Shown: positions 1 to 20,130 of the stretch, one piece after another
How the letters are laid out: every line of letters starts with the position of its first letter
Numbering within the stretch: the first letter of the stretch is position 1
Source: an uncultured delta proteobacterium
GTDB taxonomy: Bacteria; Desulfobacterota; Binatia; UBA9968
DNA length: 20,130 bases
NCBI GenBank assembly: GCA_963745835.1
Contig: CAVUZH010000017.1
Coordinates: 1 to 20,130 of the forward strand
Direction of reading: 5' to 3'
Notes under the pieces: generated by a model
What the model saw: only the letters and a program-made list of their open reading frames with translations
Databases searched by the model: none
What the model was told of the DNA's origin: nothing
Program-made: the position numbers and the translations under genes

Positions 1-109
1 AACGCCTAACCGCTGTAGTGTCTGGCACTCAATTAAATGACCTGCTCAAACCCCGCTCATAAACCTGCCTTCCAATCCCGGCTATGAAACGTTCGCGGTG
101 GGAAGTGCG

Positions 110-1006
110 CTACACTGAGTGGCCATGTTTTAGTTGCAGTGATTTGCGCTTTCTCAGTAGCTCGACGAAGTCTTTGGCTATCGGGCTAAGCGGCTTTCGT
201 TCGTCAAAGACAATAAACGACTGGAGGGCTATTTTCTTTAATTCAGCTACGTCCAATTTGATGAGCACTCCGCTCTCAAGACCACTTCTGACTGAATCGC
301 CATGTAAAATCCCAATCCCCACGCCCTTCTGTACGGCAGCTTGCACCGCCCCCGAGTTCTTGCACGATACGGCAACTGTCGGTTTGTAACCGAGGCCTAA
401 CAGCTCTTTCAAGATCTTGCTCTCTTTTCTGATCACGAGCGGAACTCGAGCAAGATCCGCCAAAGTCATCCTTTTTCCGCGAAGCGGACTTGAAGCGGGT
501 GCAAACGCGATTACCTCCAGCCTTTGATAAGGTTCAACCGATAGATCCGCCTTGTACGAAGGGTGCGTGATTAGCCCTACATCGACAGATGCGGCGAAAA
601 TCTGCTGCTCAATCATTCGGCTGTCATCCGTTTCGAGCGTGAACTGAGTGCCCGGATGAGTTTGTTCAAACTCCATGATCGCTTCTGGAAGAACGGTGAT
701 ACAGAGATCATGTGTTCCCCCGATCTTCAGAGAGCCTGGCACCGTATCGGTCCGAGCCTCGAGCTGTTTCTCGAGCTTGGCAACCTCCTCCAAAACCGGC
801 TTGACAGCAGCGAGAAAAGCCGCGCCGCTTTCCGTCAACGCAATCCCCTGTCCGGTTTTCCGATAGAATTGTCTTCCATATCGTTGCTCCAGAAGCTTCA
901 GCTGGTGTGTTACCGCCGGCTGACTCATATGGAGCTCACTGGCGGCATTGGTAATGTTCAAATGCCTCGCTACTGAATCAAAAATCCTGAGCTGGTGAAG
1001 GGTCAT
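110..1006 (-). CDS. LysR-family transcriptional regulator
   Basis: 298 aa. N-terminal LysR HTH (MTLHQLRIFDSVARHLNITNAASELHMSQPAVTHQLKLLE), then GIALTESG linker and a substrate-binding domain (GSLKIGG...AVQKGVGIGIL). Divergent from the adjacent operon. Confidence 0.96.
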   Translation of the reverse strand: MTLHQLRIFDSVARHLNITNAASELHMSQPAVTHQLKLLEQRYGRQFYRKTGQGIALTESGAAFLAAVKPVLEEVAKLEKQLEARTDTVPGSLKIGGTHDLCITVLPEAIMEFEQTHPGTQFTLETDDSRMIEQQIFAASVDVGLITHPSYKADLSVEPYQRLEVIAFAPASSPLRGKRMTLADLARVPLVIRKESKILKELLGLGYKPTVAVSCKNSGAVQAAVQKGVGIGILHGDSVRSGLESGVLIKLDVAELKKIALQSFIVFDERKPLSPIAKDFVELLRKRKSLQLKHGHSV

Positions 1007-1060
1007 GACAATCTTGCGATCGAATCAGATTCCCGCTGCAAACGTCGTCCTTTTAGGCAC

Positions 1061-1108
1061 CGTCATATATTAAGTCAATGATCATTATTCTAAATATGCA
1101 TTAGACAG
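1061..1108 (+). promoter_or_regulatory. 48-bp repeated LysR-type operator/promoter element, copy 1
   Basis: CGTCATATATTAAGTCAATGATCATTATTCTAAATATGCATTAGACAG. Contains the dyad TCAT-N11-ATGA (T-N11-A LysR box, 1063-1081) and ends in a -35-like TAGACA. Lies between the LysR gene and the divergent operon and recurs three more times in the window. Confidence 0.8.
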
Positions 1109-1171
1109 CTTCTTACAATGTCGATAACAGTTGAGCAATCGCCGTCTGAACCAACTGTATCGGAGAACAGA

Positions 1172-2206
1172 TTGAGTATTCTAAACTCGAGAACATATCG
1201 TGAAATCGCGAGTGCATTCCGACGATCAATATTCTTAGGTGTAATCGCGATTGTTTTCTTAACGCCCAATGCTTTCGCGGCCGACAAGCTTTACGCCATC
1301 TACACAGCCCATTCTCTTTCCCATGTTTATCCATGGATTGCTCAAGAGAGTGGGATTTTTAAAAAATACGAGCTGGAGGTACCGCTCGTGTTTGTGCCCG
1401 CAGGGACTCCCGCTGTGGCAACAATTCTGACGGGTGACAGTGAGGTGACTCAGCAAGGAGCTGGCGGTCTGGTTCGTGCTTTCGTTTTGGGCAACAAAGA
1501 TCTCGTGTTTATCGGTGGGGTCAAGAATATTCTAACCCACAGTATCGTCGGGAAGCCGGAGGTTAAAACTCCCGAACAGCTGCGCGGCAAGAAAATCGGC
1601 GTCGGCCGGTACGGAAGCACGACTCATTATTTTGCGATGCAGGTGCTTCGCCGTTTTGGCCTGGATGCTGGCGAGGTGAGCTTCATTCAAACAGGCGGTG
1701 GACCGGATACTTTCGCCGCGCTGGTCGGACAGGTCGTCGACGCAGCGGCTTTGGCCGCGCCGTCGGATACACGTGCGCTAGACTTGGGCTATCAATACAT
1801 TATCTACGGTCCGGATCTCCGTATCCCGTATGCGGCAACCGCTTTCAATACACGCAGATCCATCATGGCAAAGCGCCCACAGGTTCTCGGCCGTTTCATG
1901 AGGGCGATGGCGGAATCCGCAAAGATTGCGCACACGGAACGGGACTATACCGCCAAAGTGCTTGGCAAATATTTAAGAATTCAGGACCGAAAAATTCTCG
2001 AAACTAGTTACGATGCTGAAATCAAATCATTGGAACCGCGACTGGCGATGCGACTGGAAGGACTCACGGCAAATCTCGACGAAATCGCCCCGACGGACTC
2101 GCGCGCAAAGAGCGTGAAATCGGAGGACATGGTCGATACACGATATCTCGACGAGATGACCAAGACGGGCTTTTTCGATCAAGTCTGGGGCAGCAGCAGA
2201 CGGTAG
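1172..2206 (+). CDS. ABC transporter substrate-binding protein, NitT/TauT (SsuA/NMT1-like) family
   Basis: Signal peptide ending AFA-ADK; motifs LRGKKIGVGRYGSTT and FMRAMAES; C-terminal DTRYLDEM. The ORF track starts at 1118, which overlaps the putative promoter. The in-frame TTG at 1172 follows GGAGA and is the likelier start. Confidence 0.9.
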   Translation: MSILNSRTYREIASAFRRSIFLGVIAIVFLTPNAFAADKLYAIYTAHSLSHVYPWIAQESGIFKKYELEVPLVFVPAGTPAVATILTGDSEVTQQGAGGLVRAFVLGNKDLVFIGGVKNILTHSIVGKPEVKTPEQLRGKKIGVGRYGSTTHYFAMQVLRRFGLDAGEVSFIQTGGGPDTFAALVGQVVDAAALAAPSDTRALDLGYQYIIYGPDLRIPYAATAFNTRRSIMAKRPQVLGRFMRAMAESAKIAHTERDYTAKVLGKYLRIQDRKILETSYDAEIKSLEPRLAMRLEGLTANLDEIAPTDSRAKSVKSEDMVDTRYLDEMTKTGFFDQVWGSSRR

Positions 2207-2314
2207 AAGCTGCCGGGCTAATTACACCTAAGGCATCTCTTAAGCATCATTGCGGTGAATCAGCGGATATTTAATTCCAAGACGCATATCTTGAACTTAT
2301 AAGCGAGGTGTCAC

Positions 2315-2938
2315 ATGAGCATCATGAACAGTACAACGAACTTGGTTACCATATTAAGTCCCAAGGTCCGACGTGTTCAGAAGGCGCAGACAAGCACATC
2401 AAAGCAAAGTCTGACGCTTAGCCCCGTTCCGCCGGATTTAAATGGAAAAACCATCGGGTTTCTCGACAACGGTAAGAAGAATTTCGATGTTTACCTCGAC
2501 CGCACCGACGAGCTGCTCCGTAGACATTACACCTTTACGACTCTACGCCGCCGCAAGGCCGTGCCCATAAAGGGTGTTACGTCGGACTTGTTTCAGGAGA
2601 TGATCACAGGCTGCGATGTTGTAATCACCGGCAGCGGAGATTGAGGCTCCTGCTCGTCGTGGAGTCTTCACGACATCGTCCAGTTCGAAAAGCACGGCAT
2701 TCCTGCAGTGGTCATTTGCACGCATGTTTTTGAGTCTACTGCCAAATTTCAAGCTAAGGCGCTTGGTTTGCCTGATGCACGAATCGTTGTGGTACCCCAT
2801 CCGTTTAGCGGAGTCGATGCCGCAGAGGCGGCAAAAAAAGCGGATCAGGCTTTTCCTGCCCTGCTCGCGCTCCTCTCGCGACCTAATGGCAAGTCTGCTT
2901 ATTACCGTAAGGTAAATCGCCGGAGAAACCAGCCATGA
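2315..2938 (+). CDS. UGSC-family selenoprotein, copy 1 (207 aa, Sec at codon 110, TGA 2642-2644)
   Basis: ORFs 2315..2644 and 2708..2938 share one frame, separated only by a TGA. Read-through gives DVVITGSGD-U-GSCSSWSLHDIVQFEKHGIPAVVICT...VPHPF. RBS GAGGTG upstream, SECIS-like hairpin downstream, same arrangement in the paralog at 15124, and the stop overlaps the next start (ATGA 2935-2938). Confidence 0.9.
2656..2674 (+). promoter_or_regulatory. Putative bacterial SECIS hairpin, copy 1
   Basis: GTCGTGGA-GTC-TTCACGAC: 8-bp stem (one G-U pair) with a G-containing apical loop, starting 11 nt after the in-frame TGA. Confidence 0.75.
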
Positions 2939-4011
2939 AAGTTGCTCTTCAAGCCGAAAGAATCGATTTGCCGGATTCGCTCGAAGAGATCAATCGTTAT
3001 CTTTACGCCAATGGTATGACGGACGGTCTTCCGATCGTACCTCCTACTGAAGACCGGGTTTCACGGATGCTGGAAGGAACCAGCCTCGAACCTTATTTCG
3101 AGGTGGCCTCGCTGCCCCCGGAGTGGGCGCCGGCGACGGTCGAAGCGATCGCAATCAATGCCGTGATGGCCGGCTGCCTGCCTGAGCATATGCCGGTGCT
3201 GATCACTCTTGTGAAAGCCATGGCCCAGCCGGAGTTCTCGCTTCTTGGTGTCCTCGCTACGACCGGGGGCTATGCCGTTTCGGTGATGCTCAATGGGCCG
3301 ATCAGACACGAGCTGGACATTAACTGCACCAACAATCTGTTTGGCCCCGGCAAGCTCGCCAACGCCACCATCGGGCGTGCTCTACGTCTCTTTCAACTCA
3401 ACATCGGCGGTGTCATTCCGGGTGTAACCGACAAGTCATGCCAGGGCTGGCCCGGCAAATACACAATTTGCTGGGGTGAAAATGAAGAAGCCTCGCCGTG
3501 GACTGCTTACCATGTAGAGAAAGGTTTTTCTCCAATGGATAACACGGTAACGATCTTCGCGGCAGATTCTTTTTGTAAGATTAGAGCTGGTGGCACGGTT
3601 GGGCGTGGCGCTCTGCAGTCGCTCGCCTATGGGACGCGTCCGGTCGGCGCGGTGTTAAATGGTTGGGGAAACGGCGCCAAACCGTTCATAGCTCTCGGAC
3701 CCGAGACAGCTAGTCAGATTGCTAGAGACAATATTTCAAAAGCGGAAGTGCGCGAGTATTTTTTCGAGCACGCACGCTCGTCGTTCGATGAGCTTTATCA
3801 GCCAGAGAGCGGCGAAAAGATCAGCTTCGAGGAGATGCAAAAGCGCTGTACGAATCTTTGGCCGGACGGAACGGTGAGCATCGCCGATCAGCCGGACGAC
3901 ATCAGCGTTGTTGTCGCGGGCGGACCGGGCCGACAATCCGTCTGGTTCCCAGCCAACGCTCGTTCCATGCCAGTCACCATGCTGATCGATCCGCTTCTGA
4001 AACGAACTTGA
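2935..4011 (+). CDS. Uncharacterised UGSC-associated protein (TDGLP...NAVMAGC family), copy 1
   Basis: 358 aa. Motifs TDGLPIVPPTE, IAINAVMAGC-PE, NGP, ANATIGR, GWPGKY, GENEE-SPW-HVE-GF and VVVAGG are shared with the paralog at 15726. Translationally coupled to the selenoprotein gene. Confidence 0.88.
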   Translation: MKVALQAERIDLPDSLEEINRYLYANGMTDGLPIVPPTEDRVSRMLEGTSLEPYFEVASLPPEWAPATVEAIAINAVMAGCLPEHMPVLITLVKAMAQPEFSLLGVLATTGGYAVSVMLNGPIRHELDINCTNNLFGPGKLANATIGRALRLFQLNIGGVIPGVTDKSCQGWPGKYTICWGENEEASPWTAYHVEKGFSPMDNTVTIFAADSFCKIRAGGTVGRGALQSLAYGTRPVGAVLNGWGNGAKPFIALGPETASQIARDNISKAEVREYFFEHARSSFDELYQPESGEKISFEEMQKRCTNLWPDGTVSIADQPDDISVVVAGGPGRQSVWFPANARSMPVTMLIDPLLKRT

Positions 4012-4041
4012 AAATGACCAACACCTTAAGGAGAGCGCGAC

Positions 4042-5052
4042 ATGCCATACGATAGAATATTCGCAGCCTCGTTTTCTTTAGCGATCTTTTTCATCTGGAC
4101 TCATTGCACTCGCGCTGCCGAGCCGATGGAAGAAGCCAGGAAGGAAGGTGAGGTCGTTTTCTACGGCAATGTGCGCCAAGAGCATATCACTAAGCTCAAT
4201 GAATCCTTCCAAAAAAAATATCCTTTTATCAAAGTTCAGTATCTCCGCGCAGGTCCTCTGGCGGTTATGAACCGAGTCATGACAGAAGCACGAGTTGGCA
4301 GCCGGCTTGTCGATGTTATCAATCTCGATGTCTTCAACTCCTGGGTATTAAAGGAAGCCGGACTGCTGCAGCCTTATAAATCCAGAGAGACCGAAGCTTT
4401 TCCGGAACAATACCGCGATCCCTCAGGGCTCGTGCCTTGCTGCATGTACGTCTCAAGCAACGTCATCGGCTATAACACCAAACTTGTTGCTCCACACGAA
4501 ATACCTAAAACGTATAACGATCTGCTCGATCAAAAATGGAAGGGAAAGATCGGTCTTAAAAGCGACGACTCGAAATGGTTTGCACCGCTTGTTTGGATTT
4601 GGGGCAGGGACAGAGCCGTCAACTACTTTCGCGGTCTCATCAAACAACAACCCGTGCTCCGCGAGGGAATTTCGATTAATGGCCAGCTGTTGGCGGCTGG
4701 TGAAGTAAGTGTATTTGTAAATATCGCCGGCGATGTCGTCCTGAATCTGCAATCGGTTGGCGCTCCCGTGGAGATAGTCCAAGCAGCGCCTTCGATCTTC
4801 CGCCCTGGGAATTTACTCTTAGCCAAGAACGCCCCTCATCCCAATGCCGCAAGATTGTTCATGGACTACGTTCATTCAGCCGAAGGTCAACAGGTCTTAG
4901 CGGATTTGGGCCGAGAGGTGGCAAGACCGGGCATCAAGATGAAATACCCGCGGCTCCAACAAACGAGCAACCTCGTCCCAGTCAAGCCTGAAATGGCGAA
5001 AAACTATGATGAGCTACTTAAGCTATACGAGTCGATTCTTAAGAACGGGTAG
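4042..5052 (+). CDS. ABC transporter substrate-binding protein, Fe3+/thiamine/polyamine-like (FbpA/AfuA-type)
   Basis: RBS AAGGAG; signal peptide; motifs EARKEGEVVFY, YNTKLV...PKTYNDLLDQKWKGKI and APHPNAARLFMDYVHSAEGQ. Ligand not determinable. Confidence 0.9.
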   Translation: MPYDRIFAASFSLAIFFIWTHCTRAAEPMEEARKEGEVVFYGNVRQEHITKLNESFQKKYPFIKVQYLRAGPLAVMNRVMTEARVGSRLVDVINLDVFNSWVLKEAGLLQPYKSRETEAFPEQYRDPSGLVPCCMYVSSNVIGYNTKLVAPHEIPKTYNDLLDQKWKGKIGLKSDDSKWFAPLVWIWGRDRAVNYFRGLIKQQPVLREGISINGQLLAAGEVSVFVNIAGDVVLNLQSVGAPVEIVQAAPSIFRPGNLLLAKNAPHPNAARLFMDYVHSAEGQQVLADLGREVARPGIKMKYPRLQQTSNLVPVKPEMAKNYDELLKLYESILKNG

Positions 5053-5070
5053 GAGAGTGAATTCATTGCC

Positions 5071-6051
5071 ATGATGGGAATAATCACAGTCGTCTTAATG
5101 CTCGTCTGCTTGCTGATGCAACCAGCCTTGGCTGCCGACAAGATTCGGATCGGATACTCCGGCTTAAGCCCGGCCACCGGGATGCTATGGGTTACTCAGG
5201 AGGCTAAGCTCTTCGAAAAGAATGGTCTTGCTCCCGAAGTGCTGTTCCTGCGTAACAACCTGGGCCAGGCGGCATTGATCGCGGGGGAAATCGAAATGTG
5301 CGGTTATTCCGCAAGCCTGTTGGCGCCCGCGCGTGTGCAAGGAGCCGATCCGTTGATGATCGTGAGCTTTCAGAAAAAGCTAAACTATCGTCTGGTGGTT
5401 CGGCCGGAGATTCGGACCTTGGAGGATCTCAAAGGCAAGGTTCTCGGGGTTACCCGTTATGGCACGGTGAACGATTGGACGATGCGACTGCTGCTCAACA
5501 AGCTGGGAATTAACCCCGAACGGGATGTCAGGTTGATTCAGGTAGGGGATTCGGCTCCCGCCGTCGCGACGTCGCTCATTGCCGGCAAAACGTTTGACGG
5601 CGCCCTGCTTCAGCCGCCTTTTTACAATAAGGCCGTGGAAACCGGTATGCGGGTCTTTGCCAATATGGAAGAGATGGACATTGCATTTCAGCAGACAGGG
5701 CTCAACACCACGCAGAGGTATATCACCAAAAATCCCGATATAGTACGCCGCGTCGTGAAGTCGGTCGTAGAGGGCGTGCATTTGATCCATACTAATCCAG
5801 CGCTGGCGAAGCGCGCGATCAGCCGTTACATGCAGATCAAAGATGAGAAGGCGGTCGAGGAGTCCTATCAGCAGCTGAAATCGACTTCTGAAATTAAACC
5901 TTATCCTTCGGCGGAGGGCTTCAAAACGATATTGGATGACTTGGCTAAAAAACTCCCGGCCGCGCGCACGGCAAACCCTCGGGACTTCATGGATGCGCGG
6001 TTTATTCAGGAACTGGACAAATCGGGATACATCGACGGCTTGTACAGGTGA
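5071..6051 (+). CDS. ABC transporter substrate-binding protein, NitT/TauT family
   Basis: Signal peptide ending ALA-ADKIRIGYSG; LKGKVLGVTRYGT; C-terminal FIQELDKSGYIDGLYR. Close paralog of the gene at 18072. Confidence 0.92.
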   Translation: MMGIITVVLMLVCLLMQPALAADKIRIGYSGLSPATGMLWVTQEAKLFEKNGLAPEVLFLRNNLGQAALIAGEIEMCGYSASLLAPARVQGADPLMIVSFQKKLNYRLVVRPEIRTLEDLKGKVLGVTRYGTVNDWTMRLLLNKLGINPERDVRLIQVGDSAPAVATSLIAGKTFDGALLQPPFYNKAVETGMRVFANMEEMDIAFQQTGLNTTQRYITKNPDIVRRVVKSVVEGVHLIHTNPALAKRAISRYMQIKDEKAVEESYQQLKSTSEIKPYPSAEGFKTILDDLAKKLPAARTANPRDFMDARFIQELDKSGYIDGLYR

Positions 6052-6075
6052 TTTCGATGAATTGAAGGAGCAGAA

Positions 6076-7161
6076 ATGCTGAGGAAACAATCTTGGAAAA
6101 TAACGGTTCTGGTCGTTTCTATTTTCTCCTTGTTCGGCTCCCATTCCGGACTGGTGCTCGCGCAGAGCCGCAGCGAGACGCTGCAAGCGATCTCTAAATT
6201 AAAGGGAAACGAAAGAGAAACAAAGCTTCGGGAAGGTGCCCGCAAAGAGGGAAATCTGATCTGGTATTCGAGCACCACCGCGGAAGATTCATTGGCACTG
6301 AATCGCAAATTCCAGGAGATCTATCCGTTCGTGAAGGTGCAGCATCTCCGCGCGCCGAGTGAGAAGATGATCGAAAGGATCCTGCTTGAGTCGCGGGCAG
6401 GCAGCTTCAAAGCCGATCTTGTTGCTCTGCCGGAGATCGAGCTGACGGTTTTGACCCAAAGAAAATTACTGTTGAAACATGCCGGTTTAGAGCACGAGGC
6501 GTTTCCCGCCGATGTCAAAGACCCGATGGGTTACTGGACGGGAATCTATGTGACTGCCTGGGTACTCGCCTATAATACCAATCTGCTGACAGCCCAGGCC
6601 GCGCCGAAAACCTATGCCGATCTGCTTAATCCCAAGTGGAAAAAACTGATGGGAATGGACACTGAACCTTACTCCTGGTTCATCACTTCCTTCCGCTATC
6701 TGGAAAGCCGGCAAGGCACGGCTGGAGCAACGGAATATTTCAAACGGTTGGCGTCTCAAGAGCTCGAATGGCGCAAAGGCCACAGCCTGATCGGTCAACT
6801 CATCGCGGCAGGGGAGTTCCCCATCGGCGTGGAGATGCAGGCCGGCTCGGTGGAGCGACTCAAGGCGCAGGGCGCTCCCGTCGATTGGGTGGCATTGGAT
6901 GGAGTCATGCCGATTAACAACGTTGGCATCAGCGTTACAACGGCGGGAGCCAATACACATGCTGCTTTGCTATATTATGATTTTCTTCTCTCCCGCACGG
7001 GCATGGAGATTATGAAATCCCGTAATAGAATTCCCACCCGTCCCGACGTTACAGTTCCCTATCTGAAGCCCTACAAGCTGCTGCCTTTCGATGCCCAGGT
7101 GGTGGATCACTTCGATCGTTACATCACCCAATTCAAAGACCTACTCAAACCCCGATCATGA
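6076..7161 (+). CDS. ABC transporter substrate-binding protein, Fe3+/thiamine/polyamine-like
   Basis: RBS AAGGAG; signal peptide; motifs GARKEGNLIWYS, YNTNLL...PKTYADLLNPKWK and AALLYYDFLLS. Paralog of the gene at 4042. Confidence 0.9.
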   Translation: MLRKQSWKITVLVVSIFSLFGSHSGLVLAQSRSETLQAISKLKGNERETKLREGARKEGNLIWYSSTTAEDSLALNRKFQEIYPFVKVQHLRAPSEKMIERILLESRAGSFKADLVALPEIELTVLTQRKLLLKHAGLEHEAFPADVKDPMGYWTGIYVTAWVLAYNTNLLTAQAAPKTYADLLNPKWKKLMGMDTEPYSWFITSFRYLESRQGTAGATEYFKRLASQELEWRKGHSLIGQLIAAGEFPIGVEMQAGSVERLKAQGAPVDWVALDGVMPINNVGISVTTAGANTHAALLYYDFLLSRTGMEIMKSRNRIPTRPDVTVPYLKPYKLLPFDAQVVDHFDRYITQFKDLLKPRS

Positions 7162-7439
7162 ACCGTCCATCCGCTCCTGGTTGAAGAACCGTTACCTTAC
7201 AACGGGCTCAAAATGCTGATGGTACCTGATCTGGAAATCGGCCGAAAGGTAATGGAGGCTCGCTGCGCAGTCGAGGAGCTGGACGGAATTCTCGAGCCCT
7301 TTCCGAAGCTGCGGCTTTATGCGCCAATGTATCGGTCTCCCTCACTACTTTGCCGATTGCGCAAAAGTCGCGTTTAAAATTCCTATTCCCGTCATCGAAC
7401 TTGCTGCAGGCCGCCATTTGCCGCTCAAGAGCAGCAGGA

Positions 7440-7462
7440 AGTCCGGGCAAAAGCCCCGGACT
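7440..7462 (-). terminator. Possible terminator hairpin between convergent operons
   Basis: AGTCCGGG...CCCGGACT 8-bp inverted repeat about 20 nt downstream of the stop at 7482. No strong U-tract. Confidence 0.4.
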
Positions 7463-7481
7463 GTGCCAAACGGATACTATC

Positions 7482-8915
7482 CTAGTAACGTGCCGCCAGC
7501 CATTCAGCGAAGAAATCATTTTCCCTGCCCTGGGTGTCGCCAAAGTAGGCGTTAGCCTGCGCTGGCGTGAGGGTGGGATCGATCTGGAGAGCGCAGGGAG
7601 CACACGGCCCACCGCCGTGTACGGCGCCTTCATTGAACGCAATCGTCTTGTCTAAGGTGGTAGCAGTATCATAAATGATTTCGTCCGGCCTGATGAAGTA
7701 ATGAGCGGTATGGGCGACAATGACCAGCGGCACTGTAATTCCCTTAACGTTTGTGACTGATGAGGTCGCGGACGAATCGTAATCGATTCCTGTCATGTCG
7801 TCCTTGGTGAGCGTGTACTTCCCAGGCGTACTGCGCAGCGCATGGGCTCCCAGCCAGACACGCACGTTGGCCGCGATCGAGGAATCAACGCAATCCAAGG
7901 CCTGATCCCTCTCCCCGGCAGGGACTCGAACCGACTCGATAATTTGCACGGGTCTTGTGCCGTCACGAGCCAAGAGCGTGTGTGCTCGCTTGGTGTATTT
8001 CAGCAAGCTTATATCGGGCTGCCACAACCTGGCGTTTTGAGAGCCGATGACAGTAAAGGGAATGTCATCTCCCAGTTGGCTCGGATCACGGGTGTCTCTT
8101 ATCTTTTTGCGGAGCAGCCGCAAGGCTTCATTAAGGATATCTTTATTGCGAATGGCTTGGTGAGTGGTGAAGGTCTTGTTGAACTGCTTGCTGTAGGTTG
8201 CGGCGTCCGTGTCCGGGTCGTAACCGTTGGCTTCAGCGAACATATCAAAAGCTGGCTGCCGCGGCTCGCAAGCATTGTTGTGGATTGCTGGGTCGACATT
8301 CACAAATGTCGCCAGCGCGTCTCCCAGGTGAGCATCGCGAAGTATCACGCCGTCCGCCTTGGGCAAGTTGTGCAGGTTCGTATCATCGCAAGGAATGATC
8401 TTCTCCGGTCCCTGGCACACCCCCGGGCCGTTTTCTGCGACATTCTGATAAAACAGCATCAGAGGTGCTCCCATGCTAAAGCCTAACAGCACGACTTCAG
8501 TAACGGGTGGTTGCTCTGGTGTAGCAGCAATGTTTTTGAGGTAATTTATCGAGGATCGAATACCAGGAGCATGCTGCTCATAGCCGTAGTACTCAAGATC
8601 ACGGCCGCTAAACTCACTGTTGGTGCAGAACACCGTGAATCCTCGCTCGGCCAACGGGGCGCAGACGGCATTGTTGATATAGCGCGAATTAGGGTGCATG
8701 ACGAGTATGCCGACATGGGCTCGCCCGAGCACGTTGGCGGTGGGTCGCCGCAATGTCGCCGCCTCTAAGTTGAGATTCGCTGTTGCGCAATTTTGTACAG
8801 TGCTACATATGACACTAGTTGTGATCGGCTGAAGCTGAGCTTCCGATACCGAGATCCATGCAATGCTACAAATTACGATGACTGCAAAACCGAAAGTGAA
8901 TATTCGTTTAAACAT
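7482..8915 (-). CDS. Secreted alpha/beta hydrolase (putative esterase), paralog A
   Basis: Start at 8915 (MFKRIF) after AGGAG; signal peptide; nucleophile elbow LLGFSMG; DAH after strand 6; C-terminal EGAVHGGGPCAPC; ends WLAARY. Confidence 0.8.
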   Translation of the reverse strand: MFKRIFTFGFAVIVICSIAWISVSEAQLQPITTSVICSTVQNCATANLNLEAATLRRPTANVLGRAHVGILVMHPNSRYINNAVCAPLAERGFTVFCTNSEFSGRDLEYYGYEQHAPGIRSSINYLKNIAATPEQPPVTEVVLLGFSMGAPLMLFYQNVAENGPGVCQGPEKIIPCDDTNLHNLPKADGVILRDAHLGDALATFVNVDPAIHNNACEPRQPAFDMFAEANGYDPDTDAATYSKQFNKTFTTHQAIRNKDILNEALRLLRKKIRDTRDPSQLGDDIPFTVIGSQNARLWQPDISLLKYTKRAHTLLARDGTRPVQIIESVRVPAGERDQALDCVDSSIAANVRVWLGAHALRSTPGKYTLTKDDMTGIDYDSSATSSVTNVKGITVPLVIVAHTAHYFIRPDEIIYDTATTLDKTIAFNEGAVHGGGPCAPCALQIDPTLTPAQANAYFGDTQGRENDFFAEWLAARY

Positions 8916-8977
8916 ATTTTCTCCTAAAAGCATTCGCGGCTATTTGGCTACATTTCGAATGAGATTTCCCATCTGGA

Positions 8978-10318
8978 CTAGAACCGGCCGTTCGCCCACG
9001 CAGCAACGTAATCGTAAATGTTTTTACGCGCGTTCGAATAGTCAACCCCGGTGACCGCCGTACATTCGGTGCAACCTGTCCCTCCGTGAGTTGCTCCTTC
9101 AATTACGATGAAGTCCTTATCAGCCATTGCCCCATTCTCAAAAAGTATTTCATTGTCACGGATGAAATAGTGCGCTCCCATAGCAGCTATCAGGACTGGA
9201 ACATGGATTTCGCGAATGGCGCAGACGGTGGTGTCGTTTGCCGAACACCAGTCAATCCCATCCAGCGAGTGGGTCGCTCGAATTGCATTGGCAGTCAAGA
9301 ACGAAGTGATCCTTAGCTCACTGACCCCGGCACTATTTCCAGAGCCCATTAGTCGATCGTCTTCCGCGATACCCGGATCGGGAATGCGTACAGAGTTGAC
9401 GACTTGTGTCACGATTGTACCATCGTTCTTCAGGAGCTTTGCAGGATTCAAAGTTCCGCGGTGAACGCCCGTGCTTGCGTCAGACAGTCGAGCGGCCGTC
9501 CTATAGATGGTGAACGTATCCTCATCGACAGGTTGATATGTTCCTTCTGCCATTCTTCGCTTGATTTCCAGCGCCTTGTCGATGAGATTATTCATGCGAA
9601 CAGCCTGAGCCCGGAAATACCGGTCTTGAAACTCCATGGAATAAACGGAATCCCCGTTGGGGTTGAATCCGTTTTTTTCGCTGAACGGATCAAGCCTAGG
9701 ATTGATTGATTGAAACGGCCTATTTTCATTCATCACAGATGCGTTAACACTGCGCAGTGTGTTCACCGAAACCCCTGGGTGGGCGTCCAAATAAACAATG
9801 CCGTTAGCTCTATCTGTGGGCACAAAGCCAGCCAGCCTCTCAGAACTGCACTCAACGATCTTGTTAGGGCCTTGGCAATATGCCGGGCCATTTTCGGCTA
9901 CCGCTTGATAAAAGGACATGACGGGGCCACCACCACTGGGACCAATGAGAATGACTGTGCTGATTCCCGGCTGCGACCGCAGAAAGCGAACGCCGGAGCG
10001 AACGTCGAGAGCAATGTCCTGCCAATCCACTTGCGCTTCATTATTCGCGAACCGCACGTTCATGCCGAGAACCATAAAGCCACGACTTGACAATTCGGTC
10101 GTCGACGTGTGCGTCACGTAGCTGCTGTTACGATGAGTCACCAAAAACGCGATCTGCGGCGGTGGACCCGAGTTAGGGACGTAAAGTGCGCCGATTGCGC
10201 CGCTGCCCAACGGGATGAATCGTGGATTGCTTTGGGCTAATGCGCTGGCTGCGCCGTTGGTGATTCCGAAAACTAAAAATAAGCCAAACAACATTAACAG
10301 CACTCGCAGTTTTGACAT
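8978..10318 (-). CDS. Secreted alpha/beta hydrolase (putative esterase), paralog B
   Basis: Start at 10318 (MSKLRV) after GGAGGG; signal peptide ending ALA-Q; elbow LIGPSGG; shares FYQ-VAENGP-CQGP-KI-C, DAH-G, AHYFIR and EGATHGGTGCTEC with paralog A. Confidence 0.8.
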   Translation of the reverse strand: MSKLRVLLMLFGLFLVFGITNGAASALAQSNPRFIPLGSGAIGALYVPNSGPPPQIAFLVTHRNSSYVTHTSTTELSSRGFMVLGMNVRFANNEAQVDWQDIALDVRSGVRFLRSQPGISTVILIGPSGGGPVMSFYQAVAENGPAYCQGPNKIVECSSERLAGFVPTDRANGIVYLDAHPGVSVNTLRSVNASVMNENRPFQSINPRLDPFSEKNGFNPNGDSVYSMEFQDRYFRAQAVRMNNLIDKALEIKRRMAEGTYQPVDEDTFTIYRTAARLSDASTGVHRGTLNPAKLLKNDGTIVTQVVNSVRIPDPGIAEDDRLMGSGNSAGVSELRITSFLTANAIRATHSLDGIDWCSANDTTVCAIREIHVPVLIAAMGAHYFIRDNEILFENGAMADKDFIVIEGATHGGTGCTECTAVTGVDYSNARKNIYDYVAAWANGRF

Positions 10319-10435
10319 GAGTAACCCTCCCTTTTGTGTTTTCGGATTCCTGGTACAAGAAACCTCTGCCAAGTTAAGACTTACGGACGCTGTACCGGCG
10401 GTCCTCTGCTCATCTCTAATCGAGATTGTGATGAA

Positions 10436-10483
10436 CTGTCTAATGCATTTTTAGAATGATGATTATTGACTTAATGTATGACG
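10436..10483 (-). promoter_or_regulatory. 48-bp LysR-type operator/promoter element, copy 2
   Basis: Reverse complement CGTCATACATTAAGTCAATAATCATCATTCTAAAAATGCATTAGACAG matches copy 1 at 44/48 positions without gaps. Points toward the hydrolase pair, with a LysR remnant on the other side. Confidence 0.85.
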
Positions 10484-10527
10484 CCGCTTAGACGCAGGGG
10501 GCATTTGATTCTAATAGGAGGATCGTT

Positions 10528-10618
10528 GTGACACTTTCATCAGCTCAGGACATTCGATTGAGTGGCTAGACATCTAAACATTACTAATGAACAGAGTGAT
10601 TATCATAGATCCCAGTGA
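10528..10618 (+). pseudogene. Decayed LysR N-terminal fragment
   Basis: After AGGAGG: GTG ACA CTT (extra T) CAT CAG CTC AGG ACA TTC GAT TGA GTG GCT AGA CAT CTA AAC ATT ACT AAT, i.e. MTL/HQLRTFD*VARHLNITN versus MTLHQLRIFDSVARHLNITN in the intact LysR. One frameshift and a nonsense codon. Confidence 0.85.
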
Positions 10619-10671
10619 TGAAGGACGGGTTCAAACGGTTTGACTAATTGAACAGCTTGAGGCTTGAACGT

Positions 10672-11658
10672 CTATTTTCCCCTTGCCTTCCTCTCCTGAG
10701 CAAGCTGCTCTAGGAAAGATAAATCCAATAACTCGAGAACGTTCAATTTCATCGAGGAGAGATTCTTATCGTTGGCAATCACGTTCTCCATCGCTTTAGC
10801 CGTAACGATCGGCAATCCCGGAGTTACCTGACTATAGACTCTGCGGGTCTCTTCCAGCTCCTCGACTACGTTGGAACGATAGTATTCACCCAAATATTTA
10901 AGAACTCGATCTTTGTTTCTCTCGTCCCGGTAAAAGTCCATTCCATCGGCCAATCCGCGCATAAAGTTCATGACCGTCTCCCTATCGGTGCGGATGAACG
11001 ACCGCATGGTCACCGGTCCGGCAATTGTGTATTCGAAATCCTCCTTGGAAAAATCGAGAAACGTCGGATAACCGGCTTTGCGCGCCTTCAGCGTAAAAGG
11101 CGATTGCAGAACCGTCGCCTGAATCTGTCCCAGCGTCAATGCTGTCCAACGATCTCCCTGGCCGCCAATGCCGACGATCTGGACGTCTTTATCAGGATTT
11201 AACCCGAGTCGCCGAACGGCGACGCGGGCGATAAAGTCCGTGCTCGATCCAATTTGACTGACGCCGATTCGCTTTCCTTTGAGATCGGCATGCTGCTTGA
11301 TCGTTGGATGCGCCGCTACGATGTAGTCCAAGCGATTGCCGACGGCGCCGATTATCTGAAACTCCTTGGCGCCCTGCGCCCACGCCGCGACGACAGTGGA
11401 TGCGCCTTGGAGCTGCAGCGGCAGGTCGCCCGAGAGAGCAGCCTGAATTCCCATGAGGCCGCCGCGAATGTAGATGGGTTCGAGCTTCAAGCCGTATTTT
11501 TCGAACGAGCCCGAGCGGTACGCAACCCAAAAGTAACTAGAGGAACCGCCCAGCGGATACCCAACCTTAATTTCCCGCAACTTGCTATTCTGGGCAGAAG
11601 CAAAGCAGGGAAAAACCAACATGCAGCACAGCAGGTATAAAATTATCTTGCGTTTCAT
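10672..11658 (-). CDS. ABC transporter substrate-binding protein, NitT/TauT family
   Basis: Signal peptide MKRKIILYLL...ASA; LKGKRIGVSQIGSSTDF; GLNPDKDVQIV; FMRGLADG. Confidence 0.92.
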   Translation of the reverse strand: MKRKIILYLLCCMLVFPCFASAQNSKLREIKVGYPLGGSSSYFWVAYRSGSFEKYGLKLEPIYIRGGLMGIQAALSGDLPLQLQGASTVVAAWAQGAKEFQIIGAVGNRLDYIVAAHPTIKQHADLKGKRIGVSQIGSSTDFIARVAVRRLGLNPDKDVQIVGIGGQGDRWTALTLGQIQATVLQSPFTLKARKAGYPTFLDFSKEDFEYTIAGPVTMRSFIRTDRETVMNFMRGLADGMDFYRDERNKDRVLKYLGEYYRSNVVEELEETRRVYSQVTPGLPIVTAKAMENVIANDKNLSSMKLNVLELLDLSFLEQLAQERKARGK

Positions 11659-11718
11659 CTTTTGCTGCGTTACTGCCTAGCCACGTCGTGAATACCAGGC
11701 GACTCACGATAACCCGCG

Positions 11719-13545
11719 TCACTGTGTCCTGAACCCATTGCTCTGACTCCCCGGATTTGCATTCGGATTTTGGGAGTTCGACGGATTGTTGGAATTACCG
11801 CCTCCGGGAGCGCTGTTGGGGTTATCAGAAGCCAGATTGTGCCAGCTCTGACGGTTACCTTCGCACGTAAAGTTGCTTGCGACGTTGATATCGCCGGAAC
11901 CGATATAGCGGGTCTGTTTCGGATAGGGGCACAGCGGACGGCTGCGGGATGCCACTCCGAAGTAGCCGGGGTTGCTGGCCGTTGCGATAACCTTATCCGG
12001 CGCGACGCCGTTTTCCACCCAATTGATAATCTCTGGAAACATTTCGAAGTCATCTGTTGAAGGCCCACCACTACAATGATTCATGCCAGGCACCACAAAC
12101 AACCGTACATAGTTCGCGGCCTTATGGTCTTGGGCAAGCACGTCGTTGTACCAGTCGATCGTTGCATTAACTGAAAACGCGCCGTCCGCTCCACCGTGGT
12201 AAACGATCATTTTGCCGCCGTTAGCCTTGAACGCGGATAGGTCGGTGGAGTCGACTGATCCCAGCTCAGCCGCCGATTCGGTATATATGCCCCCTGTTTC
12301 GTGTATCCTTTCAAGGAAGGTATCGAAATCGAAATCCAGCTGGAACGGAACACAGTCTATGGCGGTGACAAACGGTATCAATGGATGGGCAGTATACCTG
12401 AGCGCTGATGATGCACAGCTCCTGGTTACTCTCTGGGCATTGTTGGTGGTCGCGTTAAACGAACCAAGCACCCAAGAGCGCCAGCCTTGGTTGAAGGTGG
12501 AGCCTGACCGACCGCCGATACCCGGATCCCATGGCCAGTTGGCATACAGCTGGGTTCCGTCGGAGTCCTTCATTCCCGCCATCACAGTCTGAAGCGCCGC
12601 GATCTGATCCGCCGTCAGGCAATCGGCGGTTTTTGCGCCAGTGCACGTCACCGCCGCCAGAGCGGCATTCACCCGACCTGACTTGCATGCCGGCATGTTG
12701 TCGACGATCCCGTCTTTAAGGCCATCCAGCCGATCGCATGCCGCCAAAACGGCATTCCGTATTAGTAATAGATCCTCGTCGGTGTAGATTTTATTGATGA
12801 GGGGGTTGCCTGCGGAGTCAAAGCTCGTCGCTATTTTAGCGAAAACTTGTGTGGCATAAGCGCCGTTCGCCGACGAGTGTGGCCGCAGAATGCCGGGATC
12901 TCCGGCGACGATGCCGTCGAAATGTTTCGGAAACGTCTGCGCCATCAGCATCGCTTCCGCCCCACCTTGGGAACACCCGACATAATAAGAAAATAGGGGC
13001 TTCTGTCCATAATAGATGCCAACCAACTCTTTCCCCACTCGAGCGGTCTGGTCATAAGAGTTATAGGAGAAATCGATTCTGGCTTGTGGATCGATGGAGA
13101 ATACGTTCGTGCCACCTACATTGGGATCAGTGTTGGTCTCATTATCATGTCCGGAATCAGTGCCGATCGTGACGTAGCCTAGCGGCAGAATAGTCGTCGG
13201 ATCTTCAACGGTACCGTTGCTGCCGCCGCCGCCGCCCATGTAGAATCGCTCGTTCCACGCGGAGGGCATGCGTACACGGAACTTGATGGCATAAACCTGT
13301 CCGAGCACACCTACTCGCTCGTTGATCTTGCCATCGACAAGACAATGCTCTGGCAGACTCTGGGTAGCCGGGGTAAGCACAGCCGACGTGATAACGACCT
13401 TCGGGATAGTGGGGCTGGTAAACTCCGTAAGGGAACTGCAGGCGACAATGGGAGCCGGAGTAGCGTGTGCGTCGGGGATCGCCGCCATCATCATAATAGC
13501 CCCGCCAAGACACCCGAGTAGTCGCGCCTTCGTAAAGATGTTCAT
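11719..13545 (-). CDS. Tannase/feruloyl esterase family hydrolase, MHETase-like
   Basis: Start at 13545 (MNIFTK) after GAGGAG; signal peptide; catalytic GCSQGG (Ser codon 12970-12972), YHGGADGAFS and PGMNHCSGGP (the CS-D-HC tannase signature); RPLCPYP; lid segment NQGWRSWVLGSFN...NNAQRV. Confidence 0.93.
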   Translation of the reverse strand: MNIFTKARLLGCLGGAIMMMAAIPDAHATPAPIVACSSLTEFTSPTIPKVVITSAVLTPATQSLPEHCLVDGKINERVGVLGQVYAIKFRVRMPSAWNERFYMGGGGGSNGTVEDPTTILPLGYVTIGTDSGHDNETNTDPNVGGTNVFSIDPQARIDFSYNSYDQTARVGKELVGIYYGQKPLFSYYVGCSQGGAEAMLMAQTFPKHFDGIVAGDPGILRPHSSANGAYATQVFAKIATSFDSAGNPLINKIYTDEDLLLIRNAVLAACDRLDGLKDGIVDNMPACKSGRVNAALAAVTCTGAKTADCLTADQIAALQTVMAGMKDSDGTQLYANWPWDPGIGGRSGSTFNQGWRSWVLGSFNATTNNAQRVTRSCASSALRYTAHPLIPFVTAIDCVPFQLDFDFDTFLERIHETGGIYTESAAELGSVDSTDLSAFKANGGKMIVYHGGADGAFSVNATIDWYNDVLAQDHKAANYVRLFVVPGMNHCSGGPSTDDFEMFPEIINWVENGVAPDKVIATASNPGYFGVASRSRPLCPYPKQTRYIGSGDINVASNFTCEGNRQSWHNLASDNPNSAPGGGNSNNPSNSQNPNANPGSQSNGFRTQ

Positions 13546-13635
13546 GACTGATCTCCTCATAATTCTGGGAATCAACCGTTGGCAGAACTTTTCACCGAAG
13601 TTTTTCGACATGAGCATTTACTCAGAGTCGCTAAG

Positions 13636-13683
13636 ATGTCCAATGCTTTTTTTGAATAATTGTTATTAGCTTTTTCTATAACG
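13636..13683 (-). promoter_or_regulatory. 48-bp LysR-type operator/promoter element, copy 3
   Basis: Reverse complement CGTTATAGAAAAAGCTAATAACAATTATTCAAAAAAAGCATTGGACAT; 35/48 identical to copy 2 without gaps; perfect dyad TTAT-N11-ATAA. Lies between the esterase gene and a LysR remnant. Confidence 0.7.
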
Positions 13684-13761
13684 GGGATCCCCTTACTAGC
13701 GGAGCAAATCAATGTAGTGGGATACGTTTTTCTTCAGTGAGTCTGTCCGAGGGGGACGGGT

Positions 13762-13851
13762 ATGACCCTTTATCAACTTAAGGTATTTGAAGCTGTTGCC
13801 AGTCATCTGAACGTCACGCGTGCATCCCTAGAGCTACACACAAGTCAGCCC
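13762..13851 (+). pseudogene. Truncated LysR HTH fragment
   Basis: MTLYQLKVFEAVASHLNVTRASLELHTSQP (30 codons) aligns with the intact LysR N-terminus, then homology ends abruptly. The frame stops at 13897-13899. Confidence 0.88.
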
Positions 13852-13852
13852 A

Positions 13853-13980
13853 AGACCCGGTATCAAGATGAAATATCCGAGTTTAAAACAAACGAATAAT
13901 CTTGAGCCGGTCGACCTGAGATGGCGGCGAACTATGAGGACTTGCTGAAGCTGTACAAATCAATTCTAAAAGGCGGTTAG
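13853..13980 (+). pseudogene. 3' remnant of an Fe/polyamine-type SBP gene, paralog of 4042..5052
   Basis: RPGIKMKYPSLKQTNNLEPV/(1-nt deletion)/PEMAANYEDLLKLYKSILKGG* versus RPGIKMKYPRLQQTSNLVPVKPEMAKNYDELLKLYESILKNG* at 4924-5052. Confidence 0.88.
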
Positions 13981-14016
13981 CGAATCGCGCCCTTTCTTCT
14001 CAAATTTCGGCTTCCG

Positions 14017-14904
14017 CTATTGTAAACCCAGCACTCGCGCCGGAACCTTTTGGGCCATGGTTTTGACCTCGTCGACGCTCATACCATGAAATAGTAACTG
14101 GCCGATGAAGCTGCGAAAGTTCTCCGCCGGCAATGGACTAAATGCCTGGCCGCCGTCCACCGTCATGGCGCACCGCTCAACGCCAACGCCGCGCGCCGCT
14201 TCGATCAACGGCTTCGGGTTCATCCCAGGACGATACACCAGCTCGATAATGGCGCCTTGGCCGGCCATCTGCCGCCGTAACTCCAGGGGCGTGTCGTCGC
14301 GCACATGGCTGACGACAATTCTCTGGATGCCGTGGCGCTGCGCTTCGGCTACCAGCATAAGATGTTCCTCCACGGAGATGTGACCGGTGGCGACCACCAT
14401 GTCGTTGGCCTTGGCGATGTCGAGTATCTCGTGCATCTCGGGCAACAACCGGCCGCGCTCATCGACGACTACGATACCAGGGCGGCCACGCAAACCCACC
14501 GGCGGGCGCGCCTTAGAACCGCTGCGTCGGCCTGAAGCGTGATACTCAGCGTTCCAGGTCGGAGCGAACAAAACCTTGCTGCCGATCTTCACCGCTACCT
14601 CTACGGCGAATGGGTTTAGGCCTCCGAGCGAGTAGTTCAACACCACCGTGCCGAACAAACTCACTTCGGGAAACAGTGGCTGAATCGTTCGTACCAGAGC
14701 GCCGGTAGGCCAGTGATGGCTCTTCATCACCACAGCGCGCATACCCGCCTCTTTTGCCTGGCGCGCCGTGCCGATGCCGTCGAGCCTTCGGGCCACGGCG
14801 AGATCAGCGGTCGGAGGCATGTCTGGGCCGAAATGGACATGCATGTCGATAGCGCCATGCATAATCTCGTCGATCAACGCGCTAAAATTTTCTTGCGTCA
14901 GCAT
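14017..14904 (-). CDS. Metal-dependent TIM-barrel hydrolase (amidohydrolase-like; DUF6282-like)
   Basis: GAIDMHVHFGPD (D-x-H-x-H), VMKSHH, ATGH, VSH and TVDGGQ metal-ligand pattern. Likely start 14904 after AAAGGA. DUF assignment is from memory. Confidence 0.78.
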   Translation of the reverse strand: MLTQENFSALIDEIMHGAIDMHVHFGPDMPPTADLAVARRLDGIGTARQAKEAGMRAVVMKSHHWPTGALVRTIQPLFPEVSLFGTVVLNYSLGGLNPFAVEVAVKIGSKVLFAPTWNAEYHASGRRSGSKARPPVGLRGRPGIVVVDERGRLLPEMHEILDIAKANDMVVATGHISVEEHLMLVAEAQRHGIQRIVVSHVRDDTPLELRRQMAGQGAIIELVYRPGMNPKPLIEAARGVGVERCAMTVDGGQAFSPLPAENFRSFIGQLLFHGMSVDEVKTMAQKVPARVLGLQ

Positions 14905-14989
14905 AATAGATCCTTTCGAACTTACTCGTCGTGGTCGCGCTGTATAGCAGATCCGTCGCAATGTGGAAAGCATGAATCACACGATCTCT

Positions 14990-15037
14990 CGTTATGAATA
15001 AAGTCAATAACCATCATCCAAAATAAGCATTAGACAG
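14990..15037 (+). promoter_or_regulatory. 48-bp LysR-type operator/promoter element, copy 4
   Basis: CGTTATGAATAAAGTCAATAACCATCATCCAAAATAAGCATTAGACAG; 38/48 identical to copy 1 without gaps; perfect dyad TTAT-N11-ATAA. Upstream of the second selenoprotein gene. Confidence 0.8.
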
Positions 15038-15123
15038 CCGGTCAAAATCCCAATAAGAGTTGATATGGTGATAAACGATTTGGGAAAGAGGTTAGTAATT
15101 TCAAACTCAACAGGGGGAAACAA

Positions 15124-15675
15124 ATGATTATCTTAAGCCCGGAAGGGAAGGCGCGAATATCATCGGAGCGGATTCCCGCCTTACCACGATTTGCAGATCT
15201 GAATGGCAAGACTGTGGGATTTTTGGACAACAGCAAGCCCAATAACGATCTATTGCAGTCGCGTTTTGAGCAGCTGCTGCGACAAAATTGCGATGTGGGT
15301 GGCGTTGTCCGGCGACGAAAGCTGACCGCGCAGCAAGGGGCGCCCAAAGCGTACCTCGATGAACTCGCTGCTCAGTCCGATGTCGTTATCAGCGGACTGG
15401 GAGATTGAGGGTCGTGCACATCGTGGAGTATCCACGATTCCATCGAACTGCAAAAAAGAGGCAGACTCGCGGTCACCGTCGTCTCTCATCCTTTTGAAGC
15501 GCTCGCGAAGTCGGAGCGCGAAGCTTTCGGCGCTCCCGATTCCCCTATCTTGATCGTGCAGCATCCGATCGGCACGGTGAAACCGGAGGAGGTTAAAAAG
15601 CGCGCTGACGCCGCCTTCGACAAGCTGCTCGAAGCCTTGCTCCATTCGCACCAGGGCACAAATGGAGCGTCATAA
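15124..15675 (+). CDS. UGSC-family selenoprotein, copy 2 (183 aa, Sec at codon 95, TGA 15406-15408)
   Basis: DLNGKTVGFLDNSK...DVVISGLGD-U-GSCTSWSIHDSIELQKRG...IVQHPIG, open to TAA at 15673-15675. Homology to copy 1 continues on both sides of the TGA. Confidence 0.9.
15420..15438 (+). promoter_or_regulatory. Putative bacterial SECIS hairpin, copy 2
   Basis: ATCGTGGA-GTA-TCCACGAT: perfect 8-bp stem starting 11 nt after the TGA, with pairing-preserving changes relative to copy 1. Confidence 0.8.
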
Positions 15676-15725
15676 GCGGTATACGGTTTAGCAACAGTAC
15701 TTCGGAGACATTGGGGATAAGGAAG

Positions 15726-16778
15726 ATGACACAGCAAGAACTCCAAGCGGAACGGATTGAAATTGAAGATGATCTTTGGGCGGCTAACGATTTTTTCGAA
15801 ACGAAGGGTTGGAGTGACGGACTACCGATCATTCCTCCTACGGAAGAGCGTGTCGCGCGGATGCTAGGCGCGACTAGGCGCAACCGGGATGAGGTAATCG
15901 GCACGGTGCCACCGAAGTGGGCGCCAGCTACTGTGGAGAAAATTGCCATCAACGCCGTCATGGCTGGCTGCAAACCTGAATACATGCCGGTGCTTATCGC
16001 CTCTGTCGAAGCCATCACCGAACCAAAACTTAATCTTTATGCACTGCAAGCAACCACTGGCGGGCCGGCGGTGATGCTCATCATCAACGGTCCGGTGCGG
16101 CATCAGATTCAGGTCAATGGTGAGTCGAATGCGCTCGGCGAAGGCTGGCGCGCCAACGCGACGATCGGTCGTTGCATTCGTCTCATCCAGCGAAACATTG
16201 GTGGCTCCTATCCAGGAACGACTTGCAAGGCAACGCTTGGTTGGCCTGGCAAGTACTCCATCTGTATCGGTGAGAACGAAGAGGCTAGTCCGTGGGAGCC
16301 GCTGCATGTCGAGCGCGGCTTTGACAAGAATTCGAGCACTGTCACCGCGATCAGCGCGGACGGTTCCGTTCGCGCTTCTGATCTTGACAGCACGAACGCC
16401 GCAGGTGTGCTGACCAATTTTGCTCAAAAAATGGATGGGCCTTCAGGACCGGAAGCCATCATGGTGGTCTGCCCGGAGCACGCCAAAATCATCGCCAATG
16501 ACGGCTTCAGTAAGAAGGATGTGCAACGGTTTATTTGGGAGCGAGCAGCTTACCGCATGAAAGATTTGCCGGAAGAAACTTTTTATCAAAGGGTAAAGCG
16601 TTGGTCACACCGAAATCTAACCCGTGAGAGTGTCATTCCTGTGACCGATCGACCCGAGGATATTGTCGTTGTTGTGGCAGGTGGTGACGGTTCTCAATCG
16701 CAGTATATCCACGTGTGGGGTCAGAGCACTCCCGAGGGCGGATCGACACGGTCGGTAACCAAAGCCGTACGGGACTAG
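15726..16778 (+). CDS. Uncharacterised UGSC-associated protein (SDGLP...NAVMAGC family), copy 2
   Basis: GWSDGLPIIPPTEERV, IAINAVMAGCKPE, RANATIGR, GWPGKY, GENEEASPWEPLHVERGF, VVVAGG; paralog of 2935..4011. ATG at 15726 follows AAGGA (the track starts at TTG 15711). Confidence 0.88.
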   Translation: MTQQELQAERIEIEDDLWAANDFFETKGWSDGLPIIPPTEERVARMLGATRRNRDEVIGTVPPKWAPATVEKIAINAVMAGCKPEYMPVLIASVEAITEPKLNLYALQATTGGPAVMLIINGPVRHQIQVNGESNALGEGWRANATIGRCIRLIQRNIGGSYPGTTCKATLGWPGKYSICIGENEEASPWEPLHVERGFDKNSSTVTAISADGSVRASDLDSTNAAGVLTNFAQKMDGPSGPEAIMVVCPEHAKIIANDGFSKKDVQRFIWERAAYRMKDLPEETFYQRVKRWSHRNLTRESVIPVTDRPEDIVVVVAGGDGSQSQYIHVWGQSTPEGGSTRSVTKAVRD

Positions 16779-17074
16779 CCTAATCTCACGCCGTCACCAC
16801 TACGGCGACTGCATTGATAGCGGTGATTGGCGCACAGCTTTTGGAATTTGCCCTGATACATTTATGCTAGGCTGGCTAGGGTATCAGCATCTTAGCCAAC
16901 GAGCGGCAGATCAATGTGCCGCAACGACGGGAAGCGACCGTTGCTGTTTAAAGCCATAGGACATCGGTTCGGCCTCACACGCTTGATCCTAAACTTTCTC
17001 AGCCTCACTTCATTTCATTTCACTAGCTGTATAAGCATGAACGAAAAATGACTAAGAACACTTCGGTAATCACT

Positions 17075-18040
17075 ATGAAGAGAATCTTTTATTTAATAGT
17101 GGCCCTGCTCTCCTCGGCTAACTCCACCGAGGCCGCCGACAATCTTCGTATTAGCTATTCAGGACCATCCATAAGCAACGCGCTTCTTTGGGTAAGCAAG
17201 GAAGGTAAGCTTTTCGAAAAAAACGGTCTCAATGTGGAATTGATTTATCTTGCCGGATCTCTAGGACAAAGCGCGCTGATTGCCGGCGAAACTCAATTCG
17301 CCGTTTACACCGGCCTGCTGATGACGCCTGCGCGGCTGCAAGGTGCGGATGTTACCATGGTCGCGAGCTTCCTTGATCATTTGTTATCGAGGCTTGTTGT
17401 ACGTCCTGACATCAGGTCTGCTGCAGATCTTAGGGGGAAACGTCTTGGCGTCACGCGTTTCGGTACGGCGTCGGATTTTGGCATGCGTTTAATGGTTTCC
17501 AAACTAGGCTTAAATCCTGACAGAGACGTTTCCATCCTACAAATCGGCGACAACCCAACACGCCTGGTCGCACTTCAAGCCAAAAGCATTGACGGCGCAA
17601 TCTTCGACCCGCCAGAGTACAAAAAAGCTGTCGAAGCCGGTGGCCATGTCTTGTTTAACCTAGAAGAGACGATGATTCCATACCAGCACGCCGGCCTCGT
17701 AACCACCCGGAAATTTATCAGCAACCGGACTGATATTGCACGGCGAGTTGTAAAAACTATCGTTGAGGGCGCAGCGCTCGTGCGGAAAGAGCCCGTTATA
17801 ACCAAACGAGCTTTGTCAGCGCGTTTGAACGTCAAAGACGAACGGGAATTGGAAGAGACCTATCAACTGTTGCGTGGATTCACGCAACCAAAGCCCTATC
17901 CCAGCCTAGCGGGGTTTCGCGCGATCCTAGACGATTTGTCTAGGAAAATGCCGGCAGCAAAGGGCGCTGATCCCAAAGACTTTTCCGAACCGCGATTCAT
18001 AGAGGAGCTTGATCGAAGTGGTTACATCAACAGCCTCTAA
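17075..18040 (+). CDS. ABC transporter substrate-binding protein, NitT/TauT family
   Basis: Signal peptide MKRIFYLIVALL; LRGKRLGVTRFGTASDF; FIEELDRSGYI. Start could be 17048 or 17075. Confidence 0.9.
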   Translation: MKRIFYLIVALLSSANSTEAADNLRISYSGPSISNALLWVSKEGKLFEKNGLNVELIYLAGSLGQSALIAGETQFAVYTGLLMTPARLQGADVTMVASFLDHLLSRLVVRPDIRSAADLRGKRLGVTRFGTASDFGMRLMVSKLGLNPDRDVSILQIGDNPTRLVALQAKSIDGAIFDPPEYKKAVEAGGHVLFNLEETMIPYQHAGLVTTRKFISNRTDIARRVVKTIVEGAALVRKEPVITKRALSARLNVKDERELEETYQLLRGFTQPKPYPSLAGFRAILDDLSRKMPAAKGADPKDFSEPRFIEELDRSGYINSL

Positions 18041-18071
18041 AAATAATCCCACGATTGGCTTACTAGTATCT

Positions 18072-19031
18072 ATGATCCTGCTCGTTCTGGTAGCGAGTAG
18101 GTCATCATCCGATGCTGCGGACAAGATTCGCATCGGCTATTCTGGCGTGACGGTCAGCAACGCGATGTTGTGGGTCACCGACGAAGCCAAGTTATTTCAG
18201 AAAAATGGTATTGAACCGCAAATTCTCTACCTGCAAACCACTCTCGGACAAACGGCAATGATCGCCGGCGAGGTCGACATGTGCGTGTACTCCGGCAGTT
18301 TACTTTCATCCGCTCGACTGCAGGGTGCCGACGTAGTAATGGTGACCAGTTTTCTCAACAAACCGCTCTATCGACTTGTTGTGCGTCCGGAGATTAGGAC
18401 TGTTGCGGATCTCAAAGGTAAGAGACTCGGTATTACACGTTTCGGCACAGTCACTGATTCGATGTCCCGACTTTTGGTCGGGAAACTCGGGTTGGATCCA
18501 GATAAAGACGTCTCCTACATCCAAGTTGGAGACGTCCCGATCCTACTGGCATCCCTTACCACGGGTAGAATCATTGATGGGGCAATCATTCAGCCACCTT
18601 ACTACCTGAAAGCCCTAGCCTCCGGTATGCGAGTTTTAGTTAATATGCAAGACATGGATATTTCCGTGCAGCAAACCGGTCTGAACACGACGCAAAAATT
18701 TATCTCCAAGAATCCCGACGTCGTGCGCCGCGTCGTAAAGTCGGTGATCGAAGGCATTCATATGATGCGTACGAACCCATCTGTGGCCAAGCACGCGATC
18801 TCGAAGCGTATGCAGATCAAAGATGAAAAAGAAATCGAAGATACCTATTTGCTGCTTAGAAGTTTCGTGCCGATAAAGCCCTATCCGACGTTGGACGGTT
18901 TTAAAACTATCTTTGACGATCTTTCGAGGAAGGTTCCCGCGGCAAAAACCGCCAATCCGAAGGAATTTGTTGATACCCAGTTTATTGATGAGCTTGACCG
19001 GTCGGGCTACATCGACAGCTTGTACAAATAG
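18072..19031 (+). CDS. ABC transporter substrate-binding protein, NitT/TauT family
   Basis: AADKIRIGYSG; LKGKRLGITRFGT; FIDELDRSGYIDSLYK. Start uncertain (ATG 18072; homology suggests 18051). Confidence 0.88.
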   Translation: MILLVLVASRSSSDAADKIRIGYSGVTVSNAMLWVTDEAKLFQKNGIEPQILYLQTTLGQTAMIAGEVDMCVYSGSLLSSARLQGADVVMVTSFLNKPLYRLVVRPEIRTVADLKGKRLGITRFGTVTDSMSRLLVGKLGLDPDKDVSYIQVGDVPILLASLTTGRIIDGAIIQPPYYLKALASGMRVLVNMQDMDISVQQTGLNTTQKFISKNPDVVRRVVKSVIEGIHMMRTNPSVAKHAISKRMQIKDEKEIEDTYLLLRSFVPIKPYPTLDGFKTIFDDLSRKVPAAKTANPKEFVDTQFIDELDRSGYIDSLYK

Positions 19032-19035
19032 CCTT

Positions 19036-19939
19036 ATGGAACAATATGACATTGTTATTGTCGGCGGCGGCATGGCCGGGCTGAGTGCTTGCCATGTATG
19101 GTGGATGGCTTGGTCGCAAGGTATTACTCGCCGAGCGGCAAATGTTTGGCGGTCAAATCATCAACGCGGATCAGGTGGAAAACTATCCCGGCTTTCCTGA
19201 CGGGGTACTCGGCGCTGACCTCGTCGCGCAGGTGCGAGCACAGGCGCTGAAGTTTGGCGCAACGATGCAATATCTTGAGATCACCTCGATCGAAAAACCT
19301 GATAGCGCGTTTGTCCTTCAATCGAATGACGGTGTTTATGGCGCGCAAAGCGTGATCGTCGCTACCGGGGGAAATCCGCGTCGACTCGGGATTAAAGGCG
19401 AAGTCGAGCTTGAAGGCCGAGGCGTTTCCCGCTGCGCGACTTGTGATGGAGCCTTCTTCGCGGAAAAACCGGTGGTTGTTCTCGGCGGCGGTGATACAGC
19501 TTTGGATGAAGCGCTGTATCTTGCAGGTATTGCAAATAAGGTAGCTGTCATTCATCAGACTGAACAACCGACAGCGAGTGCTGCGCTTGTGAGGCGCGCG
19601 AGAGGAAATGACAAGATCGAGTGGCTTTCCCGCGCTTCAATTACGGAAATCATCGGCAGCGAATCCGTTGAAGCCTTGCGACTCAGCCAAGGTGACGAAA
19701 TCGCCACGGCAGCCATGTTCATTGCCATTGGTTTTGAACCGGAAACGGCCCTATTGAGAAGCCTCATCGAGATCGACCGTATGGGTCATGCACCCGTCGA
19801 TCTTCATATGCAAACGTCTGTTCCTGGTTTATTCGCGGTCGGTTCCGCTCGACAAGGAAGCTCGGGACAAATCTCATCTGTCACCGGCGATGGGGTTACA
19901 GCCGCCATTTTTTCTGATCGTTACATTTCTGCGAAATAG
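19036..19939 (+). CDS. trxB: Thioredoxin-disulfide reductase-like flavoprotein with a +1 frameshift near the 5' end (pseudogene or sequencing error)
   Basis: MEQYDIVIVGGGMAGLSA begins at 19036 and continues as AMYGG...GGQI...VENYPGF...GRGVSRCATCDG...GGGDTALDEA...TSVPGLFAVG in the next frame. One extra T at 19089/19090; removing it gives 300 aa. Confidence 0.85.
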
Positions 19940-20047
19940 AGTCCGAACCGCTGCCGGCTTTGACCGATCGTGCTTGGAACCGGCAGTGGAAAACCGGTTT
20001 TGATTGCGATAAGTGAAATGCTTGAGCTTGAGGATTTAAATTCACGC

Positions 20048-20130
20048 ATGAGCTCCGGAGCACTCGAAGGGTTCACTTGCATCGACGTTAGCGGGCACGT
20101 CGCGGGGCCTTATGCGGGAAGCCTCTTGGG
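20048..20130 (+). CDS. Family III CoA-transferase (CaiB/BaiF), 5' part only, truncated by the window edge
   Basis: MSSGALEGFTCIDVSGHVAGPYAGSLL matches the family N-terminal pattern L-x-G-x-x-x-x-D-x5-AGP-x4-L. GAGGA upstream. Confidence 0.75.
   Translation, partial: MSSGALEGFTCIDVSGHVAGPYAGSLL

Follow-up and report, generated by a model that had tools for sequence, protein, structure and literature searches.

Selenoproteins of the UGSC family have been in print since 2007–2008 (Zhang & Gladyshev, PMC1976440, PMC2398784). In the Global Ocean Sampling (GOS) data, where it accounts for 255 Sec sequences, the family is one of the most abundant among selenoproteins (PMC2398784). A table in the same paper displays a UxxC motif common to UGSC and PrdB, and its text reports a fusion termed 'UGSC/Unknown_1' and guesses at a thioredoxin-like (Trx-like) fold. 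A 2026 review (PMC13188914) counts UGSC among the selenoproteins with largely uncharacterized functions, and a search of the full-text literature on the UGSC family, DUF6282 and Unknown_1 yielded no functional study among the papers listed. In Dataset S1 of PMC2398784, UGSC reads from GOS continue into DGLP(I/V)VPPT...AVNGVMAGCRPEYMP (the NGVMAGC region). Since these reads run from UGSC into such motifs, the published fusion would represent the same pairing as found at the locus described here, and we infer from these sequences that 'Unknown_1' is the published name of the partner family introduced below.

The locus lies on a stretch of 20,130 nucleotides, analysed as a whole and referred to as the window (Table 1). 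As pointed out in an earlier note on this DNA, it carries two selenoprotein genes, each of which is followed by one gene of a common family of about 350 amino acids. These two gene pairs are referred to as module 1 and module 2.

Table 1. Features of the window, with positions counted from its first letter
Feature	Position	Strand	Details
LysR-type regulator	110..1006	-	divergent from module 1 operon; best NCBIfam model NF040786
UGSC-family selenoprotein 1	2315..2938	+	207 aa; Sec110 (U110) = TGA 2642-2644; motif D-U-G-S-C
SECIS-like hairpin 1	2656..2674	+	8 bp stem, loop GUC; starts 14 nt after the U of UGA
Partner enzyme 1	2935..4011	+	358 aa; unnamed family; conserved C81 (NAVMAGC), C179, E182, R148
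DUF6282 (amidohydrolase-like) gene	14017..14973	-	PF19799, E 1.4e-57; divergent from module 2
UGSC-family selenoprotein 2	15124..15675	+	183 aa; Sec95 (U95) = TGA 15406-15408
SECIS-like hairpin 2	15420..15438	+	8 bp stem, loop GUA; z-score -2.0 (59-nt stretch)
Partner enzyme 2	15726..16778	+	350 aa from ATG 15726; TTG at 15711 also open
Thioredoxin-reductase-like gene	19036..19939	+	TIGR01292, E 2.4e-79, below its cut-off; CATC active site kept

Both selenoproteins of the window are members of the UGSC family. They score 143.5 and 133.8 bits against NF041046 (cut-off 125), and 168 and 153 bits against PF24696 (cut-off 25; E 2.8e-49 and 1.1e-44), while sharing 40% sequence identity with each other. 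The motifs quoted in the earlier note (DVVITGSGDUGSC, EKHGIPAVVICT, RIVVVPHP) are all present in the translation of selenoprotein 1. Its description as a new selenoprotein does not hold, since membership lies above the curated cut-offs and a fusion with the partner was already contained in the 2008 paper. The U/C-G-S-C motif with in-frame TGA and downstream SECIS-like hairpin was found for both genes. A protein homology search with the window's UGSC (C in place of U) returned none of 775 candidates at E ≤ 0.001, probably because gene callers cut selenoproteins at the TGA; UGSC homologues were taken from the loci of partner genes. At the position of Sec, the UGSC homologues adjoining partner genes in other genomes carry TGA in 73 of 77 cases and TGC in the other four. 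Of 70 distinct homologous sequences, 64 keep the hairpin with 6 or all 7 of its pairs, and pair 21–27 alternates between GC (40 sequences) and CG (28). Together, the shared TGA codon and the conserved hairpin behind it place the presence of Sec in these gene pairs far beyond chance. An Rfam search of the window displayed no family.

The AF2 model of selenoprotein 1 (pLDDT 87.2) displays a five-strand, flavodoxin-like α/β fold in the order b-a-b-a-b-a-b-a-b-a, with U110 at the N-terminus of helix 111–126. The best PDB fold matches are likewise flavodoxin-like (azoreductases, flavodoxin and receiver domains; E 4e-5 to 4e-4), hence the Trx-like fold guessed previously is borne out neither by the model nor by these matches. 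A profile search of the PDB with UGSC gave nothing meaningful, the best entry being a designed coiled coil (E 0.0043).

The partner proteins match no model in Pfam or NCBIfam. Their family comprises 7405 representatives (clusters at 50% identity, E ≤ 0.001), and the motifs noticed earlier (DGLP..PPT, NAVMAGC, NATIGR, GWPGKY..GENEE) are indeed conserved features of it. The two copies in the window are 44% identical and have the invariant motifs in common; the ATG listed as start of the second copy agrees with the starts of its homologues. In 151 diverse sequences C81 is conserved in 143, C179 in 135 and E182 in all 151, and R148 is near-invariant. The AF2 model of partner 1 (pLDDT 87.3, pTM 0.90) places C81 between two helices, in a helix-turn-helix setting. 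None of 500 listed Foldseek matches of this model in the PDB reaches E ≤ 0.001. The matches to class I fumarate hydratase (E 1.9e-3, TM 0.24) and cyanuric acid hydrolase, with TM values of about 0.17–0.26, were not accepted as a sign of kinship. A PDB profile search with the partner likewise gave nothing meaningful (best E 0.091, a helicase). Matches in the ESM Atlas are solely unnamed clusters of the same family; two of the clusters of this family there bear the automatic name 'thioredoxin', and one contains UGSC in 16% of its members. As no partner relative of known function is detectable, the term 'reductase' used below is derived from the redox companions of the family alone.

Gene order ties the two families together. 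A UGSC gene lies within 400 bp and on the same strand for 69 of 95 partner genes (77 loci from 77 genomes), 43 times upstream and 26 times downstream of the partner gene. Partner-UGSC fusions occur in both orders, and a UGSC domain is present in 48 of the best 150 partner representatives (of 7405). Among these 48, 30 begin just after the Sec codon and 4 end just before it; the other 14 are full-length, non-Sec UGSC forms. The conserved co-occurrence and fusion of the two families, whose absence would have spoken against the earlier note, were found in this survey. In module 1, the UGSC stop TGA (2936–2938) overlaps the partner ATG at 2935 (ATGA), which suggests coupled translation. Read-through of TGA 2936 fusing gene 1 to the partner was rejected, as the two genes lie in different frames.

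For docking, a natural Cys-form fusion (P0207) was divided into its UGSC and partner halves; it is a relative of the window's own pair, with 36–43% identity to the window proteins. The halves gave an ipSAE of 0.77, compared to 0.00 for the best control. Among solved complexes 116 of 157 attain this value, as do 2 of 215 mismatched pairs; these counts hold only roughly here because a custom 10-row alignment was used for docking. Contact agreement between runs was at least 88%, and partner pLDDT at least 81. In window numbering, the predicted interface involves U110, G111, S112, S114-W116, H119, F139 and strand 8–21 of UGSC, and P36-T38, P61-W64, E70, A73-N75, V77, M78, T109, T110, G158 and G159 of the partner. 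The Sec site is thereby predicted to dock on the most conserved surface of the partner family. The Sec site lies in the predicted interface; the MAGC cysteine C81 is not among the residues named there, nor is C179. Profile and fold searches of the PDB with UGSC and partner displayed no similar solved complex. Adjacency, fusions in both orders and the docking of the Cys-form halves support the earlier idea that the two families act together, and UGSC and partner probably form a redox enzyme.

Several companions point to the source of electrons. A thioredoxin reductase (TrxR) domain is fused to the partner in 16 of 46 long partner forms, in either order and with its CxxC kept; TrxR-type electron supply, as formerly suggested, is therefore plausible. 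On a plasmid of Variovorax sp. SRS16, a trxB gene and the pair form one row (trxB-tctC-SDR-partner-UGSC). The TrxR-like gene of the window is a possible electron donor; it is frameshifted near 19088–19092, with the GxGxxG start at ATG 19036 in another frame, and just 2 of the 77 loci have a homologue of it close to the pair. Fused Trx-Msr and AhpF-AhpC systems are known examples of Trx/TrxR combined with Trx-dependent reductases. In the loci L052 and L057 and in the representative P0139, an AhpC/TSA-type CxxC redoxin domain takes the place of UGSC. In 4 of the 14 full-length fused UGSC domains the U site holds neither Cys nor Sec (S, I, I, S), and in these fusions the partner retains C81, C179 and E182. 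One further UGSC (L016:9405) is devoid of the redox residue, and its partner has L at position 179. As UGSC can be exchanged for a CxxC domain or be redox-dead while the partner cysteines are kept, a role as redox carrier fits better than one as obligatory substrate nucleophile.

Based on this dataset, we give an even chance to a model in which each module encodes a two-subunit selenol/thiol oxidoreductase, with a TrxR-fed relay to a catalytic partner. The partner would be the catalytic subunit, with a conserved surface containing C81, C179, the invariant E182 and the near-invariant R148. UGSC would act as a small flavodoxin-like domain with its U-G-S-C redox centre at a helix N-terminus, and would bind the conserved surface of the partner through this centre together with its conserved N-terminal strand. 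Electrons would most likely pass from NAD(P)H via a TrxR-type flavoprotein to UGSC, where the Sec-x-x-Cys pair would accept them, and from there to the partner cysteines or to a substrate bound there, so that the partner may reduce a small organic substrate.

The neighbouring genes vary. Module 2 is followed by two NMT1/SsuA-like binding-protein genes and the TrxR-like gene. The earlier account of this region stands for the binding proteins and for the TrxB-like gene, frameshifted as it is, but the CoA-transferase listed there is an open-ended fragment of 53 amino acids (19970–20128) without a Pfam match, whose motif suggests the N-terminal end of a family III CoA-transferase. DUF6282 is a recurrent neighbour: homologues are found in 3 of 77 loci, and on a Natrinema plasmid such a gene comes immediately behind the pair. 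The LysR regulator scores 138 bits against NF040786 ('selenium metabolism-associated LysR'), below the cut-off of 250; 3 of 4 annotated plasmid contexts examined have LysR genes close to the pair. The window's neighbours (binding proteins, esterases, TrxB, DUF6282) were rejected as core parts, none of them recurring in more than 3 of 77 loci. Recurrent neighbours are SDR (8 loci of 77), TctC (7), CoA-transferase III (6), amidase (5), luciferase-like (5), TauD-family (4) and ComA (2) genes.

Some of these genes may suggest that the pair handles sulfur or selenium, reducing or transferring a persulfide, perselenide, polysulfide or organosulfur compound instead of a carbon substrate. On a plasmid of Paracoccus ferrooxidans, genes for DsrE, TusA and cysteine desulfurase are found in the vicinity of the pair, and selB follows 3.3 kb downstream of it. 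The binding proteins of the window are of the SsuA/TauA (sulfonate) type, and the TauD, luciferase-like and ComA genes would fit as well. However, each of these neighbours is confined to a small minority of the loci, NMT1/SsuA-like proteins bind many ligands, and no sulfur-trafficking gene is conserved with the pair in the 77 loci. Such a role appears very unlikely.

The other recurrent neighbours (SDR, TctC, CoA-transferase III, amidase) are ordinary catabolic enzymes that need no reductase. They would be compatible with the partner being a non-redox enzyme, such as a hydratase, isomerase or hydrolase that depends on a cysteine, and UGSC serving as its dedicated guardian, which would protect the active-site cysteines from oxidation, or as a redox switch of its activity. 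About 10 of the 95 partner genes (77 loci) are solitary, several of them in Poribacteria, and together with the redox-dead fusions these indicate that in some lineages a redox-active UGSC is dispensable for the partner. The weak best fold matches of the partner are also hydratases and hydrolases, but these matches are not significant (see above). Moreover, the TrxR fusions and the use of costly Sec in 73 of 77 homologues suggest turnover-linked electron flow and not occasional repair, which makes a non-redox partner quite unlikely.

The earlier note had classified the selenoprotein as a GrdB/PrdB-like catalytic subunit. If this were so, Sec of UGSC would directly attack a substrate held by the partner, breaking a C-N (or similar) bond the way glycine or D-proline reductase does, and the thioredoxin system would afterwards reduce the Se-S bond left behind. 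The models compared were TIGR01917, TIGR01918, TIGR04483 and PF07355. TIGR01917 (glycine reductase selenoprotein B) is weakly matched by 13 of 30 UGSC members (best E 1.2e-6), TIGR01918 by 9, GrdF by 9, GrdH by 5 and PrdB by 1. Residues 72–167 of the window UGSC align to profile positions 307–398 of 431 in TIGR01917, which presumably include GrdB's own Sec. The likeness of the Sec region to GrdB is accordingly weak and repeated, but far below the cut-offs, with 19.2 bits against 602.2 for TIGR01917 and 12.1 against 65.45 for TIGR01918. None of the 30 members matches PF07355 (Pfam GRDB) at E ≤ 1. In favour of this assignment, the UxxC motif is as in PrdB, the Sec site lies at the predicted interface, and the order of partner-UGSC fusions resembles GrdB, with a long N-terminal part followed by the Sec domain. 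Against it, neither a GrdE/PrdA-like pyruvoyl subunit nor GrdA, GrdC or GrdD is found among the 17 large ORFs of the window, an absence that the earlier note had seen correctly, and Grd/Prd pyruvoyl-subunit models match none of 29 partner sequences at E ≤ 1. A role of the partner's invariant Cys in a pyruvoyl proenzyme was rejected based on the helix-turn-helix setting of C81 in the model and on the missing similarity to GrdE/PrdA; pyruvoyl-forming residues are usually located in strand turns. In addition, a CxxC redoxin domain can stand in for UGSC, which is redox-dead in some fusions, and many hosts belong to lineages (haloarchaea, Paracoccus, Variovorax) that are aerobic or facultative, unlike Stickland fermenters. 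With scores far below all cut-offs, and both the N-terminal part of GrdB and its pyruvoyl partner absent, the classification as a GrdB/PrdB-like subunit is not supported, and a mechanism of this type seems unlikely.

Extending the relay model beyond this locus, we tentatively hypothesize that UGSC and its partner form a widespread, previously unrecognised class of selenium-dependent reductases, built on a TrxR-UGSC relay and a catalytic fold without solved relative. Its members may perform a reductive step, e.g. the cleavage of a C-N, C-S or C-O bond, when organic acids or amines are broken down, mostly in aerobic bacteria and haloarchaea. If true, such a class would account for a selenoprotein family that ranks among the most abundant in aquatic metagenomes. 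The tie to one large family, the docking of the Sec site and the TrxR-type wiring render the question of UGSC function testable. The pair is present in cultured hosts (Paracoccus versutus, Variovorax sp. SRS16, Natrinema, Natrialba asiatica, Sporomusa termitida), some of which, such as Natrialba asiatica, have natural Cys forms that lend themselves more readily to expression; a natural Cys-form pair also occurs in a Sphingomonas MAG. Given its 7405 clusters, the partner family merits a family model of its own.

Compared to the described UGSC family, the window proteins display the same U-G-S-C motif and hairpin after the UGA, and nothing sets them apart. With GrdB, GrdF and GrdH (glycine, sarcosine and betaine reductases) and with PrdB (D-proline reductase), UGSC has the UxxC Sec centre in common, and what may be a weak local profile similarity around it. 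PrdB works with a second, substrate-binding subunit, PrdA (mechanism in PMC11229817), to which the pair described here may be likened, and in both cases reducing power would come through a thiol system. However, UGSC measures 183–207 amino acids as compared to a GrdB model of 431 positions, the partner is unrelated to GrdE/PrdA in all searches, and the pyruvoyl-forming subunit, GrdA and protein C are absent in the window. Like the Trx/TrxR systems, UGSC has a small X-G-x-C redox centre where a helix begins, can be swapped for a CxxC Trx-fold domain, and belongs to a pair with fusions to a low-Mr TrxR domain and a target with conserved cysteines. Unlike Trx, it does not adopt the Trx fold, mostly employs Sec, and appears dedicated to one partner family instead of serving as a general reductant.

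Features of the window (nucleotide positions)
Feature	Position	Strand	Remarks
UGSC selenoprotein 1	2315-2938	+	ATG 2315; TGA read as Sec: 207 aa, one internal TGA (U110, 2642-2644)
Partner gene 1	2935-4011	+	~350-aa product
UGSC selenoprotein 2	15124-15675	+	183 aa, U95 at 15406-15408
Partner gene 2	15726-16778	+	~350-aa product; TTG 15711 also open
SECIS-like hairpins	2656-2674; 15420-15438	+	start 14 nt past U of UGA
Solute-binding-protein genes (n = 7)	1118-2206, 4042-5052, 5071-6051, 6076-7161, 10672-11658, 17048-18040, 18009-19031		
Esterase-like cluster between the modules	7482-8933, 8978-10372, 11719-13617	-	
TrxR-like gene	19036-19939		frameshifted near 19088-19092
Open-ended 53-aa frame	19970-20128		candidate CoA-transferase N-terminus

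The two selenoproteins of the window (40% identical) belong to a known family: both score above the curated thresholds of NCBIfam NF041046 ("UGSC family (seleno)protein"; 143.5 and 133.8 against 125 bits) and of Pfam PF24696 (E 2.8e-49 for selenoprotein 1, 1.1e-44 for selenoprotein 2). A "UGSC-containing protein" of then unknown function was published in 2007-2008 (PMC1976440, PMC2398784), with 255 Sec sequences in Global Ocean Sampling data (PMC2398784), and a 2026 review includes UGSC in a set of selenoproteins for which "biological functions remain largely uncharacterized" (PMC13188914). Judged from homologous sequences, the Sec reading of the window TGA codons is sound: in UGSC homologues adjoining partner genes in other genomes, the codon is TGA in 73 of 77 and TGC in four.

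At least six of seven pairs of the hairpin following this codon are formed in 64 of 70 distinct homologous sequences, and 92% of hairpin cells are paired, versus 15-53% with the 3' arm slid by 1-3 bases. One pair alternates between GC (n = 40) and CG (n = 28), and the loop starts with GU in 68 of 70 sequences. This agrees with the features of bacterial SECIS elements; an Rfam search of the window gave no match. In the window and in homologous loci, the hairpin is made of codons for S-W-S-x-H-D, and the GC/CG swap coincides with a Trp/Cys swap (UGG/UGC) at W116, a predicted interface residue, so that RNA and protein constraints are entangled here. On the Paracoccus ferrooxidans plasmid pFER4 (L079; 6420-8077, 11392-13167), the annotation breaks the UGSC gene at the TGA into two short hypothetical proteins; this pair has genes for DsrE, TusA and cysteine desulfurase upstream and selB 3.3 kb downstream.

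The stop codon of the selenoprotein 1 gene (TGA 2936-2938) overlaps the ATG of partner gene 1 (2935). All motifs quoted in the earlier note recur in the window translations, as does its partner protein, encoded twice, each time 3' of a selenoprotein gene; the copies belong to one family and are 44% identical. With one exception, a member with an inserted metallo-beta-lactamase piece, neither these copies nor, at E ≤ 1, any of 29 aligned members matched a Pfam or NCBIfam model. A word-based search found 6691 relatives among 8000 candidates scored; source-given names among the 120 of these that were listed are all "hypothetical protein". When 1.84 billion representatives were scanned in full with HMMER, 7405 matched at E ≤ 0.001, of which 2361 at E ≤ 1e-30. 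RefSeq likewise uses "hypothetical protein" for plasmid-borne members from cultured Paracoccus, Natrinema, Variovorax, Sporomusa and others. AlphaFold2 gives a confident model (pLDDT 87.3, pTM 0.90); among 500 Foldseek matches listed there is no solved relative at E ≤ 0.001, the best being class I fumarate hydratase (E 1.9e-3, TM 0.24), and a profile search of PDB sequences found nothing. Across 151 diverse sequences, G80 and E182 (partner 1 numbering) are invariant and R148 is kept in 150; Cys stands at position 81 (in NAVMAGC) in 143 sequences and at position 179, immediately ahead of GENEE, in 135.

The UGSC and partner families go together. When one genome per species was scanned with the partner as seed, 77 loci with 95 partner genes were recovered; by record title these stem from Binatia, Dehalococcoidia, Methylomirabilota, Vicinamibacterales, Burkholderiales, Poribacteria and one haloarchaeon. 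A same-strand UGSC gene lies within 400 bp of 69 partner genes (43 upstream, 26 downstream) and within 1500 bp of eight more; UGSC is absent near 18, six of them close to a locus edge. Conversely, 70 of the 78 UGSC genes in these loci lie within 400 bp of a partner gene, a count biased by the use of the partner as seed. UGSC runs on into the partner as one continuous frame in L013, L015 (three tandem copies), L024, the Cys-form L061, L063 and, truncated by the locus end, L042; L013 also holds a frame in the reverse order. Among the 150 best partner representatives, 48 carry a UGSC domain: 30 start just past the Sec codon and four end just short of it, which is what gene calling that terminates at UGA would produce, and 14 are full-length non-Sec forms. 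The pairing of the two families proposed in the earlier note is supported by adjacency and by fusion in both orders.

In a further six of these 150 representatives the partner domain is duplicated in tandem; polypeptides with such a duplication (637-741 aa) are P0128, P0175, P0182, P0183, P0224, P0256 and P0286. UGSC-partner fusions without Cys or Sec at the U site carry G (L016:9405-11123), S (P0204, P0288) or I (P0231, P0277) there; their partner halves all retain C81, and C179 is kept except in L016, which has L instead. In L021 (7290-9689), from a Chloroflexi genome with many partner paralogues, a gene for a glycyl-radical enzyme (PFL-like + Gly_radical) comes after a solitary partner gene.

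Docking was run on P0207, a natural Cys-form fusion that is 36-43% identical to the proteins of the window: its two halves score 0.77 (best control 0.00). Of 157 solved complexes 116 attain this mark, as do 2 of 215 mismatched pairs; given a self-made alignment, these counts hold only roughly. The runs share at least 88% of contacts, partner pLDDT is at least 81, and memorisation by the predictor is an unlikely source of the score because no similar complex has been solved. Mapped to window numbering, the predicted UGSC interface comprises strand 8-21 (with invariant P16), U110-S112, S114-W116, H119 and F139, and that of the partner P36-T38, P61-W64, E70, A73-N75, V77, M78, T109, T110, G158 and G159, the most conserved motifs of its family. 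Sec is at the predicted interface; C81 and C179 are not among its named residues. M78 is one helical turn from C81.

Further fusions bear on electron supply. In L052 and L057 (Vicinamibacterales loci) and in P0139, UGSC is replaced by an AhpC/TSA-type thioredoxin-fold CxxC domain fused to the partner. The linker of these fusions (L052:5047-7080, L057:2587-4266, P0139) holds a conserved RPGC(A/G)S(R/K)(A/V)HDPD, which recalls the UGSC...HD motif and may be its remnant. Of 46 long partner homologues (>627 aa), 16 carry a TrxR-type flavoprotein domain, in either order (five checked), with the active-site CxxC intact in both sequences read; the others carry UGSC (21), redoxin, AMP-binding or methyltransferase domains (one each) or no Pfam domain (six, including the tandem P0128). 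A Variovorax sp. SRS16 plasmid carries, in this order, trxB, tctC, SDR, the partner and, at the place of UGSC, a gene for a hypothetical protein of 170 aa. As the earlier note described, module 2 continues through two binding-protein genes to a TrxR-like gene. This gene begins with GxGxxG (MEQYDIVIVGGGMAGLSA) in one frame, from ATG 19036, and continues in a different one from ~19090, reflecting either an assembly error or a pseudogene. A homologue lies near the pair in just 2 of 77 loci, which speaks against an invariable trio of genes; in most cases the electrons would have to come from a housekeeping reductase.

Based on this dataset, we regard a selenol/thiol relay as the most likely working model, with about an even chance of being correct. 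NAD(P)H would feed a TrxR-type flavoprotein, which would reduce the Sec-x-x-Cys pair of UGSC; reduced UGSC would then act as electron donor, either for the two cysteines of the partner or for a substrate held at the interface of the two proteins, and the partner would work as the reductase. That UGSC is instead a guardian or switch on a non-redox enzyme appears unlikely, and that the pair handles sulfur or selenium is improbable.

Apart from the pair, nothing is conserved across the 77 loci. The commonest neighbour clusters are SDR (8 loci), TctC binding proteins (7), CoA-transferase III (6), luciferase-like monooxygenases and amidases (5 each), and TauD, acyl-CoA dehydrogenase and HIBADH-like genes (4 each); further neighbours, from the annotated plasmids, are enoyl-CoA hydratase, HMG-CoA lyase, amidohydrolase, Rieske, ETF and MFS genes. 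A recurrent neighbour is DUF6282, present in the window, in 3 of 77 loci and on the Natrinema plasmid. In many genomes several pairs coexist (three in tandem in L015, two in the window), which together with the catabolic neighbours suggests paralogues, each specific for its own substrate, in gene islands for the catabolism of organic acids, CoA esters or amines. The seven solute-binding proteins are NMT1/SsuA-like (five) or SBP_bac_6/PhnS-like (two), and no permease or ATPase gene is found anywhere in the window. The 53-aa frame resembles, by a motif, the N-terminus of family III CoA-transferases, with no Pfam match at E ≤ 1e-4. Between the modules, two genes encode secreted-looking 464-483-aa proteins with G-x-S-x-G-like motifs; these match nothing in Pfam or NCBIfam, and a relative in L009 weakly matches alpha/beta-hydrolase. 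Next to them is a gene of the tannase/feruloyl-esterase family (PF07519, E 2.3e-108).

The UGSC family and its fusion to the partner domain are already known: a fusion "UGSC/Unknown_1" was reported in 2008 (PMC2398784), and reads of that dataset continue from UGSC into DGLP(I/V)VPPT...NGVMAGC, by which "Unknown_1" would be the partner domain. In the openly accessible literature searched, we found no report of operon linkage in two orders, partner family size, redoxin replacement, TrxR fusions, a flavodoxin-like UGSC fold or a predicted Sec-bearing interface. UGSC is predicted to adopt a flavodoxin-like a/b fold of five strands in which Sec is located at a helix N-terminus, and its PDB fold neighbours are generic flavodoxin-like proteins, in contrast to the Trx-like fold suggested in 2008.

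The likeness to the GrdB/PrdB Sec region put forward in the earlier note is real, but weak. Among 30 UGSC members, 13 match the glycine reductase selenoprotein B model (best E 1.2e-6), nine TIGR01918, nine GrdF, five GrdH and one PrdB, all far below family cut-offs, and none matches Pfam GRDB. A mechanism on GrdB/PrdB lines, in which Sec itself would attack the substrate, appears rather unlikely; it is weakened because a CxxC domain can stand in for UGSC, because 4 of the 14 full-length fused UGSC forms lack Cys or Sec at the U site while their partner retains C81, C179 and E182, and because a carbonyl-cofactor subunit is absent. Profile searches of the window and of the 29 aligned partner members found nothing similar to GrdE/PrdA, GrdA, GrdC or GrdD, in agreement with the first reading of the window. 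GrdB has a long N-terminal part that UGSC lacks, and the matches always cover the stretch around the Sec codon.

Follow-up and report, generated by a model that had tools for sequence, protein, structure and literature searches.

A predicted selenocysteine-decoded UGSC-family gene in a Binatia contig, with a constant partner gene and a Sec module related to that of GrdB

Does the TGA at 2642-2644 end a short open reading frame, or does it encode selenocysteine (Sec) within a longer gene that standard annotation splits? The window analysed here, a stretch of 20,130 nucleotides from an uncultured delta proteobacterium, is contig C17 of an assembly of 7.28 Mb in 25 contigs. Read directly from the sequence in phase with ATG 2315, the frame 2315-2938 contains this TGA as its only internal stop codon, and the read-through product of 207 aa has the context G-S-G-D-U-G-S-C-S-S-W-S-L-H-D around it, with D-U-G-S-C at residues 109-113. 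Under translation table 11, the same frame yields two ORFs, 2315..2644 (109 aa) and 2708..2938 (76 aa, with a GTG start), and the gap from the TGA to the second ORF is 63 nt, or 21 codons. The original prediction, made from the letters alone, described two apparent ORFs in one frame that are split by TGA 2642-2644 in the context G-D-*-G-S-C, and a read-through stop overlapping the next start codon; both descriptions agree with the coordinates, the stop TGA 2936-2938 overlapping ATG 2935-2937 of the following gene (ATGA), to which we refer as the partner gene. The features of the window that are discussed below are collected in Table 1.

Table 1. Positions of the UGSC genes, their partner genes and associated features in the window, counted from its first nucleotide.
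Feature	Position	Strand	Details
Ribosome-binding-like motif GAGG	2305..2308	+	6 nt 5' of ATG 2315; read from sequence
Predicted UGSC-family selenoprotein gene	2315..2938	+	207 codons plus stop TGA 2936-2938; PF24696, NF041046
UGA predicted to be read as selenocysteine (U110), U-G-S-C	2642..2644	+	alignment column; contigs of three DNA runs
SECIS-like hairpin	2656..2674	+	arms 2656-2663 / 2667-2674, loop GUC 2664-2666; fold and covariation
Partner gene	2935..4011	+	358 aa; start overlaps UGSC stop; Cys81 near-invariant in N-A-V-M-A-G-C
Second predicted UGSC selenoprotein gene	15124..15675	+	putative Sec codon 15406-15408, hairpin 15420-15438; NF041046 133.8 bits
Second partner gene	15711..16778	+	355 aa from TTG 15711; 47% identical to first partner
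Thioredoxin-reductase-like flavoprotein gene	19036..19939	+	C-A-T-C site; frame shift near 19088-19091

If the TGA were a true stop, the locus would encode a 109-aa protein followed by an unrelated or decayed frame, as in a pseudogene or a split gene, or through an assembly error, and the 109-aa product is indeed what gene callers give. As expected from the claim that standard annotation splits the gene, a public protein collection contains the exact 109-aa fragment, which it assigns to a 22-member cluster; 15 of the 22 are listed, at 106-109 aa, and the named ones are labelled hypothetical proteins. When the read-through protein was used as query in a word-based homologue search, nothing was returned among proteins of 114-364 aa, probably because public gene calls are truncated, and this empty result says nothing about rarity. 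Against a true stop, one family model spans the TGA. The read-through protein matches PF24696 over residues 13-188 (E = 2.9 × 10−49, 168 bits vs. a cut-off of 25) and scores 143.5 bits against NF041046, ‘UGSC family (seleno)protein’, for which the curated cut-off is 125, so that it passes the curated cut-offs of both models in the HMM check that had been proposed for it. Because a single Pfam model covers residues 13-188 across the TGA, the continuity of the locus goes beyond chance.

The family itself, which the original prediction had named without a search, exists under NF041046 and in the literature (PMC1976440, PMC2398784, as far as the available text of these papers goes). A UGSC-containing protein was described in 2007 as a selenoprotein of unknown function (PMC1976440, in the part available), and the available text of a 2008 survey counts 255 Sec forms vs. 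21 Cys forms in ocean samples and places UGSC among the most abundant selenoproteins of environmental samples (PMC2398784). The accessible portion of a 2026 review still lists UGSC among the selenoproteins with largely uncharacterised functions (PMC13188914). The family has thus been known since 2007-2008, and the window gene is a further member and not a new family.

The second UGSC gene of the window carries its TGA in the context G-L-G-D-U-G-S-C-T-S-W-S-I-H-D, and the two UGSC proteins share 41% identity across a stretch of 184 residues that extends to either side of the TGA, which bears out the claim that the 21 codons after the TGA are conserved in the paralogue (GSC[S/T]SWS[L/I]HD). Together with its own partner gene, this second copy forms a pair (15124-16778) that mirrors the first. 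The genome has seven matches to PF24696, all 7 of them with exactly one TGA at the same column; two of the seven copies, those with U-S-T-C in place of U-G-S-C, are fused to the partner, one such natural fusion lying on contig C20. In the phylum sample, the family was found in 24 of 201 genomes, with up to 16 copies per genome, and among the 81 matches listed for these 24 genomes, 69 contain one TGA, one contains two and 11 contain none.

Of 53 domain hits, 6 were short secondary ones and were discarded; the remaining 47 rows, which represent 45 loci, make up the alignment of the Sec column. U occupies this column in 36 of the 47 rows and C in two (a single gene, from genome G143, counted twice), eight rows have T, S, L, A, N or M, and one has a gap. 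The Cys at +3 is kept in 36 of 36 U rows and lost in the rows with neither U nor C. The Cys form of G143 reads T-C-G-S-C, and inspection by eye of 17 long fused proteins, taken from the 150 partner relatives listed, found C-G-[SN]-C at the place of Sec in 8. The Cys homologues run continuously through the column. The original prediction had proposed looking for Cys or TGA at this position, as opposed to Trp: the column holds TGA or Cys and not Trp, and its other residues belong to degenerate copies that also lack the +3 Cys. UGSC-domain copies with neither Sec nor the +3 Cys occur in multi-copy genomes (L056-L064; genomes G171, G124, G034 and G126).

The TGA is bridged by contigs of three DNA runs from different studies (X3, 2435-4011; X9, 2317-2948; X11, 2493-3123), none of which has an alternative letter there, and it is no assembly error. 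Between 2645 and 2878 these contigs differ only at 2716 and 2827, both third codon positions of the read-through frame. A contig from an RNA library (X18, 2610-2795) spans the TGA and the hairpin described below with 0 differences, where carry-over of DNA is possible. Contigs of other organisms match just the ~40 bases at 2636-2678, which contain the Sec codon and the hairpin, and then diverge; this stretch is thus common at the DNA level to different genes. With a family model that spans the TGA, continuous Cys homologues, a TGA at the same column in all seven copies of the genome and in 36 of 47 rows, and DNA runs that keep the TGA and vary downstream of it only at third codon positions, it is very improbable that the TGA is a true stop.

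Sec decoding further depends on its machinery, and selA (608.6 bits), selB (394.3 bits) and selD (383.4 bits) lie side by side on contig C22, all above their cut-offs. The tRNA-Sec gene on contig C13 scores 74.2 bits, above its cut-off, and ARAGORN reads its anticodon as tca; the search of the source genome for selA, selB, selD and tRNA-Sec, as originally proposed, thus found all of them. The selD gene (C22:69235-70161) itself contains one in-frame TGA, and the selenophosphate synthetase is here probably a selenoprotein. TGA also serves as an ordinary stop in this genome, at the end of the UGSC gene and at the end of the partner gene (4009-4011).

A hairpin with an 8-bp stem begins 11 nt 3' of the UGA, inside the coding sequence, and it recurs in the paralogue, where two of its pairs differ; a spacing of 11 nt between UGA and hairpin is also that of E. 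coli fdhF. Across 36 homologues, helix columns 15-22 with 26-33 are paired in 77.4% of cells vs. 61.9% in shuffles, slid controls pair in 23-50%, and the covariation score of the helix is 0.413 vs. 0.188 in shuffles and was reached by 0 of 500 shuffles; these shuffle controls overstate the support, given that the hairpin falls within conserved coding sequence and that the sequences compared share ancestry. RNAalifold, applied to a gap-free alignment of 36 sequences, gives 5 pairs, all of them with compensatory changes, and the helix persists while the encoded peptide varies (SWSIHD, SSSSVLD, SCSVHD). At least 7 of the 8 pairs form in the register of the window in only 23 of 36 sequences, the rest folding a few bases further on, and the loop opens with GU in 22 of 36. 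The mean local folding energy of nt 11-40 is −11.0 kcal/mol in the 36 U rows vs. −6.7 kcal/mol in 9 non-U rows (Mann-Whitney p = 9 × 10−4, with support overstated by the relatedness of the rows). The G143 Cys form, which is without the hairpin, has −5.7 kcal/mol and a z score of +1.12. On the other hand, the 64-nt fold of the window copy itself has a z score of only −0.11, no better than shuffles, which is the second point that would suit a true stop; an Rfam search gave no match to a SECIS-type family. The terminal UGA at 2936 has no comparable hairpin in the same fold.

Readthrough of the UGA as Cys or Trp instead of Sec would suit the existence of Cys forms in the UGSC family, but in this genome TGA closes ordinary genes, the Sec system is complete, and the hairpin follows the TGA in the U forms and is absent from the Cys form of G143; we regard such readthrough as scarcely credible. 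Judged from the alignment, the machinery and the hairpin, it is almost certain that the in-frame TGA encodes selenocysteine, and the window gene is very probably a Sec-decoded member of the UGSC family. The original reading of 2315-2938 as one gene encoding a 207-residue selenoprotein, now assigned to the UGSC family, is supported. Seven genes of this genome, together with the public 109-aa entries, are truncated in annotation, which is the usual fate of selenoproteins.

The protein encoded by the overlapping downstream gene has no Pfam or NCBIfam family match, and a Pfam search of 34 members of its family at E up to 5 gave scattered weak matches only. The family is large nonetheless, with at least 6691 proteins in a word-based search and 7453 cluster representatives (50% identity) in an exhaustive search at E up to 0.001. 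Sequence and profile searches of the PDB with the UGSC protein, the partner and GrdB-like proteins returned chance-level matches only. A partner of ~355 aa follows the UGSC domain or is fused to it in 7 of 7 loci of this genome, and in 28 of 28 foreign loci it is either fused or no more than 1.5 kb away, in either gene order. Because of the natural fusion and the constant adjacency, the two appear to work as one unit, and we consider it highly likely that the UGSC protein and its partner form one functional two-protein unit. The best-kept positions of the partner are D30-G-L-P, N-A-V-M-A-G80-C81, N143-A-T-I-G-R and E182-N-E-E-x-x-P-W. Of 151 sequences, 144 retain Cys81, and the Gly before it is invariant. 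In the Sec-bearing U-S-[ST]-C subfamily, Cys81 is replaced by Ala in 4 of 4 cases, and some fused proteins retain Cys81 even though neither redox residue is left in their UGSC domain; a simple relay between Sec and Cys81 thus cannot hold across the family. The partner was also considered as a relative of GrdB or GrdE, which was rejected on profile comparison (0.3% vs. GrdB-like and 0.1% vs. GrdE-like proteins).

The UGSC protein, by contrast with its partner, does have a link to GrdB. Its residues 72-167 match positions 307-398 of the GrdB model TIGR01917 weakly (E = 4.5 × 10−4), at 19.2 bits vs. a cut-off of 602.2, which is far below what a full-length match would require, and PF07355 was not reported for the UGSC protein at E up to 0.1. 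Alignment of the UGSC profile to that of read-through GrdB-like proteins with hhalign gave a probability of 97.4% (E = 1.3 × 10−11) over 95 columns, with Sec placed on Sec, vs. 1.9% and 0.05% for control comparisons with unrelated alignments. The motif E-K-x-G-I-P-x-V and the motif P-H-P are in register between the UGSC and GrdB-like proteins. Since the GrdB cut-off is far from reached and only half of the protein aligns, these matches indicate a shared module and not membership of GrdB; on this profile evidence, the Sec half of the UGSC protein and the Sec module of GrdB are homologous. The literature on the UGSC family, NF041046 and PF24696, in the portions available, contains no mention of such a link.

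The genome separately has 3 GrdB-like (PF07355) and 5 GrdE-like genes. In 10 of 10 GrdB-like genes of the phylum, TGA directly follows I-L-T-S-T, giving T-S-T-U-G-T-x-T-R-C. The genome's own PF07355 matches show no internal stop, because the last position of the Pfam model falls immediately ahead of the Sec codon. Its GrdB-like genes lie beside GrdE-like genes (C3:761351, C3:675066 and C3:1196342), and the one at C3:761351 (L079), with its TGA after I-L-T-S-T, reads U-G-T-S-T-R-S, without the usual Cys after Sec. Elsewhere in the phylum, a small protein that matches only the last third of PF07355 (L082, G110:C1:3500768-3501154) reads, when read through, V-U-P-V-C and then E-A-A-G-I-P-T, and is another short GrdB-type Sec module.

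These findings are best explained overall, and with good confidence, by a Sec-decoded and hairpin-guided UGSC gene that is coupled to its partner gene and supplies the partner with a redox module. In this explanation, UGA 2642-2644 would be decoded as Sec by SelB and tRNA-Sec under the guidance of the 8-bp hairpin 11 nt downstream, UGA 2936, which is without a hairpin, would terminate translation, and the UGSC gene would be translationally coupled to that of the 358-residue partner. The U110/C113 couple may then cycle between the selenol/thiol and selenenylsulfide states, the partner being taken as a substrate-handling enzyme, and the U-x-x-C pair could serve as the built-in reductant of the partner or of the partner's substrate. 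In this genome, oxidised UGSC would be re-reduced from NAD(P)H via a dedicated thioredoxin-reductase-like flavoprotein; elsewhere, other donors would take this part.

The Sec residue could instead be a catalytic nucleophile. In D-proline reductase, according to the available text of PMC11229817, PrdA binds the substrate at its pyruvoyl group, which arises by cysteinolysis at T420/C421, and the substrate so bound is attacked by the Sec of PrdB. By analogy, the partner, in the position of PrdA or GrdE, would hold a substrate for attack by the UGSC selenol, with the selenoether then resolved by the +3 Cys. The homology of the Sec half to the GrdB Sec module (hhalign and the weak TIGR01917 match) fits such a role, as do the invariant Gly followed by Cys in 144 of 151 partner sequences and the presence of up to 16 copies per genome beside varied catabolic and uptake genes. 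However, the partner resembles neither GrdE-like nor GrdB-like proteins, Cys81 is Ala in a Sec-bearing subfamily, and an AhpC-TSA/Redoxin domain stands in the place of UGSC in 2 of the 17 long partner proteins (P0233, E = 6.7 × 10−12; P0245, E = 1.6 × 10−6), which better suits a reductant than a specialised nucleophile. We consider the nucleophile role unlikely. The reductant role is favoured over it because a thioredoxin-fold C-x-x-C domain can replace UGSC, and that UGSC acts as a reductant for the partner is a tentative assignment, its likelihood falling slightly short of an even balance. A further long protein, P0230, has the partner fused to a C-terminal Pyr_redox_2 domain (E = 6.1 × 10−41), which also favours a reductant.

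The candidate electron donor comes from the distribution of thioredoxin-reductase-like genes. In a search of the genome with TIGR01292, a single gene exceeded the cut-off, the canonical trxB with 418 bits. Exactly four paralogues scored lower than the cut-off (313, 308, 301 and 266 bits), and all four lie at UGSC loci (C20:56321, C2:82904, C3:314048 and 19036-19939 of the window), a placement that likewise speaks for the reductant role. A distance of 15 kb separates the first UGSC–partner pair (2315-4011) from the only such gene of its contig, which is itself frame-shifted: its N-terminal G-G-G-M-A-G-L-S-A and the remainder occupy different frames, displaced by one base, as a result of either a pseudogene or an assembly error. 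Outside this genome, a thioredoxin-reductase-like neighbour was found in 1 of 28 narrow foreign loci, adjoining UGSC in 0 of 13 wider foreign loci, and near the UGSC places in 0 of 5 multi-copy foreign genomes; the proposal that it is a general UGSC feature was rejected on these counts, and the association is lineage-specific. In the wider foreign loci, other redox genes are sometimes adjacent (FMN reductase, PNPOx-like, ferredoxin-like). For this genome, we judge the chances that the flavoprotein is the electron donor to be evenly divided.

The neighbours of UGSC loci are uptake and catabolic genes (NMT1, TctC, DctP, DUF6282, tannase, MmgE/PrpD and CoA-transferases), and solute-binding genes flank 6 of the 7 loci of this genome; those on either side of the first pair lie at 1118-2206 and 4042-5052. 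This adjacency says little, because such genes are so common here: the genome has at least 150 NMT1-type genes (150 scored matches among 400 candidates), and the 20-kb window alone has eight binding-protein genes. DUF6282 and tannase/feruloyl-esterase genes recur beside UGSC–partner units in the window (14017-14973 and 11719-13617) and in two other genomes (L094:5008-5931 and L104:5191-7119). Two adjacent paralogues on the minus strand of the window (7482-8933 and 8978-10372; 483 and 464 aa, 31% identical over 421 residues) match no Pfam family, and their motifs G-F-S-M-G and G-P-S-G-G resemble a hydrolase nucleophile elbow.

It is possible, if doubtful, that UGSC and its partner, joined in some lineages by the flavoprotein, constitute an undescribed selenium-dependent reductase system with a Sec module related to that of GrdB/PrdB and with a partner that represents a new family. 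If this were true, the system would have multiplied, reaching 7-16 copies per genome, among soil bacteria equipped with cytochrome c oxidase genes, each copy beside different solute-binding and catabolic genes, and Stickland-type selenium chemistry would extend beyond anaerobic fermenters. The GrdB-type origin of the Sec module, the constant partner and, in this lineage, the dedicated flavoprotein may be new; as computational leads, they offer a testable approach to the function of an abundant orphan selenoprotein family.

Thioredoxin and thioredoxin reductase systems feed dedicated reductases, such as MsrA/B or ArsC. The loci described here are likewise equipped with a U/C-x-x-C pair and a neighbouring thioredoxin-reductase-like flavoprotein with a C-x-x-C site, and a redoxin domain can replace the UGSC domain. 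The UGSC protein itself matched none of the thioredoxin-type Pfam families; a thioredoxin fold was thought ‘likely’ in the available text of earlier work (PMC2398784, PMC13188914), whereas the sole homology that we found for UGSC is to GrdB. The hairpin agrees with the hallmark of bacterial SECIS elements as given in the accessible part of PMC1088965, a stem-loop just 3' of the UGA whose small apical loop includes a G: here, too, the stem-loop comes just after the UGA and the small loop (GUC) contains a G. Compared with the UGSC family as described, the window protein has the same U-G-S-C motif at the same column, with Sec prevailing over Cys as in the ocean samples, and differs in nothing defining, its genome being set apart by seven copies, two of them fused and with U-S-T-C. 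A fusion of UGSC to a domain named Unknown_1 has been reported (PMC2398784, available text), and that domain and the partner fused to UGSC here, both of them unknown domains, may possibly be equivalent. With respect to GrdB and PrdB, only the C-terminal half of the UGSC protein aligns, without the N-terminal domain of GrdB, and its companion is not GrdE/PrdA-like (PF09338), as the partner profile comparison indicates. Common to UGSC and GrdB/PrdB is the succession of a beta-strand, U-x-x-C, a helix, E-K-x-G-I-P-x-V and P-H-P.

Follow-up and report, generated by a model that had tools for sequence, protein, structure and literature searches.

We describe an intact gene for an esterase of the tannase family (PF07519) in a 20,130-nucleotide window, by which we mean the whole stretch of DNA analyzed, from a Candidatus Binatia soil bacterium. 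The enzyme is a distant cousin of MHETase from Ideonella (Piscinibacter) sakaiensis in the same bacterial subfamily, and falls outside the MHETase clade. We consider it likely that it is an exported, disulfide-rich, calcium-binding serine esterase, probably acting on an ester of an anionic aromatic acid that differs from MHET. The features on which this reading is built are collected in Table 1.

Table 1. Features of the window (residues in esterase numbering unless MHETase is named)
Feature	Position	Strand	Description or basis
Esterase gene	11719..13545	−	608 codons and a stop codon; MHETase-like subfamily of the tannase/feruloyl-esterase family
Ribosome-binding site GAGGAG	13553..13558	−	8-13 nt 5' of the ATG at 13545
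Candidate Sec signal peptide, residues 1-28	13462..13545	−	Read by eye from the sequence
Codons C191-S192-Q193, nucleophile elbow GCSQGG	12967..12975	−	Alignment
Pocket loop, residues 351-386 (MHETase 390-425)	12388..12495	−	Alignment
Codon of catalytic Asp454 (MHETase D492)	12184..12186	−	Asp in 190/190 rows
Codons of catalytic His490 and Cys491 (MHETase H528, C529)	12073..12078	−	Alignment
C-terminal Asn/Ser/Pro-rich tail, residues 563-608, outside the fold	11722..11859	−	pLDDT <50 for 567-608
NMT1/SsuA-type solute-binding protein gene	10672..11658	−	Pfam NMT1; 60 nt downstream of the esterase gene, same strand
Shared 48-nt upstream element before unk464	10436..10483	−	Copies at 1061-1108 (+) and 15001-15037 (+)
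unk464, secreted alpha/beta-hydrolase of an undescribed family, GPSGG elbow	8978..10318	−	AF2, Foldseek
unk483, paralog of unk464 (31% identity), GFSMG elbow	7482..8933	−	Sequence comparison

The open reading frame, which spans 11719..13617 on the minus strand, is uninterrupted and yields a 608-residue product. The ATG at 13545, taken as the start in the initial annotation, is the correct one, since the same methionine is found in six close relatives (P0003 to P0007 and P0060) and is preceded by the GAGGAG motif. Read by eye, the N terminus shows K6 and R8, a hydrophobic run and the residues AHA preceding T29, with no lipobox; Sec-type export is therefore probable. Residues 1-23 have pLDDT values below 50 in the AF2 model, and Cys12 in the signal region occurs in only one of the eight members of the esterase's clade. 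The Pfam Tannase profile PF07519 matches residues 68-561 with 363.8 bits (cut-off, 29.8) over profile positions 1-489 of 490, and a search of NCBIfam with the esterase gave no match. Among the sequences of solved structures, I. sakaiensis MHETase accounts for the top six matches (E values of 2.6e-161 to 4.4e-160), followed by fungal feruloyl esterases at about 1e-34. The AF2 model (pLDDT 85, pTM 0.86) gives target-normalised Foldseek TM scores of 0.88-0.90 with MHETase chains and 0.77-0.80 with fungal FaeB/FaeC. Model and alignment together contain the alpha/beta-hydrolase core, the large inserted lid and the five conserved disulfides that define the family. Relatives carry a different, His/Gly/Arg-rich C-terminal tail, or none. 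The tail of the esterase is not a frame-shifted version of the relatives' His/Gly-rich one, as translation of the other two frames yielded no such sequence.

BLASTP aligns the esterase with I. sakaiensis MHETase at 50% identity (256/514); over 558 aligned columns the figure is 47.1%. This is well below the range of validated MHETase homologs, which are reported as 73-81% identical to MHETase, most of the family lying below 53% (PMC7568301). Ranked by identity to the esterase, MHETase is 123rd of 182 relatives (50.8%, versus a median of 52.4%), and it is outscored by all 120 database matches listed. The esterase has at least 2,403 homologs. The esterase belongs to its own eight-member, metagenome-only clade (78-86% identity), placed within a mainly Burkholderiales radiation and separate from the MHETase clade in both a FastTree (191 rows) and an IQ-TREE PMSF (62 rows) phylogeny. 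The 62 rows of the smaller tree were picked by hand from the 191, without L080 and L082, which have long branches. Both trees cover proteins of 500 residues or more, leaving aside shorter ones (e.g., P0010, P0033 and P0060) as well as the partial loci L046, L076 and L077. An AU test rejected the joint grouping of the two clades (log-likelihood difference, 123; p = 0.00016). The initial annotation had proposed a close member of the MHETase clade and phylogeny as the check; these results contradict that placement. Moreover, the stem of the esterase clade is long (0.64 changes per site), which gives no suggestion of a recent adaptation common to this clade and Ideonella. The segments once quoted as MHETase-like are all found in the protein, but most are conserved subfamily-wide (34-row consensus) and so provide no evidence of closeness to MHETase; NNAQRV alone is specific.

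The catalytic apparatus is complete. The CS-D-HC signature of tannases recognized in the initial annotation is present (C191-S192, D454 and H490-C491), with C191-S192 aligning to MHETase C224-S225. All ten disulfide cysteines of MHETase are conserved, and five lid positions that we take to be its calcium site are identical in the esterase. Gln193, encoded by CAA, stands where every one of the 189 other alignment rows has Glu (MHETase E226); a sequencing error was ruled out, since the codon is the same in contigs of four of four runs from four studies. The equivalences initially proposed, both for kept residues (W397 = W358, R411 = R372, S419 = S380 and F495 = F457) and for changed ones (S131 to G107, E226 to Q193, F415 to S376 and S416 to C377), hold in three alignments (HMMER, BLASTP and a 190-row MAFFT). 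Past position 413 the loop is gapped and the alignments disagree, F424 corresponding to T385 in HMMER and to Y384 in the 190-row MAFFT.

Only in the pocket loop, which contains W358, Q371-R372-V373, R375, S376, C377 and S380, is MHETase the nearest of the 182 relatives (57.1%, versus a median of 44.1%). Position 411 (MHETase numbering) is Arg in four and Lys in the other four esterase-clade rows and Arg in all 11 MHETase-clade rows; among the remaining 171 rows Arg is absent and Lys is found in 110. Because of this Lys majority, the Arg anchor is only partly distinctive. Gln410 is present in 8/8 esterase-clade and 10/11 MHETase-clade rows and in a single one of the 171 others. Within the anchor set, Arg372 and Ser380 are present and the Ser416 equivalent is Cys377; four of the five ring contacts (Phe495, Ala494, Gly132 and Trp397) are kept, Leu254 being replaced by Arg221. 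The roles of Arg411, Ser416, Ser419, Phe495, Ala494, Gly132, Leu254 and Trp397 are those described in PMC8540959 and PMC7568301. The MHET-adapted Ser131 and Phe415 are absent, their positions being taken by Gly107 and Ser376. The initial annotation saw an altered pocket here. The substitutions are real, but Gly131 and Ser415 are common states in the family: Gly131 is reported for 91% of its members, and both Ser131 and Phe415 are described as uncommon states of MHETase, so that at these positions MHETase is the altered enzyme (PMC7568301). In MHETase itself, S131G is described as leaving about 3% of the efficiency on MHET, F415S as reducing MHET activity and E226T as retaining about 50% of it (PMC7568301).

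The initial annotation missed a further set of changes, specific to the clade: R229A, L254R, G414R and W398V, a missing W420 and a Cys pair, C377/C398. Arg229, present in 182/182 rows outside the clade, is Ala196 in all eight members; Leu254 and Gly414 of MHETase correspond to Arg221 and Arg375, Trp398 to Val, and Trp420 has no equivalent. Cys377 and Cys398 each occur in 8/8 clade rows and in 0/182 others.

These residues suggest how the enzyme could work. Ser192, activated by His490 and Asp454 and flanked by the retained disulfide Cys191-Cys491, would attack the ester carbonyl, with an oxyanion hole formed by the main-chain NH groups of Gly108 and Gln193. The flat acyl group would lie between Gly108, Ala456 and Phe457 of the core and Trp358, Arg221 and Ser376 of the lid, and by analogy with MHETase Arg411, Arg372 with the supporting Ser380 would hold an anionic group at its far end. 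Around this site the clade would have gained two arginines (221 and 375) and lost the otherwise invariant Arg229, and a predicted sixth disulfide, Cys377-Cys398, would probably staple the pocket loop. Pocket geometry, this disulfide and the substrate class are deduced from sequence. An aromatic-acid ester hydrolase, as the initial annotation had it, is a sensible reading of the intact catalytic apparatus and the Arg411-type anchor, and the anchor combined with the clade's pocket changes suggests that the preferred substrate is probably an ester of an aromatic acid bearing a carboxylate or another anionic group, and one that differs from MHET. R229A and L254R could also be a structural charge swap without effect on the substrate. 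By analogy, the enzyme may plausibly cleave MHET weakly in vitro: Mle046 (46.9% identical to MHETase) acts on MHET at a Km of 2.6 mM, so distant family members can turn it over poorly.

The neighboring genes offer a possible context. A binding-protein ortholog (84%) likewise follows the esterase ortholog in the related genome G030, and the released acid would probably be imported via this co-transcribed protein. The protein scores 73 bits against TIGR01728, below the cut-off; binding proteins of this type are usually tied to sulfonates rather than aromatic acids. The product of unk464 has no match in Pfam, NCBIfam or PDB sequences. Its AF2 model (pLDDT 90.6) retrieved only generic alpha/beta-hydrolase folds with Foldseek (best, monoglyceride lipases; target-normalised TM of at most 0.69) and unnamed alpha/beta-hydrolase clusters in an Atlas structure search, and it has at least 2,142 homologs. 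unk483 gave no NCBIfam or PDB-sequence match, and its orthologs (84-90%) adjoin esterase orthologs in the loci L099 and L100. The esterase, unk464 and unk483 genes are grouped in the window and in both of these loci, in three different gene orders. unk464-family genes occupy five places in the 7.28-Mb genome, and both of its two tannase-family genes abut one; across this genome (G000) and its relatives, however, only 2 of the 27 unk464-family loci returned have a tannase-family neighbor within 1.5 kb. unk464 and unk483 may attack the same ester-linked material as the esterase. Two copies match the upstream element, one at 92% identity across 48 nt and the other at 86% across 37 nt; the element may act as a common operator or promoter of a divergent LysR gene at 110-1006, and the genes bearing it may be coregulated. 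A promoter and terminator scan of 7300-15200 was uninformative, returning 5 and 9 sites, respectively, where shuffled sequence predicts 6.4 and 7.9. No RNA family in the window reached the Rfam gathering thresholds, and NCBIfam had no match for the DUF6282, unk2935 or unk355 products.

The esterase gene is patchy among the host's relatives, and its G030 ortholog contains two stop codons. Metagenomes of rhizosphere, soil and winery origin, from several studies, contain near-identical DNA. In one soil metatranscriptome, RNA-library contigs cover six pieces of the stretch, a weak hint of expression; pieces without such contigs (run X16) are uninformative either way. The host genome also holds ring-cleavage and Rieske dioxygenase genes outside the window, which are not typed to terephthalate.

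Could the esterase be a genuine MHETase, that is, a terephthalate mono-ester hydrolase that completes the degradation of polyesters of the PET or PBAT type in soil, while its partners unk464 and unk483 cleave the polymer or its oligomers? The shared Gln410-Arg411-Val412, Ser419, Ala494, Phe495, Trp397 and Gly132, the pocket loop nearest to that of MHETase, the two linked secreted hydrolases and the occurrence of near-identical DNA in rhizosphere, soil and winery metagenomes would fit. So would the Gly131 and Ser415 of the L026/L028 type, which is 74% identical to MHETase, and of a Hydrogenophaga homolog reported as active on MHET (PMC7568301). We nevertheless regard this reading as quite improbable, given the position outside the MHETase clade on a long stem, the contact-shell changes (Leu254 to Arg, Ser416 to Cys and Gly414 to Arg), the lack of resemblance of unk464 to cutinase-type PET hydrolases and the window's gene content, no PETase-type hydrolase or terephthalate-catabolic gene being found among the 14 other open reading frames scanned. 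It is also unlikely, though less so, that the protein is a conventional esterase of the feruloyl, hydroxycinnamoyl or gallate type, which would cleave phenolic esters of plants whose acyl groups are neutral and in which Arg372 would not serve as an anchor. The subfamily is described as grouping with proteobacterial feruloyl esterases (PMC7568301), source databases name the relatives feruloyl esterase, and the soil and rhizosphere setting and the ring-cleavage genes are compatible with such a role. However, a basic residue at 411 has been kept or regained and two loop arginines added, which is hard to square with methoxy- or hydroxy-phenyl acyl groups, and in a limited literature no bacterial member near the clade has demonstrated feruloyl esterase activity.

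The replacement of the near-universal Glu226 and Arg229 by Gln193 and Ala196, together with the broken G030 ortholog, might instead point to a catalytically impaired or decaying copy. This is hardly credible: the frame is intact, no catalytic or disulfide residue is lost, the Gln193 codon is unchanged in all four runs, and E226T MHETase is reported to keep about half of its activity (PMC7568301). Furthermore, Ala196 is fixed in 8/8 members of a clade otherwise 78-86% identical, indicating purifying selection. Beyond the preferred reading of an anionic aromatic-acid esterase lies a bolder proposal, which we hold to be doubtful: the esterase, the binding protein, unk464 and unk483 would form a Binatia system dismantling an ester-linked aromatic polymer or oligomer, with the esterase in the MHETase role of terminal mono-ester hydrolase and a Gln-Arg-Val carboxylate anchor that would have arisen separately from that of Ideonella. 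The target of such a system could be suberin- or tannin-like material, diferulate-type cross-links leaving a free carboxylate, or PBAT/PET.

MHETase, often viewed as an almost unique enzyme of recent origin, raises the questions of where it came from in nature and on what substrate its ancestor acted. The Gln-Arg-Val carboxylate-anchor loop exists beyond the MHETase clade, in an unrelated uncultured soil phylum and combined with other pocket changes. The esterase clade could thus show whether the anchor is by itself sufficient for activity on terephthalate-type mono-esters, and it is a lead to a natural anionic aromatic ester substrate, while its recurrent pairing with unk464 provides a first functional context for an uncharacterised alpha/beta-hydrolase family of more than 2,000 members. 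Practical value is modest, as the mutational data on MHETase in PMC7568301 suggest that the esterase is unlikely to outperform known MHETases.

With I. sakaiensis MHETase (EC 3.1.1.102; 6QZ2, 6QGA; P0122 from L022), the esterase shares Pfam family, fold, triad, the vicinal Cys-Cys disulfide, Gly132, Trp397, Gln410, Arg411, Val412, Ser419, Ala494 and Phe495. It differs by S131G, E226Q, R229A, L254R, W398V, G414R, F415S and S416C, by the missing W420 and by the absence of MHETase residues 142-150 and 331-336. Unlike MHETase, whose signal is of the lipoprotein type, it has a predicted Sec-type signal, an extra Cys pair and a 46-residue low-complexity tail. The homolog from Hydrogenophaga sp. PML113 (73% identical to MHETase) is described as active on MHET with a kcat/Km about 20-fold below that of MHETase; it has Gly131 and Ser415, as does the esterase, but its other residues within 6 Å of the ligand are those of MHETase, and it is part of the MHETase clade (PMC7568301). 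These two states therefore lower the expected efficiency and not the possibility of activity; the esterase differs from this homolog at 254, 414, 416, 398 and 229, and its identity with the L026/L028 type is 45-46%. Mle046, a marine tannase-family enzyme from Celeribacter manganoxidans, is about equally far from MHETase, likewise has Gly131, and is reported to hydrolyse MHET, for which its affinity is very low, and mono-hydroxybutyl terephthalate (PMC8351946). A thermostable MHETase (PMC13292399) is described as belonging to a different, small-lid family and has no bearing on the esterase. The fungal AoFaeB (3WMT) and FoFaeC (6FAT) share the family, the CS-D-HC signature and the lid architecture at 21-23% identity, and a sixth disulfide is also found in some tannase-family members. 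According to the account in PMC13618265, FoFaeC has no Arg411 equivalent and binds its benzoate ligand in the opposite orientation.

An intact esterase of the tannase family, predicted to be exported, is encoded in the window and represents a small new clade. In an ORF scan its reading frame extends beyond the initially annotated start at 13545, which is nevertheless correct, since the same methionine opens six close relatives and a GAGGAG lies 8 to 13 nt upstream. The gene and tannase-type signature described in the initial annotation are also real: the 608-residue product (P0001) scores 363.8 bits with the Pfam Tannase profile PF07519 (cut-off, 29.8), its catalytic residues align, and its AlphaFold2 model (pLDDT 85.0, pTM 0.86, disordered only at residues 1 to 23 and 567 to 608) superimposes on MHETase chains with target-normalised TM scores of 0.88 to 0.90. 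Its top six sequence matches among solved structures are all I. sakaiensis MHETase (E about 1e-160, 538 to 542 bits), followed by fungal feruloyl esterases at about 1e-34. The tail beyond the fold is His/Gly/Arg/Asp-rich in relatives P0003 to P0007; P0008 and P0009 have no tail and carry an N-terminal PF19878 domain instead.

The esterase lies outside the MHETase clade, and the initial description of it as a close member fails. Identity to MHETase is 50% by BLASTP (256/514) and 47.1% over 558 aligned columns; in a 190-row alignment, MHETase ranks 123rd of the 182 nonclade rows by identity to the esterase (50.8%; median, 52.4%). A search of 5.8 billion proteins returned 2403 at E <= 0.001, the best 120 of which all score at least 550 bits, above MHETase at 540; the closest of these 120 are eight metagenome-only proteins at 78 to 86% identity, followed by a continuum at 47 to 57%. 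One-genome-per-species records hold 265 stretches encoding relatives, the best named ones from Ramlibacter, Variovorax, Pigmentiphaga and Azohydromonas (51 to 56%). This distance agrees with the family-wide figures in PMC7568301, where most of 6,671 members are <53% similar to MHETase, the exceptions being 81% and 73% homologs. Three concordant trees (FastTree on 191 rows; quick and careful IQ-TREE PMSF runs on 62 hand-picked rows, rooted on a distant tannase-family paralog of the same genome) unite the esterase and its near relatives (support, 100/100) in a clade whose stem is long, at 0.64 changes per site, and which is nested within mostly Burkholderiales sets of 30 (98/92) and 35 (99/95) rows. 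MHETase falls elsewhere, in a group made up of copies 99% identical to it, the Hydrogenophaga/Paracidovorax type at 74% identity and P0098, and an AU test rejected the best tree joining the two clades (log-likelihood difference 123, p = 0.00016). Such a placement is what the initial annotation itself had named as refuting its reading.

Nesting among betaproteobacterial sequences, together with patchiness in the host lineage, points to a gene that would have been gained by horizontal transfer and then diverged fast. The genome (7.28 Mb, 25 contigs, 97% complete, 9% contamination) encodes an RpoB that matches proteins named Candidatus Binatia bacterium at 91 to 98% identity. The contig belongs to this lineage, part of it being syntenic with same-genus genomes; left of about 14970, no synteny with those compared was found. 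An ortholog of the esterase occurs in one of 60 related genomes searched (G030, same family but another genus, 74% identity), where it has two internal stops, a TAG and a TAA, and in none of the seven same-genus genomes.

Features of the window and of related loci
Feature	Position	Strand	Remarks
LysR gene	110-1006		divergent; adjoins shared element
Shared element, about 48 nt	1061-1108	+	86-92% identical among copies
Shared element, about 48 nt	10436-10483	-	
Shared element, about 48 nt	15001-15037	+	
Orphan solute-binding protein genes	1118-7161; 15124-19939		unusually many; five NMT1-type, two SBP_bac_6-type
Two paralogous proteins of no family	2935-4011; 15711-16778		
unk483	7482-8933	-	next to unk464; signal-like N-terminus, GxSxG elbow
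unk464	8978-10318	-	beyond binding protein gene; signal-like N-terminus, GxSxG elbow
Binding protein	10672-11658	-	NMT1/SsuA-type; 60 bases 3' of esterase
Esterase	11719-13545	-	ORF 11719-13617
Esterase tail	11722-11859	-	Asn/Ser/Pro-rich
Syntenic stretch	14969-19869		two same-genus genomes, 73-83% nucleotide identity
79-nt stretch	15379-15457		82-88% conserved at paralogous places
Second unk464-family gene beside a tannase-family gene	G000:C5:210388-211668		
Region of other tannase-family gene	G000:C5:150000-212000		
Tannase-family cluster of G030	G030:C14:108600-131700		L098, L086, L120, L107

The binding protein gene recurs in G030 as an 84% ortholog directly after the esterase ortholog; the window contains no permease or ATPase genes. 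The products of unk464 and unk483 share 31% identity and have no match in Pfam, NCBIfam or PDB sequences. At least 2142 homologs of unk464, mostly unnamed, were found, and its model (pLDDT 90.6) resembles only generic alpha/beta-hydrolases; the two are predicted to be paralogous secreted alpha/beta-hydrolases of a large undescribed family. Orthologs of the esterase, unk464 and unk483 (84 to 90% identity) lie together on two metagenome contigs in differing orders, LysR/esterase/LysR/unk464/unk483 on L099 and unk464/unk483/esterase on L100. Both tannase-family genes of the genome adjoin one of its five unk464-family places, for which we roughly estimate a chance probability of <1% in each case; the reverse linkage is weak, with a tannase-family neighbor within 1.5 kb at 2 of 27 returned unk464-family loci in this genome and its relatives. 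In G030, four tannase-family genes, including the esterase ortholog, cluster with unk464- and unk483-like genes. The region that contains the second tannase-family gene (identity, 31%) also encodes two ring-hydroxylating alpha subunits of the Rieske type and a pair resembling protocatechuate-3,4-dioxygenase, and may be an aromatic-catabolic island. Since the genome has Rieske, LigB-type and intradiol dioxygenase genes, the host could plausibly use aromatic acids.

The shared element, probably an operator or promoter used in common, precedes unk464, the binding-protein operon at 1118 and the ORF at 15124. Its presence before all three suggests that these transcription units may form one regulon. 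Contigs of one soil metatranscriptome library cover the stretch of the esterase and binding protein in six pieces; since such libraries can contain DNA, this hints only weakly at expression. Separately, the 79-nt stretch is conserved, far above its surroundings, in contig C3 of the same genome and in four same-genus genomes, and had no match in Rfam.

Every residue equivalence proposed in the initial annotation was upheld by HMMER, BLASTP and the 190-row MAFFT alignment; the native MHETase sequence (P0122) came from the genome record of Piscinibacter sakaiensis 201-F6 (L022). Catalytic (S225=S192, D492=D454, H528=H490, C224/C529=C191/C491) and pocket equivalents (W397=W358, R411=R372, S419=S380, F495=F457) are kept, as are all ten disulfide cysteines and the five lid positions that we take to be the MHETase calcium site. 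S131, E226, F415 and S416 are replaced by G107, Q193, S376 and C377. The idea of an altered pocket holds in part. According to Knott et al. (PMC7568301), Gly occupies position 131 in 91% of the family, a MHET-active Hydrogenophaga homolog has the same Gly/Ser pair at 131/415, and in MHETase itself S131G leaves about 3% efficiency, F415S lowers activity, E226T halves it and F495I is crippling; G107 and S376 are thus common family states, not alterations. The changes peculiar to the clade lie at other positions, each in all eight members: Arg229 (Arg in 182/182 other rows) is Ala, Leu254 and Gly414 are Arg, Trp398 is Val and Trp420 is lost. C377 (position 416) and C398, each in 8/8 members and 0/182 other rows, were gained as a pair, suggesting a sixth disulfide that would staple the pocket loop.

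Genes with products 99.0 to 99.8% identical to I. sakaiensis MHETase also occur (match 3001-4536 each) in a Xenophilus aerolatus chromosome (L019), a Rubrivivax MAG (L020) and a Piscinibacter MAG (L021). Position 131 is Gly in the first two and Ser in L021 and 201-F6, so this key adaptation of MHETase is not constant among near-identical copies in different genera.

We hold it likely that the protein, a tannase-family serine esterase outside the MHETase clade, is exported and hydrolyses anionic aromatic-acid esters. Only in the segment corresponding to MHETase 390-425 is MHETase the nearest relative (rank 1/182, 57.1%; median, 44.1%). It includes Gln410 (8/8 clade rows, 10/11 MHETase-clade rows, 1/171 others) and Arg411 (4/8, with Lys in the other four; 11/11; 0/171, where Lys is found in 110 rows, Ile in 26 and Asn in 18). 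Such a loop would suit a true MHETase, a reading that the trees and AU test leave quite improbable. On the careful tree Arg411 requires two changes, which with the AU result speaks for a residue that either arose independently or was kept from a deep ancestor, rather than for close kinship. A neutral phenolic esterase is unlikely, if the least so of the alternatives. Gln193 is found only in P0001 (Glu in 189/189 other rows), its CAA codon one base from GAA; a sequencing error was rejected, as contigs of all four runs compared, from four studies, have the same codon. That the gene is an impaired copy, for which this unique residue might speak, we regard as very improbable beside the complete catalytic set.

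The esterase merits assay for its shared anchor loop, its clade-specific pocket changes and its conserved linkage to hydrolase genes of an undescribed family. Judging from the aligned residues, its chemistry would be MHETase-like and it would probably grip an anionic acyl group as MHETase does, in a pocket that differs from that of MHETase at several contact positions. High MHET efficiency is not expected. Mle046, 46.9% identical to MHETase and with Gly131, hydrolyses MHET with a millimolar Km according to PMC8351946; by analogy with this poor hydrolysis, weak MHET turnover by the esterase is plausible.

Follow-up and report, generated by a model that had tools for sequence, protein, structure and literature searches.

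The question raised by this locus is whether two short and similar hairpins, each lying just downstream of an in-frame TGA, direct the decoding of that codon as selenocysteine (Sec). The stretch of DNA that was analysed, hereafter the window, comprises 20,130 nucleotides from an uncultured delta proteobacterium and holds two genes of the UGSC family whose reading frames continue through a TGA. Copy 1 (2315..2938, forward strand) has 207 codons with Sec as codon 110, encoded by the TGA at 2642..2644, and copy 2 (15124..15675, forward strand) has 183 codons with Sec as codon 95, encoded by the TGA at 15406..15408. When TGA is translated as U, both frames carry G-D-U-G-S-C, including the U-G-S-C motif, and in both the HMM match flanks the TGA on either side. 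Scores exceeded the cut-offs for NF041046 (143.5 bits for copy 1 and 133.9 bits for copy 2, curated cut-off 125) as well as for PF24696 (168 and 153.2 bits, cut-off 25). For copy 1, the Sec region of glycine reductase selenoprotein B was matched as well, though weakly and below threshold (E 4.5e-4). Its stop codon (TGA, 2936-2938) overlaps the ATG of the next open reading frame (ORF), and translation may in truth begin a few codons downstream of the start given here. Each split ORF is a single selenoprotein gene, which standard gene callers would cut short at the UGA. The UGSC-containing protein has been in print as a selenoprotein family since 2007-2008, as the available text of PMC1976440 and PMC2398784 indicates; a table of ocean data in the latter (2008) counts 255 Sec and 21 Cys sequences, and NF041046 is listed in the portion of PMC13188914 (2026) at hand. 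A description of a UGSC SECIS was not found in the available text of these three papers.

The genome to which the window belongs (7.28 Mb, 25 contigs) contains seven UGSC-like places with one in-frame TGA in each, together with the machinery for Sec insertion: selB (394 bits), tRNA-Sec (74 bits) and selD (383 bits). The selB gene (C22:67251-69134) is followed directly by selD (69235-70161), which is a selenoprotein gene too. Distant UGSC-like domains with the motif G-H-U-S-T-C-A-P, in frames of 554-586 aa, occur at C20:54806 (L006) and C15:90005 (L007), and the hairpin downstream of their TGA has a GGUC loop, not a GUN triloop. Directly 3' of each UGSC gene in the window lies an ORF of about 355 aa (2935-4011 and 15711-16778, both forward strand) that matches no Pfam family. 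The two share 46% identity (E 2e-96), and the first overlaps the UGSC stop codon as ATGA. In the relatives, the open frames that hold UGSC matches are in many cases 550-600 aa long, pointing to a conserved partner or to a fused form. The window is also rich in genes for solute-binding proteins, five of them NMT1-like (NMT1/THI5-like) and two SBP_bac; the NMT1/THI5-like, other solute-binding-protein and Pyr_redox_2 genes together occupy 1118-2206, 4042-7161, 10672-11658, 17048-19031 and 19085-19939. A DUF6282 gene and a tannase/feruloyl esterase gene (11719-13617, reverse strand) are likewise present. The Pyr_redox_2 gene (19085-19939) is thioredoxin-reductase-like, and its product could serve as a redox partner for U-x-x-C proteins.

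An earlier note on this DNA had placed a hairpin exactly 11 nt after each TGA, with a loop that begins with GU, and folding analysis bears this out. In contexts of 59-61 nt, both the minimum free energy and the centroid structures from RNAfold contain a perfect stem of 8 bp with a 3-nt loop, at 2656..2674 in copy 1 (forward strand, loop GUC) and at 15420..15438 in copy 2 (forward strand, loop GUA). Counting from the U of the UGA, both hairpins occupy nt 15-33, and the first two loop bases are G23 and U24. The 11-nt spacer of copy 2 (15409..15419, forward strand) consists of the codons for G-S-C and two bases of the codon for T. Folded by itself, the 19-nt hairpin of copy 1 reaches -8.2 kcal/mol (z -2.98), which 3 of 200 shuffled sequences equalled, and that of copy 2 reaches -9.5 kcal/mol (z -4.66), which none of 200 did. 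The 59-nt contexts as wholes showed no unusual stability (z -0.02 for copy 1 and -2.00 for copy 2), and the fold of a single sequence alone would therefore not convince. An Rfam scan of the whole window at E values up to 10 gave no match at either hairpin site and, in the rest of the window, just two weak hits that are unrelated. The same window holds a sub-threshold match to the fluoride riboswitch (17276-17337, forward strand; 17.6 bits against a gathering threshold of 34, E 0.86) inside an NMT1-like ORF, which is probably due to chance.

The hairpins of the two copies are not identical. Pair 7 is G.U in copy 1 and G-C in copy 2, as had been pointed out, and the basal pair switches from G-C to A-U. 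That switch had been ascribed to two synonymous changes, of which one holds: on its 5' side the basal pair uses the third base of TCG (Ser) in copy 1 and that of ACA (Thr) in copy 2, leaving Asp GAC/GAT as the sole strictly synonymous basal-pair change between the copies. Since the two proteins are only 40% identical, the shared hairpin does not reflect the identity of a recent duplication.

A comparison of Sec forms with homologues that encode Cys at the same position was used to evaluate the hairpin. UGSC loci were taken from the window's own genome, 40 relatives, 400 genomes of the window's phylum, 400 genomes of Actinomycetota (the phylum of the Conexibacter genome) and 400 of Pseudomonadota (the phylum of the Janthinobacterium MAG, where 5 of 401 genomes had a UGSC match). 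Cys-pattern peptide scans added 19 loci from genome_contigs and 40 from metagenome_contigs, all of them Cys forms because Cys was required at the U position. The tally for the relatives (34 of 41 genomes) counts G012, which is flagged as unpublished, and the analysis was run without any locus of that genome. As the best-scoring 30 or fewer loci per genome search were used, divergent Sec forms are underrepresented. Searching 175 loci with a profile of 11 UGSC proteins gave 164 domain matches, one of them lacking the U column. The U column of the other 163 matches reads TGA in 89, TGC in 62 and TGT in 12, so that TGA aligns with TGC or TGT in 74 homologous matches. Collapsing identical 48-nt stretches left 82 Sec rows and 61 Cys rows. 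Sampling is uneven, in that most Cys forms came through the peptide-pattern scan and the Sec forms through HMM scans; the close relatives and the window's own phylum contain almost only Sec forms, and the Cys forms were drawn from the genome_contigs and metagenome pattern scans and the two other phyla.

Under an 8-pair mask, 90.2% of positions are paired in the 82 Sec rows, and none of 500 shuffles reached this value (shuffle mean 79.2 +/- 0.9). Controls with slid partners gave 15-50% pairing for the same rows, and the covariation score was 0.274 vs 0.112. The 61 Cys rows are 64.3% paired, a value reached by 3 of 500 shuffles (mean 60.5), with slid controls at 34-45%. The hairpin is far from equally conserved in the Cys homologues: a stem with at least 6 of the 7 inner pairs together with a GU loop is present in 70/82 Sec rows and in 0/61 Cys rows, and a loop starting with GU occurs in 71/82 Sec forms and 5/61 Cys forms. 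A scan for perfect stems under four published bSECIS constraints returned 68/82 Sec and 4/61 Cys forms. All 68 of these Sec matches have a GU loop and 62 lie at spacing 19; one of the four Cys matches has GU. Such a scan misses bulged or 6-bp stems, which accounts for the 14/82 Sec forms that fail it, and five T-C-S-[VM]-H-D rows among the failures do have a 6-bp core.

Twelve of the 82 Sec rows have no UGSC hairpin and must use other structures. Four S-W-L-V-V-D Sec rows carry a different hairpin 23-24 nt from the UGA, three with an 8-bp stem and a GUN triloop and one with a 7-bp stem and an AGUUG pentaloop; the S-G-T-V-R-D, S-A-A-V-R-D and H-U-S-T-C-A-P rows have other folds. Among 70 stretches of 72 nt, RNAalifold run de novo predicted the 6-pair apical core alone, and no conserved lower helix between the region of the UGA and sequence further downstream emerged; the rows had been preselected for the hairpin, which makes this analysis informative only on the absence of further helices.

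The residual pairing in Cys forms raises the possibility that conservation of the peptide S-W-S-x-H-D yields the complementarity as a by-product, its codons being self-complementary by chance, in which case the RNA fold would have no function. Indeed, the Cys rows are paired above their slid controls, 12/61 keep at least 7 of the 8 pairs, and their remaining pairs are pair 2 (48/61), pair 3 (55/61) and pair 6. Pairs 2 and 3 are formed by bases at codon positions 1 and 2 of the conserved Ser and Asp, as a peptide by-product would predict for the outer pairs. One Cys form from Conexibacter (L053/L118, S-W-S-V-Y-D) even has the whole 8-bp stem in the same register with loop GCG, the GU being lost through the Ser codon AGC. 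The available part of PMC1794560 describes Cys homologues of selenoprotein descent in which remnant SECIS-like structures follow the Cys codon; the Conexibacter form, with stem and register kept and GU lost, fits this description.

The silent sites are what make a peptide by-product very improbable. The Ser codon at position +7, counted from U, supplies A22, G23 and U24, and it is AGU in 68/68 Sec rows with Ser there; three further Sec rows have UGU (Cys) at +7 and keep G23 and U24. In the Cys rows with Ser at +7 (n=28), the codon is UCG in 16, AGC in 11, UCU in 1 and AGU in 0. Overall codon usage does not explain this contrast, since AGU is equally rare among the other Ser codons of both groups (40/527 in Sec genes, 7.6% and the rarest; 29/443 in Cys genes). 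The third bases of +5, +8 and +9 are likewise fixed only in Sec genes. Over the 70 rows with the hairpin, the third base has an entropy of 0.32 bits at +5, 0.00 at +7 and 0.42 at +9, and of 1.25-1.9 bits at +1, +2, +4 and +11 to +14, a profile that is partly circular because the rows were chosen for the hairpin; the count of 68/68 AGU is not circular. Third positions of the spacer vary freely among homologues (1.25-1.58 bits at +1, +2 and +4), the flanking third positions are saturated, and third-base entropy in Cys rows is 1.55-1.89 bits throughout +5 to +9. An identical peptide offers the most direct comparison. The hairpin-compatible codons are the same in all five distinct Sec forms with S-G-S-V-L-D, whereas in the Cys forms with S-G-S-V-L-D every silent site varies and neither AGU nor a stem with a GU loop ever occurs.

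The stem is moreover maintained by compensating changes across three peptide classes (SWSxHD, SCSVHD and SGSVLD), which also speaks against a mere peptide effect. Pair 7 joins the third bases of +6 and +8: UGG is accompanied by a pyrimidine-ending +8 codon in 35/35 rows and UGC or GGC by a G-ending +8 codon in 36/36, so that the silent site of Val (GUC vs GUG) tracks its partner. This switch is not purely silent, because a change from W to C or G accompanies it. In pair 4, the third base of Ser+5 is matched with that of His+9, and the two codons occur as UCG/CAC in 53 rows, UCA/CAU in 4, UCG/CAU in 2 (wobble) and UCA/CAC in 0. Covariation thus runs through third-codon positions at two pairs (71/71 and 4/4). 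The basal pair, on which the earlier note had laid its stress, is the least constrained of all, being G-C in 49 of 71 rows, A-U in 6, G.U in 1 and mismatched in 15. Its compensatory switch is nevertheless real, and it is recent, as A-U is found in copy 2 and its closest orthologue (L031, 89% identical) and G-C in the next one (L030).

Inverted repeats of this kind are palindromic in DNA also, and the SCSVHD class is perfectly Watson-Crick but for the loop, as would suit a DNA-level palindrome within the gene, for example a protein-binding or recombination site. G.U pairs appear repeatedly within the stem (in 7 rows at pair 5, in 3 at pair 4, in 3 at pair 1 and in 1 at pair 7) and indicate that the structure exists on the mRNA strand only, for the opposite strand, or a duplex cruciform, would have A.C mismatches in their place. 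The register to the UGA is fixed as well, and the element is lost where UGA has become UGY. We therefore consider a DNA-level function exceedingly unlikely, and the element is treated below as an RNA structure.

The phylogenetic independence of these observations was evaluated on a quick maximum-likelihood tree (LG+G4) from which the columns U to +10 were left out and which has many long-branch joins. At least 14 changes between Sec and Cys are required on this tree, and well-supported branches force 6 of these. Across the independent Sec/Cys contrasts on supported branches, the hairpin agrees in 3-4 of 6 and opposes in 0, and a sign test over the 6 contrasts was not significant (p ~0.125). 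The minimum numbers of pair-type changes over the 70 hairpin rows are 17 for pair 1, 4 for pair 2, 4 for pair 4, 3 for pair 5, 3 for pair 7 and 2 for pair 8; with so few changes on the tree, the cell counts given above mostly reflect inheritance. What gives the case its strength is the fixation of silent sites over deep divergence, the UGSC subfamilies being 26-40% identical in protein, and not a large number of independent events. Clear local contrasts are L024, a Sec row adjacent to a 19-row Cys clade; the Cys row L132, which is nested among Sec S-C-S-V-H-D rows and has lost both AGU and the stem; and the pairs L125/L126 and L123/L118.

Taken together, the hairpin behaves as a SECIS, which the earlier note had proposed: it is kept in Sec forms, lost in Cys forms and covaries, and its GU is fixed by a rare Ser codon. 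Each of the two hairpins is very probably the functional SECIS, compact but canonical, of its UGSC-family selenoprotein gene. The further proposal that the element is specific to one lineage does not hold, because Sec genes of the UGSC family have the hairpin in three phyla or more (the window's own phylum, Actinomycetota and Pseudomonadota), shares its register with FdhA and fits the general bSECIS model. We infer that the UGSC hairpin binds SelB and supports read-through, and a plausible sequence of events can be outlined. Once the ribosomal A site holds the UGA, mRNA lying 11 nt further on would be just outside the ribosome and would fold into a stem of 7-8 bp, offering G23 and U24 in its 3-nt loop. 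Opening of the closing A-U pair could turn this into a 5-nt loop, N-G-U-N-U. SelB with Sec-tRNA(Sec) would then bind the loop and be held at the right distance for decoding the UGA as Sec and not as stop.

A functional RNA element that aids UGA recoding without recruiting SelB, for instance by ribosome pausing or by hindering RF2, would also account for the association with Sec. It would also sit well with a stem that lacks the bulged U17, which the accessible text of PMC8659212 names, with G23, as a contact of SelB in E. coli. Mere stability would not demand the invariant G-U at nt 23-24 (68/68 AGU and 3 UGU), which is the published register of SelB contact; the FdhA genes of the same genome share that register, and selB is present in the genome. 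Such an element is accordingly judged very unlikely, and recruitment of SelB is the reading that we retain.

Because the element lies inside the coding region, the hairpin fixes codon choice in the six codons that it overlaps, which in turn limits the amino acids possible there. On this model Ser+5 would have to be UCG or UCA, +6 UGG, UGC or GGC, and +7 AGU (rarely UGU), the third base of +8 would match +6, and His+9 (CAC or CAU) would match Ser+5. The idea that part of the protein conservation here is imposed by the RNA received modest support. By weighted entropy over 171 columns, Sec rows are slightly more variable than Cys rows (mean difference -0.12 bits), and the flanks from -5 to +2 and from +10 to +14 are less conserved in Sec rows. 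Residues +9, +6 and +7 go the opposite way, ranking 5, 12 and 45 of the 171 columns in conservation of Sec rows relative to Cys rows. Residue +7 is S, C, T, V or A in Cys rows; in the 70 Sec rows with the hairpin it is Ser (AGU, 68) or Cys (UGU, 2). These alignments are suggestive of an RNA structure that may constrain residues of the UGSC protein, with subfamily history as an alternative explanation for the conservation at +6, +7 and +9.

To place the element within its genome, both strands were searched for TGA followed by 11 nt, a stem of at least 7 bp and a GUN loop, an arrangement found at 24 places. Contig C3 contains 8 such places, compared with 1-3 in five shuffles of C3. Seven of the 24 are within the coding frame of a selenoprotein gene (UGSC in four cases, FdhA in two and MetE-like in one). 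The MetE-like gene lies outside the window (C14:585906-587027, reverse strand; L185/L186) and encodes 374 aa with a match to PF01717 Meth_synt_2 (67.5 bits). Its in-frame TGA falls within F-G-F-H-V-U-R-G-N, at what we take to be the position of the H-x-C zinc ligand of MetE, and a 7-8-bp hairpin with a G[GU]U loop lies downstream of the TGA in 10/10 loci, the stem being 7 bp in the window's own genome. Its counterparts in related genomes (23 rows at 61-100% identity, 2 of them from G012 and G018, which are flagged as unpublished) have one TGA each, and paralogues of 44% identity or less have no TGA. Methionine synthase, MetE and PF01717 were not found in the main text of PMC13188914, a 2026 review, and a literature search likewise returned no paper. 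The MetE-like protein may represent an undescribed selenoprotein family.

A broader reading, which we offer tentatively and would not yet expect to hold, is that a 19-nt perfect stem with a GUN triloop, having neither the bulged U nor a lower helix, constitutes a self-sufficient minimal natural SECIS common to several unrelated selenoprotein families (UGSC, SelD and the MetE-like protein) and several phyla. SelB would then need only G23 and U24 at a fixed distance from the UGA, and residue +7 (Ser AGU or Cys UGU) would be dictated by the RNA. If true, this would be a clear case of an amino acid, that at +7, fixed by RNA and not by protein function. The present understanding of Sec decoding is unchanged by these results, the UGSC SECIS being an ordinary signal in a known selenoprotein family. 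Its signature at nt 15-33, UCR-UGS/GGC-AGU-NNN-CAY/CUC-GAY, could aid annotation of this abundant and uncharacterised family, and the Sec/Cys codon contrast provides a clean natural example of RNA structure constraining the choice of codon and residue. For selenoprotein engineering, an element of 19 nt that demands few changes of residue could be of interest too.

Comparison with known SECIS systems places the UGSC hairpin at the small end of the bacterial range. The consensus bSECIS, as given in the accessible portion of PMC13188914 and attributed there to the bSECISearch model of Zhang and Gladyshev 2005, has a loop of 3-9 nt, a stem of 4-16 bp, a UGA-to-loop distance of 16-37 nt and an MFE of -7.5 or lower, with a G among the first two loop bases and, mostly, G or U coming next. 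Both window hairpins lie within all of these bounds (3 nt, 8 bp, GU, 19 nt, -8.2 and -9.5), with the shortest loop allowed and no bulges. In E. coli fdhF, the minimal SECIS is a 17-nt upper stem-loop (Liu et al. 1998, in PMC8659212) that spans nt 15-31, beginning 11 nt from the UGA, with U17 bulged and G23 and U24 in the loop; the earlier note's account of fdhF agrees with these passages of PMC8659212. The UGSC hairpins resemble this element in starting at nt 15, in presenting G23 and U24 unpaired in the apical loop and in lying within the coding region. They differ in that the stem is a perfect 8 bp without the bulged U17, the U at nt 16 being paired with A32, in that the 3-nt GUN loop is closed by A22-U26, and in that no conserved lower helix was found. 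The fdhF loop is GGUC. Within the window's own genome, the stem of the two FdhA genes (C18:417573 and C23:50624) begins at about nt 15 and, as in UGSC, G23 and U24 are loop bases, but the loop is a GGUCU pentaloop. The selD gene (TGA at C22:69265) has an 8-bp stem and a GUU triloop closed by A-U, which are very like the UGSC hairpin and are placed 33 nt after the UGA, compared with 19 for UGSC.

Follow-up and report, generated by a model that had tools for sequence, protein, structure and literature searches.

Proteins of the UGSC family are listed as selenoproteins in two earlier surveys, from which Zhang and Gladyshev's name 'UGSC-containing protein' derives (PMC1976440, 2007; PMC2398784, 2008), and in a 2026 review that places them among the selenoproteins whose functions 'remain largely uncharacterized' (PMC13188914). 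For ocean metagenomes, 255 Sec forms and 21 Cys forms have been tabulated (PMC2398784, Table 2), and in the same paper a fusion of UGSC to an unnamed domain, 'Unknown_1', was already reported and a thioredoxin-fold oxidoreductase was proposed for the family. For the bacterial SECIS element, the bSECISearch consensus, as given in the review (PMC13188914, section 5, Fig. 2 legend), consists of an upper stem of 4-16 bp capped by an apical loop of 3-9 nt, a G within the first two positions of the loop that is usually followed by G or U, a distance of 16-37 nt from the UGA to the apical loop, and a minimum free energy (MFE) of at most -7.5 kcal/mol. In the portions of the literature searched, we found no statement on the fold of UGSC, on covariation of its SECIS element, on near-obligate pairing with a second gene, or on a weak link to GrdB and PrdB.

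The window analysed here, a 20,130-nt stretch of DNA, contains two UGSC genes, copy 1 and copy 2, and each is followed by a gene for a second protein, hereafter the partner; the pair of UGSC and partner has been duplicated whole within the window (Table 1). Copy 2 is a further member of an already catalogued selenoprotein family with its own NCBIfam and Pfam models. In particular, the scores against NF041046, "UGSC family (seleno)protein", are 133.8 bits for copy 2 and 143.5 bits for copy 1 (both above the curated cut-off of 125 bits), and the corresponding values for PF24696 (cut-off 25 bits) are 153.1 bits (E 1.1e-44) and 168 bits (E 3e-49). The U/C-G-S-C motif occurs in both copies as GD-U-GSC, and its U/C position, its G and its second C are conserved without exception across the 36 aligned members.

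In a plain listing of open reading frames, copy 2 runs from 15124 to 15408 on the forward strand (94 aa) and is terminated by the TGA at 15406-15408; when that TGA is read as U, 88 further codons follow in frame up to the TAA at 15673-15675, for a total of 183 residues. The original prediction was of a hidden selenoprotein; the selenoprotein reading stands, but the protein is hidden only from the plain listing, its family having been described before. The locus is a textbook annotation case, in that a plain ORF caller splits the selenoprotein in two and the correct reading restores 183 residues. Many relatives in the databases end exactly at the UGA (18 of 28 matches cover at most 51% of the query), some public gene calls put W at the UGA column (P0003-5, P0007-10), and most public entries for relatives either stop short at the UGA or wrongly have Trp there. 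A promoter and terminator consensus scan of positions 14900-17100 found none.

Table 1. Positions of the UGSC genes, their partner genes and associated elements in the window.
Feature	Position	Strand	Basis or remark
UGSC copy 1 (paralogue), in-frame TGA 2642-2644, hairpin 2656-2674	2315..2938	+	Translation, profile matches
Partner gene of copy 1, 358 aa	2935..4011	+	46% identical to 15726-16778, E 2e-96
Shine-Dalgarno-like GGGGGA, 5 nt upstream of ATG	15113..15118	+	Read from sequence
UGSC-family selenoprotein gene, copy 2	15124..15675	+	183 codons, ATG 15124 to TAA 15673-15675; translated with TGA=U
UGA codon 95, putative selenocysteine, first residue of U-G-S-C motif	15406..15408	+	TGA/Cys codon column
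11-nt spacer, UGA to hairpin	15409..15419	+	Folding
Cys98 codon TGC, C of U-x-x-C, presumed resolving cysteine	15415..15417	+	Invariant in 36/36 aligned members
SECIS-type hairpin, 8-bp stem (15420-15427 with 15431-15438), GUA loop 15428-15430	15420..15438	+	Folding, covariation
Partner gene of copy 2, 350 aa, no Pfam/NCBIfam family, starts 50 nt past UGSC stop	15726..16778	+	ORF, relatives
Thioredoxin-reductase-like flavoprotein, CATC motif, possible electron donor	19036..19939	+	Split over two frames near 19090

The in-frame TGA of copy 1 is its codon 110 and is followed by 97 codons to a stop TGA (2936-2938) that overlaps the start ATG (2935-2937) of its own partner gene. BLASTP aligns the two copies over their full length at 41% identity (E 1e-40) and puts their in-frame TGAs in one column, within GD-U-GSC, consistent with the claim that two diverged copies both have TGA at the same position. 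The parts that follow the TGA are 45% identical (E 5e-20) and those that precede it 37% identical (E 4e-18). Because the identity after the TGA is far beyond chance and no lower than that before it, the downstream homology is real, as had been proposed when the frame of copy 2 was said to stay open past 15408 for 88 more codons homologous to copy 1. (The strings GSCTSWSIHD, HPIG and KKRADAAF, quoted in support of that proposal, are all found in the translation of copy 2.)

Among 97 UGSC copies from outside the window (80 public loci), the codon at the UGA column is TGA in 72, TGC in 22, TGT in 3 and TAA or TAG in none, counts that, like those given below for the hairpin, are not counts of independent events, the Sec and Cys copies being related by descent. 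Apart from TGA, the column therefore holds nothing but Cys codons, the classical Sec/Cys signature. All 23 orthologues of copy 2 keep the TGA in a layout of 94 codons, TGA and 83-92 codons; in the set of 24 orthologues, the frame is open for 83-92 codons past the TGA in every case, and the true terminators are a mixture of TAA, TAG and TGA. The median pairwise dN/dS in this set is 0.074 for the 78 codons downstream of the TGA, compared with 0.098 for the 94 codons upstream of it (276 pairs, with dS finite in 229 and 173 pairs and partly saturated), and the corresponding medians of dN are 0.114 and 0.179. Purifying selection after the TGA is thus at least as strong as before it. Two observations had been named in advance as refuting the prediction, a loss of purifying selection downstream of the UGA and frequent TAA or TAG at its column; both were looked for, and neither was seen.

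The hairpin that follows the UGA has an MFE of -9.5 kcal/mol in copy 2 and -8.2 kcal/mol in copy 1, and in both copies a 3-nt loop (GUA in copy 2, GUC in copy 1) sits on an 8-bp stem. The 11-nt spacer and the 8-nt 5' arm together separate UGA and loop by 19 nt, and in all four respects (loop and stem size, the G and U of the loop, spacing and MFE) the hairpin of copy 2 lies within the bacterial SECIS consensus. Full 8-bp pairing is found in 59 of 74 Sec copies and in 2 of 25 Cys copies, and the loop reads GTN in 70/74 Sec copies and 2/25 Cys copies. Moreover, 94.7% of the cells in the hairpin alignment are paired, compensatory changes occur at five of the eight pairs, and none of 500 shuffles reached the observed covariation score. 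Synonymous codons are frozen inside the hairpin across the 24 orthologues, with Ser100 always encoded by TCG, Ser102 by AGT and His104 by CAC, and comparable freezing is seen in 0 of 82 other conserved-residue codons. The hairpin overlaps the conserved S-W-S-x-H-D peptide, so that protein and RNA constraints are superimposed here. Compared with shuffled sequences, the folding of whole segments after the UGAs was not unusual at 60 nt (z = -1.68 and -0.03) and not significant at 51 nt (z = -0.46 and -0.31), and the 48 nt that follow the column had similar MFE values in Sec and Cys copies (median -17.05 versus -16.3, p = 0.58). Note that Sec and Cys forms are separated by the specific 8-bp hairpin only and not by the total MFE of the 48 nt. 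Rfam gave no match for the whole window at gathering thresholds, nor for positions 15350-15520 at E values up to 10.

We consider it very likely that positions 15124-15675 are a single gene for a UGSC-family selenoprotein, and the TGA at codon 95 most likely encodes selenocysteine. That the UGA is under selection as a sense codon, as originally predicted, agrees with the TGA/Cys-only column, the low downstream dN/dS, the SECIS-type hairpin and the matches to curated models. With a ribosome positioned at the UGA, the hairpin at 15420-15438 would bring in the SelB-tRNA(Sec) complex. None of selA, selB, selC and selD is among the 16 window ORFs scanned, which represent 20 kb of genome, and tRNA scans gave no tRNA for the window and no tRNA-Sec for any of 58 loci. 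(Nothing follows from the missing tRNA-Sec, since genes of this kind are not necessarily linked.)

Two other ways of reading the codon were weighed against selenocysteine. If the TGA were a real stop, then copy 2 would be a truncated gene or a pseudogene with a decaying downstream remnant, or the codon would reflect a sequencing error. The plain ORF call that terminates at 15408, the many database relatives that end exactly there and the Sec machinery not seen in the window all agree with a real stop; however, a frame that is open in all 24 orthologues, purifying selection beyond the TGA, the lack of TAA and TAG in 97 copies, and paralogues that are more alike downstream of the TGA than upstream of it leave this reading hardly credible. 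(The earlier judgement that independent nonsense mutations or a sequencing error are unlikely is supported.) The UGA might instead be read through without Sec, either by near-cognate Trp or Cys or under a code in which TGA is sense, and the W at this column in some public calls fits such a reading, as does the fact that the inserted residue is undecidable from sequence alone. Nevertheless, TGA terminates 5 of 17 window genes, copy 1 among them, and thus is not reassigned genome-wide; TGA also ends some of the 24 orthologues, and Cys codons are the sole alternative at the column. Furthermore, the GU-loop hairpin has been retained by Sec forms but lost from Cys forms, a pattern that SelB-dependent recoding predicts and leaky read-through does not. 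We therefore regard read-through without Sec as very improbable.

For the partner of copy 2, we placed the start at the ATG at 15726, rather than at the ORF-listed TTG at 15711, because its relatives are 350 aa long. The protein contains a single invariant cysteine, Cys82, in the motif VMAGC (codon 15969-15971), and its family comprises 8,342 representatives at 50% identity. Members of the family range from soil Binatia to haloarchaea. A partner homologue lies within 1.5 kb and on the same strand in 88 of the 97 UGSC copies from outside the window, across Bacteria and Archaea. Natural fusions of UGSC and partner occur in both orders: 16 of 18 picked proteins of 528-570 aa consist of full UGSC followed by partner, 8 of 10 picked proteins of 414-453 aa of the post-Sec half of UGSC followed by partner, and both picked proteins of ~460 aa of partner followed by UGSC positions 2-92. 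In one fusion (P0287), an AhpC/TSA redoxin domain replaces UGSC.

UGSC and the 350-aa partner are predicted to bind. The modelled complex of a natural Cys-form pair, from locus L042 of Sphingobium wenxiniae, has a score of 0.79, compared with 0.00 for the best of three controls; 116 of 157 solved complexes and 2 of 215 mismatched pairs attain this mark. Agreement in contacts between runs was at least 87%, with a partner pLDDT of at least 87, in what is a model and not a measurement, made with custom alignments for a pair that is only 41-42% identical to the window proteins. The predicted interface comprises, on the UGSC side, residues adjoining the Sec/Cys motif and, on the partner side, an invariant P-T motif together with the helix that runs up to VMAGC; the equivalent of Cys82 is itself absent from the confident contacts. 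A gene pairing that is near-obligate, natural fusions and the modelled docking argue that UGSC and partner are worth studying jointly, and they provide a concrete handle on UGSC through one orphan 350-aa family.

With 38 partner members against Pfam and NCBIfam at E values up to 1, each family listed was matched by one member, and none was GrdE or PrdA. Sequence searches of the PDB with single sequences and profiles of UGSC and partner gave nothing credible (the top-ranked match, to a designed 'protein origami' chain, has E 0.016). By fold, the best PDB match to the partner was a class I fumarate hydratase subunit (E 1e-3, TM 0.26), which was not accepted as a relationship. In the ESM Atlas, the partner matched only unannotated clusters and one cluster with PF24696 in 16% of its members, and restricting the search to named clusters gave no usable match.

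The AlphaFold model of UGSC (pLDDT 91.1) is a strictly alternating (beta-alpha)5 domain of flavodoxin-like type, in which the Sec-Gly-Ser-Cys motif lies at the N-terminus of the third helix. Foldseek comparison to the PDB returned generic flavodoxin- or Rossmann-like folds with TM of at most 0.50 and, among the matches listed, no thioredoxin; a thioredoxin fold for UGSC is accordingly not supported by this model, which is a prediction and not a solved structure.

In our best reading, UGSC would be a dedicated small selenol/thiol redox subunit of the 350-aa partner, and the enzyme itself is probably the partner. In the scheme that we infer for the redox chemistry, substrate and electron donor of the pair, the two proteins would be made from a two-gene operon, Sec95 would attack an oxidised or substrate-loaded site of the partner, Cys98 would resolve the adduct to give a Sec95-Cys98 selenenylsulfide, and a thioredoxin-type system would re-reduce this bond. 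The flavoprotein at 19036..19939 might conceivably be linked to UGSC in function, although a thioredoxin-reductase-like relative lies within 6 kb of a UGSC gene in only 4 of 81 sources and the gene in the window is frameshifted.

UGSC might instead be, as earlier literature had supposed, a free-standing thioredoxin-like thiol oxidoreductase or antioxidant, with the 350-aa gene merely a frequent neighbour. A U-x-x-C at the N-terminus of a helix is indeed typical of redox-active pairs, but the confident (beta-alpha)5 model with its thioredoxin-free list of PDB matches, the proximity of the partner in 88 of 97 bacterial and archaeal copies, and the fusions in both orders together with the predicted binding make a free-standing role rather unlikely.

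GrdE and PrdA form a Cys-derived pyruvoyl group. UGSC and partner could, by comparison, be analogous to the Stickland 'protein B' reductases (GrdB/GrdE, PrdB/PrdA) but more compact, with the partner holding the substrate, perhaps on a Cys-derived pyruvoyl, and Sec95 cleaving a carbon-heteroatom bond. Such a relationship would fit the single invariant Cys of the partner and the weak matches of 19 of 36 UGSC members to TIGR01917 (GrdB), the best of which, that of copy 1 (E 4.5e-4), aligns residues 72-167 with positions 307-398 of the 431 in the profile; fewer members match TIGR01918, GrdF, GrdH and PrdB. UGSC and PrdB also have UxxC in common (PMC2398784, Table 2). The matches are, however, far under the curated cut-offs (19.2 bits versus 602.2), UGSC falls short of the cut-offs of all three selenoprotein B models (TIGR01917, TIGR01918 and TIGR04483), so that there is resemblance only, and the 38 partner members have no repeated NCBIfam or Pfam match. 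We thus consider a true Stickland analogue unlikely.

A broader and still speculative possibility is that UGSC and partner form a very widespread, so far unrecognised two-subunit Sec/Cys-dependent enzyme, with UGSC a miniaturised distant relative of 'protein B', that acts in the degradation of organic acids or of their CoA esters through a reductive or thiol-dependent step. The recurrent neighbours in 81 sources fit such a role: family III CoA-transferase (14), acyl-CoA dehydrogenase (12), enoyl-CoA hydratase (11) and MmgE/PrpD (8). (The census of neighbours left out cluster 4 and cluster 1, which includes 15250-15651 on the reverse strand, antisense to the UGSC gene; cluster 14, of 521 aa and no family, was treated as a spurious ORF, as it is antisense to the partner gene in locus L051.)

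Compared with the UGSC family as described by NF041046 and PF24696, the window copies have the same U-G-S-C motif, size of ~180 aa and Cys-form homologues, and there is no difference at the level of the family, copy 2 being one more member. Like bacterial SECIS elements in general, the UGSC hairpin is located directly downstream of the UGA and inside the coding region; its sequence is specific to the family, with no matching Rfam family. With GrdB, GrdF, GrdH and PrdB, UGSC shares the UxxC, an HMM similarity near the Sec region that is weak but recurs in 19/36 members, and a second protein encoded nearby, with which UGSC may cooperate. In contrast to GrdB, UGSC is much shorter (183 aa against a profile of 431 positions), and its partner showed no similarity to GrdE or PrdA in the 38 members searched. 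Finally, whereas the usual hosts of GrdB and PrdB are amino-acid-fermenting clostridia, those of UGSC include lineages of soil metagenome-assembled genomes (Binatia, Rokubacteria and Sphingomonadales) as well as haloarchaea.

According to the original prediction, the frame of copy 2 stays open past position 15408 in a stretch homologous to its paralogue, copy 1, and the two copies keep a TGA at the same position, under selection as a sense codon. Copy 2 is a single frame with an internal TGA, and when this codon is read as selenocysteine (Sec, U) the gene encodes 183 residues with a GD-U-GSC motif at 93-98; copy 1 carries the motif too. The copies align over their whole length with 41% identity (E 1e-40), with 37% identity before the TGA (E 4e-18) and 45% after it (E 5e-20), and the two TGA codons fall in one column of the whole-length alignment, so both the homology and the shared position were borne out. 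Note that in copy 1 an internal TGA is most likely read as Sec and a terminal TGA as stop within one gene. Both copies match Pfam PF24696 and NCBIfam NF041046, "UGSC family (seleno)protein", the latter with 133.8 bits (copy 2) and 143.5 bits (copy 1) against a curated cut-off of 125.

Features of the window, with coordinates
Feature	Position	Strand	Remarks
LysR-type regulator	110-1006	-	divergent from operon with copy 1
Solute-binding protein	1118-2206
UGSC copy 1	2315-2938	+
Probable Sec TGA, copy 1	2642-2644	+
Hairpin, copy 1	2656-2674	+	loop GUC; -8.2 kcal/mol
ATGA start/stop overlap	2935-2938	+	terminal TGA of copy 1 (2936-2938), ATG of its partner
Partner paralogue	2935-4011		after copy 1; 46% identical to 15726-16778
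Solute-binding protein	4042-5052
Solute-binding protein	5071-6051
Solute-binding protein	6076-7161
ORF, 483 aa	7482-8933	-
ORF, 464 aa	8978-10372	-
Solute-binding protein	10672-11658	-
Tannase/feruloyl-esterase	11719-13617	-	upstream of copy 2
DUF6282	14017-14973	-	upstream of copy 2
UGSC copy 2	15124-15675	+	ATG 15124; TAA 15673-15675
Probable Sec TGA, copy 2	15406-15408	+
Hairpin, copy 2	15420-15438	+	loop GUA; -9.5 kcal/mol
Partner, 350 aa	15726-16778	+	50 nt downstream of copy 2
Cys82 codon of partner	15969-15971	+	motif VMAGC
Solute-binding protein	17048-18040
Solute-binding protein	18009-19031		32-nt overlap with preceding gene, as called
Thioredoxin-reductase-like flavoprotein	19036-19939	+	CATC motif; split over two frames

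When 185,579 species genomes were scanned, 269 relatives were confirmed; the best 80 loci were kept and, when searched again, contained 97 UGSC copies beyond the two in the window. (These loci come mostly from Binatia or 'Deltaproteobacteria' MAGs, with Rokubacteria/Methylomirabilota, Chloroflexi, Nitrospinota, Sphingomonadales, Actinomycetes and haloarchaea among the other hosts.) At the Sec column, 72 of the 97 copies have TGA, 22 have TGC and three have TGT, and none has TAA, TAG or any other codon. Because one of the two search patterns sits in the N-terminal half, the scan was not blind to copies with TAA or TAG. All 23 orthologues of copy 2 (64-87% identical) consist of 94 codons, the TGA and 83-92 further open codons, and their true terminators vary among TAA, TAG and TGA. 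Nei-Gojobori estimates over 276 pairs of 24 orthologues gave a median dN/dS of 0.098 for the 94 codons before the TGA (dN 0.179, pN 0.159, pS 0.714) and 0.074 for 78 codons after it (dN 0.114, pN 0.106, pS 0.651); dS is partly saturated, with finite values for only 173 and 229 pairs, respectively, and the raw pN/pS values agree with these ratios. Purifying selection thus persists downstream of the UGA, and the prediction was right in its inference as well as in its observation. Five of the 17 window genes end in TGA, which shows that this codon has not been reassigned.

In each copy an 8-bp stem closed by a 3-nt loop begins 11 nt past the UGA, and both hairpins conform in all four respects to the published model for bacterial SECIS elements. 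The complete 8-pair stem is present in 59 of 74 Sec copies versus 2 of 25 Cys copies, and a GTN loop in 70 of 74 versus 2 of 25, counts that come from related sequences and hence overstate the number of independent events. In the alignment of 74 sequences, of which 71 are distinct, base pairing holds in 94.7% of cells, two-sided changes occur in five of the eight pairs, none of 500 shuffles reached the observed covariation score, and sliding the partner columns lowers pairing to 21-47%. Some of the compensatory changes alter the protein, with Trp to Cys accompanied by a synonymous change three codons on, and protein constraint alone can hardly account for this. Moreover, the codons for Ser100 (TCG), Ser102 (AGT) and His104 (CAC) are fixed in the 24 orthologues, among which none of the other 82 conserved-residue codons is invariant. 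Counting against a recoding signal, whole-segment folding energies were unremarkable and no Rfam model matched.

Some public entries represent the Sec column differently. Gene calls P0003-P0005 and P0007-P0010, from short metagenome contigs, have Trp there, the TGA having been taken as a sense codon of another code, and most other public entries of UGSC relatives end at the TGA; both are annotation artefacts. In two Archaeoglobi MAG contigs, L062 (~10208) and L065 (~4189), the Sec column holds TGA and the reading frame continues past it; the hairpin position has a CUA loop, which lacks the G. Archaeoglobi are not known to use Sec, and in archaea the SECIS element is usually located in the 3' UTR. 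These copies could reflect bin contamination, gene transfer or something new.

Each UGSC copy in the window is followed by a gene for a protein that we refer to as the partner. As UGSC and partner both have paralogues side by side, the two-gene unit was duplicated whole. For 88 of the 97 non-window copies, the same strand carries a partner homologue no more than 1.5 kb away (69 downstream, 9 upstream, 10 on both sides); of the nine others, three are less than 600 nt from the end of their contig and six have a partner homologue at a distance of 2.5-3.7 kb. In four loci from Nitrospinota and other MAGs (L064 3211-6301, L071 1944-6068, L075 3213-7345, L076 1-4076), three to four partner paralogues stand in tandem, followed by just one UGSC gene, which belongs to the GSCTLCSVHD subtype. 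The partner family is large: of 8,000 candidates clustered at 90% and then scored, at least 7,980 match it, and it has 8,342 representatives at 50% identity. The partner itself matches no Pfam or NCBIfam family, and in searches of 38 diverse members with E-values as high as 1 no family was matched repeatedly; the 120 matches listed all carry the source name 'hypothetical protein'. The partner has a single invariant cysteine, Cys82, and a confident AlphaFold model (pLDDT 90.6, pTM 0.90) with no credible fold neighbour in the PDB (best TM 0.26).

Fusion of two proteins in both orders is classical evidence that they work together. Among the 150 best partner-family representatives, 32 proteins well above 350 aa in length were selected for a Pfam scan. 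A full UGSC domain precedes the partner in 16 of 18 proteins of 528-570 aa, and post-Sec UGSC (profile positions ~98-171) precedes it in 8 of 10 proteins of 414-453 aa, counting P0177 at 24.6 bits (Pfam cut-off 25); the latter class would be the expected gene-caller product of a Sec-containing fusion. In both proteins of ~460 aa, the partner is followed by UGSC positions 2-92, ending at the would-be UGA. UGSC and partner are thus fused in both orders, evidence that the two work together. The exceptions among the 18 are P0222, without a Pfam match, and P0287 (530 aa), a natural fusion in which an AhpC/TSA redoxin domain replaces UGSC before the partner domain, a swap that suggests that UGSC supplies redox chemistry. 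Each of two proteins of >700 aa contains a pair of partner domains and lacks any Pfam match.

We also folded the complex of a natural Cys-form pair from Sphingobium wenxiniae (L042), 41-42% identical to the window proteins. It scored 0.79 (best of three controls, 0.00). Of 157 solved complexes, 116 reached this mark, as did 2 of 215 mismatched pairs, although these calibration counts apply only roughly here, custom alignments having been used. Across runs at least 87% of contacts agree, and partner pLDDT is at least 87. No similar complex has been solved, which makes recall of a known structure by the predictor an unlikely reason for this score. In the predicted interface, the conserved N-terminal strand of UGSC and residues flanking its C-x-x-C meet the invariant P-T motif of the partner and the helix ending in VMAGC. 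The model supports binding of UGSC to the partner and predicts a heterodimer in which the Sec loop rests against the conserved face of the partner. Sec95 might then attack a site on the partner, and Cys98 would resolve the resulting adduct, giving a selenenylsulfide that a thioredoxin-type system could re-reduce.

Of 81 sources, made up of the 80 loci and the window, only four have a thioredoxin-reductase-like gene near UGSC. In the window this gene has its ATG and first 19 residues, including GxGxxG, in one frame, and the remainder (~19091 to TAG 19939) in another, as judged against a 69%-identical relative in L002; the split reflects a frameshift or else a mistake in the assembly. The 6-kb surroundings of UGSC copies in these sources contain 756 ORFs of 100 aa or more, which were clustered and named from one median-length representative per cluster; those recurring included Family III CoA-transferase (14 of 81 sources), Amidohydrolase_2 (13), acyl-CoA dehydrogenase (12), enoyl-CoA hydratase (11), short-chain dehydrogenase (10), MmgE/PrpD (8) and acyl-CoA synthetase (7). 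Solute-binding proteins are likewise recurrent, and the neighbourhood points loosely to organic-acid or CoA-ester catabolism. The window itself has seven solute-binding-protein genes within 20 kb (five NMT1/SsuA-like, two SBP_bac type) and no transporter permease or ATPase among 16 ORFs scanned. The best NCBIfam match of its LysR-type regulator is NF040786, 'selenium metabolism-associated LysR family transcriptional regulator' (138 bits, cut-off 250); the adjacent 483- and 464-aa ORFs have no Pfam or NCBIfam match. DUF6282 occurs near UGSC in 5 of 81 sources, directly past the partner gene in L049.

Copy 2 is a member of a family already named in curated databases, and the finding is a correct re-discovery; the aspect that may merit further study is the orphan partner family, which apparently depends on UGSC as an obligate subunit. 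In the passages that mention it, UGSC is a selenoprotein of unknown function (PMC1976440, 2007), a major selenoprotein family with 255 Sec and 21 Cys forms in GOS ocean data, fused to a domain 'Unknown_1' and supposed to have a Trx-like fold (PMC2398784, 2008), and an entry listed with NF041046 among selenoproteins largely uncharacterized in function (PMC13188914, 2026); none of these passages reports a functional study. The Trx-like fold is not supported by our UGSC model (pLDDT 91.1), a (beta-alpha)5 domain in which Sec opens helix 96-111 directly after strand 87-93, because the closest PDB folds, with TM no higher than 0.50, are flavodoxin-like or Rossmann-like domains of a generic kind and not thioredoxins. 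Weak matches to the GrdB model in 19 of 36 UGSC members, and to the GrdF, GrdH and PrdB models in fewer, all far under the cut-offs, provide a lead that UGSC may be distantly akin to the Stickland selenoprotein B domain.
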